32,000 bases of DNA from Edaphobacter aggregans (GTDB lineage: Bacteria; Acidobacteriota; Terriglobia; Terriglobales; Acidobacteriaceae). The DNA lies in NCBI RefSeq assembly GCF_003945235.1, contig NZ_RSDW01000001.1:3450001-3482000 (forward strand). Direction: 5' to 3'. Below the pieces are notes generated by a model. It searched no databases and was not told the origin of the DNA. It was given only the letters and a program-made list of their open reading frames with translations. The position numbers were made by a program, and so were the translations under genes. Numbering within the stretch: position 1 is the first letter of the stretch; each line of letters opens with the position of its first letter. Positions 1 through 32,000 of this stretch are shown in pieces.

Positions 1-35
1 GCGATGGGTAGCGTTAGCCGTTGAAGCGAGAAAAC

Positions 36-1037
36 ATGAGTCGCATATTTGAGGCGTTACAAAGATCGGAAGCCGAACGCTCTGAGATTGATTTGACAGT
101 GGTGTCAGAAGCAACTGAAGTGCTGCGGCGCGTCGAACGTGAATCAGCATTGAAATGGGATACGCCAGGTTCGTCTGAACAGATTGATGCAACGAAAAAC
201 TCTGACCGTGAGATGTTGTTCGGCCAATCAGGGAAGTCGCCGGTAGGGACGACACCTGGAACTCATATAGGCGCCAAGCTTTGGCAGGTTGAAGAGCGGC
301 TGGATCCGTTTGGCCAATTCCAATCCCTGGAGATTTCGCTTACTTCTCAAAGTCGACTGGTAAGTCTGACGGACAGCGGGAGTCCGGCGGCGGAAGCTCT
401 CCGCCTTCTAGGGGTGCGGTTACGACATCTCCGGCGCGATCGGACGCTTAGGAAAGTGCTGATTACGAGCACAATTCCTCAAGAGGGCAAGAGCATGATT
501 GCTGCTAACCTAGCTTGCACTCTCGCTCTAAGGACTCAACAAAGAATTTTAGTGTTGGAGGGAGATTTGCGGCGTCCGTCTTTATCGCGGATGTTCGGGC
601 TCGGAAGGAATCCGGGCCTCTGTGAATGGCTGCGAGGCGAGCGCAGCTTGACGGAGAGTATCTACCATCTCGAAGGCCAGGATCTTTGGATATTGCCCGC
701 AGGCAGTGCTCCCAGCAATGCACTGGAACTACTGCAATCGGGAAAATTATCTGAGCTGATGGATCAATTAACCGTGTTGTTTGATTGGATCATCATCGAT
801 TCTCCTCCCGTACTGCCTTTGGCTGACACAAGCGTCTGGATGCGGTTGGCAGACGGAATTCTTCTAATTACGCGTCAAGGAACCACAGAAAGGCGACAAT
901 TAAAGAAAGGACTCGAAGCGCTCGAGCCTAGAAAGTTGATCGGTGCGCTAGTGAATAGTTCAAAGAACGCGGCAACCAGTGACTACTACTACAGTCCTTC
1001 AACGGCTTCACGGTTGAACGACGCTTCGGCAGAATAA
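36..1037 (+). CDS. BY-kinase-type polysaccharide tyrosine autokinase, cytoplasmic ATPase module (CpsD/CapB/EpsG-like; split Wzc)
   Basis: ORF 21..1037. ATG at 36 gives the N-terminus MSRIFEALQRSE. Motifs: Walker A-like 'PQEGKSMIAANLA', Walker A' 'VLEGDLRRPS', Walker B 'WIIIDSPPVLPLADT', C-terminal Tyr cluster 'SDYYYSPS'. No TM segment, so the Wzz-like membrane partner must be a separate protein, probably upstream of the window. Confidence 0.85.
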   Translation: MSRIFEALQRSEAERSEIDLTVVSEATEVLRRVERESALKWDTPGSSEQIDATKNSDREMLFGQSGKSPVGTTPGTHIGAKLWQVEERLDPFGQFQSLEISLTSQSRLVSLTDSGSPAAEALRLLGVRLRHLRRDRTLRKVLITSTIPQEGKSMIAANLACTLALRTQQRILVLEGDLRRPSLSRMFGLGRNPGLCEWLRGERSLTESIYHLEGQDLWILPAGSAPSNALELLQSGKLSELMDQLTVLFDWIIIDSPPVLPLADTSVWMRLADGILLITRQGTTERRQLKKGLEALEPRKLIGALVNSSKNAATSDYYYSPSTASRLNDASAE

Positions 1038-1210
1038 TTCTCTGATTCTCTTATATCCAAAGTCGCCCCATACAGACCCTATTTACACGAACAGTTCTAA
1101 TCGCTTGTTTTTCTCTTACCTCAAGAAAAAATAAGTTAAGAACAAGCTATGAACAATCGTTCCTAACAGACAACAAAAAAGTAAATTGGCCACAAAGAGA
1201 GGAGTTGGCT

Positions 1211-2365
1211 GTGACTCTGCTGCGTATGGATAAAGCTTCAAATCCGGCTGACCCTCTATTAGAGTGGTTATCCATTGGAACGCGCGAGGTTCTGAACGAA
1301 GGAACCTTTAAGAGAATGATTGCCGTCGAGCGCAAAAGGACGGAGCGTTCCAGGGAGCCGTTCCTTCTTATGTTGCTGGAGGCTGGCAATCCTCAGGGTT
1401 CGGAAAAGAATGGAAAAGTTCTCGACAGTATGCTGTCTGCCCTGCTGGTATCCATCAGGGAAACCGACGTAATCGGCTGGTACAAAGATGGTACTACCGT
1501 TGGTGTAATGTTTACGGGACTCGCGGGCAATGACAAGAACTCGATCCTGAGCGTGATCTTAAGCAAGGTGAGCACGACGCTAAAAGCCCAGTTGACATCA
1601 GACCATCTTAGTCAAGTAAGTATCTCCTTCCATTTCTTTCCCGATGACTGGGGCCATGACAACTCCGGACGCCCAAGCAATCCATCTTTGTATCCGGATC
1701 TGTTGAGCCCGGATAAGCGGAGATGTGTCCTGCTGCGCATCAAACAAGTAATGGATGTTGCCGGAAGTGCACTGATACTAATCCTTTGTACGCCTCTACT
1801 TTTGGTGATTGCAGTGGCAATCAAGGCGTCATCCAAAGGGCCTGTCCTTTTTCGGCAACAGCGAGTCGGACAGTACGGCCAAAGCTTTACATTCCTGAAA
1901 TTCAGATCGATGCACACAAACAATGACCATAGCGTTCACAAAGAGTATGTGACTAAATTAATTGCAGGTGAGGCAGAGCATAAACCGTTCAACGGGAATG
2001 GTGAGGGCGTATATAAGCTCACGAACGATACGCGAGTCACACGAGTAGGAAAATTCTTGCGCAGAACTAGTCTGGATGAGTTGCCACAGCTGGTGAATGT
2101 CCTGAAAGGGGATATGTCGCTTGTCGGCCCTCGTCCGGCAATTCCATATGAGTTGGCAGCATATCAGACGTGGCATCGTCGCCGTGTATTGGGGGTCAAA
2201 CCCGGGATTACTGGGTTGTGGCAGGTTAATGGTCGAAGTAGTGTTAAATTCGACGAAATGGTTCGTTTGGATCTGCGATATGCCACGTCTTGGTCACCTT
2301 GGCTCGACTTTAAGATCCTTATGCTTACCCCTCGTGCGGTGATCAAGGGTGCGGGCGCCTGTTGA
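1211..2365 (+). CDS. Priming polyprenyl-phosphate sugar-1-phosphate transferase (bacterial sugar transferase family) with an N-terminal degenerate GGDEF-like domain
   Basis: The C-terminal half carries 'KGPVLFRQQRVGQYGQSFTFLKFRSM', 'DELPQLVNVLKGDMSLVGPRP' and 'PGITGLWQVNGRS'. One hydrophobic helix, 'GSALILILCTPLLLVIAVAI', lies directly before it (monotopic PglC/WcaJ-C-terminal type). SD AGAGAGGAG at 1196-1204 favours GTG 1211; ATG 1226 is also possible, and the track start TTG 1205 abuts the SD. The N-terminal ~170 aa are discussed in findings. Confidence 0.85.
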   Translation: MTLLRMDKASNPADPLLEWLSIGTREVLNEGTFKRMIAVERKRTERSREPFLLMLLEAGNPQGSEKNGKVLDSMLSALLVSIRETDVIGWYKDGTTVGVMFTGLAGNDKNSILSVILSKVSTTLKAQLTSDHLSQVSISFHFFPDDWGHDNSGRPSNPSLYPDLLSPDKRRCVLLRIKQVMDVAGSALILILCTPLLLVIAVAIKASSKGPVLFRQQRVGQYGQSFTFLKFRSMHTNNDHSVHKEYVTKLIAGEAEHKPFNGNGEGVYKLTNDTRVTRVGKFLRRTSLDELPQLVNVLKGDMSLVGPRPAIPYELAAYQTWHRRRVLGVKPGITGLWQVNGRSSVKFDEMVRLDLRYATSWSPWLDFKILMLTPRAVIKGAGAC

Positions 2366-2541
2366 GTTTCATACATGCCAGAAGGTGTTGTGGCGAAGCT
2401 AGTCTGCGCATCAGAAATACAGCTTTTATCTCACGAGAAATAAGGCAATTCTAGCTCCTTAGAGCCCGCTTCGCCCATTAGGGACGCATCGCCCTCGTAT
2501 ACGCATTTCAATTATCTGTAGTTCGGAGATCCCTGAAAATC

Positions 2542-3540
2542 ATGAACTTCGGCGTCATTGGCTACGGTTACTGGGGACCAAACGTTGTAAGAAATCTTGC
2601 TAGTCTGGAGGATTCCGAGGTATTGGCAATTGCAGACAAAAGTCCAATCGCACGGAAACGTGCACAGAAAGCTTATCCAGGAATCAAAGTAACTCCAAAC
2701 GCTGCAGAGGTGATCTCATCCCCCAAAATTGATGCCGTTGCAGTTATCACTCCAGTCTGGACACACTACGAACTGGCAAAAGCTGCTTTGGAGAATGGCA
2801 AACACGTGTTTGTCGAGAAACCGTTCACCAGCACTGCCGCGCAAGGAGAAGAGCTGATCAGCCTCGCTCTGCAAAAAAATCTAAAGATCATGGTGGATCA
2901 TACCTTCCTCTTCACAGGAGCGGTAAAGAAAATATCACAACTGCTCGACGAAGGAACGCTCGGTAGGCTCTATTATTATGATTCGACTCGCATCAATCTA
3001 GGTCTCTTCCAGCACGATATCAATGTTCTCTGGGATCTTGCGCCGCATGATCTTTCCATCATGGACTACCTTATTAAAGCAAGCCCTGAGGCAATTGTTG
3101 CGACTGGACAGAAGCACCTTAACGGTTGTGAAGATGTTGCCTACATGACCCTCTATTTTCCCGAGAAAGTCATAGCACATATTAATGTCAACTGGCTATC
3201 CCCAGTAAAAGTTAGGACCACTCTCATCGGTGGGGAGAAGCGGATGCTGGTTTGGAATGACCTCGAAGCAGATGAAAAGGTAAAGGTGTATGACCGAGGA
3301 GTTGACATCACGAGCCGCGAAGGCGTCTACGAACTACTTGTTAACTATCGGTCTGGCGATATGTGGGCTCCTCAACTAGAGCAAGTCGAAGCTCTGCGTC
3401 AAGAGCTGACCTACTTTGTAGATTGCATCTCAAGTGGACAGGAGCCTTTTAATAATGGGTGCGCTGGACTGCGAGTAGTCAACATGCTGGAAGCAGCCAG
3501 TGAATCACTGAACAAGAGTGGGGCTCTGGTGCACCTGTGA
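2542..3540 (+). CDS. Gfo/Idh/MocA-family NAD-dependent oxidoreductase, WbpB/WlbA/GnnA-like UDP-HexNAc(A) 3-dehydrogenase
   Basis: Rossmann N-terminus 'FGVIGYGYWGPNVVRNL' and 'VFVEKPF' (EKP motif). The stop overlaps the start of an LbH acetyltransferase, which is followed by a DegT aminotransferase. This is the classic three-gene logic for 3-amino/3-acetamido sugars. Confidence 0.75.
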   Translation: MNFGVIGYGYWGPNVVRNLASLEDSEVLAIADKSPIARKRAQKAYPGIKVTPNAAEVISSPKIDAVAVITPVWTHYELAKAALENGKHVFVEKPFTSTAAQGEELISLALQKNLKIMVDHTFLFTGAVKKISQLLDEGTLGRLYYYDSTRINLGLFQHDINVLWDLAPHDLSIMDYLIKASPEAIVATGQKHLNGCEDVAYMTLYFPEKVIAHINVNWLSPVKVRTTLIGGEKRMLVWNDLEADEKVKVYDRGVDITSREGVYELLVNYRSGDMWAPQLEQVEALRQELTYFVDCISSGQEPFNNGCAGLRVVNMLEAASESLNKSGALVHL

Positions 3541-4043
3541 ACTCGTACAATTGCATTGCGGACGATGTCAAATTGGGAACAAATGTTCGACTGTCGAAGT
3601 TCATAAATCTTTATGGATGCGAAGTCGGTGACGACACGAAGATCGGTGCGTTCGTGGAAATTCAGAAAAATGCCAGCATCGGAAAATGTTGTAAGATCTC
3701 AAGTCACACATTTATCTGCGAGGGAGTGGTTATTGAAGACAACGTCTTCGTCGGGCACGGAGTGACATTTATTAATGACAGCTATCCGCGTGCTACGACT
3801 TTTGAAGGAAATCTACAAACCGAAACGGATTGGAAAGTCGAGCGTACAGTTATAAAAAAAGGCGCATCAATCGGTTCCGGTACTACGATCCTTTCCAATA
3901 CCAATATCGGAGAGAATGCGATCGTGGGTGCCGGCAGCGTAGTCACCAAAGATGTTCCGCCTTACGCCATCGTGGCCGGCAATCCGGCCAAGATCTTGCG
4001 CTACATTGAACAGACTATAAAAGGTCACAATGAACACTTCTAA
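3537..4043 (+). CDS. Left-handed beta-helix (hexapeptide) sugar N-acetyltransferase, WbpD/WlbB-like
   Basis: GTG 3537 overlaps stop TGA 3538-3540 (GTGA coupling). Hexapeptide rungs: 'IGAFVEIQKNASIGKCCKISSHTFICEGVVIEDNVFVGHGVTF' and 'IGSGTTILSNTNIGENAIVGAGSVV'. C-terminal 'VPPYAIVAGNPAKILR'. Confidence 0.75.
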   Translation: MNSYNCIADDVKLGTNVRLSKFINLYGCEVGDDTKIGAFVEIQKNASIGKCCKISSHTFICEGVVIEDNVFVGHGVTFINDSYPRATTFEGNLQTETDWKVERTVIKKGASIGSGTTILSNTNIGENAIVGAGSVVTKDVPPYAIVAGNPAKILRYIEQTIKGHNEHF

Positions 4044-5277
4044 TAACATTCCCTTTATTGACCTCGTCACTCCGCACATAGAGTTAGAGCAAGAACTTAC
4101 TGGTGTATTTCGTCGAGCTCTACAGACAGCCGACTTCGTTGGCGGACCCATGGTCAAGGACTTTGAGGAGGCCTTTGCCACTTTTTGTGACACGAACCAC
4201 TCGATTGCGGTTAGTAGCGGTACTGACGCTTTGCGATTCGCTATTGCAGCATGCGGGGTCAAGTCCGGTGATGTTGTGCTCACTGTGCCACATACATTCA
4301 TCGCAACCACGGAGGCCATTTCGCAAGCTGGTGCTATACCGGAATTTATCGATATTGACGAACACACCTACAACATATCGGTCGAGATGCTTCAGCAGTA
4401 TTTGGAAGAGCAATGCACGCGGACCCGATCGGGCAAGCTCGTCAGCCTTAGAAGCGGACGACCAGTAACTGCGATAGTGCCGGTGCATCTTTATGGTCAG
4501 ATGGCTGATATGGATTCAATCCTGAGGCTAGCGGAACGCTATAGTCTGACAGTGATTGAAGATGCCTGCCAAGCACACGGTGCTGAGTACTTCTCTAAAA
4601 ACCTGAATCGTTGGATGAAAGCTGGTTCGATGGGTCGCGCCGCCGCATTCAGCTTCTACCCGGGAAAAAACCTCGGGGCGTGCGGCGAAGCCGGTGCAAT
4701 CACAACGAATGATGCCGACATAGCCAAAAAGATCAAAATGCTGCGTGATCACGGCCAGACGACAAAGTACTATCACGAAATAGAAGGCTATAATGGACGG
4801 GCGGACGCGATCCAAGCCGGGCTTCTGCACATAAAGTTAGTTCATTTAGCAAAATGGAACGCCCAGCGTCGCGAGCGAGCAGAAGAATATAACCGCTTGC
4901 TGGCAACAAACGATGTCTTGACTCTTCCGCATGAGCCTTCGTGGTCGCGTGCTGTGTATCACCTCTATGTAATCCGCACTAAAGACCGCGGCGGTATGAT
5001 GAATCATTTAAAAAATGTTGGCATTGGGACGGGAATTCATTATCCGGTTCCCCTGCACTTGCAGAAGGCTTATGTCTCACTAAATTACTGTCTGGAAGAC
5101 TTTCCGGTGACGCGAAAAGCCGCTCGCGAAATCCTCTCCCTGCCAATGTTCCCGCAGCTTACAGCAGACAAACAAGCCAGGGTGGCCCAAGAGATTCAGA
5201 TATTTTCTTCCACGGCTCCTCTTAGCCGGGCGGAGAACGAGGATAATCTACTGGTAGCTGCGGATAGAGTTGCATAA
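4030..5277 (+). CDS. DegT/DnrJ/EryC1/StrS-family PLP-dependent sugar aminotransferase (WbpE/WlbC/GnnB-like)
   Basis: Motifs 'GTDALRFAIAACGVKSGDVVLTVPHTFIATTEAI', 'VIEDACQAHGAEY', PLP-lysine context 'AFSFYPGKNLGACGEAGAI' and 'YYHEIEGYNGRADAIQAG'. ATG 4030 overlaps the upstream gene by 14 nt. Confidence 0.85.
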   Translation: MNTSNNIPFIDLVTPHIELEQELTGVFRRALQTADFVGGPMVKDFEEAFATFCDTNHSIAVSSGTDALRFAIAACGVKSGDVVLTVPHTFIATTEAISQAGAIPEFIDIDEHTYNISVEMLQQYLEEQCTRTRSGKLVSLRSGRPVTAIVPVHLYGQMADMDSILRLAERYSLTVIEDACQAHGAEYFSKNLNRWMKAGSMGRAAAFSFYPGKNLGACGEAGAITTNDADIAKKIKMLRDHGQTTKYYHEIEGYNGRADAIQAGLLHIKLVHLAKWNAQRRERAEEYNRLLATNDVLTLPHEPSWSRAVYHLYVIRTKDRGGMMNHLKNVGIGTGIHYPVPLHLQKAYVSLNYCLEDFPVTRKAAREILSLPMFPQLTADKQARVAQEIQIFSSTAPLSRAENEDNLLVAADRVA

Positions 5278-5605
5278 GATAGCGTTCCTTCCCAAAGTAT
5301 TGCGAAGTGAAACTGCCGTTGGCATCTTACCAATTAGGACGGCTGGATCTTCGCTGTCGAAGCTCCGGTTTTATAAGTCACAAACACCGTCCCACTCCTG
5401 CAGTAGCGTTCGTTGCGGTAGTCAGTCTGGTGAATTCATCTCGTGAGACATTCGAAGTTCATCGCTTGGGAGTGTAAAAAATTGGGCCATAAGTCTCTCG
5501 AAAAAGATGAGACACGAGGCACCTCTTTTCTTCTTTTGGAATTGTCTACGGGTTGGTGAATTTATCAGCACCAAGGGTTGCTGACATGGGTGGAAATGGT
5601 CTTCA

Positions 5606-6838
5606 ATGCGTAAAAAAGTCGCCATCGCAGTCTGCATTGTCGTAGAAAATCTACCTGTACCTCTTGACAGGCGCGTATGGAAGGAAGCATGCGCACTACG
5701 TGATGCTGGATATCGAGTTTCAGTTATTTGTCCCAAAGGAAAGGGCTTCACTGCGGGATACGAGACTCTTGATGGAATCGAAATCTACCGTCATCGCGTA
5801 TGGGAGGCCTCGGGCGTACTTGGGTATCTTGTGGAGTATAGTGTCGCCCTGACTGCCGAATTGCTTCTGGCGTTAAAAGTCTTTTCCCGCACAAGATTTC
5901 GCATTCTGCAAGCATGCAATCCTCCAGACACGATTTTCCTAATAGGACTACTGCTGAAACCTCTTGGAGTCCGATTTATCTTCGACCAGCACGACCTTGG
6001 TCCAGAACTCTTTGAGGCGAAGTTCGGCAAGCATAGCGGCTTGCTTTATAGGTTAGCTCGATTGTTTGAGCTGTGCTCTTTCCGAGTAGCAAGCACATGT
6101 ATCGCAACAAACGAATCCTTTAGGGATATTGCGATCACCCGTGGAGGAAAGCGTCCGGAAAACGTCTTCATTGTGCGGAACTGCCCCGATATTGCCACAT
6201 TCCGCCGGCTCCAACCTAGAAATGGCAATACGTTTGGCAGATCGCTACTCGTGGTCTATGTGGGCTTCATGGGAACTCAAGATGGTCTGGATTTGCTACT
6301 TGAATCCATCGAACACATCGTGAAATGTGAAAATCGGCAAGACACACATTTTCTTCTCGTCGGGGGAGGACCAATACTTCCGGAGTTGCAGGAAGTAATC
6401 GCTAAGAAGCACTTGGACGCTTTTGTGACTCTCACTGGTCAAGTGTCCCATGCCGAAGTAGTCACCTATCTCTCCCAAGCAGACTTGGGTGTCGCGACAG
6501 ATCCGAAAAATGCAATGAATGATAACTCTACAATGATCAAGATTTTTGAATACATGGCGTTCAATTTGCCAGTCGTACTTTTTGACTTAAAGGAGGGGCG
6601 ACGCATAGCAGACTCCGCAGCGTTGTATGCCATTCCAAATGATCCCATAGATTTTGCCAAACAAATCGGCCGGTTGCTAGATTCTGGGGAACTCCGTCAA
6701 GAACTTGGTCAACGTGGCCGTAGACGGATAGAAGAGAAGTTGAACTGGGAAACAGAAAAAGTGTCCTTACTTCGAGCGTATGAAACAGCGCTTCAGTTTA
6801 CTCACATATTGAGAGTGCAAGAGAACCAGATCCGATGA
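5606..6838 (+). CDS. Glycosyltransferase family 4 (GT-B, group 1)
   Basis: N-terminus 'KVAIAVCIVVENLPVPLDRRVWKEACALRDAGYRVSVICP'. C-terminal donor-binding half: 'VGFMGTQDGLDLLLE', 'LLVGGGP', 'KIFEYMAFNLPVVLFD'. Confidence 0.8.
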   Translation: MRKKVAIAVCIVVENLPVPLDRRVWKEACALRDAGYRVSVICPKGKGFTAGYETLDGIEIYRHRVWEASGVLGYLVEYSVALTAELLLALKVFSRTRFRILQACNPPDTIFLIGLLLKPLGVRFIFDQHDLGPELFEAKFGKHSGLLYRLARLFELCSFRVASTCIATNESFRDIAITRGGKRPENVFIVRNCPDIATFRRLQPRNGNTFGRSLLVVYVGFMGTQDGLDLLLESIEHIVKCENRQDTHFLLVGGGPILPELQEVIAKKHLDAFVTLTGQVSHAEVVTYLSQADLGVATDPKNAMNDNSTMIKIFEYMAFNLPVVLFDLKEGRRIADSAALYAIPNDPIDFAKQIGRLLDSGELRQELGQRGRRRIEEKLNWETEKVSLLRAYETALQFTHILRVQENQIR

Positions 6839-8910
6839 TGGATACAACTGGTTCTCGCGTCCTCTTATTGTCATCCCACACGCGCAGGCGTTTTCCTATA
6901 ACTGGGCAAGCTGGGTGCTACCGTTTCATCTATCGGCTTATATGCACTATGTGTGCTGTCTTCGTTTTAACCTTTACTGCATCTTCTTGGTGCTTTTCAT
7001 CTGGCATTGTTCTAATTCGCTCGGCAGACCCGTCGCCGGAGCAACGCGAACTCGAATTTGCTGCCCGGTTCTATGGGGTTAATTTGGAAGTTGTTACGGC
7101 GAGTGATAGTAACAAAGCCTTCGTACTTGGAGCTATCCGACAGGATGCGAACTTGGCTGTTGCAATTGAGGCGGGGGCACTCAACGATATTAATCCGAAA
7201 GCATTGCTTCAGGCTCTGCATCGAGAGCGAGCAGGCAGTATACCGTTACTGGTTTTTGCCATAACACCAGATGTGGATCAAGTTCTTTTGCGTCAATTGT
7301 CGGGTGGTGCCGTAACCGGCTCAGGATATATAAAAAGTTTATCGGGCTTGCATTATGTGGTTGGACGAGTCGCTGGTCTGACGCAACAATTGACAAATGT
7401 TGATTTCCCAATTTCTGGCAACCACATAAGTTATTTTTACCGAACAGAACACAGCCACGCTCAAGTAATCATCTCAGCCCGAGATAATCATCAAGCCGTT
7501 CCCATATTCCTGGAGGCGGACCTCGGCCAGCAAAAGGTATTTCTGCTATGTAATACACTTCCAAACAATCGCATAACCGATACAATCTCCGAAAGTATGG
7601 AGGCCGGATTTGCAAAAATTGCGCCCGTGATGATGTTTGTGAAGTTTAGTGCCGGCGAACGAGGTTGGCACGCTTTGCATCATTACGCAAACCTAACAAT
7701 CGATGATCCATGGCTTCGTGAGCCATACGGAAATCTAAGTTACGTAGGTCTTCTTGAGGAGATGGAAAAGCACGAATTCCATACAACCATTGCTTTCATT
7801 CCGTGGAATTACGATCGCAGCCAAGCAGATGTTGTTTCACTATTTCGAAATCATCCCAATAGATTTTCGATCGCGATCCACGGAGACAATCACGATCACA
7901 AAGAATTCACCGACTATCGGAGCAAGTCTCTGACAGCACAGGTCGATGACCTTAAGCAAGCCTTAAGCAGAATGGAAAGTTTTCAGAAACTAACAGGAAT
8001 CCCGTATGACAAAGTAATGATATTTCCTCACAGCATCGCACCAAAAGAGATGCTGGGAGCCCTCAAGACATACAACTATTCCGCCACCGTTAACTCGTCA
8101 AATGTTCCTCAAAATATCACTAGGCCCACGAACATGTCTGAGGCTCTCCGACCCGTTACATTGTTGTTCGATGGATTTCCCAGCATCAGTCGTTACTCCA
8201 CGGCAGTGCAAGTCCCGGAAGCGTACGTAGCTATTAATCAGTTTCTCGGAAATCCATTGTTTTTTTACGATCACTCAGAATTGTTTTCGCAGGGCATCGG
8301 CGCCTTCGACCCAGTGGCAGACGAAGTGAACAGACTTGAACCGGCTACCGAATGGCGTAGCTTAGGGGAAATCGTAAGGCATCTCTACGTCGTAAAACTT
8401 CGAAATGATTCCAATTATGACGTCCAATCATTTTCAAGTAACATTTGTTTGGAAAACGGAATCGGTCGAAGCTCGATATTCTACGTGCAAAAGCAGGAGA
8501 CAGGTGGCCAAACGATAGCCTCTGTTACTGTAGATGGAATAACTTATCCCTACAGTTTTCAAAAAGGTCAAATTAGCCTCGATATACCTGTTCCTTTGGG
8601 AGGCACGCGCTGCATATCGATCCAATATGCAAATGATTTGGAATTGGATCCGATCGGCCCGAAGCACGACTCTATCGTTGTCTACCTGCTTCGAATGGGA
8701 TCCGACTTTCGAGATATTTATTTGGCAAAGTCGAGCGCTGGTCTTGTAGCCATTCATTTCTATAACAAGCATGGGCTAAAGCCAGCTAAAGTAATTGGCT
8801 ATCTAGTTATTTTCTTGACCACGTTGATCTACGCCTGCTTCCGTCTGTGGATATCTGTAAAAAAGCGTTTTCTATCAAATCATCAGATTTCGCCGTCCCT
8901 AACGAACTGA
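6835..8910 (+). CDS. Large membrane protein anchored at both ends, function unknown, with a central NodB/DUF2334-like (putative deacetylase) motif pair
   Basis: 691-aa ORF with ATGA start/stop overlap to the upstream GT4. Hydrophobic segments near both ends: 'LICTMCAVFVLTFTASSWCF' and 'VIGYLVIFLTTLIYACFRLWI'. The central 'NLTIDDPWLREPYG ... TIAFIPWNYD ... FSIAIHGDNHDHKEF' resembles the T-[FI]-D-D and His-x3-His motifs of the polysaccharide deacetylase fold. The remaining ~450 aa are unrecognised. Confidence 0.5.
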   Translation: MMDTTGSRVLLLSSHTRRRFPITGQAGCYRFIYRLICTMCAVFVLTFTASSWCFSSGIVLIRSADPSPEQRELEFAARFYGVNLEVVTASDSNKAFVLGAIRQDANLAVAIEAGALNDINPKALLQALHRERAGSIPLLVFAITPDVDQVLLRQLSGGAVTGSGYIKSLSGLHYVVGRVAGLTQQLTNVDFPISGNHISYFYRTEHSHAQVIISARDNHQAVPIFLEADLGQQKVFLLCNTLPNNRITDTISESMEAGFAKIAPVMMFVKFSAGERGWHALHHYANLTIDDPWLREPYGNLSYVGLLEEMEKHEFHTTIAFIPWNYDRSQADVVSLFRNHPNRFSIAIHGDNHDHKEFTDYRSKSLTAQVDDLKQALSRMESFQKLTGIPYDKVMIFPHSIAPKEMLGALKTYNYSATVNSSNVPQNITRPTNMSEALRPVTLLFDGFPSISRYSTAVQVPEAYVAINQFLGNPLFFYDHSELFSQGIGAFDPVADEVNRLEPATEWRSLGEIVRHLYVVKLRNDSNYDVQSFSSNICLENGIGRSSIFYVQKQETGGQTIASVTVDGITYPYSFQKGQISLDIPVPLGGTRCISIQYANDLELDPIGPKHDSIVVYLLRMGSDFRDIYLAKSSAGLVAIHFYNKHGLKPAKVIGYLVIFLTTLIYACFRLWISVKKRFLSNHQISPSLTN

Positions 8911-9012
8911 ATCGCCGTACAAAACGGTCGCTGTCCTATTTTCAGCGGAGAATTGGTTTCTGACGAGCTTCGCCGAAAATTTTAGATCATCGTTACTTAC
9001 GAAGGTTATTCG

Positions 9013-9879
9013 ATGAATCCCAGGTATGTTATTGTCACTCCCGTTCGCGATGAGGAGAAGTACATAGAGTCCACCATTGAGTCAGTTCTTCACCAAACGA
9101 TACTTCCTGCTGAATGGGTGATCGTCGACGATGGCTCCGTCGACCGAACTGGTGAAATTGCGGACCGATATGCGATGCAACATTCATGGATTAGTGTTAT
9201 ACACCGCGAGAACAGAGGCTTCCGGAAGTCGGGCGGCGGGGTGATGGAAGCGTTTTACGATGGGTACAACAAACTCCAATCCGCGCACTGGGACTTCATC
9301 GTAAAACTCGATGGAGATTTAGATTTTGCACCCGACTATTTCGAGAAGTGCTTCGCTCACTTTTACCAAGATTCTAAACTCGGAATCGGCGGAGGAGAGA
9401 TTCATCATCTCGTTGATGGCGAGCTGAAGCTTGAGGTAAACCCGAGGTTTCATGTACGAGGAGCGACCAAAATTTACAAAAGAGCATGTTGGGAAGGAAT
9501 CGAAGGACTTTGGTTAGCCCCGGGATGGGACACCATCGACGAAGTCAAGGCGAATATGTTGGGTTGGAAGACCTATGCTTTCCCCGAACTGCATCTTCTT
9601 CATCATCGTTTCACTGGAACTGAGGAAGGTCTGTTCCGCGACAGAGTGAAGCACGGAGTAGCCTGTTACGTTTCTTGGTATCACCCGCTCTATGTAGTTG
9701 CGAGTTGCCTGCGGCGTCTAACTCAAAAACCTTATATCGTCGGTTCAATTGGAATCATGTACGGATTTTTAAAAGCTCATTTTGCTCGTTTACCGCGGTT
9801 GGAAGATCGCACTTATCGGGCTTACATCCGCGGTCAGCAATTGAGACGCCTTTGCGGATTGCAAACAATTTGGAAGTAA
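9013..9879 (+). CDS. Glycosyltransferase family 2 (GT-A)
   Basis: 'YVIVTPVRDEEKYIESTIESVLHQTILPAEWVIVDDGSVDRTGEI' and DxD-type 'KLDGDLDF'. The C-terminal stretch 'YHPLYVVASCLRRL...IVGSIGIMYGFL' is hydrophobic/amphipathic. Confidence 0.8.
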   Translation: MNPRYVIVTPVRDEEKYIESTIESVLHQTILPAEWVIVDDGSVDRTGEIADRYAMQHSWISVIHRENRGFRKSGGGVMEAFYDGYNKLQSAHWDFIVKLDGDLDFAPDYFEKCFAHFYQDSKLGIGGGEIHHLVDGELKLEVNPRFHVRGATKIYKRACWEGIEGLWLAPGWDTIDEVKANMLGWKTYAFPELHLLHHRFTGTEEGLFRDRVKHGVACYVSWYHPLYVVASCLRRLTQKPYIVGSIGIMYGFLKAHFARLPRLEDRTYRAYIRGQQLRRLCGLQTIWK

Positions 9880-9903
9880 TCACTCACCTGTGGCGTCGAA
9901 CTC

Positions 9904-11805
9904 ATGTGTGGAATCTGCGGCAAATTTGCCTTCGGGCCTAACGAGACTGTGTCGCCCGAGCTAGTGCGGGCGATGGCTGCCACGATTCGCCATCGTGGTC
10001 CAGACGACGAGGGGTACTACGTCTCGGGTCCGGTTGGGCTGGGCTTCCGCCGGCTTTCCATTATTGATCTTCAAAGTGGTCACCAACCTCTTTCAAACGA
10101 AGACGGTTCAATATGGATCGTCTTCAACGGAGAAATCTATAACTACCAGGAACTCCGCTCGCTTCTCTTAAGCAAAGGGCATGTCTTCAAGACCAAGACT
10201 GACACAGAAGTAATCATTCACCTTTATGAGGAGTATGGGCCTGATTGTCTAAAGGAATTGCGTGGGATGTTTGCCTTCGCTATATGGGATGGCAATGCAA
10301 AGACTTTGTTTCTCGCGAGAGATCGGGTAGGAATCAAGCCGCTTTACTATTGCCTAGATGATTCATGTTTAGTTTTCGCGTCTGAAATCAAAGCAATACT
10401 AGCTGATCCTTCGATTGACAGACAGATAGCTCCCGAACTCATCGATCGATTTCTGACCTTTCTGTATGTGCCGGGCGAGGAGACGCTCCTCAATGGAATT
10501 TCCAAGTTGGCCCCGGGGCACTACCTACTCGTCAATGATGGCAAGGCGATAATTAGACAATACTGGGACCTGCGTTTCAGAGAGCCACTAGAGGCCGTGA
10601 GCGCTCAAGATGCAGAAGCCGGCTTGCGGGATCTTTTGATTGAGACCGTCGGGCTGCACATGATCGCGGATGTTCCAGTGGGTATTCTTCTGAGTGGAGG
10701 GATTGATTCCACAGGAATATTGAGCCTCGCTGTGAATGCTACGGATAAGAAGATCAGCACTTTTACAGTAGGGTTTTCCGGAAACGAAATTGCAGATGAG
10801 AGGCCCTTTGCAAGGCTAGTCGCCGACAAATTTGGAACCCAGCACTATGACATGACGATTTCGGCCGATGATTTCGCGGCATTCCTGCCCCGATACATAT
10901 GGCACATGGAAGAACCGGTCTGTGAACCTCCGGCCATCGCACTTTATTATGTTTCCAAACTGGCGAAAAAATATGTTACGGTGCTTCTCTCAGGAGAAGG
11001 TGGAGACGAAGCATTTGCAGGTTACAGCAATTATCGAAACCTGGTTTGGCTTGAGCGTCTCAAGGCAAACGGCTCTTGGTTGAACAGCATCTTCGCCAAA
11101 GGATTTTCCCTCGCCGACTCATTGCTTGGCTCCCGTCGATTATCTGAATACGGGCCATTGATGAAGGAACACTTTCCGGACTATTACTACAGTCGCACGT
11201 CAAATCCCAATCGTTTTACTGGAAACGGGTTGGGTAAGGTTTACTCTTCTGATTTTGCGGAAGCAATTGACCGTGAACATAGTCTCGAACCAGTGCGCAG
11301 GCTGCAAAACCACGTCCGAGACCATAACACACTCGACGCGATGCTTTACATCGACACCAAGACCTGGTTGCCAGACGATCTTCTGATCAAAGCAGACAAA
11401 ATGACGATGGCCAACTCGATTGAACTTCGCGTGCCATTGTTAGACCACCGAGTGTTGGAATTTGCAGCATCACTGCCTCCCAGTCTCAAACTGAAGGGTC
11501 ACAATACGAAGTACATCTTGAAACAGGCACTCTCGCAGAAAATTCCAAATGAGATCCGCAATCGGAAAAAGGCTGGATTCCCAGTACCTTACGAATCGTG
11601 GCTTCGGAATGATCTAAAGGATGTCATCTGGGACGTGTTGACAGACAGCAAGACAATCAGCAGAGGCTATTTTCGCAAAGCTGCGATAGAAAGCTTGCTC
11701 AAGGCCAACTCGAACGGTGCCAACTACTCCAAAGAGATATTTTCTCTGCTCAGCCTTGAGTTGTGGCAACGAACATTTCTGGATAAGGAACAAGTTGCCT
11801 TATAG
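9904..11805 (+). CDS. Asparagine synthase (glutamine-hydrolysing)-family amidotransferase, EPS-locus type
   Basis: N-terminal Cys nucleophile 'MCGICG'. GATase-II motifs 'RGPDDEG', 'GHQPL', 'IVFNGEIYNY'. PP-loop 'LLSGGIDSTGI', then 'LLSGEGGDEAFAGY'. 633 aa. Confidence 0.9.
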   Translation: MCGICGKFAFGPNETVSPELVRAMAATIRHRGPDDEGYYVSGPVGLGFRRLSIIDLQSGHQPLSNEDGSIWIVFNGEIYNYQELRSLLLSKGHVFKTKTDTEVIIHLYEEYGPDCLKELRGMFAFAIWDGNAKTLFLARDRVGIKPLYYCLDDSCLVFASEIKAILADPSIDRQIAPELIDRFLTFLYVPGEETLLNGISKLAPGHYLLVNDGKAIIRQYWDLRFREPLEAVSAQDAEAGLRDLLIETVGLHMIADVPVGILLSGGIDSTGILSLAVNATDKKISTFTVGFSGNEIADERPFARLVADKFGTQHYDMTISADDFAAFLPRYIWHMEEPVCEPPAIALYYVSKLAKKYVTVLLSGEGGDEAFAGYSNYRNLVWLERLKANGSWLNSIFAKGFSLADSLLGSRRLSEYGPLMKEHFPDYYYSRTSNPNRFTGNGLGKVYSSDFAEAIDREHSLEPVRRLQNHVRDHNTLDAMLYIDTKTWLPDDLLIKADKMTMANSIELRVPLLDHRVLEFAASLPPSLKLKGHNTKYILKQALSQKIPNEIRNRKKAGFPVPYESWLRNDLKDVIWDVLTDSKTISRGYFRKAAIESLLKANSNGANYSKEIFSLLSLELWQRTFLDKEQVAL

Positions 11806-11809
11806 TAAA

Positions 11810-12859
11810 TTGACGGAATCCGCGATTAGCCTCGCGGCCAAAGGGTTTTGGCGTACGCCATACCGCTTTAGGCTTGCACGCGCAATCGGCCCTTCATATT
11901 CATTGCGTTGCGTAGTCTTCCATAATATTTCGGACGTTCAGTCGCCGTTTACCAACGGTATTAGGGTTACCACTACTCCGAAGAAATTCGAAGGGGCGCT
12001 AAGATTTATAACCTCCTACTATGTTCCCGTACGCCTTCAAGATCTTCTAACAAATTGTGATGGCCGTGGGTTACCACCCCGCGCAATGCTTGTTACATTC
12101 GACGATGCCTATGCATCGGTTGCCGAGTGGGCCGCGCCTCTCTGCCGACAATTTGCCGTGCCAGCAGTTTTTTTTGTAAACGCTGCGTTTCTTGATAATC
12201 AACGCCTTGCACCGGACAATCTTGTCTGCTATGTCGCTAATGTGCTGGGAATGGAGACAATCAAAGCGGCGGTCCGCGCCGTCCCAGGCCGCGAAACCTT
12301 CCAACTGCACTCTCTTACCGATGTTTTCGGAAGTTTTTTTCCGGTCATCTCGCTAAGAGAAAGGGAGGCCTTTCTTGAAGCGTTGCGTCAATTGGCTGGT
12401 ATCAACGAAAGTCGCCTTGCAAATGAAGCTTGCCTGTACATGACCAGCAAACAATTATGTAACCTAGGATCTTTCGACTTCGAAATCGGAAACCACACGT
12501 ATACACACACACACTTCAGGTCTCTCTCGCAGCAGGATTTCGTTTCAGAAGTTGACAGGAATAAGGCGGAATTGGAGGCCTTGCTAGGAACAAAGATACG
12601 TTCATTTAGCCAGCCCTACGGTTCTGCTGAGGATCTCACTTGTGAGTTAGCGAAGCATCTCGAACGCTCAGGGCACCAAGCCATATTTTTGAGCGAGAGC
12701 GTTGCCAATCCTCGAAGGCTTGACCTGTCCCATCTCAACAGGATCAGTACCTGTGCCCCAAGTGATGACGCGCTGTTCTTCGAAATCGAAGTTTTGCCAC
12801 GCCTTCGGGCGATACGAAATCGGATTTTCAAAACCCCGCTTCCATTTGCGGCGGCGTAA
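11810..12859 (+). CDS. Polysaccharide deacetylase (NodB homology / CE4 family)
   Basis: 'AMLVTFDDAYASV' (motif 1), 'FEIGNHTYTHTHF' (motif 2, H-[ST]-x-x-H), 'FSQPYGS' (motif 3-like). TTG 11810 lies 4 nt after the upstream TAG and is the first in-frame start beyond that stop. The track start at 11717 would overlap the amidotransferase by 89 nt. Confidence 0.8.
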   Translation: MTESAISLAAKGFWRTPYRFRLARAIGPSYSLRCVVFHNISDVQSPFTNGIRVTTTPKKFEGALRFITSYYVPVRLQDLLTNCDGRGLPPRAMLVTFDDAYASVAEWAAPLCRQFAVPAVFFVNAAFLDNQRLAPDNLVCYVANVLGMETIKAAVRAVPGRETFQLHSLTDVFGSFFPVISLREREAFLEALRQLAGINESRLANEACLYMTSKQLCNLGSFDFEIGNHTYTHTHFRSLSQQDFVSEVDRNKAELEALLGTKIRSFSQPYGSAEDLTCELAKHLERSGHQAIFLSESVANPRRLDLSHLNRISTCAPSDDALFFEIEVLPRLRAIRNRIFKTPLPFAAA

Positions 12860-12928
12860 ATTTGCTCATCGTTTAAAAGGACGCCTGAAAATCGAAAAAG
12901 CAACTGCCTTAGCGGAGAATGGTGCACA

Positions 12929-12977
<49 letters not shown>

Positions 12978-13035
12978 AAGTCCAAATGTTTATATTGGCT
13001 CAACTTAGTACAACGGTGGGCTTAACTAAATCTCC

Positions 13036-14133
13036 ATGTCTAATTCTGTTTGGCAAGTTGAAGTGGACCGCGCAACGCCCGTCGAATGGTCACGGATGCT
13101 TGATCTTTTCGACGACGCGAACATCTATCAGACAGCAGCATATGGTAGCGTCCGTTGGGGTGAGAGAAGTTTGAGTCGTCTCGTATTAAAGAGAGACAAC
13201 GAAGTCATGGGGATGGCCCAACTCAGAATCATTCGTCCCACTCCGCTCAAATTTGGGATGGCTTATCTGCGTTGGGGGCCCCTCTGGGAACGGCGTTGCC
13301 GGACTCTCGATCCCGAGGTTCCTATTCGTCTGGCCGCTGCTATTGAGGAAGAATACTCTAAAACGAGGAAACTCTTCGTGAGCATTCTTCCTAACGCTTT
13401 TACCGGATCGCCGCGGGCCGAAGTATTTCAGTCTGCTTTTTCGAAATTTGTTCGGGATGCCAACGGACCTGGTGATATATACCGAACTTTCCTTATGGAT
13501 ATTAGTCCGCCACTTGAAGAGTTGCGGAGCAAACTCGATGCGAAATGGCGAAACAAGCTTAAGGGATCCGAAAAAAATAATTTGACAGTGATCTCTGGAA
13601 ATGGGAGGGAAGAGTATCGCACCTTCAGCGAGATCTACTCCCAGATGCGCCGGCGCAAGGCGTTTCAAACGACAGTAGATGTTGATGAATTCGGGCGGAT
13701 ACAGGAGGCTCTCCCGGAATCACAACGCTTGCGCGTTCTGATCTGTCAAAATGAGGGTGTTCCCGTGGCTGGCCTCGTTGCCTCGGCGATGGGCGAATCC
13801 GCTATTTACCTGCTTGGCGCCACCAGTGACGCCGGATTGAATTCCAAGGGCGCCTATCTCTTACAGTGGACCTTGATTTCTTGGCTCAAGAAACACGGTA
13901 TTAAATCGTATGACCTCGGAGGTATTGATCCCGAAGGGAATCCGGGCGTCCATTATTTCAAGAGAGGGCTTTCGGGCGTGGACATTTGTCAGATTAGCCC
14001 ATTCTTTGTGTCAGAGAGCGTCGTCTCTTCCGGGGTCGCCATGATAGGTCTGGGAATCCAACGCACGCTTCACTTCTCCTTAGGAGCTCTAAACCGTGGC
14101 CACTTCATCAAACAGCCTGCGGCCAGAAGTTAG
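13036..14133 (+). CDS. FemAB-related / GNAT-fold (aminoacyl)transferase, EPS-locus type
   Basis: 365 aa. 'DDANIYQTAAYGSVRW' and 'AIYLLGATSDAGLNSKGAYLLQWTLISWLKKHGIKSYDLGGI' resemble FemAB-family proteins found in PEP-CTERM-type EPS loci. By-eye assignment only. Confidence 0.65.
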   Translation: MSNSVWQVEVDRATPVEWSRMLDLFDDANIYQTAAYGSVRWGERSLSRLVLKRDNEVMGMAQLRIIRPTPLKFGMAYLRWGPLWERRCRTLDPEVPIRLAAAIEEEYSKTRKLFVSILPNAFTGSPRAEVFQSAFSKFVRDANGPGDIYRTFLMDISPPLEELRSKLDAKWRNKLKGSEKNNLTVISGNGREEYRTFSEIYSQMRRRKAFQTTVDVDEFGRIQEALPESQRLRVLICQNEGVPVAGLVASAMGESAIYLLGATSDAGLNSKGAYLLQWTLISWLKKHGIKSYDLGGIDPEGNPGVHYFKRGLSGVDICQISPFFVSESVVSSGVAMIGLGIQRTLHFSLGALNRGHFIKQPAARS

Positions 14134-14137
14134 GCAA

Positions 14138-15103
14138 ATGTCGCCTTCAACCACATCCATAGAAATATCCGTCGTCATCGTTGGCTGGAATGCCAAGCAT
14201 TATCTGGAGTTATGTCTCGAAAGCCTAGCCGAAGCTCCTCCGCGGCGTAGCATGGAAGTTCTAGTTATCGATAATGCATCTACGGACGACTCGGTCGAGA
14301 TGATCGAAGCCAAATTTCCCTGGGCGAAATTGATTAAGAGTGAGGAAAACTTAGGTTTCGCTAAGGGAAATAATGTGGCCATCCGGCAGTGCAAAGGACG
14401 TTATATCGCGCTCGTGAATCCGGATGTGATCGTATTTCCAGGTTGCCTAGACACGCTTGCGGACTTTCTCGATCAGAATCCAAAAGTGGGAAATGTGGGG
14501 CCGCGCGTTTTCAATCCGGATATGACTCAGCAAAGCACCTGCCGGCGGTTTCCCACGCTGTGGAACAATTTTTGTTCCGTAACCCGCTTAGAAAGGATAT
14601 TCAAAGCTTCCTATTTTTTCGCGGGGGAGCACATGTTCTACTTTCCGCATGACCGCATGCTGGCGGTAGATGTCATCGTGGGTTGTTTCTCGATGATTCG
14701 TCGAGAAGCTTTTGATGACGTGGGACTACTCGATGAAGGCTTGTTCATGTACGGGGATGATGTCGATTGGTGCCGTCGTGCTAGAAATGCCGGATGGCAG
14801 GTAATTTTCTGTCCAGAAGCACGTGCCATCCATGACCAGGGCAAAACCACAGCCCCATTTCCTGTTCGCTTTGCAGTCGCGCAACAGCGCTCGGTTTTGC
14901 ACTATTGGAAAAAACACCACACGTTTCTGGGTGTGTTAGGAATCCGGAGTCTCATGTTTTTCCGTCATTTGCCTCGCTACGTGGTCGCGGGTCTTACAAG
15001 TCTTGCGTTTCCCCGGAAAAATTCAGAAAGCGAAGTACGAAAACGGGTGAGCGCTGCTTGCCTGAAACAACTCGTCTATGGCAGTGTGCGGAACTCAGAT
15101 TGA
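14138..15103 (+). CDS. Glycosyltransferase family 2 (rhamnosyltransferase-like subgroup)
   Basis: ATG 14138 lies 4 nt after the upstream TAG. Motifs 'ISVVIVGWNAKHYLELCLESL', 'VLVIDNASTDDS', 'NLGFAKGNN', 'LVNPDV', 'FMYGDDVDWCRRARNAGW'. Confidence 0.85.
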   Translation: MSPSTTSIEISVVIVGWNAKHYLELCLESLAEAPPRRSMEVLVIDNASTDDSVEMIEAKFPWAKLIKSEENLGFAKGNNVAIRQCKGRYIALVNPDVIVFPGCLDTLADFLDQNPKVGNVGPRVFNPDMTQQSTCRRFPTLWNNFCSVTRLERIFKASYFFAGEHMFYFPHDRMLAVDVIVGCFSMIRREAFDDVGLLDEGLFMYGDDVDWCRRARNAGWQVIFCPEARAIHDQGKTTAPFPVRFAVAQQRSVLHYWKKHHTFLGVLGIRSLMFFRHLPRYVVAGLTSLAFPRKNSESEVRKRVSAACLKQLVYGSVRNSD

Positions 15104-15118
15104 GAAACGGCCAGTGTT

Positions 15119-15826
15119 ATGAGCATTTCTAATGCTATTTTGCGCTCTACGGTATATCTCAAGCGACATGGCTTGGTGGCAACGATACGCCGCGTCCAAC
15201 TCGCTGGAAACCGAGCGCTTTTCGCAGACCGCATGGCGGTCCTGTACTGCGATCTGAGCGAGCGAGGTTTGCCGCAGATAAATGTTCCGGTAGTCCTGAA
15301 AGTGAAACGCCTCAGATCTTTAACTGAACTCAGCGCGGAAAATTTGAAAACAATGACCAGCTTCTGGAACCCAAAACTGGCAAACCGAAATATCCGAGAA
15401 CGCTTCGAGAAGGGAGCTTCGCTATGGTTGGTCGAATGCCAAGAGCGATTGGCTGGTTATGGCTGGACGTTGCAGGGACGCACCATGGCACCTTATTATT
15501 TTCCATTAGCACAGGATGACGTGCACCTTTTCGATTTCCACGTGTTTCCTCTTTATCGCGGACGCGGAATTAATCCGTACTTAATCTGCCGTATTCTCGA
15601 TGGTCTCGCTACGAATTGTCGGGGACGAGCGTTCATTGAGGTGGCGGAATGGAATGACCCACAGTTGTCGTCCCTTCGAAAGACTCCCTTTCGCTGTTTG
15701 GGGTCGGCTAGGTCTTTCACGATTATGGGTTACACTCTCGTGTCATGGATTAAGAACGACATCGTTGCACAGATCAATAAAGGCACAGATCCGGCCGATC
15801 AGATTTTTGGAACAGCGACCAAATGA
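15119..15826 (+). CDS. GNAT-family N-acetyltransferase
   Basis: 'FDFHVFPLYRGRGINPYLICRILDGLA' fits GNAT motif A (R-x-x-G-x-G/A CoA loop). 235 aa, starting 15 nt after the upstream stop. Confidence 0.6.
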   Translation: MSISNAILRSTVYLKRHGLVATIRRVQLAGNRALFADRMAVLYCDLSERGLPQINVPVVLKVKRLRSLTELSAENLKTMTSFWNPKLANRNIRERFEKGASLWLVECQERLAGYGWTLQGRTMAPYYFPLAQDDVHLFDFHVFPLYRGRGINPYLICRILDGLATNCRGRAFIEVAEWNDPQLSSLRKTPFRCLGSARSFTIMGYTLVSWIKNDIVAQINKGTDPADQIFGTATK

Positions 15827-16293
15827 GCAGTGAGCATCCAGAGAATCTCCGTTCTCCGCACGTTAGCTCAAGCTTCGCCACATCGCTTCCGTACAGCATC
15901 AATCCAAACGTACCCTGCCGGTTGGAAGTTCTTATAGCGCCATTCGGTATAGAGACATCGTTTCTGACCCGAAAGGTGTAGAGGAGGTCTGCATCACCTG
16001 TGCTATGATTTGGGGGAATATAAGGCTGCACCTCGCGCCCAATAAATCTATTGGCACGATATTATTTTGGGCCCGTTTCCGCGAGCGTTTTCGGCAGACG
16101 CCGTATTGCACGGGCAGTAATAAAAGAGTTCCGCGAGAGCTTTTTGAAAGCTCGCTATTTCGATTGACGCCTCGCCTGGCGTGTTTGCCTGCCCACTGAA
16201 ACCAAATCTGGCTGCTGACCGGTGACAATGACCCTTGTCAATGTATGTCTCTGCGCAGCTCAACATTAGTTACTCTGGCTAGGAGATGTTGAT

Positions 16294-17940
16294 TTGATGT
16301 CAAAGGTTTTAAGTGCGATCGCCCTCTTTGTGTTTGTTTTCCTGGCTGTAAAACCGAGCTTTGCTACGGGTGGGAAGTGCCCTTCCGGGAATACGACCAT
16401 CGACCCGTCCGGCAATCCTATCAACATCGCCGATATTGGTGTGAATGGGACAATCACGGGTGGAATCACAAGTTGTTTTTATGCGTCGCAGGCTACAGGA
16501 TCGGACACAAACAGCGGTACGACTGAAGCATCCCCTTGGAAGCATATTCCAGGGATGTCAGGATGCTCCGGTGTGTGCGCATCTACCATCCCTGTAGCAG
16601 GCGAGGCCTTCATCCTCAAGGGCGGAGATACCTGGACGGCGACTACCGATATGAACGGTTTGCAGTGGGCTTGGTCAGGCACCAGTACACACCCGATCGC
16701 CGTAAGCACAGACCCTACATGGTTCAACTCAAGCTGTGGGGCCTCGTGGTGTCGTCCGATCTTCAACGCGAATTCGGCCGCGACCAATAACATGTTCAAC
16801 GTCGGTAAACAGAGCTGGAACATCTTCGACAATATCGAAGTCACAGGAATGCGGAACAATATTAACGGCTGCCAGATGGCGAGCAGCACGAATACACGCT
16901 GCACCCAACTTTACTTTCATGGATGGAGCCACACAGGGAATAGCGATAATGTTGGATTCTTCGCCCAGTGCGGAACTGCCGACATGATTGATCACAACGT
17001 TATCGATGGCTCTGATAGCACCAAGAACACATTCAACGGGGTGTTTTCAAGCTGCGCGGGAACAATTGCCTATAACTACTTTGCGTATGTGGTGTCCGGG
17101 GTTCTCGCTTCGACCGACAGTGTTCACGACAATACAATCCTTCATACGGTGACCTCGATTGACGGGGACCACTGTAATGCGCTCTTTACCTTCGGCCCCG
17201 CCAGCGGCACAAGCCAACTGATCTACAACAATTACATCAATAATGGCAACAGCTGTCCCGGTGGCGTGGTGCTCTGGTTTAACGGCAACGGTGGAGGAAG
17301 TTCTAGCTGGGTTGGATACGGCTTCAATAATGTGATGTGGGGGCTTAGTTCCAATCCGGTTAACGTCGGGAACCATCAGACCACGAATTATGGAACTTAT
17401 TACTGGTTCAACAACACTGTGGATTGCGCGCTTGGCGGCTGCGGCGGAACTCCGGGAAATGGGTACTGGACGATGTTCGACCAGAACAATCACGCCATTC
17501 CGTCAGCCTTGAATTTTGATGCCACATCTTTTGGAGGAAGTATCCCGACCCCGTGCAATCTTGGAAAGGGCACTGGATGCACCGATCTGACACAGACCGA
17601 AGCCGTAGCGAATGGGCAGGGCTACATGTCAACCGAGGCCCATCCTTATTCGCCTATTGGTAACTGCACGCCGTCGACGTGCGGGACAGTTCAATCTGGA
17701 ACCAATCTTACCTCTACTTACTGTTCCACTCTGTCATCTGTAGATGCCGCGGCTGGGGCCGCGTGCCTTTCGTCAAGCAGTGTTGGCGTTGCCTATAATT
17801 CAACAAGCCACAAAGTTACCGGCCCGAGTGCAACACCGCTCCCGAGGCCAAGTTCTGGGCCTTGGGACATTGGAGCCTACCAATTGGGTATACAAGGCGG
17901 CCCATCCGCCCCAACAAGTCTAACGGGTGCGGTCCAATAA
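16294..17940 (+). CDS. Secreted right-handed parallel beta-helix (pectate-lyase-fold) protein; candidate polysaccharide lyase/hydrolase/epimerase
   Basis: Signal peptide 'MSKVLSAIALFVFVFLAVKPSFA|TGG'. G/S/T/N-rich with many Cys. Opening 'AFILKGGDTWT...GTSTHPIAVSTDP...RPIFN' followed by rung-like repeats: 'NIFDNIEVTGMRNN', 'IDHNVIDGSDS', 'VHDNTILH', 'IYNNYINNGNS', 'FNNVMWG', 'WFNNTVD'. Terminal 'WDIGAYQ' motif. AGGAG at 16281-16285; start is TTG 16294 or ATG 16297. Confidence 0.65.
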   Translation: MMSKVLSAIALFVFVFLAVKPSFATGGKCPSGNTTIDPSGNPINIADIGVNGTITGGITSCFYASQATGSDTNSGTTEASPWKHIPGMSGCSGVCASTIPVAGEAFILKGGDTWTATTDMNGLQWAWSGTSTHPIAVSTDPTWFNSSCGASWCRPIFNANSAATNNMFNVGKQSWNIFDNIEVTGMRNNINGCQMASSTNTRCTQLYFHGWSHTGNSDNVGFFAQCGTADMIDHNVIDGSDSTKNTFNGVFSSCAGTIAYNYFAYVVSGVLASTDSVHDNTILHTVTSIDGDHCNALFTFGPASGTSQLIYNNYINNGNSCPGGVVLWFNGNGGGSSSWVGYGFNNVMWGLSSNPVNVGNHQTTNYGTYYWFNNTVDCALGGCGGTPGNGYWTMFDQNNHAIPSALNFDATSFGGSIPTPCNLGKGTGCTDLTQTEAVANGQGYMSTEAHPYSPIGNCTPSTCGTVQSGTNLTSTYCSTLSSVDAAAGAACLSSSSVGVAYNSTSHKVTGPSATPLPRPSSGPWDIGAYQLGIQGGPSAPTSLTGAVQ

Positions 17941-18119
17941 GGATTGTCGTTTGTCGGAAATCTTAGAGAGGGTGTAGCGTGAGGAAGTTAAAGGAAGGAC
18001 GTCCTACAATTTTGTAGAGTCCTAGGCGAAATCATGCCATTCGGCCGCTCGCGCTATATATGCCGGATCTTCCGAGGACTTCATCCAACGGCCACATCTA
18101 AGCCCCTCAACTGGTTCCA

Positions 18120-19064
18120 ATGAAAATCAGCGTCCTCATCCCGGCCTACAATTGCGCAAAAACGCTTCGCTCAACACTCGAATCAGTATTTGCGCAAACG
18201 TCGCCAGCTGATGAAATCATTGTGCTCGATGATGGCAGCACGGACCAAACGCCCGAGTTGCTACGCTCCTACCAGTTGCAGATAAAATTTTTTCGTAAGC
18301 CGAATGGAGGCGTCGCTGAGACACGCAATGCACTCGTAGCCGCGGCTAAGAATGAAATGATCGCCTTTATCGATGCAGATGACCTGTGGCATCCGCGATA
18401 TTTGGAAACACAACGGAAGCTGTTCAATCTTCACCCGAACGCATCGGCTTACTTTATTGCTCATACGAGTTTCACCGGGCTGGGTGAGTATAAATGGCAG
18501 GATGAATACGTCAAACAAGAGTTGCGCGCCGAATACTTTGAAGCGGCTCCATTTTTGAAACGATTTCGTACCGCGCCGGGGCACTTTGTTCTTAGCTTTG
18601 CCTGCATTTCTGCGACCGTGCTGCGTGCGATGGGTGATGAACCGTTTCGCGAAAGAATTGCGGAAGATGTTTATCTGTGCTGGATGCTACCGCTGTATGG
18701 GCCGATTGTTTTCGCGTCAGCCCCACTTTTAGGCGCGTACCGAGGAACGCCCGGTTCGCTCTCTTCAAATCGACTGAAGTCTGCCGAGTTGGAGATCAAA
18801 GTTCTTGAGCTTCTGGAAGGACGCTTCGCTACGGCAGACATCGGACTGGAGAAGGAGTTTGAGGTGGCCTTTCATTCAAAATTGCGGACACATGCCAAGA
18901 TCCTCATGAGCGCTGGTCGAGCCGAAGAAGCTCACGCACAGTTAAGGCGCTCCCTTGGCCGGTCCATCAATCCTGTTTCGTTGGCGAAATCATTTGCTCT
19001 GCTCTCCCTGAGCTATCTTCCCAGGCCGCTGCAGCCGAAATGGCCACCGGTCGATCGTGTGTAG
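18120..19064 (+). CDS. Glycosyltransferase family 2
   Basis: 'KISVLIPAYNCAKTLRSTLESVFAQTSPADEIIVLDDGSTDQT' and 'FIDADDLW' (DxD). Confidence 0.85.
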   Translation: MKISVLIPAYNCAKTLRSTLESVFAQTSPADEIIVLDDGSTDQTPELLRSYQLQIKFFRKPNGGVAETRNALVAAAKNEMIAFIDADDLWHPRYLETQRKLFNLHPNASAYFIAHTSFTGLGEYKWQDEYVKQELRAEYFEAAPFLKRFRTAPGHFVLSFACISATVLRAMGDEPFRERIAEDVYLCWMLPLYGPIVFASAPLLGAYRGTPGSLSSNRLKSAELEIKVLELLEGRFATADIGLEKEFEVAFHSKLRTHAKILMSAGRAEEAHAQLRRSLGRSINPVSLAKSFALLSLSYLPRPLQPKWPPVDRV

Positions 19065-19118
19065 AGTGCTTCCCATAAGTCTTAATGTAAGCGTCTTGAT
19101 TGCGAGCCGAGATCATCG

Positions 19119-20519
19119 ATGCAACCCAAAAATTTGGCATTCGGAGGAGGCGCGGGTGTAACCATGTTGCATCCGCTGGTGGCATTGTTGATGCTTATCG
19201 CCATCATGCAGATCCTTACACTTCCACGTAACAAGGCTATTGCACCCTTTCTCGTCACCTTTTTCACGATACCAACCGCACAGGTTGTTTTAGTGGGGCC
19301 TCTGCACTTTCCTGTCCTGCGCATCCTTATTTTGACCGGATTGGCCCGAATGGCTCTTCCCCGGAGCGCAGGGTCGGGAGGCACGTTCACAGGTGGCTTC
19401 AACATGCTCGACCAGATAGTGGTCTTCTGGACTGCGTCGGCTTTAATCGTTGTTTCTCTTCAGTGGATGGATCCCCAAGGGCTTATCAAATTTGTAGGGG
19501 ATTTTCTGGATTCACTAGGTGGCTACCTCGTGGTGCGATTTCTAATTCCGGACCGTGAGGCAGTCCGGCTTACGGTAAGGGCGCTGGCCTTGATTTGTCT
19601 GATTCAGGGCATGTGCATGCTGAGCGAACAATTCACTCATAGGAACGTGTTTGCCTTTTTGGGAGCAAATCAACCCACGATAAGAAACGGCAAGATACGG
19701 TCAGAGGGAGTTATGGGCACGCTCTTCGGAGGTACGTTTGCCGGCGTTTTAATCCCCTTGTTTCTTTGGTTGTGGACCGCGGGAAAATCTAAGTTTGCGG
19801 CGGCTCTGGGGTTGATTGGCGCCACTGCGATGGTGTTCGCATCTCATGCGAGCACGTCATGGTTGGCTTACGGAAGCAGCCTGCTGGGACTTTCTTTTTG
19901 GTTTGCGCGAAAGCGGATGCGACTCGTTCGCTGGGGGATTGTGACCGCTTTGGTGGGATGTCACCTTTTCATGAATGGGCCCGTTTGGTCTCTCATTGAA
20001 AAGATTGATCTGACTGGTGGCTCATCCAGCTATCACCGGTATGAATTAGTTGACAATTGCATTCGGCACTTTAGCGATTGGTGGCTTCTCGGCTATAAGT
20101 ATTATGGCAGATGGGGATTTGATATGTGGGATCTCTGCAACCAATTCGTTGTCGCCGCGTTGACCGGAGGCCTGATAACTCTGATCTCTTTCATCATGAT
20201 TTACAGTCGGAGCTTCGGACTAATCGGGAAGACGAGAAAACGGGTGCAGGGAATCCGTGCACAGGAGTGGTTCCTTTGGTGTCTTGGTTCGAGCCTGTTT
20301 GCCAATGTCGTGGCTTCCTTTGGCATCAACTATATGATTCAGCTGCAGCTCATGTTGTTTGTACTGATTGCCTGTGTTTCCATCGGAGTACTTAAGACCC
20401 GAACAACAGTGGAAAAAAAGCAGATCAGATATGCCGTTTATACCGTTGAACCCAAGGACATAGATGCGCCAGTTCACTCGCGGTATAGCCGGTTAGAGTC
20501 TGGGGCTTACTCTCGCTAA
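19119..20519 (+). CDS. Polytopic membrane protein, O-antigen ligase / Wzy polymerase-like
   Basis: 466 aa with ~10-12 hydrophobic helices. The central region 'FASHASTSWLAYGSSLLGLSFWF ... GGSSSYHRYELVDNCIRHFSDWWLLG' resembles the Wzy_C/O-antigen-ligase family loop. It sits in a locus that also has a Wzx. By-eye only. Confidence 0.55.
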   Translation: MQPKNLAFGGGAGVTMLHPLVALLMLIAIMQILTLPRNKAIAPFLVTFFTIPTAQVVLVGPLHFPVLRILILTGLARMALPRSAGSGGTFTGGFNMLDQIVVFWTASALIVVSLQWMDPQGLIKFVGDFLDSLGGYLVVRFLIPDREAVRLTVRALALICLIQGMCMLSEQFTHRNVFAFLGANQPTIRNGKIRSEGVMGTLFGGTFAGVLIPLFLWLWTAGKSKFAAALGLIGATAMVFASHASTSWLAYGSSLLGLSFWFARKRMRLVRWGIVTALVGCHLFMNGPVWSLIEKIDLTGGSSSYHRYELVDNCIRHFSDWWLLGYKYYGRWGFDMWDLCNQFVVAALTGGLITLISFIMIYSRSFGLIGKTRKRVQGIRAQEWFLWCLGSSLFANVVASFGINYMIQLQLMLFVLIACVSIGVLKTRTTVEKKQIRYAVYTVEPKDIDAPVHSRYSRLESGAYSR

Positions 20520-20784
20520 GAGTTCGATAGCCGAACTAACGATGGGCTTCCACCGCTTGCTGGCAGATGTCGGCAGCCCGCACTGAACTTTGGCAGCCAG
20601 ACGTGGTCTACCTCGACGACGCAGAAGGGGAACGTGGGGCGCTCCTTTAGGGGTGTTAGTGCGCATTGTTAGCGGAAAGAGACGATCCTAAGTCTATTGG
20701 GATCTATGCCTGCTGTCGGGCGGAAATGCGAAACAGGTAGCAGACCGCAAGCAGAACCCATAAGAGAGAGGCAGAGGTGTGAGA

Positions 20785-22593
20785 ATGCTACTAAACAATT
20801 TTCCAAACAAACTGGGCGGAGACAGAATCGGTTTGTGGTCGGCGAAATTGCTTTTTTGGGGGCTCGCGGGGTTCATATTCCTAAACTGCTTGGCCTTTTA
20901 CAGTTCCTATACGCCTTATAGCGATGACTTCGCATGGATCTTGCACTGCGATCATCGTTTTGCGAACGTGGCGGAGTGGTTCACCCGGGGCGCGACGGGC
21001 TACTTCGTCAACTATCAAGGACTCGTGAACCCGCTCCACACGGCTAACTTTCGGCCCCTTGCCGCCATTTTCTTTTACCTCGCCAGTTGGTTCCATCCTT
21101 GGATGGGATACCAGTCTCAACTGGCAATGAACTATGTCCTTCTAATTGTCGTCCTATGGGCTTACCTACGATTTCTTCAACGCTTCACCCCGCTTTCCGA
21201 CACGGTGCGCTGGATAGTAGCCGCGGCTTTTCTCGTGTCGCCCGTCTGGTCAGACAACTATTTTTATCCTTCCATTAGGCTTCATTTGCTCGAGTGCGCG
21301 GCAACGTTACTAGCGAGCCTACTGCTTCCGTCTGCGGCTGGTGGTTCCCTGTTCAGGCGAGTTGTTCCTGCGGCCATTGTTTCTGCAGGCGCGGTGTTCG
21401 CGCATGAACTCGGCATTGTGGCGCCATTGATTGTGGCGTGGACACATTACCACGTGTCGACTCGGGCTGGGTATCGGCGCAAAAAAGCTGCAGGTGAAGC
21501 ACTTCTGATTGTGGCCATATCTATTGGCCTATACCTCAGCGTTCGTCTGGCTTTCTTCCAAGTATCAGCGCAAAGTGGATATCAGGCGTATCAGGCGTAT
21601 CACTCCAAATCCCCAGCGGCTGCCGTATTGGGTCTCCTGATGCGACCTTTTTTTCCATTCGAGACATACGTTTCTGGGGAGGCACTAAGGAGCGGGGGGA
21701 CGCTGATTGGTTGGTGGATGGTGTTGCTTACGCTAGCAGTCTATATTTTGCTTGCCGTTGGACTAATACGTAATTCTCGTTACCGCAGTGATCTGCGAAT
21801 GCTGACAGGATGTGCTGCAATTGCGGCTGCGCCACTGGTTTTCGCTGTCGTGGTAAGACAAATGGGTATCCTGCTGATTTATTGTCTGCCGCTCGCTTAT
21901 TTGACCGTCGAATCTTCGATCTCCGTCAACGCCAACCGACTACTCCTTCGTCGGGTTGGAACCGCGCTTCTTGCTGGTGCGGGTGCGCTCTACATAGGTG
22001 CGGGAATCCAATCGTTTGTGAAGGCGCGCGCAAATTGGAGCTCGGAGTCGATATATTGTCGTTCCATGCGGGCCGAACTTGCGTCCGCCATGCAACGCGG
22101 TGCGAGGCATATTTTTCTTATTAATGATCCGTCAGCTTATTTCGGCAGCCTGGCAATGCTTCAACTCACGGCGAGGGAGAACGGGGTAACGCTGGCCGAT
22201 CCGACCGTAGTCAACCAGTTGGCGCTGGGGAAATACGAAGACGCGAGGTATACGCAGGATAATGGAATTATGGTTGAGTGTCGGGGAAACGTTGTGTCAA
22301 TTCAAATTGAGCTTGCTCCAGGCCGGAAGTTTGATTTTGTTGCGCCTCCAGAAATGCTCCTAACTCGCGCGAACGCCAGTGGCGGTCGATACACGTTTCC
22401 TTATGTTCAAAGAACGCAACATCGAGACATGCTAGCGCGCTCGATTGTCGAGAAAATCGATTTTGGTAATAGGCTCGTTTTCAACGCTCCAACCGCTTGT
22501 AACAGTGTTGGCGTCGTCGGGTTCCCCGGACGAGGTCAATTGCAGCCTCAGATATTCCTTTTGACCCCGCCAGGTTCGCAAGCAAAAAATTGA
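20785..22593 (+). CDS. Large polytopic membrane protein with a C-terminal soluble domain; GT-C-like (PMT_2/ArnT/TMTC-type) candidate glycosyltransferase
   Basis: ~11 hydrophobic helices over the first ~400 aa, then ~190 aa soluble. The first loop carries 'PYSDDFAWILH' followed by 'NFRPLAAIFFYL', echoing the acidic DD/DE loop motif and downstream 'YRPL' seen in GT-C/PMT_2-type enzymes. ATG 20785 follows AGAGG at 20773-20777; the track start is GTG 20779. Confidence 0.45.
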   Translation: MLLNNFPNKLGGDRIGLWSAKLLFWGLAGFIFLNCLAFYSSYTPYSDDFAWILHCDHRFANVAEWFTRGATGYFVNYQGLVNPLHTANFRPLAAIFFYLASWFHPWMGYQSQLAMNYVLLIVVLWAYLRFLQRFTPLSDTVRWIVAAAFLVSPVWSDNYFYPSIRLHLLECAATLLASLLLPSAAGGSLFRRVVPAAIVSAGAVFAHELGIVAPLIVAWTHYHVSTRAGYRRKKAAGEALLIVAISIGLYLSVRLAFFQVSAQSGYQAYQAYHSKSPAAAVLGLLMRPFFPFETYVSGEALRSGGTLIGWWMVLLTLAVYILLAVGLIRNSRYRSDLRMLTGCAAIAAAPLVFAVVVRQMGILLIYCLPLAYLTVESSISVNANRLLLRRVGTALLAGAGALYIGAGIQSFVKARANWSSESIYCRSMRAELASAMQRGARHIFLINDPSAYFGSLAMLQLTARENGVTLADPTVVNQLALGKYEDARYTQDNGIMVECRGNVVSIQIELAPGRKFDFVAPPEMLLTRANASGGRYTFPYVQRTQHRDMLARSIVEKIDFGNRLVFNAPTACNSVGVVGFPGRGQLQPQIFLLTPPGSQAKN

Positions 22594-22717
22594 ACGTTCG
22601 TTCAGCCTTGTGGCAATAAGGCGGAGCTTCGTGAGACCGATATCGCGACGCCAGGCAACTTACACGCGCCGATTAGTTTTGAGCCGATGGCTCGTGCCGA
22701 ATGAATAAGAGCGAACA

Positions 22718-24031
22718 ATGAGATCCGACAGTAGACCCATTCGAGTCCTATATAGTTTCCCCAACAGGCTGGGGGCAGGCCGGATTTGCTATACGGCCTG
22801 GCAGCAGGTGAACGGGCTAGCTGCGGCAGGCGCGGACGTGCTTGTTTGGCCGGCTTCTCTAGGTCGACCGGTCTCGCCGGGCATCAAAATTTTGCAGACG
22901 CTGGCTCTGGGGAAATTCCGCATACCGTACCGGATCGTAGGGACAATGCGCGCTGTAGCGCTTCACGACCGGATTGTGTCGCATCGAATCGAAAAGATGG
23001 GGGAACAGATTGACATCATTCACACTTGGCCACTTGGAGCGCTTGAGACGCTCAAGACAGCGGCGCGGCTGGGGATCCCGACATTACTCGAGCGACCGAA
23101 TGCACATACAGGTTTCGCTATGGACGTTGTGCGAAAGGAATGCGACCGACTAGGAATCGTACTGCCGCCGGATCAAGAACATGCGTACAATGCAGCAAAG
23201 CTGCACAAAGAAGAAAAGGAATACAAGCTAGCGACGCGGCTCCTGTGTCCATCTGATTTCGTAGTAAAGACGTTTCTCGACAAAGGGTTTGCGAAGGTAC
23301 ATCTTGCCCGGCATACCTACGGGTTCGACGAGAAAGTCTACTACCCTGACATGAAGCCGCGTGACCCCAAGCGAAAACTAAGCGTGCTGTTCGTCGGAGT
23401 CTGCGCGGTACGCAAGGGAGTGCACTATGCCCTTGAAGCATGGCTGCAGTCTCCTGCCTCAAAGGACGGAACATTCCTAATAGCTGGGGAGTTCTTGCCA
23501 GCCTACCGTGAAAAGCTCGAACCTATGCTGTCGCATTCAAGCGTAAAAGTTCTGGGCCATAGGACGGACGTGCCCGATTTAATGCGTCAAAGCGACATTC
23601 TGGTTCTGCCTACTATTGAAGAGGGAAGCGCACTCGTAACTTCCGAAGGCCGAGCTAGCGGGTGCGTCTTACTGGTATCGGAAGCTGCCGGCGCGATCGG
23701 TCGTCATATGGAAAATGCGCTCATCCACCAAGTCGGCGACGTTCCAGCGCTCGCTCAACACTTTACGATGTTGCACGAGGATCGCGTACTTTTGGAACGG
23801 CTCCGAATCGCCTCGGTGGCAGGTGTCTCCGAGATTACCTGGACGGCGGCCGGAGCGAGGCTCCTTGACGTATACCGCGAAACGATCGCGACCCACAAGG
23901 CAGCCGTCTCGAGAGAAATTTCTCAATCTCCGGATGCGTTTCCGCAAAAGCCTGATATTGGACCAACCGTACAAATGATAGGGAGCCCCCTTCATGAATC
24001 CCAAAGTGTCCGTAGTTATTCCCACATATAA
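22718..24031 (+). CDS. Glycosyltransferase family 4 (GT-B, group 1)
   Basis: 'IRVLYSFPNRLGAGRICYTAWQQVNGLAAAGADV', 'VLFVGVCAVRKGVHYALEAW', 'LPTIEEGSALVTSEGRASGCVLLVSE' (E-x7-E). Confidence 0.8.
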   Translation: MRSDSRPIRVLYSFPNRLGAGRICYTAWQQVNGLAAAGADVLVWPASLGRPVSPGIKILQTLALGKFRIPYRIVGTMRAVALHDRIVSHRIEKMGEQIDIIHTWPLGALETLKTAARLGIPTLLERPNAHTGFAMDVVRKECDRLGIVLPPDQEHAYNAAKLHKEEKEYKLATRLLCPSDFVVKTFLDKGFAKVHLARHTYGFDEKVYYPDMKPRDPKRKLSVLFVGVCAVRKGVHYALEAWLQSPASKDGTFLIAGEFLPAYREKLEPMLSHSSVKVLGHRTDVPDLMRQSDILVLPTIEEGSALVTSEGRASGCVLLVSEAAGAIGRHMENALIHQVGDVPALAQHFTMLHEDRVLLERLRIASVAGVSEITWTAAGARLLDVYRETIATHKAAVSREISQSPDAFPQKPDIGPTVQMIGSPLHESQSVRSYSHI

Positions 24032-24995
24032 CCGGGCAGATAAGGTTCGGCAAAGCGTGGAGAGCGTCCTAGCGCAGAGCTTCAAGGATCTGGAAGTCGT
24101 CGTGGTGGATGACGGATCATCTGACGAGACTGGGCAAACCCTCAACCACGATTTTGGAGATCGTATCCGTTACTACTTCCAACATAATCAGGGAGTAAGT
24201 GTGGCACGGAACAAGGGAATTGAGGAAGCTAGAGGTGAATGGATTGCTTTTCTGGATTCCGACGATCTGTGGGAGCAGGAAAAGCTCGAATATCAATTCA
24301 AGGCCTTGGATCGATTTGGCGCCCAATGTGGTGCGTGTTACACGGACGTCAAATTCTTCAACCACTCAGAAACCCGCACCATGTTTCAACTCGCTGAAAG
24401 CAACTACCGTCACGAAGAAGAGATGGGCGTAAATACCGACGTGCTTAGACTGCTGGTGAAGCCCGGAGGCGCTGGGATGGTGGTCTGCTTGTCCTCGTTC
24501 CTTGCGCGAAGGGATGTAATAAGAAAGATGGGGGGATTCGACACTGGCTTGTTGTATAGCCAGGACAGTGAATTCATGTTCCGCCTGGCGATGCTCACTG
24601 GCTTTTGTTACGTCAACTGCCCGCTTGTCTCATTTGACCGATCGCCTGTAGAAGATCGCCACGTGGGTGTAAGCTCCGCTTGGAACGAACTGGAATTTTT
24701 CCTTCGAGATAGCCAGCTGAGGCTCGAGGGGTTGTTGCGCTTGACTGATAACCAACCGTCTGCGATCCGCAGTCTGGTCCGCCGACAGCTGGGCTCCGTT
24801 CATAGTGGATGGGTAAATTGCTATTTAGAAACCGGACAGTACACAAAGGCGCGTACAGCCGCTTACAAGGCGGCGCAGATGAATTTAACTTTCAACTTTG
24901 CAGTGAAATGGCTGCTCACATGGATAAGTCCCAGGCTCGCCCTTCGAACTGTACGCCACCGGGAAAACAAAAGAGCTTCAGCATTCAGCGTGTAA
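23994..24995 (+). CDS. Glycosyltransferase family 2
   Basis: 'KVSVVIPTYNRADKVRQSVESVLAQSFKDLEVVVVDDGSSDETGQ', 'GVSVARNKGIEEA', 'FLDSDDLW'. GGGAG SD at 23983-23987. Overlaps the upstream GT4 by 38 nt. Confidence 0.85.
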   Translation: MNPKVSVVIPTYNRADKVRQSVESVLAQSFKDLEVVVVDDGSSDETGQTLNHDFGDRIRYYFQHNQGVSVARNKGIEEARGEWIAFLDSDDLWEQEKLEYQFKALDRFGAQCGACYTDVKFFNHSETRTMFQLAESNYRHEEEMGVNTDVLRLLVKPGGAGMVVCLSSFLARRDVIRKMGGFDTGLLYSQDSEFMFRLAMLTGFCYVNCPLVSFDRSPVEDRHVGVSSAWNELEFFLRDSQLRLEGLLRLTDNQPSAIRSLVRRQLGSVHSGWVNCYLETGQYTKARTAAYKAAQMNLTFNFAVKWLLTWISPRLALRTVRHRENKRASAFSV

Positions 24996-25015
24996 AAGCG
25001 GTGTTAGAAAAGCCC

Positions 25016-26020
25016 ATGGACAGAAGCACACCGTTAGCGGTTTCGGAACAGGAATCAGGGTATGGCGAAGGCATGGTCAAGGATAGCAATCAGGAGCTGT
25101 GCCCTATTTGCGGACAGGCTGGCCCCCGCGAGTGGCTACGGGCACCAGATCGTCTGCATGGCCGACAAGAGCAATATACGCTTCTACGCTGCCTGACCTG
25201 TTCGCTCGTATGGCTCAGCAAACCGCCGAAACCAGCAGAAATGCACAGACATTACACCGACGCATATGACAGGCTGATTTCGGCTACCGGCGAGAATTCG
25301 CCGGGACGGTGGCGGGACCGCAACGCCGTGCTGACGCTACACAAGCAGTCAGGAGCGCTTCTCGATCTGGGATGCAGTTCGGGTGCGTTTTTGCAATCTC
25401 TCGGCGGGAAGCATTGGGATCTCTTCGGCATCGAGATGTCTGCAGAATCGGCGAAACAAGCGCAGGAAAAAAGCGGCGCAAGTGTATTCGTAGGAGACAT
25501 TCTCCGCGCCCAATTTCCTCCAGCATCATTTGACGTGATTACGTGCTTCGATGTTTTCGAGCATTTGTATGAGCCGCGTCGGGTGATGGCAAAAGTGGCA
25601 GCTTGGTTGAAGCCGGATGGAATTTTTTATGTTCTGGTGCCCAATGTGGACGCTGCCGAGGCCCGTATATTTGGAAGTTATTGGCATGGACTCGAACTGC
25701 CGCGTCACCTGTTCCATTACTCACAAGAGTCTCTCAAATTCCTCGCCGAGTCATCCGGGTTGTGCCAGGTGTCGCTTGAGACGCGGCGCAATCCAGCTGT
25801 GGGGACCAGCCTGCGTTATGTCTGGGATGATGCTTTTCGTTTTGTAGGCATCCACCGAACCCCCACTGCCTACCGAGGTGAGGCGAGCCTACCATGGAGA
25901 GCAGCGCGGAAAATAGTGCGCTTAACCGCTCTTCGAGCGCTTCTGATGATGGCCCCCATCGTGGGAGGAGGCGAATCCATCCATGCCATCTTCCAAAAAA
26001 AGAAGGTTTTTAGTGAGTGA
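25016..26020 (+). CDS. Class I SAM-dependent methyltransferase with an N-terminal Cys4 zinc-ribbon
   Basis: 'CPICGQAG ... LLRCLTCSLVW' (CxxC...CxxC). SAM motif I 'ALLDLGCSSGAFLQSL', 'DVITCFDVFEHLYEP', 'LKPDGIFYVLVPN'. ATG 25016 (GTG 25001 also possible) lies just after the upstream TAA at 24993-24995. The track start at 24809 would overlap the GT2 by 187 nt. Confidence 0.75.
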   Translation: MDRSTPLAVSEQESGYGEGMVKDSNQELCPICGQAGPREWLRAPDRLHGRQEQYTLLRCLTCSLVWLSKPPKPAEMHRHYTDAYDRLISATGENSPGRWRDRNAVLTLHKQSGALLDLGCSSGAFLQSLGGKHWDLFGIEMSAESAKQAQEKSGASVFVGDILRAQFPPASFDVITCFDVFEHLYEPRRVMAKVAAWLKPDGIFYVLVPNVDAAEARIFGSYWHGLELPRHLFHYSQESLKFLAESSGLCQVSLETRRNPAVGTSLRYVWDDAFRFVGIHRTPTAYRGEASLPWRAARKIVRLTALRALLMMAPIVGGGESIHAIFQKKKVFSE

Positions 26021-26038
26021 ACGACCCATTCATTATAG

Positions 26039-26070
26039 GTGCGGAAGCCCCAAGGGGCACGAGACTTTTT
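26039..26070 (+). terminator. Weak candidate intrinsic terminator after the methyltransferase gene
   Basis: 'GTGCggaaGCCCCaaGGGGCAC' (imperfect stem with a very small loop), then 'gagacTTTTTct'. The T-run is only 5 nt and lies 5 nt from the stem. Confidence 0.3.
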
Positions 26071-26155
26071 CTCCACGGATTTGTTCGAAATCCTTGTACA
26101 AATCTGTAAATTCTCTCCCACTTATAGGGAAAATCCTGGAAGTTAGTGGGTCCTG

Positions 26156-27676
26156 ATGAATCTAATAAGAATCTTCGACCGCGCCAAGGTATTCATCGGC
26201 GTCTTAGTTTCGGGAGACGCGCTCAGAGTCAGAACCATGCGCGGCGGCGCTTGGCTGGGGATGGGAAGCATTGCGGAGCAAGCTGTGAGGTTTGCTCGCA
26301 ATATGCTCCTGGCGCGAATTCTGGCGCCAGGAGCCTTCGGAACTATGGCGATTGTCATTTCTTCTGCATCACTGGTGGATATGCTCACTGATGTCGGCGT
26401 AAGGGCGGCTATCATACAAAATCCTCGGGGAAGCGAGACGGCTTACTTGAATGCATCGTGGTGGATAGGGCTCGGCCGTTCGATCTTTTCTTACTCGATC
26501 ATCTTCGCAATGGCTCCTTGGATCGCCCACTTCTATGATCGTCCAGAATTGTCTGGGTTGCTCCGTGTCGCATTGTTGAGCGTGCTCTTCAATGGCGCCA
26601 TGAGCCCTCGTTCCGCCCTAGCCCAAAGGGAGATGAAATTGGGACGGTGGGCCGCAATTACAAATGGAGGCGGCATCTGTGGCGTAATCCTTACGGTCGC
26701 TCTCAGCTTCTATATGCGTAATGTGTGGGCTCTGGCGATTGGCTATTCTGGCGAGAACGCTTTCCGTCTTCTCTTGTCCTATGTCCTATGTCCTGGCTTG
26801 CCCTTACGGCACTTCGATCGGAACTCTGCTCGAGAACTCCTGATGTTCTCGCGGGGAATATTCGGTTTAGCCCCTCTAAACTTAATTATTTCGCGCGCGG
26901 ATATTTTTGTTCTGGGAAGGTTATATCCTTTGGCCGCCCTCGGACTATATACGATGGCGGTCGCATTGGTCACCACGCCTTCAATCTTCTGTACAAATAT
27001 GCTTGGGCAGACTCTTATGCCCGCTCTATCCACCATTCAGGAGGACGCACATCGCCTCAACCGAGTCCTTTTGGAGGTGACTTCGTGGCTTCTGCTGATA
27101 GGAATGCCGGCCGCAGTCTTCATATTCTTATCTGCACCATCCCTCCTTAGACTTGCGTATGGTGCACGCTACATTGCAGCCGCCGGGCCGTTATCCGTTG
27201 CATCCGTAGTGGTGTTCTTGACTGTGCTAAATTCTGTGCCGACTATTGTGTTGTTCGCCAAGGGCTATCCAGCATTACATCGTCATTCGGTCGTTGTCAG
27301 CGCTGTTGCAATGCTGGTCGTTGTCTATCCGGCCTGCAGAATTCTGGGACCAGTGGGAGGTCAAGTCGCCGCGCTGCTTGCAACCTCGTTTGGATATCTT
27401 ATTCAGCTGATCCTTCTGCGTTCGGTAACCGGCCTGAACCTGTTTCGGTATGGAGCCGCACTTGTACTGCCAACCCTCGGATCTGTGGCAATGTTGATTA
27501 TTGTGCTTGGCGGTCGACGTCTTGGCTTGGTGGTTAGGCCTAGCACCGATATAGCTTTTTGTGCCGCAAGTTGTCTCATCCCTTTTGCACTGTGCGCTGC
27601 AGTTCGTCTGCGCTCTTCAAATAGAGCCCATATCTTGTACGCTTCTAAAGCGACGGAATCGGCAGCGGCACGATAG
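26156..27676 (+). CDS. Wzx-type oligosaccharide flippase (polysaccharide biosynthesis protein, MOP/PST family)
   Basis: 506 aa, ~14 hydrophobic helices. N-terminal 'GAWLGMGSIAEQAVRFARNMLLARILAPGAFGTMAIV' matches the PST-family opening pattern (LaRlL-P-x-x-FG). Confidence 0.75.
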   Translation: MNLIRIFDRAKVFIGVLVSGDALRVRTMRGGAWLGMGSIAEQAVRFARNMLLARILAPGAFGTMAIVISSASLVDMLTDVGVRAAIIQNPRGSETAYLNASWWIGLGRSIFSYSIIFAMAPWIAHFYDRPELSGLLRVALLSVLFNGAMSPRSALAQREMKLGRWAAITNGGGICGVILTVALSFYMRNVWALAIGYSGENAFRLLLSYVLCPGLPLRHFDRNSARELLMFSRGIFGLAPLNLIISRADIFVLGRLYPLAALGLYTMAVALVTTPSIFCTNMLGQTLMPALSTIQEDAHRLNRVLLEVTSWLLLIGMPAAVFIFLSAPSLLRLAYGARYIAAAGPLSVASVVVFLTVLNSVPTIVLFAKGYPALHRHSVVVSAVAMLVVVYPACRILGPVGGQVAALLATSFGYLIQLILLRSVTGLNLFRYGAALVLPTLGSVAMLIIVLGGRRLGLVVRPSTDIAFCAASCLIPFALCAAVRLRSSNRAHILYASKATESAAAR

Positions 27677-28000
27677 TACTCATTCACACAGGAAAGATAA
27701 TCCAGTGAACTCTAATATTTTTGGCGCGTCAAAATTCGAAAGACTAACAAGATCTATCTATATACAATGAGAAATTCATCGATTGAATCTGGTCAAATAA
27801 GTTATCCAGTGAGGAATGGCGAGGTATCGTCGCTTGATATTCTTCAGTACTTGAGAGAAACGGGATGACTGCTCACACATGTCCATCCAATTGTTTGGAA
27901 GCTCGACAGGAACGGAGCTATAAGAACGAACAAAGTGTTCGCGGCTTCTGTGCTCGACTCGATGGCCGATGTTACATCGGGCAGTCACTAGTTAAATCAC

Positions 28001-28024
28001 ATCCCGCATTCTGGGTTGCGGGAT
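28001..28024. other. Perfect 8-bp-stem hairpin / inverted repeat in an AT-rich intergenic gap
   Basis: ATCCCGCA-ttctgggt-TGCGGGAT, read directly. No T-run follows on either strand, so it is not a canonical terminator. It lies 49 nt upstream of ATG 28073, which has an AAGGAG SD. Confidence 0.3.
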
Positions 28025-28072
28025 AAAATAAAGTCTCTCTTCTAACTTGAAGGTACTATCAAGGAGCGAATC

Positions 28073-28786
28073 ATGGTTAGCCTTCTCCGCGAAGCGTGGC
28101 TCCGGTTCGAAGACCCGTTGACACTTTTGCCGCGCACCAGAAACAAGCTCTTCAGTCTTTGGATGCGTACGATTTATCCGTTTGCATCCGCAGGACGTAA
28201 GCTATCTGTGCACTATCCCTGCGCATTACGGAGACCAACTGCGAAATATGTTAGTTTGGGAAACTCCGTGATCATTGGAAAAGATTCCACCCTTTATATT
28301 GTCCAAGATGACGTGAATGAGTTGAAATTAGTAATTGGTGACAACTGTGTCATAGGGGCCCGAAGCACCCTCTCGGCCAGAAACCACATTCACATTGGAC
28401 AGGATGTCATCATGTCAACGTCGGTGCTTATCCAGGATCATCACCACACGCACGAAAGCACCGACCTCCCAATCCGCGATCAGGGTATCACATCCGGTGG
28501 ACGAATTCGAATTGAGCAAGGATGTTGGATCGGTCAGGGCGCCGCAATCCTTTGCAATGAGGGCGAAATAGTGATTGGCCGGAACAGTGTGATTGGGGTG
28601 AACTCTGTAGTAGGCAGAAGTCTTCCTCCGTATTCTGTGGTGGTTGGTAACCCAGGCATAATCGTTAAACGGTCCAATCCGATAAAAGCCTGCGTCGGCG
28701 GCGAAAATACTACGATGATTACTCGGTCTCTGGACGATACACGGAAGGAGTATCAAAACGAAGCCTTGCTGGAGTCGCGCACCTGA
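28073..28786 (+). CDS. Hexapeptide-repeat (LbH) acyl/acetyltransferase, WcaF/LacA/NodL-like
   Basis: 'VIGDNCVIGARSTLSARNHIHIGQDVIMSTSVLIQDHHH', 'IRIEQGCWIGQGAAILCNEGEIVIGRNSVIGVNSVVGRSLPPYSVVVGNPGIIVKR'. Strong SD (AAGGAG). Confidence 0.8.
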   Translation: MVSLLREAWLRFEDPLTLLPRTRNKLFSLWMRTIYPFASAGRKLSVHYPCALRRPTAKYVSLGNSVIIGKDSTLYIVQDDVNELKLVIGDNCVIGARSTLSARNHIHIGQDVIMSTSVLIQDHHHTHESTDLPIRDQGITSGGRIRIEQGCWIGQGAAILCNEGEIVIGRNSVIGVNSVVGRSLPPYSVVVGNPGIIVKRSNPIKACVGGENTTMITRSLDDTRKEYQNEALLESRT

Positions 28787-28968
28787 GTTGGAGATGTGTT
28801 GCGATTATTCCTCATCGATGAGTAGTAAAGTAACGCTGTTGCAAATGAAGGGCAATTTGGTTTCGGCAGAAATACCCCAACCAAAGTTTGTATGTGCGGT
28901 TCAACTCTTCTGGGCAGGCAAATCGCTCAGAGAAAGATATCCTTTTGAAAGTTGAGAATTTAACGCCA

Positions 28969-29214
28969 ATGGACATTCGATCTGAAATCGTTACCCAATT
29001 CACTCAGGTTGCAGAAGAACACACTATGCGACTTGCGCCTTTAGCCGACGATCTGGAACTGCTCAGCTCAGGTCTCGACTCACTTTGTTTCGCGATTGTG
29101 GTAGTTCGGCTTCAAGATGTGCTTGGGATCGACCCCTTTAGCGCGTCTGAAGACGTCCTCTTTCCAGTTACCTTTGGCGAATTCGTCAAATTTTACGAAA
29201 ATGTGGAACGATAA
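28969..29214 (+). CDS. Stand-alone acyl/peptidyl carrier protein (phosphopantetheine-binding)
   Basis: With ATG 28969 the product is 81 aa, with 'LLSSGLDSLCFAIVVVRLQDVLGIDPF'. The DSL serine falls at residue 38, the usual ACP position. The track ORF starts at 28888; TTG 28945 is an alternative. Confidence 0.7.
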   Translation: MDIRSEIVTQFTQVAEEHTMRLAPLADDLELLSSGLDSLCFAIVVVRLQDVLGIDPFSASEDVLFPVTFGEFVKFYENVER

Positions 29215-30078
29215 ATGCAAGTACAGCCTCGAAATGCTATTTGATATAGCAACGTAATTTACCTACACGCCTTCCAGTAGGACTATGAGTGATCTGACTG
29301 GGGGTCGACGCCGCTATAGCCCATGGCGAAGGGGCAGTGAGTAATCTGGCCATCTGTGCAACGGCCAGCCAGTACTCCGAGACAATGGGCTCTGATGAAC
29401 ATGACAACTTCACGGCACGTAGTTTTCTTCTCTCTCCGATTTATCTTGCGAGGCACCTCTCTTTCGATATTGACGCGCATGAGGTGGTTCGTAATTGCGA
29501 CGTAATTCTAAAAAGTGCAAAAATTCGCCTACGGCGATGTGAGCGGACTCTAGATACTCGCCGAGAGTGTGTAATTTACTTGTTAATGTGTGCAACACCC
29601 TGCAATCCCAAGATCGCCTGCGGAGAGGCCCTTGTTAAGAAAGGTCTAATCTCCCCCAAAACCATCAGCAATTCTTGTCGTGTCGATTACCTGCGTTTTG
29701 GCCATCATCGTGCTACGCTCTGTACTTTATAGAGTCACAAAGCGTTCGAAGTCTGAGTCACGGATGAAAACGAGGGCAGTAGCCCACAGGGCGAAGCTAT
29801 GTCTTTCTAGAACGTTACATCGAGAAGAACATGACTGGCGCTGGGGGGCCGCTGGCTGAATCTCCGTGCGCTGGCCAGAGGAACGCAGTCTCGTTCAAAA
29901 AATCTTTTACCCGCCGTCTGGCGACTCGTGTCGATGAGCCTGCCCACATTGACGGCGCTAACTGAAGATCTTGGCTGTCTATTAACTGTGCTTCGTGATC
30001 GTCGCAGCTCGCTTGAGAGGCTGCTTGTTTTTGAAAGGTATTCTCTTCGCTATCACGTTTGTGCGTGTGTGAGATTTT

Positions 30079-31479
30079 ATGACAATGCAGCAAGGTAAAT
30101 GGGCATCGCTTTGGAACGCGCTTAGCGCCGCGGGAGATTTGTCTGGCCGCTTTGTATTTGGCGCGGAAGCAAGTATCGCTTTGAGCGACCTACTTGCCGG
30201 GTCTGCTCTTTATGGTAGAGGTGATGAACTGGGTGGTCGATCCGTTCTTGTTACGACAACGAACCAGTTCACCACGGCCTCGGCACTCATAGAACTGGAC
30301 GGCATCGCGCGCCGTATGGTTCTTTGTCCACCAGATTTACCGGTTGAACATCTACCGTACGTCATCGAATCGGCAAATGTCGATGCAATCGTATCCGACC
30401 GTACGATACTTGGATTGGATATTCACCGCCCCCTATGCTTCTGTCCGTGCACTCGGAAGATTGTGCCCGAAAATTGTAGTCGGAGCGCACAATACCAAAC
30501 GGAATGGATTCTTCTCACCTCTGGTACGACTGGGCTACCGAAACTTGTTGTCCACACATTATCTAGCTTGTCCGGCGCCATTAAGGCCGGCAGTGGTTCA
30601 GCAGAACCGACCGTTTGGAGCACGTTCTACGACATTCGCCGTTACGGCGGTCTCCAGATATTCCTTCGCGCTTTCCTTACTGGGACGTCCTTAGTTCTTT
30701 CGAGTGCGGAGGAGTCAACGGCAGATTTTCTTGCTCGAGCCGGCTCGCACGGAGTCACCCACATTTCCGGAACACCATGCCAGTGGCGCCGGGCGTTGAT
30801 GAGTCCGTCAGCTAATCTTATCCAGCCCAAATATATTCGTTTGTCAGGAGAGATCGCGGATCAGGCAATCCTCAACCATCTGCGATCCTTTTATCCGCAA
30901 GCTCGAATCGCGCACGCTTTCGCCTCAACAGAGGCCGGCGTGGCGTTTGAGGTGAACGATGGTATCGCGGGCTTTCCTGCAAGTGCGATAGAGGACACCC
31001 CCGATGTCGAAATGAAAGTTGAGGATCGTTCGTTGTGGATACGTTCAAATCGCACTGCAAGCCGCTATCTTGGCGACCAACCTCCTATCTTGAAAAACGC
31101 GGATGGATTTGTAGACACCCGCGACCTGATTGAATTGCGAGATGATAGATACTACTTCGTCGGTCGGCAGGATGGAGCGATTAACGTCGGAGGTTTGAAA
31201 GTGTACCCCGAAGAAGTGGAGGCGGTTATCAATCGTCATCCAGAGGTTCAGATGTCGTTAGTACGGACGAAAAGGAATCCGATTACGGGTGCGCTCGTCG
31301 TCGCCGACGTAGTTCTGACGGAACAACAATCTGCCAGTCGTGATATGCGTGCACTCCAGGGTGACATCCTACTGCTCTGCCGCGAAACTCTTTCTTCCCA
31401 TAAAGTTCCGGTCGCAATTAACTTTATTCCCGCGTTGGCGGTCACTGAATCTGGGAAACTCGTGCGCCGCAATGCGTAA
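30079..31479 (+). CDS. AMP-dependent synthetase/ligase (ANL-superfamily adenylating enzyme; acyl- or aminoacyl-carrier-protein ligase)
   Basis: 'WILLTSGTTGLPKLVVHT' (A3), 'AFASTEAGVAF' (A5), 'GFVDTRDLIELRDDRYYFVGRQDGAINVGGLKVYPEEVEAVI' (A7/A8), 'ESGKLVRRN' (A10 Lys). Confidence 0.85.
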   Translation: MTMQQGKWASLWNALSAAGDLSGRFVFGAEASIALSDLLAGSALYGRGDELGGRSVLVTTTNQFTTASALIELDGIARRMVLCPPDLPVEHLPYVIESANVDAIVSDRTILGLDIHRPLCFCPCTRKIVPENCSRSAQYQTEWILLTSGTTGLPKLVVHTLSSLSGAIKAGSGSAEPTVWSTFYDIRRYGGLQIFLRAFLTGTSLVLSSAEESTADFLARAGSHGVTHISGTPCQWRRALMSPSANLIQPKYIRLSGEIADQAILNHLRSFYPQARIAHAFASTEAGVAFEVNDGIAGFPASAIEDTPDVEMKVEDRSLWIRSNRTASRYLGDQPPILKNADGFVDTRDLIELRDDRYYFVGRQDGAINVGGLKVYPEEVEAVINRHPEVQMSLVRTKRNPITGALVVADVVLTEQQSASRDMRALQGDILLLCRETLSSHKVPVAINFIPALAVTESGKLVRRNA

Positions 31480-32000
31480 TGTAATTGTGACAGGCGGAAG
31501 CCGAGGGTTGGGTCTGGGTATTGCCCGTAAATTGACGGAAACTGGATATCGTGTCATTGCAGTTGCGCGCAAACAAAATGATGAACTCGCGGTGGCAATG
31601 CAGGAAGCCGAAAAAGCGAATCCCGGATCGTTTCACTTCGCGCCCTTTGATCTCGCCGAGATCGAAGGCATTCCTGATTTGATCAAGACCTTGCGGAAAG
31701 ACTTCGGTCCGATCTATGGACTGGTTAATAACGCCGGTTTGAGTTTTGATGGAACTCTTGCCCTTATGCCTGTGTCCCAGATTGAACAACTTCTGCGTGT
31801 AAATACGCTGTCGCCAATTGTGTTCACCAAATATATGGTGCGCTCGATGATGGCTGATGGAGGCGGTCGCATCGTCAATATGGCGTCTATCACCGCCTTC
31901 ACAGGCTATAGTGGCCTCTCGGTGTACGGGGCAACAAAGGCATCGATCATTGGTTTTTCCCGATCTATAGCGCGAGAGGTCGGACGCATGGGAGTAAATG
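31472..32000 (+). CDS. Short-chain dehydrogenase/reductase, FabG (3-oxoacyl-ACP reductase)-like; 3' end beyond the window
   Basis: Not in the ORF track because there is no stop in the window. My translation from ATG 31472 (8-nt overlap with the ligase) reads MRNVIVTGGSRGLGLGIARKL...GLVNNAGL...NMASITAF...SVYGATKASIIGFSRSIA. It shows TGxxxGxG, NNAG and the catalytic S...YxxxK. Confidence 0.85.
   Translation, partial: MRNVIVTGGSRGLGLGIARKLTETGYRVIAVARKQNDELAVAMQEAEKANPGSFHFAPFDLAEIEGIPDLIKTLRKDFGPIYGLVNNAGLSFDGTLALMPVSQIEQLLRVNTLSPIVFTKYMVRSMMADGGGRIVNMASITAFTGYSGLSVYGATKASIIGFSRSIAREVGRMGVN

What the first reader, a model, noticed from the sequence alone, without database searches (positions are those of the whole stretch)
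1211..1720. Priming phosphoglycosyl transferase fused to a degenerate GGDEF-like domain that retains an RxxD I-site: candidate c-di-GMP gate on EPS initiation
About 170 cytoplasmic residues precede the single membrane helix and the ~200-aa PglC-type catalytic core. By eye they align colinearly with a diguanylate-cyclase fold. 'FKRMIAVERKRTERSREPFLLMLLEAG' matches the '...ELARARRYGRPLSLLMLDID' helix/strand. 'VLDSMLSALLVSIRETDVIGWYKDGTTVGVMFTGL' matches '[34 protein letters not shown]'. 'VSISFHFF' matches the 'VTVSIGVA' strand. The active-site GG(D/E)EF is replaced by KDGTT (nt 1484-1498) and the metal-binding D-x-F-K-x-x-N-D segment is absent, so it should not make c-di-GMP. An RxxD motif (RETD, nt 1457-1468) sits exactly five residues upstream of the GGDEF position. 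That is the inhibitory/I-site geometry used by degenerate-GGDEF c-di-GMP receptors such as PelD. Placing such a receptor directly on the committed first enzyme of a Wzx/Wzy pathway would be a very direct control point. I do not know of a characterised example.
Basis: partly seen in the sequence, partly recalled or inferred. Interest (0 to 1): 0.72.

Follow-up and report, generated by a model that had tools for sequence, protein, structure and literature searches.

The report
Sugar-priming enzyme with dead GGDEF sensor
The enzyme that starts exopolysaccharide synthesis in this soil acidobacterium carries a catalytically dead diguanylate-cyclase-like domain that keeps only the residues other such domains use to bind c-di-GMP, so it may be the first case of this signal acting directly on the first step of a Wzx/Wzy pathway, although binding has not been tested.

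Summary
ORF 1211-2365 (+) encodes a small monotopic phosphoglycosyl transferase (PF02397, E 1.3e-66). About 150 N-terminal cytoplasmic residues are unannotated.

That domain is a truncated, diverged GGDEF fold:
- The AlphaFold core has pLDDT around 90, and all 50 best Foldseek PDB matches are GGDEF domains.
- A diverse family profile finds only GGDEF domains as its top 7 PDB hits.
- hhalign against PleD, SiaD and 3IGN gives 90.7% probability (E 1.2e-6).
- 17 of 49 family members hit Pfam GGDEF below threshold.

The alignment puts RETD (nt 1457-1468) on the PleD I-site R359/D362, five residues before a variable hairpin (KDGTT) that replaces GGEEF. The GTP-binding segments are deleted.

In sequences down to 26% identity, the only invariant charged residues are R85, D88 and R45. 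R45 aligns with PleD R313, the secondary I-site. K/R121 is near-invariant.

The fusion occurs in at least 576 species genomes, nearly all Acidobacteriaceae/Terriglobales, and in 2333 protein clusters. It always sits N-terminal to the transferase. It usually lies in a conserved tyrosine-kinase, PGT and diacetamido-sugar gene block.

Binding of c-di-GMP and gating of the enzyme are inferred, not shown (about 0.45). I found no published description. Verdict: a new variant of a known receptor type, worth testing.

The parts
1211..2365 (+). Whole gene: GGDEF-like domain, linker, re-entrant helix and PF02397 phosphoglycosyl transferase. 384 aa from GTG 1211; the mechanical ORF starts at TTG 1205.
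   Evidence: ORF list. Homologues start MTLLR/MSLLR. RBS AGGAG lies upstream. An intact full-length fusion is present in 71 of 80 related genome loci.
1298..1639 (+). Core of the degenerate GGDEF-like domain (residues 32-145, numbered from TTG 1205). Order of elements: helix a0, strand b1, long helix, b2-b3 hairpin, helix a3, strand b4.
   Evidence: AF2 pLDDT is about 90 over this span. The 50 best Foldseek PDB hits are all GGDEF. hmmsearch of family profile A3: top 7 PDB hits are GGDEF. hhalign 90.7%, E 1.2e-6. 17 of 49 members hit PF00990 below threshold.
1328..1351 (+). ERKRTERS motif in helix a0 (E42-S49). R45 is invariant and aligns with PleD R313, the secondary I-site. E42/R45/R48 match the ExxRxxR pattern of canonical GGDEF a0 helices.
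   Evidence: Invariance. Alignment to PleD, SiaD, 3IGN and GcbC.
1379..1381 (+). E59 at the end of strand b1. It aligns with the first metal-binding Asp of GGDEF (PleD D327). The FKxxNDxxGH segment that should follow is deleted.
   Evidence: hhalign. The position is D/E in 34 of 49 diverse members and variable otherwise.
1457..1468 (+). RETD: an RxxD motif at the I-site position (R85, D88). Candidate c-di-GMP contact.
   Evidence: Coordinates. Aligned to PleD R359/D362, GcbC RPAD and SiaD REYD. R and D are invariant in every alignment made.
1475..1483 (+). G91-W92-Y93 in strand b2. G and W are invariant. W92 takes the place of PleD R366, next to the former active site.
1484..1498 (+). KDGTT: the hairpin tip that replaces GG(D/E)EF. 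Variable within the family, so it is not a conserved active site.
   Evidence: Hairpin lies between strands 89-93 and 98-103. Variation across members.
1565..1567 (+). K121 in helix a3. Basic (R or K) in 48 of 49 and 73 of 73 sequences. Candidate counterpart of PleD R390 / PelD R402, with the register uncertain by one helical turn.
   Evidence: The ungapped HMMER/hhalign register puts it 4 residues after the R390 position. Aligning the helix starts puts it on R390 (inference).
1625..1702 (+). Strongly conserved end of strand b4 and linker: SFHFFPDDW ... GRPSNPsLYPDL. It joins the sensor-like domain to the membrane helix.
   Evidence: Conservation in 73 full-length sequences. pLDDT is only 60-70.
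1715..1831 (+). Hydrophobic helix-break-helix with a Thr-Pro dyad (T196-P197). This is the re-entrant membrane helix of a monotopic PGT, so the N-terminal domain is cytoplasmic.
   Evidence: Single hydrophobic segment. AF2 helices 169-192 and 194-207 (GTG 1211 numbering) break at the T-P dyad. Comparison with the PglC Ser-Pro dyad comes from established knowledge.
1742..2347 (+). PF02397 catalytic domain, including the Asp-Glu dyad in LDELPQ (nt 2072-2089).
   Evidence: Pfam E 1.3e-66. NCBIfam EPS_sugtrans 283 bits. Motif coordinates.
21..1037 (+). Upstream polysaccharide tyrosine autokinase-like P-loop protein. It has no TM segment and is the conserved neighbour of the fusion gene.
   Evidence: TIGR01007 119.3 bits, above the 108 cut-off. 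Directly upstream on the same strand in 68 of 80 loci.
2542..5277 (+). Conserved downstream block: Gfo/Idh/MocA (UDP-GlcNAc 3-dehydrogenase-like), hexapeptide acetyltransferase and DegT aminotransferase. Likely supplies a diacetamido sugar donor for the PGT.
   Evidence: Present downstream in 61-73 of 80 loci. Substrate assignment is inference.

Best explanation
Residues are numbered from TTG 1205.

The gene encodes a small monotopic (PglC-type) phosphoglycosyl transferase. This enzyme starts a Wzx/Wzy-type exopolysaccharide by transferring a sugar-1-phosphate to undecaprenyl phosphate.

Its first ~150 residues are cytoplasmic and form a cut-down GGDEF (diguanylate cyclase) fold. The fold has lost the GGDEF loop, the GTP-binding FKxxND/GH segment and the C-terminal phosphate-binding part. 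It therefore cannot make c-di-GMP.

What it has kept, invariantly, are the positions that GGDEF domains use for allosteric product binding:
- RxxD (R85, D88), the primary I-site.
- R45, the PleD R313 position (secondary I-site).
- A basic residue, K/R121, on helix a3.

The most likely mechanism is that the domain is an I-site-type c-di-GMP receptor. Probably it binds an intercalated c-di-GMP dimer that bridges two such domains, or the two copies in tandem variants. Ligand binding would be passed through the conserved SFHFFPDDW...GRPSNPxLYPDL linker to the re-entrant helix and active site. Polysaccharide initiation would then follow cellular c-di-GMP. Activation is the expected direction by analogy with PelD.

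Shown: domain identity, loss of catalytic residues, conservation pattern, cytoplasmic location, distribution.
Inferred: c-di-GMP binding, stoichiometry, coupling to catalysis, and its direction.
For: Fold and homology:
- AF2 core pLDDT is about 90.
- Foldseek PDB top 50 are all GGDEF, including PleD, WspR and PelD 4EUV. 6KHU gives TM 0.70, rmsd 2.6.
- The family profile's top 7 PDB sequence hits are all GGDEF (E 0.0016-0.16).
- hhalign gives 90.7%, E 1.2e-6.
- 17 of 49 members hit PF00990, best E 4e-4. No other family is hit by more than one member.

I-site register:
- R85=R359, D88=D362, R45=R313.

Selection pattern:
- In 49 sequences down to 26% identity, the only invariant positions are R45, R85, D88, G91, W92 and P146.
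- K/R121 is conserved in 48 of 49 and 73 of 73.
- The hairpin at the GGDEF position varies freely.
- The N-domain is conserved almost as well as the catalytic domain (0.75 vs 0.80).

Architecture and distribution:
- The domain is always N-terminal to PF02397.
- 71 of 80 genome loci carry the intact fusion.
- At least 576 species loci and 2333 clusters at 50% identity.
- Tandem-domain variants keep R45, R85, D88, G91 and W92 in both copies. The basic residue at 121 is not kept in every copy.

Cytoplasmic location:
- Single hydrophobic helix-break-helix at a T-P dyad.

Precedent:
- In PelD, R367/D370/R402 (B. cereus R363/D366/R395) of a degenerate GGDEF bind c-di-GMP and are needed for Pel production (PMC7112168).
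- From my own knowledge, RxxD is dispensable for the GGDEF fold, because many cyclases lack it. Its invariance here therefore argues for a ligand or partner contact.
Against: - No binding or activity data exist.
- The window protein itself has no Pfam, NCBIfam or PDB sequence hit in the N-domain.
- The domain lacks the last third of a GGDEF fold.
- The R390/R402 equivalent is placed only to within one helical turn.
- G91-W92 and SFHFFPDDW are equally invariant and are not I-site elements, so another function may drive conservation.
- The full-length AF2 model gives no confident interdomain geometry (pTM 0.45).
- Small monoPGTs are reported to act as monomers (PMC12802240), which does not fit a simple dimerisation switch.
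- No diguanylate cyclase, phosphodiesterase or c-di-GMP riboswitch lies in the window or in the ±4 kb flanks of the 80 loci.
- Whether these organisms make c-di-GMP was not checked here. My knowledge says Acidobacteria encode GGDEF/EAL proteins.
Confidence: 0.45

Rival explanations
1. The GGDEF-derived domain is a nucleotide-independent scaffold. It would dimerise the enzyme or dock a partner, such as the co-encoded tyrosine autokinase, the chain-length regulator or the next glycosyltransferase. On this view R45/R85/D88 are conserved because they form an interface or an internal salt-bridge network, not a ligand site.
For: - The tyrosine-kinase-like gene lies directly upstream in 68 of 80 loci.
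- Y93 is nearly invariant next to G91-W92.
- PGTs are known kinase targets: CapM and WcaJ, as summarised in PMC12802240.
- The C-terminal third of the GGDEF fold is absent.
- Non-I-site motifs are invariant too.
- EpsW activates EpsZ purely by protein-protein contact.
Against: - Three of the six invariant positions (R45, R85, D88) map onto c-di-GMP-contacting residues of PleD, WspR and PelD.
- RxxD is not needed for the fold in canonical cyclases (own knowledge).
- Gene adjacency to the kinase is typical of EPS loci in general and is not specific evidence of contact.
Confidence: 0.3
2. The domain is a sensor, but for a different small molecule. Candidates are another cyclic dinucleotide, (p)ppGpp, GTP, or a UDP-sugar or UMP feedback signal. 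Binding would be at the I-site remnant or at the remodelled former active-site face around W92.
For: - W92 replaces the phosphate-binding R366 and is invariant, which suggests a remodelled pocket.
- PDB entries 9G85 and 9G86 show that PleD can bind (p)ppGpp together with c-di-GMP (titles).
- The third arginine of the classical I-site is not securely placed.
Against: - The guanine-binding residues of the GTP site (the N335/D344 segment) are deleted.
- The hairpin is variable.
- No positive evidence points to any alternative ligand.
- The conserved set is the classical c-di-GMP set.
Confidence: 0.15
3. The resemblance to GGDEF is fortuitous. On this view the region is a generic ferredoxin-like alpha/beta domain, or a leftover linker, with no relation to diguanylate cyclases.
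For: - The window protein alone has no significant hit to Pfam GGDEF, NCBIfam or PDB sequences.
- Identity to GGDEF domains is 13-20%.
- The first, shallow-profile hhalign gave only 8.5% probability.
Against: - 50 of the 50 top structural hits are GGDEF.
- The diverse profile hits GGDEF only.
- hhalign gives 90.7%.
- 17 of 49 members hit PF00990.
- Motif-by-motif colinearity holds for ExxRxxR, b1 plus an acidic residue, RxxD-x5-hairpin, and b4.
Confidence: 0.03

Closest known systems
PelD (Pseudomonas aeruginosa, Bacillus cereus): degenerate-GGDEF I-site c-di-GMP receptor of the Pel polysaccharide machinery
   Same: - Catalytically dead GGDEF fold with an intact RxxD.
- Attached to the membrane and dedicated to one exopolysaccharide locus.
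- The PelD structure 4EUV is among the Foldseek hits.
- Its binding residues R367/D370/R402 correspond to R85/D88 and possibly K/R121.
   Different: - PelD is a separate TM-GAF-GGDEF protein in a synthase-dependent pathway. It is not fused to an enzyme.
- PelD keeps the full-length GGDEF fold.
- Here the domain is truncated, lacks a GAF domain, and is fused directly to the initiating phosphoglycosyl transferase of a Wzx/Wzy-type pathway.
- Binding is proven for PelD and untested here.
PleD and WspR: allosteric product inhibition sites of active diguanylate cyclases
   Same: - RxxD lies five residues before the hairpin.
- There is an a0 arginine (PleD R313, WspR R198 from my knowledge). With RxxD it can clamp an intercalated c-di-GMP dimer between two GGDEF domains.
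- R85, D88 and R45 align to these positions.
   Different: - PleD and WspR are active cyclases, and their I-site switches off their own catalysis.
- Here there is no cyclase activity to inhibit, and the output would be a fused transferase.
PglC (Campylobacter): small monotopic phosphoglycosyl transferases, PF02397
   Same: - Catalytic domain (PF02397, E 1.3e-66; PglC 8G1N is hit by the profile).
- Re-entrant helix with a hydroxyl-Pro dyad.
- Asp-Glu dyad.
- Neighbouring genes for a diacetamido sugar.
   Different: PglC is about 200 aa with no N-terminal extension. This protein has about 170 extra cytoplasmic residues that form the GGDEF-like domain.
EpsW-EpsZ (Myxococcus xanthus), and receiver-domain fusions of small monoPGTs
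   Same: - Post-translational control applied directly to the initiating PGT of a Wzx/Wzy pathway by a signalling domain (PMC12802240).
- The same paper cites an earlier survey that reported regulatory-domain fusions, including receiver domains, in small monoPGTs.
   Different: - EpsW is a separate phosphorylated receiver protein acting on a large dimeric PGT.
- The signal there is phosphorylation, not a nucleotide.
- No GGDEF-type fusion is mentioned in the text available here.
PDB 6KHU: 131-aa 'DGC protein' from Thermotoga maritima
   Same: - Best match by both sequence profile (E 0.0016) and structure (TM 0.70, rmsd 2.6 Å).
- It is also a short, degenerate GGDEF-like domain lacking the FKxxND segment.
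   Different: - It has RVPLD (one residue longer than RxxD) and no GW motif.
- Its context and function are unknown. No paper was found.

Membership tests
GGDEF domain superfamily (PF00990 fold) | Fold: a0 helix, b1, helices, b2-b3 hairpin, a3, b4 (palm-like) | tested here: met
   AF2 secondary-structure order with pLDDT about 90. The Foldseek top 50 are all GGDEF, probability 1.00. The last helix/strand of the canonical domain is absent.
GGDEF domain superfamily (PF00990 fold) | Sequence match to the family profile at the curated threshold | tested here: not met
   No PF00990 hit for the window protein even at E<=10. 17 of 49 relatives hit below threshold, best E 4e-4. Profile-profile comparison gives 90.7%. 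This indicates remote homology, not formal Pfam membership.
Active diguanylate cyclases | GG(D/E)EF active-site loop | tested here: not met
   KDGTT sits at that position and varies across the family.
Active diguanylate cyclases | GTP/Mg-binding residues: DxD-FKxxND-GH segment and C-terminal K...GRN | tested here: not met
   The FKxxNDxxGH segment is deleted and the C-terminal segment is absent. Only the first acidic residue (E59) partly remains.
Degenerate-GGDEF I-site c-di-GMP receptors (PelD, PopA, PssE type) | RxxD five residues upstream of the (degenerate) GGDEF position | tested here: met
   RETD-VIGWY-KDGTT. It aligns to PleD R359/D362 and GcbC RPAD. Invariant in all alignments.
Degenerate-GGDEF I-site c-di-GMP receptors (PelD, PopA, PssE type) | Additional arginine completing the site (PleD R390 / PelD R402; or a0 Arg, PleD R313) | tested here: inconclusive
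   R45 aligns with R313 and is invariant. K/R121 is conserved, but the alignment register places it at R390+4. No model coordinates were available to check the geometry.
Degenerate-GGDEF I-site c-di-GMP receptors (PelD, PopA, PssE type) | Demonstrated c-di-GMP binding that depends on RxxD | not testable with these tools
   This needs DRaCALA, ITC or a co-structure.
Small monotopic phosphoglycosyl transferases (PglC-like) | PF02397 catalytic domain with the Asp-Glu dyad | tested here: met
   PF02397 covers residues 180-381, E 1.3e-66. LDELPQ at nt 2072-2089.
Small monotopic phosphoglycosyl transferases (PglC-like) | Single re-entrant membrane helix broken at a Ser/Thr-Pro dyad, with no further TM helices | tested here: met
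   One hydrophobic segment. AF2 shows a helix-break-helix at T196-P197. Topology in the membrane itself was not tested.
Large monotopic PGTs (WbaP / WcaJ / EpsZ type) | Four N-terminal TM helices plus a cytoplasmic nucleotide-binding-like domain; full-length match to the TIGR03022/03023 models | tested here: not met
   Only the C-terminal ~200 residues match. Scores are 252 and 244 bits against cut-offs of 403 and 411. There is a single hydrophobic segment.
TIGR03013 XrtA/PEP-CTERM system sugar transferase (EpsB_2) | Score above the curated cut-off | tested here: not met
   150 bits against a cut-off of 393, although the locus layout resembles PEP-CTERM-type EPS loci.

The most novel reading that the evidence does not exclude
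The N-terminal domain would be the founding member of a new class of c-di-GMP effector: a minimal, four-stranded GGDEF remnant that is only an I-site.

An intercalated c-di-GMP dimer would clamp two such domains, with R85/D88/K121 of one and R45 of the other. In tandem variants it would clamp the two copies within one chain. This would switch on the fused phosphoglycosyl transferase.

That would be the first direct second-messenger control of the committed, undecaprenyl-phosphate-consuming step of a Wzx/Wzy pathway. It would operate across the dominant soil Acidobacteriaceae.
Probability: 0.35. Interest if true: 0.82.

Novelty: new variant of a known kind. Interest (0 to 1): 0.7.

Why it matters
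How Wzx/Wzy-dependent polysaccharide pathways are controlled after translation is described as poorly understood in a 2025 paper (PMC12802240). Known c-di-GMP control of polysaccharides acts on synthase-dependent systems such as cellulose, alginate, Pel and PNAG.

A receptor domain fused to the initiating transferase would put the signal at the step that commits scarce undecaprenyl phosphate. It would do so in a single polypeptide, which makes the question directly testable with one purified protein and three point mutants.

The family is large: 2333 clusters and at least 576 species genomes. It belongs to Acidobacteriaceae, among the most abundant soil bacteria, whose exopolysaccharides affect soil aggregation and desiccation tolerance.

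It also defines a GGDEF-derived domain that is not annotated. Public names seen here say only 'sugar transferase' or 'glycosyltransferase', and there is no Pfam model. Domain censuses of c-di-GMP signalling therefore miss it.

Tried and rejected
- Direct searches with the window's N-terminal 172 residues found nothing relevant. I tried Pfam, NCBIfam and PDB by phmmer.
- The first family profile (A1) still contained part of the transferase. It hit only WbaP and PglC in the PDB.
- The first hhalign, with a shallow family alignment, gave only 8.5% probability. Widening the family alignment to 26% identity (A3) was needed.
- The protein database returned only fragments and frameshifted versions under 300 aa. 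Whether the fusion is real had to be settled from genome loci.
- The full-length AF2 model was poor in the catalytic half (pLDDT 40-60, pTM 0.45). It says nothing about how the two domains touch.
- No model coordinates are exposed. I therefore could not check the spatial clustering of R45, R85, D88 and K121.
- I looked for canonical GGDEF genes in the window and in the 80 loci and found none.
- I looked for c-di-GMP riboswitches or any Rfam family in the window and found none.
- The promoter/terminator scan around the gene was at background level.
- Literature searches found no description of this fusion. Terms covered PGT + GGDEF, degenerate GGDEF + sugar transferase, c-di-GMP + PGT, and Acidobacteria + c-di-GMP.
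- The monoPGT fusion survey (PNAS 2021) and the PelD structure paper are not held. I could not check whether that survey lists this architecture.
- P0133, an aspartokinase-ACT fusion in front of the domain, was judged a probable gene-call or assembly artefact and was not used.
- Two loci are labelled Victivallales and betaproteobacterium (L044, L050). They look like binning errors among otherwise acidobacterial hits, so I did not take them as evidence of wider distribution.
Full report
**Numbering.** Residues are numbered from TTG 1205 throughout. Subtract 2 for the probable GTG 1211 start.

**What is there.**
- The region lies in one ORF, 1205/1211-2365 on the + strand.
- Homologues begin MTLLR or MSLLR, and an AGGAG precedes GTG 1211.
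- Pfam places a complete PF02397 bacterial sugar transferase domain at residues 180-381 (E 1.3e-66).
- NCBIfam models for large WbaP/WcaJ-type enzymes match only their C-terminal ~200 positions and stay below their cut-offs.
- There is a single hydrophobic stretch. In the full-length model it forms a helix-break-helix at a Thr-Pro dyad, and LDELPQ carries the Asp-Glu dyad.
- This is the anatomy of a small monotopic, PglC-type phosphoglycosyl transferase. The ~170 residues before the membrane helix are therefore cytoplasmic.
- RETD is at nt 1457-1468 and KDGTT at nt 1484-1498, exactly as reported.

**Is the N-terminal region a GGDEF fold?**
- Taken alone it has no hit in Pfam, NCBIfam or PDB sequences.
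- Its homologues form a large family: 171 word-index hits, and 2333 clusters at 50% identity in an exhaustive HMMER search, 1385 of them at or below 1e-10.
- With a 121-sequence alignment, AlphaFold2 gives a confident core (pLDDT about 90 for residues 30-150). The order is helix 32-49, strand 53-60, helix 63-83, hairpin 89-93/98-103, helix 111-129, strand 138-145.
- Foldseek against the PDB returns GGDEF domains for all 50 best matches (E down to 1e-5, probability 1.00). These include PleD, WspR, DgcZ-type enzymes and the receptor PelD. The best is 6KHU (TM 0.70, rmsd 2.6 Å).
- Sequence evidence agrees once the family alignment is made diverse (A3, 49 sequences down to 26% identity):
  - hmmsearch against 177,635 PDB sequences puts seven GGDEF domains on top, with E from 0.0016 to 0.16.
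  - hhalign against PleD, SiaD and 3IGN gives 90.7% probability, E 1.2e-6 over 91 columns.
  - 17 of the 49 members individually hit Pfam GGDEF below threshold (best E 4e-4). No other Pfam family is hit by more than one member.
- I regard GGDEF ancestry as established (about 0.9).

**Register and what has been lost.**
- The RxxD-x5 spacing is therefore canonical.
- In helix a0, E42/R45/R48 match the ExxRxxR pattern of real cyclases. R45 falls on PleD R313.
- E59 falls on the first metal-binding Asp.
- The FKxxNDxxGH segment, which contributes the guanine contacts, is deleted.
- Everything after strand b4, including the K...GRN phosphate contacts, is absent.
- The domain cannot be a cyclase.

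**Selection pattern.**
- In the diverse alignment the only invariant columns are R45, R85, D88, G91, W92 and P146.
- Position 121 on helix a3 is R or K in 48 of 49 and 73 of 73 sequences.
- The four residues at the former GGDEF loop vary freely.
- Across 73 full-length species-level sequences, the N-domain is conserved almost as well as the catalytic domain (mean top-residue frequency 0.75 vs 0.80).
- The active site has therefore decayed, while the three invariant charged positions (plus the basic position 121) map onto residues that known GGDEF domains use to hold c-di-GMP at the inhibitory site.
- PelD uses R367/D370/R402. B. cereus PelD uses R363/D366/R395, and loss of any one of these abolishes binding (PMC7112168).
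- Whether K/R121 is the true counterpart of R390/R402 is uncertain. The ungapped alignments put it one helical turn later on the same face. Aligning the helix starts puts it on R390. I could not inspect model coordinates.

**Distribution and context.**
- A scan of one genome per species found more than 576 loci encoding a relative. Nearly all are Acidobacteriaceae/Terriglobales, including the cultured Tunturiibacter lichenicola, T. psychrotolerans, Silvibacterium bohemicum and strain KBS 89.
- In 71 of the 80 best loci the intact domain-PF02397 fusion is present. The rest are frameshifts or contig ends.
- Every architecture examined has the domain N-terminal to PF02397.
- Three metagenomic proteins carry two tandem copies of the domain. 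Each copy retains the a0 arginine and R-x-[TS]-D-x-x-G-W. One of these was confirmed on a 30.5-kb contig.
- Gene order is conserved in 61-73 of 80 loci: tyrosine-autokinase-like P-loop protein, fusion PGT, Gfo/Idh/MocA (UDP-GlcNAc 3-dehydrogenase-like), hexapeptide acetyltransferase, DegT aminotransferase.
- In Tunturiibacter a Wzz/GumC-like protein and an AAA ATPase lie further upstream. This layout is reminiscent of PEP-CTERM-type EPS loci.
- The rest of the window holds GT2 and GT4 transferases, an AsnB-type amidotransferase, a deacetylase, a FemAB-like protein, a methyltransferase, a Wzx-type flippase and two multi-TM ORFs that could be the polymerase.
- A Wzx/Wzy-type pathway is therefore a fair description.

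**Mechanism.**
- Most likely (about 0.45) the domain is an I-site-type c-di-GMP receptor that controls the fused transferase.
- The presence of both a primary-site (RxxD) and a secondary-site (a0 Arg) equivalent, and the existence of tandem-domain variants, suggests that an intercalated c-di-GMP dimer bridges two domains, as in PleD and WspR.
- The invariant SFHFFPDDW...GRPSNPxLYPDL linker would carry the change to the re-entrant helix.
- By analogy with PelD, activation is the expected direction.
- All of this is inference.

**Rivals.**
- A nucleotide-independent docking or dimerisation domain, perhaps for the adjacent kinase (0.3).
- A sensor for another nucleotide (0.15).
- Chance resemblance (0.03).

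**Points against the favoured model.**
- The fold is truncated.
- The third arginine is not securely placed.
- G91-W92 is invariant and faces the former active site rather than the I-site.
- Small monoPGTs are reported to be monomers.
- There are no nearby c-di-GMP genes or riboswitches.
- The full-length model is uninformative.

**Comparison with the known, and novelty.**
- The mechanism would resemble PelD, PssE, YdaK and PopA, which are degenerate GGDEF I-site receptors.
- It fails formal Pfam GGDEF membership and has a different architecture.
- Its catalytic half is an ordinary small monoPGT.
- Direct regulation of an initiating PGT is known for EpsW-EpsZ and for tyrosine phosphorylation of CapM, but not by c-di-GMP.
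- That 2025 paper states that post-translational control of Wzx/Wzy pathways is incompletely understood, and that c-di-GMP control is characteristic of synthase-dependent systems.
- Six literature searches found no description of a PGT-GGDEF fusion.
- The 2021 survey of monoPGT fusions is not held, so prior listing of the architecture cannot be excluded.
- Public annotations of family members seen here say only 'sugar transferase' or 'glycosyltransferase'.
- I class it as a new variant of a known kind, with interest 0.7. The domain assignment is solid, the family is large and ecologically relevant, and the hypothesis can be tested with one protein and a few point mutants.

Noticed in passing
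window 1205-1720; proteins P0001-P0120: All 120 listed database homologues of the N-domain are shorter than 300 aa. Many end in frameshifted tails (for example P0001, P0003, P0016). Full-length ~384-aa forms appeared only in genome loci and in the representative library. The protein index therefore under-represents the intact fusion.
   Followed up: yes
P0121 (L081 894-2780), P0125, P0148: Metagenomic variants carry two tandem copies of the GGDEF-like domain in front of PF02397. Each copy keeps the a0 arginine and R-x-[TS]-D-x-x-G-W. This hints that the functional unit is a pair of domains.
   Followed up: partly
window 21-5277; L001-L080: The gene order is conserved in 61-73 of 80 acidobacterial loci: tyrosine-autokinase-like protein, fusion PGT, UDP-GlcNAc 3-dehydrogenase-like Gfo/Idh/MocA, hexapeptide acetyltransferase, DegT aminotransferase. 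It probably makes a 2,3-diacetamido sugar donor for the PGT.
   Followed up: partly
L006 250-3822: In Tunturiibacter lichenicola the kinase gene is preceded by a Wzz/GumC-like chain-length protein (525 aa) and an AAA ATPase (326 aa). This layout resembles PEP-CTERM/XrtA-associated EPS loci. The window is cut just before this region.
   Followed up: no
window 6835-8910, 16294-17940, 19119-20519, 20779-22593: Four large ORFs (691, 548, 466 and 604 aa) have no Pfam or NCBIfam match. The 466-aa and 604-aa ones have 9 and 7 TM-like segments, making them Wzy polymerase or ligase candidates. The 548-aa one starts with a signal-like hydrophobic segment.
   Followed up: partly
PDB 6KHU (external): A 131-aa Thermotoga maritima 'DGC protein' is the closest solved structure and sequence. 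It shares the deletion of the FKxxND segment. No paper mentioning the entry was found, so a second family of minimal degenerate GGDEF domains may exist without a known function.
   Followed up: partly
window 9904-14133: An AsnB-type glutamine amidotransferase, a polysaccharide deacetylase and a FemAB/GNAT-like protein lie together. This suggests amidation or aminoacylation of the polysaccharide.
   Followed up: no
window 23994-24995 and 24809-26020: The GT2 ORF and the following methyltransferase ORF overlap by 187 nt as mechanically called. The methyltransferase domain starts only at residue ~170, so its true start is probably further downstream.
   Followed up: no
window 30079-31479: An AMP-forming acyl-CoA ligase-like gene lies at the end of the cluster. 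It has weak similarity to the exosortase-A-associated ligase model TIGR03098 (66.7 bits, far below the cut-off).
   Followed up: no
P0133 (905 aa): One representative has aspartokinase plus ACT domains fused in front of the GGDEF-like domain and PGT. This is probably a merged gene call or an assembly artefact rather than a real architecture.
   Followed up: no
L044, L050: Two related loci come from MAGs labelled Victivallales and betaproteobacterium, although their sequences are 65-75% identical to the acidobacterial proteins. These are likely binning errors.
   Followed up: no

Follow-up and report, generated by a model that had tools for sequence, protein, structure and literature searches.

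The wfpC-G genes of F. psychrophilum encode an acyl carrier protein (ACP), a KAS, a ketoreductase and a PglD-like transferase, leading to an N-3,5-dihydroxyhexanoyl sugar (PMC6519341). The tetronate genes of V. cholerae O1 include that of the 471-aa WbeL, a ligase needed for perosamine N-acylation (PMC3441752). An ACP, a 3-oxoacyl-ACP reductase and an AMP-dependent synthetase occur in the flagellin glycosylation islands of Aeromonas (PMC7874193) and Enterobacteriaceae (PMC4875605), and the exopolysaccharide (EPS) of Rhizobium bears O-(3-hydroxybutanoyl) groups (PMC9048898). The locus described here lies in a 32,000-nt stretch of DNA (the window) from the soil acidobacterium Edaphobacter aggregans (Acidobacteriaceae). 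Positions 28073-32000 probably hold the first part of a module built on a dedicated acyl carrier, attached to the distal end of a Wzx-type EPS locus.

The module is bordered by the last EPS core gene, a Wzx-type flippase (26156..27676; Polysacc_synt_3, 201 bits; 144.6 bits with a MOP flippase model, below that model's cut-off of 273); the flippase, the module genes, their relics and the leader motif all lie on the + strand. Elsewhere the window holds a GFO-LbH-DegT gene set (2542-5277), in which a WbpD-like LbH (3537-4043) adjoins the DegT aminotransferase. The four open reading frames that the initial annotation assigned to the module, for an LbH acyltransferase, an ACP, a ligase and an SDR, all lie where it placed them and carry the motifs it described. 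The stand-alone ACP (28969..29214), intact and 81 aa long from its ATG, holds its phosphopantetheine serine within SGLDSL, which is invariant across 82 aligned homologues and lines up with E. coli AcpP Ser36, in agreement with the GLDSL carrier site first proposed. Its PP-binding score is 16.9 bits, below the gathering score of 20.8, and it is 70% identical to the ligase-coupled ACP of the related locus L001.

The ANL-superfamily adenylating ligase (30079..31479; 466 aa) matches AMP-binding (51.3 bits) and AMP-binding_C (42 bits), both above their gathering scores, and its AF2 model (pLDDT 76.9) adopts the ANL fold. The adenylation motifs already recognised in it, TSGTTGxPK (T147-K155), T284/E285, D349, G362-R363-D365...K374 and G459-K460, are invariant in 31 homologues, and 1165 clusters (50% identity) match the ligase at E<=1e-30. 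The enzymes nearest to it in fold are of several kinds (CoA ligases, amide synthetases and carrier loaders): besides the carrier-loading CytC1, FadD10, HitB, DltA and PltF, they include MenE and McbA. With such mixed neighbours, and an N-terminal half that matches no characterised ANL enzyme, the substrate prediction envisaged in the initial annotation fails. The ligase is predicted to load the carrier protein, with ACP rather than CoA as the putative acceptor. A FabG-like classical SDR (31472..32000; first 176 codons, the rest lying past the window) shares 8 nt with the ligase gene, as originally reported, with matches to adh_short (145 bits) and KR (48.7 bits) and the motifs TGGSRGLG, NNAG and S...YGATK; the full-length SDR in relatives is 244 aa.

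A genome scan turned up 413 relatives, and ACP, ligase and SDR are syntenic in 80 related loci, with the SDR after the ligase in 61 of 61 and the ACP near the ligase in 59 of 63. The ACP start lies less than 300 nt before the ligase start in 63 of 78 loci, in most cases with an overlap between the two genes. With an order kept across phyla, the three genes are a real, conserved functional unit. Polysaccharide genes, probed with the window's own EPS proteins, flank the cassette to which this trio belongs in 37 of 82 loci, seen in Acidobacteriota, Rokubacteria (among them Rokubacteria of 61-72% GC) and other lineages, and the neighbouring ORFs otherwise unassigned are mostly GT4, WecG, Bac_transf, Poly_export, CE4 and GT2.

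All seven distant trio loci, with ligase identities of 34-42%, adjoin polysaccharide or flagellin-glycan genes, and in three of the seven, mutually unrelated, an LbH directly adjoins the trio. The ACP signature could be read in six: five carry LLxSGLDSLxFAI...DPF...YPxTFxEF, and L090 is more diverged. For example, one locus with rmlABCD/FdtA/DegT/Wzx has an LbH immediately 3' of the SDR, an O-antigen-like locus has a PglD-type LbH in the same position, and the alphaproteobacterium Qingshengfaniella has the order GT-LbH-ACP-ligase-SDR. Azospirillum brasilense Sp7 shows pseI-...-hydrolase-ACP-ligase-SDR-KAS III-flagellin, its ligase being ~42% identical over the ~58% of the ligase that aligns. 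Further distant homologues of the trio lie in NeuB/CMP-sugar loci and in a Wzx/Wzz/tyrosine-kinase locus, so that the settings span sugar-nucleotide, O-antigen, pseudaminic-acid and flagellin-glycan loci. In the Terracidiphilus group an LbH lies between ACP and ligase. A CE4 deacetylase stands two genes 3' of the SDR in one locus, which fits the earlier suggestion that deacetylation may precede reacylation. Because the trio recurs beside glycan genes, with an adjacent LbH in three loci, carrier-dependent sugar acylation is supported comparatively, and so is the assignment of the trio to glycan biosynthesis. The trio recurs in sugar-coat clusters across many bacteria, and its product is probably an acyl decoration rather than a further sugar.

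On this basis we favour, with moderate confidence, a module for dedicated carrier-dependent acylation of polysaccharide sugars. The ligase would adenylate a small carboxylic acid and thioesterify it onto the phosphopantetheine arm of the ACP; the SDR would then adjust how oxidised the carrier-bound acyl group is, in the simplest case by reducing 3-oxo to 3-hydroxy; and an acyltransferase, for which the adjacent LbH is the candidate here, would hand this group on to an amine or hydroxyl of a sugar, either in the polysaccharide itself or in a nucleotide-sugar precursor. The initial annotation proposed the same logic, of which the comparative part stands, while loading, chemistry, transferase and acceptor are putative.

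The identity of the transferase is where another reading has a substantial, though less than even, chance: the trio may feed glycan acylation while the window LbH (28073..28786; 237 aa; Hexapep and Hexapep_2, with a Hexapep family score of 32-35 bits) is an ordinary acetyl-CoA O-acetyltransferase and another enzyme transfers the acyl group. In NCBIfam this LbH comes closest to WbbJ (69.5 bits) and WcaF without reaching either cut-off, the solved structures most like it are those of maltose, galactoside and polysialic-acid O-acetyltransferases, and neither NCBIfam profiles nor structure neighbours give an LpxA, LpxD or PglD signal; it is of the acetyl-CoA-using sugar O-acetyltransferase type. 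Nine related loci have a Wzx-LbH pair ahead of the cassette, and LbH orthologues sit after Wzx and before the leader and HDO in L004, L005, L009, L011 and L012. The LbH proteins adjacent to the trio elsewhere belong to other subfamilies, with only 24-46% local identity. Since the window LbH is of this type and travels with Wzx in close relatives, its use of acyl-ACP is conjectural. The WbpD-like LbH, a MetA-like acyltransferase and, in relatives, the hydrolase pair would be the alternative transferases: the GFO-LbH-DegT set gives an amino sugar with its own N-acyltransferase, and the minimal second cassette copy of one MAG ends with a MetA-like acyltransferase whose Cys/His/Glu triad is intact. 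Against this, the LbH-ACP pair is kept as a unit in the window, in the near-identical contig L083 and in L003 (LbH identities of 97% and 73%, respectively), and the LbH-ACP-ligase-SDR order recurs in the alphaproteobacterium. The naming of the LbH as the module acyltransferase in the initial annotation thus retains the adjacency seen in three distant loci but must be weighed against its O-acetyltransferase type.

The trio is part of a larger cassette in Acidobacteriota and Rokubacteria, ([HDO]-[two hydrolases])-ACP-ligase-SDR-long-chain acyl-CoA synthetase-PLP decarboxylase-MetY-MetA. Contig L083, 94.8% identical to the window, continues accordingly from the SDR (91.8% identical to that of L001 over 244 aa) into the long-chain acyl-CoA synthetase (Lig2), the PLP decarboxylase (PLPdc) and MetY. 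The module therefore does run on past the window, as expected, with these partners; a KS or dehydratase is absent from the L083 continuation, and the hydrolases, predicted to follow, sit upstream in relatives and are absent here. The earlier idea of a minimal module captures the conserved trio but not the link to MetY/MetA, found in 58 of 61 loci. The cassette role of the acyl-CoA synthetase, decarboxylase, MetY and MetA is left unexplained by the acylation model; their near-universal link, unneeded for simple sugar acylation, counts against the mechanism and suggests another or a more elaborate product. One alternative is that the cassette makes a free small molecule or lipid (e.g., an N-acyl amine or amino-acid-derived metabolite) and merely neighbours the EPS genes, which we consider rather unlikely. 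This reading would account for the conservation, alongside the trio, of a long-chain acyl-CoA synthetase that is a genuine member of its family (751 bits, cut-off 625), of a group II PLP decarboxylase and of MetY and MetA, and for tailoring-type genes that differ between loci, namely HDO, the two alpha/beta-hydrolases, a luciferase-like monooxygenase of the MupA type (407 bits, cut-off 244) and a P450 in L003. Moreover, an A-T-C-A-T-TE NRPS lies immediately 5' in L031, type I secretion genes lie 3' of the trio in L085, and the top fold match of the ligase is McbA, a carrier-independent amide synthetase. However, the distant trios are embedded in sugar-nucleotide operons among aminotransferases, NeuB/PseI and glycosyltransferases, the cassette is flanked by polysaccharide genes in several phyla, and LbH and PglD-type sugar acyltransferases directly adjoin the trio.

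Decay of the module to a non-functional state in the present strain is improbable, despite clear losses. HDO, a heme-oxygenase-like protein heading the cassette in relatives, and both hydrolases are found in most relatives and lost here, leaving relics of HDO and of a second ACP. The HDO pseudogene fragment (27793..27906), detected by tblastn, is 41% identical to residues 39-79 of L001 HDO, and its translation LSSEEWRGIVA*YSSVLERN, with an in-frame stop, matches the HDO stretch ERRGIIARYSSVLEGN. An 864-nt insert (29215-30078) separates ACP from ligase and breaks the translational coupling found elsewhere. It comprises a fast-evolving non-coding spacer (29215..29700, no strand assigned) with no detectable protein remnants and no Rfam match, the leader motif GCCCACAGGGCGAAGCTA (29782..29799), which is the core of a conserved block at ~29690-29830, and a decayed second ACP copy (29832..30098) that overlaps the ligase start, the ancestral position. 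This copy has lost the region around the serine; tblastn aligns it with ACP residues 41-81 in two frames, and its translation ends in ...VRFYDNAAR*, compared with ...VRFYDNAKN* in the L001 ACP. In a metagenome contig, a gene caller predicted an ORF of 88 aa from it. Against decay, none of the ACP, ligase, SDR and LbH genes is disrupted, and they match L083 at 97-99.8% identity, mostly with synonymous changes (ACP, 3 synonymous and 2 non-synonymous; ligase, 98.7% identical, 19 and 6; SDR stretch, 99.8% nt identity), versus 82.6% with 41 gapped columns in the spacer and 91.5% with indels in the decayed ACP copy. The module genes are under purifying selection, and other intact loci likewise lack HDO or hydrolases. 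The leader motif, with one exact match in the window against 0.04 expected by chance, lies ~125-345 nt (typically ~215 nt) 5' of HDO in L001, L003, L004, L005 and L011, and in L007 and L018 it lies 5' of a NusG-like gene that precedes HDO; a search of the leader block for RNA structure gave nothing convincing. The motif marks the start of the ligase transcription unit, and since the LbH-ACP pair lies upstream of it, the two halves may be transcribed separately; this and the broken coupling also count against the favoured mechanism.

Housekeeping lipid genes, that is, a fatty-acid CoA ligase and FabG near a spare ACP, are very improbable: the source label of the ligase is 'long-chain fatty acid--CoA ligase' and FabG models are the best SDR matches, but the ligase reaches at most 103 bits against family cut-offs of 330-950, the SDR 213.7 against a FabG cut-off of 297.75, and the gene order, dedicated ACP included, stays the same across phyla within glycan loci.

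Compared with known systems, the favoured acylation module resembles Dlt and Nod only in logic. As in DltA/DltC, a stand-alone adenylating enzyme would load a small dedicated carrier, although DltA is one of many equally distant fold neighbours of the ligase (ranks 32-50), and as in NodF/NodE/NodA-NodB, a dedicated ACP would give its acyl group to a de-N-acetylated sugar; the module holds no DltB/DltD, NodA or NodE homologues. The exosortase A (XrtA/PEP-CTERM) set, comprising ligase TIGR03098, decarboxylase TIGR03099 and hydrolases TIGR03100/03101, shares with the cassette a ligase, an ACP, two unlike alpha/beta hydrolases and a PLP decarboxylase beside a similar EPS locus with a tyrosine kinase, an AsnB-like amidotransferase, a FemAB-like protein and CE4. 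The sole NCBIfam matches of the relatives' hydrolases are TIGR03100/03101 (71.5 against a cut-off of 203 and 62.5 against 168). The ligase is rejected as a member of that set (66.7 bits against a cut-off of 592), so the parallel drawn in the initial annotation does not extend to membership; the cassette decarboxylase (PF00282) is of another fold class, and the window, unlike the set, has neither hydrolases nor exosortase.

The wbeK-O (rfbK-O) genes of V. cholerae O1 are likened by description, as an O-antigen locus with a ligase of ~470 aa carrying an ATP-binding motif. An ACP and a hexapeptide transferase stand beside that ligase, and the tetronate set has LuxC/LuxE-like and iron alcohol dehydrogenase genes and is not known to include a FabG-like SDR. 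The wfpC-wfpG module of F. psychrophilum is likened by gene roles, with a dedicated ACP and a 3-ketoacyl-ACP reductase in a polysaccharide locus, and its LbH is predicted to move an ACP-bound hydroxyacyl group onto a sugar amine, as may happen here. Its chain is built by two ketoacyl-ACP synthases, whereas the window module has no KS and its ANL ligase would load a preformed acid; its LbH is PglD-like, whereas that of the window is of the O-acetyltransferase type. The flagellin glycosylation islands share all three gene types of the trio within a glycan-modification locus; in most of them LuxE and LuxC are present as well, and the target is a nonulosonic acid linked to protein, whereas the module described here belongs to a Wzx-dependent EPS locus and is joined by MetY, MetA and a decarboxylase.

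The module that follows the EPS locus is, judged from sequence, a divergent and rearranged member of a widespread trio with a predicted role in glycan acylation, and soil Acidobacteriota carry this trio within a larger conserved cassette. Four forward-strand ORFs, whose domain types are confirmed by Pfam and NCBIfam, make up the module: an LbH (left-handed beta-helix) acyltransferase at 28073–28786, in which Hexapep passes in Pfam; an 81-aa carrier protein (ACP) at 28969–29214 with an SGLDSL site; a 466-aa ANL ligase at 30079–31479 with AMP-binding and AMP-binding_C domains; and a FabG-like SDR that starts at 31472, overlaps the ligase by 8 nt and is still partial at the window end (32000). 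The initial annotation had described these four genes, a phosphopantetheine site on the carrier and ligase motifs A3, A5, A7/A8 and A10, and all are present as claimed. The trio is defined here as consecutive genes on one strand for an ACP, a ligase of ~450–470 aa and an SDR of ~240–250 aa, with the ACP carrying the signature SGLDSLxFAI...DPF...YPxTFxEF. Each of the three is found in the window, where the ACP has been displaced and lies 864 nt from the ligase.

Specifically, the ACP has a conserved serine within (G/A)xDS(L/I) at the start of helix 2, and its SGLDSL is invariant in an alignment of 82 homologues, opposite GADSL (Ser36) of E. coli AcpP. Its Pfam score of 16.9 bits is below the PP-binding gathering score of 20.8, and family members in two distant loci, L089 and L090, are above it at 28 and 26.6 bits. 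No PPTase gene is found in the window. The ligase scores 51.3 bits for AMP-binding (gathering 29.9) and 42 for AMP-binding_C (24.5), both above the Pfam thresholds, and the residues of its P-loop (A3), A5 TE, A7 Asp, A8 hinge and A10 Lys are invariant across 31 homologues. On both counts it is a member of the ANL superfamily. An AF2 model (pLDDT 76.9, pTM 0.77) adopts a two-domain ANL fold that Foldseek matches to MenE, McbA, CytC1, DltA and others at E values of 1e-20 to 1e-23. The ligase substrate is not predictable from PDB sequence searches or fold neighbours: in phmmer and profile searches, PDB entries align with the protein at the P-loop and C-terminal domain only, and the Foldseek neighbours do not discriminate among substrates. 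The Asp of the ligase FYDIRRYGG segment aligns with the His of the MenE LFHVSG motif, a position that we take to be one short of the Asp that binds the amino group in amino-acid adenylation domains. The SDR carries TGxxxGxG, NNAG and S-Y-K motifs, and its full-length orthologue scores 213.7 against the FabG equivalog cut-off of 297.75 (TIGR01830); the enzyme is a FabG-like classical SDR, not FabG.

The 864 nt between ACP and ligase, which the initial annotation had passed over, consist of a spacer, a conserved block and an ACP relic. The spacer (29215–29700) holds no detectable coding or protein remnant and is 82.6% identical, with many indels, to the sister-strain metagenome contig Ga0070734_10000204 (L083), whose genes are 97–99.8% identical to those of the window. 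The relic, a decayed second ACP copy at 29832–30098, ends in ...VRFYDNA and has lost its serine-site region; its overlap with the start of the ligase is precisely that seen for the functional ACP in relatives. Additionally, a fragment of the heme-oxygenase-like gene of the cassette (HDO), containing an in-frame stop, lies on the forward strand at 27793–27906 in the Wzx–LbH intergenic region. Together, the two relics show that rearrangement and partial loss have affected the cassette front in the window lineage.

The conserved block (29690–29830, forward strand) has as its core (29782–29799) the 18-nt motif GCCCACAGGGCGAAGCTA, which is unique in the window. Seven relatives carry this motif as well, ~125–345 nt (typically ~215) ahead of their first cassette gene; in two, L007 and L018, it precedes a NusG/RfaH-like gene. 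It always occupies the cassette leader in the window, the sister strain and the relatives that carry it. It is invariant in the window, the sister strain and five of the seven relatives, with one mismatch in L018 and a difference at an upstream base in L003. To our eye it loosely resembles an ops/JUMPStart-type element, and a specialised antiterminator may act there. A riboswitch was rejected for this block: because the consensus RNA fold is weak (−7.5 kcal/mol, little covariation), the leader is treated as a sequence motif. Rfam returned no match over 27600–30200 at E ≤ 1, and promoter and terminator consensus scans performed no better than on shuffled sequence.

The sister-strain contig, found by an exact 40-mer search and 94.8% identical over window 21565–32000, has the same Wzx–LbH–ACP–gap–ligase–SDR layout and continues beyond it with a full 244-aa SDR, a long-chain acyl-CoA synthetase (Lig2), a PLP decarboxylase and MetY. 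Among the partners guessed to lie past the window, a decarboxylase does follow on this contig, but a KS and a dehydratase do not. Gene differences between window and sister strain are mostly synonymous (19 synonymous and 6 non-synonymous in the ligase), and the genes are therefore under purifying selection. Within the EPS locus, the GT4 gene at 22718–24031 is 81% identical to its sister-strain counterpart and its flanking genes ~97%, a pattern that suggests allele replacement or recombination.

Relatives of the ligase are very numerous at 60–89% identity. A scan of one genome per species recovered 413, of which the best 80 loci were analysed: ~59 from Acidobacteriaceae or other Terriglobia, 10 from Bryobacterales, 5 from Rokubacteria, one each from Binataceae and Acidiferrales, and three from MAGs labelled proteobacteria. 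The Rokubacteria loci are not mis-binned, since their GC content is 61–72%. Synteny by tblastn reveals a near-fixed order, [HDO]-[hydrolase 2-hydrolase 1]-ACP-ligase-SDR-Lig2-[luciferase-like monooxygenase]-PLP decarboxylase-MetY-MetA-[aldehyde dehydrogenase]. Counted over loci with enough flank, the SDR is present in 61/61, Lig2 in 59/61, the PLP decarboxylase, MetY and MetA in 58/61 each, the ACP and HDO in 59/63 each, the hydrolase pair in 42/63, and an LbH gene within 5.5 kb upstream in 18/63. Lig2 passes the long-chain acyl-CoA synthetase cut-off (751 vs 625), MetY and MetA each exceed the cut-off of their own model, and the monooxygenase belongs to the MupA/Atu3671 family (407 vs 244). 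HDO has no sequence relative in the PDB, where the PLP decarboxylase matches generic group II enzymes only. In the window, HDO and the hydrolases are gone and the ACP has moved beside the LbH gene; the cassette of this strain is a reduced form. The LbH–ACP pair also occurs in L003, where a P450 follows. In L031, from a Bryobacterales MAG, a 1984-aa NRPS (A-T-C-A-T-TE; 1723–7674) immediately precedes the HDO and ACP genes. In L068 (Terracidiphilus gabretensis; 5124–9925), whose cassette has a CysE/DapD-like LbH gene between those for ACP and ligase, genes for an ATP-grasp protein and a flavin-dependent oxidoreductase come shortly before HDO.

The MAG MFD06092.bin.1.173 holds two cassette copies (L060 and L062), one of them full-length and the other a minimal HDO-hydrolase 2-hydrolase 1-ACP-ligase-SDR-MetA. 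The MetA-like gene that ends the minimal copy scores above the MetA cut-off, and this copy suggests that the cassette includes the MetA-like acyltransferase as an integral member. Its orthologue in L001, a related locus, keeps the catalytic Cys/His/Glu of E. coli MetA. The link between MetY/MetA and the trio persists without Lig2 and the decarboxylase (L079, L047, L062), under shuffled gene order (L078, L065, L080) and across phyla of very different GC content. We know of no pathway in which acyl chemistry on a carrier protein is combined with the activation and sulfhydrylation of homoserine, and the association may reflect a real pathway link or a conserved neighbourhood. A bolder reading, to which we give rather low credence, takes the extended acidobacterial and rokubacterial cassette as one pathway in which homoserine activation, gamma-replacement and decarboxylation would be coupled to carrier acyl chemistry; its product would be a novel acyl or amine substituent derived from amino acids, or else a lipid anchor, on the EPS of soil bacteria, and the MetA-like enzyme would be a dedicated acyltransferase rather than serving methionine synthesis alone.

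Upstream of the module lies a full Wzx-type EPS locus comprising a tyrosine kinase, a priming transferase, a GFO–LbH–DegT set, glycosyltransferases, an AsnB-like amidotransferase, a CE4 deacetylase, a FemAB-like protein, a methyltransferase and Wzx. The overlapping genes for a GFO/IDH/MocA oxidoreductase, a 168-aa LbH protein and a DegT aminotransferase (2542–5277, forward strand) form an arrangement that we take to be typical of 3-amino-sugar (WbpB/WbpD/WbpE-like) pathways, and they would supply an EPS amino sugar to which the carrier-bound acyl group might be transferred. Two long forward-strand ORFs, at 19119–20519 (9 hydrophobic segments) and 20779–22593 (7), have no Pfam or NCBIfam match, and the AT skew of their region is strongly negative; they are probably Wzy-like polymerase or O-antigen-ligase-like membrane proteins, and many relatives encode homologues of the first, at 36–49% identity, ahead of the cassette. 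As listed, the methyltransferase ORF shares 187 nt (24809–24995) with the GT2 gene before it, its Pfam domain starts at residue 174, and its true start codon is probably further downstream. Homologues of window EPS proteins occur in the flanks of 37/82 close-set loci, including Rokubacteria and other phyla, and the otherwise unassigned neighbour ORFs of the close set are mostly GT4, WecG, Bac_transf, Poly_export, CE4 and GT2 proteins.

Distant loci provide stronger evidence than the close set for a tie between trio and polysaccharide. In a search of 1.8 billion representatives, 1165 clusters (50% identity) match the ligase at E ≤ 1e-30, all of ~440–480 aa and without fusions; annotated plasmids supplied additional distant loci. 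The ACP-ligase-SDR order, also found among the 80 close loci, is kept in 7/7 informative distant loci, and in all seven the trio adjoins surface-glycan genes, be it in an O-antigen- or capsule-type sugar-nucleotide locus, an EPS locus or a flagellin-glycan locus, which is the best support for the carrier-dependent sugar-acylation logic that the initial annotation proposed. The distinctive ACP signature is present in all six of the distant loci readable for ACP (those other than P0257), L090 being more diverged. Specifically, L086 reads rmlA, rmlC, rmlD, rmlB - trio - LbH - (methyltransferase) - FdtA - DegT - Wzx; the P0257 locus, DegT ... trio - PglD-type LbH - GT4 - GT2 - Wzy; L084, UGDH - trio - unknown - CE4 - ... 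- DegT - 2-epimerase - NeuB; L087, CMP-sugar synthetase - ... - GNAT - trio - NeuB; and L089 (Qingshengfaniella), GT - LbH - ACP - ligase - SDR, while in L085 Wzx, tyrosine kinase, Wzz and priming transferase genes adjoin the trio. L090 (Azospirillum brasilense Sp7, plasmid p3, 341–346 kb) reads pseI - ... - alpha/beta hydrolase - ACP - ligase - SDR - KAS III - flagellin, and this position between pseudaminic acid synthase and flagellin genes points to an acylated nonulosonic acid on a flagellin glycan. A low-GC trio locus gave no blastn match in 5,426 E. coli genomes, so this search did not tie the trio to an O-antigen of known structure.

The proposed LbH partnership stands in part. It is recurrent, since several lineages have LbH genes of other subfamilies beside or within the trio (for the Terracidiphilus group, a CysE/DapD-like one that separates ACP and ligase), and the window-type LbH follows Wzx in close relatives. 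The window protein itself, however, is O-acetyltransferase-like: among solved structures it comes closest to maltose, galactoside and polysialic-acid O-acetyltransferases, with the alignment to the maltose and galactoside enzymes running through the His-containing loop. It scores 69.5 against the WbbJ cut-off of 243 and 57.2 against 192 for WcaF (NCBIfam). LpxA and LpxD are absent from the 25 listed of 35 NCBIfam families and from its 38 PDB matches, and no PglD signal appears among the families listed or the PDB matches. We infer that this LbH may use acyl-ACP.

Set beside the observed gene content, motifs, selection, synteny and context, the chemistry would run as follows. The ligase would load a small acid onto holo-ACP, because the ACP starts within 300 nt of the ligase start, usually overlapping it, in 63/78 loci and the ligase has carrier-loading fold neighbours. 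The SDR would interconvert 3-oxo and 3-hydroxy acyl-ACP; in the Azospirillum locus, KAS III would yield acetoacetyl-ACP and then 3-hydroxybutanoyl-ACP. An acyltransferase, whether LbH, GNAT or another type according to locus, would move the acyl group to a sugar amine or hydroxyl. The initial observation is real, and its central reading of a carrier-dependent acylation module appended to an EPS locus is reasonable.

How charged, hydrophobic or antigenic a bacterial surface glycan is, and how phages recognise it, is decided by its non-sugar substituents. Acidobacteriota belong to the most abundant bacteria of soils, and their EPS is believed to contribute to soil aggregation and to the tolerance of acid and desiccation. 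The kind of finding is not surprising, but it opens a clear and testable way into a large family that lacks annotation. A conserved 8–12-gene cassette at the end of acidobacterial EPS loci, common to Rokubacteria, is a concrete handle on polymer decoration, and once one member is solved, many loci labelled 'fatty acid--CoA ligase' or 'FabG' would be better annotated.

Among known systems, the exosortase-A ligase set (TIGR03098-03101) parallels the cassette role for role, and the initial annotation had likened the module to it. Membership is rejected on scores, every tested criterion having failed: the ligase reaches 66.7 of 592.35 bits for TIGR03098; the hydrolase pair is absent from the window, and in L001 the two hydrolases, whose sole NCBIfam matches are the exosortase-A hydrolase models, score far under cut-off (62.5/168 and 71.5/203); and the decarboxylase of L001 and the sister strain is PF00282 group II, with the fold-type III TIGR03099 not among the matches. 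Exosortase models had no match among the window ORFs scanned, several upstream ORFs having been scanned with Pfam only. Literature searches found nothing specific on the cassette or the exosortase-associated set, and no biochemically characterised trio member. DltA/DltC and NodF/NodA resemble the module in logic only. There is ample documentation of hydroxybutanoyl groups on EPS and on amino sugars, those of Acinetobacter (3-hydroxybutanoyl sugars) being made by other genes, without an ACP. The closest analogues include the flagellin glycosylation islands of Aeromonas (PMC7874193) and enterobacteria (PMC4875605), in which sets of 'ACP, 3-oxoacyl-ACP reductase, AMP-dependent synthetase' were noted and left uncharacterised, the tetronate genes of V. 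cholerae O1 (PMC3441752), and the wfpC-G set of F. psychrophilum, which makes 3,5-dihydroxyhexanoyl (PMC6519341).
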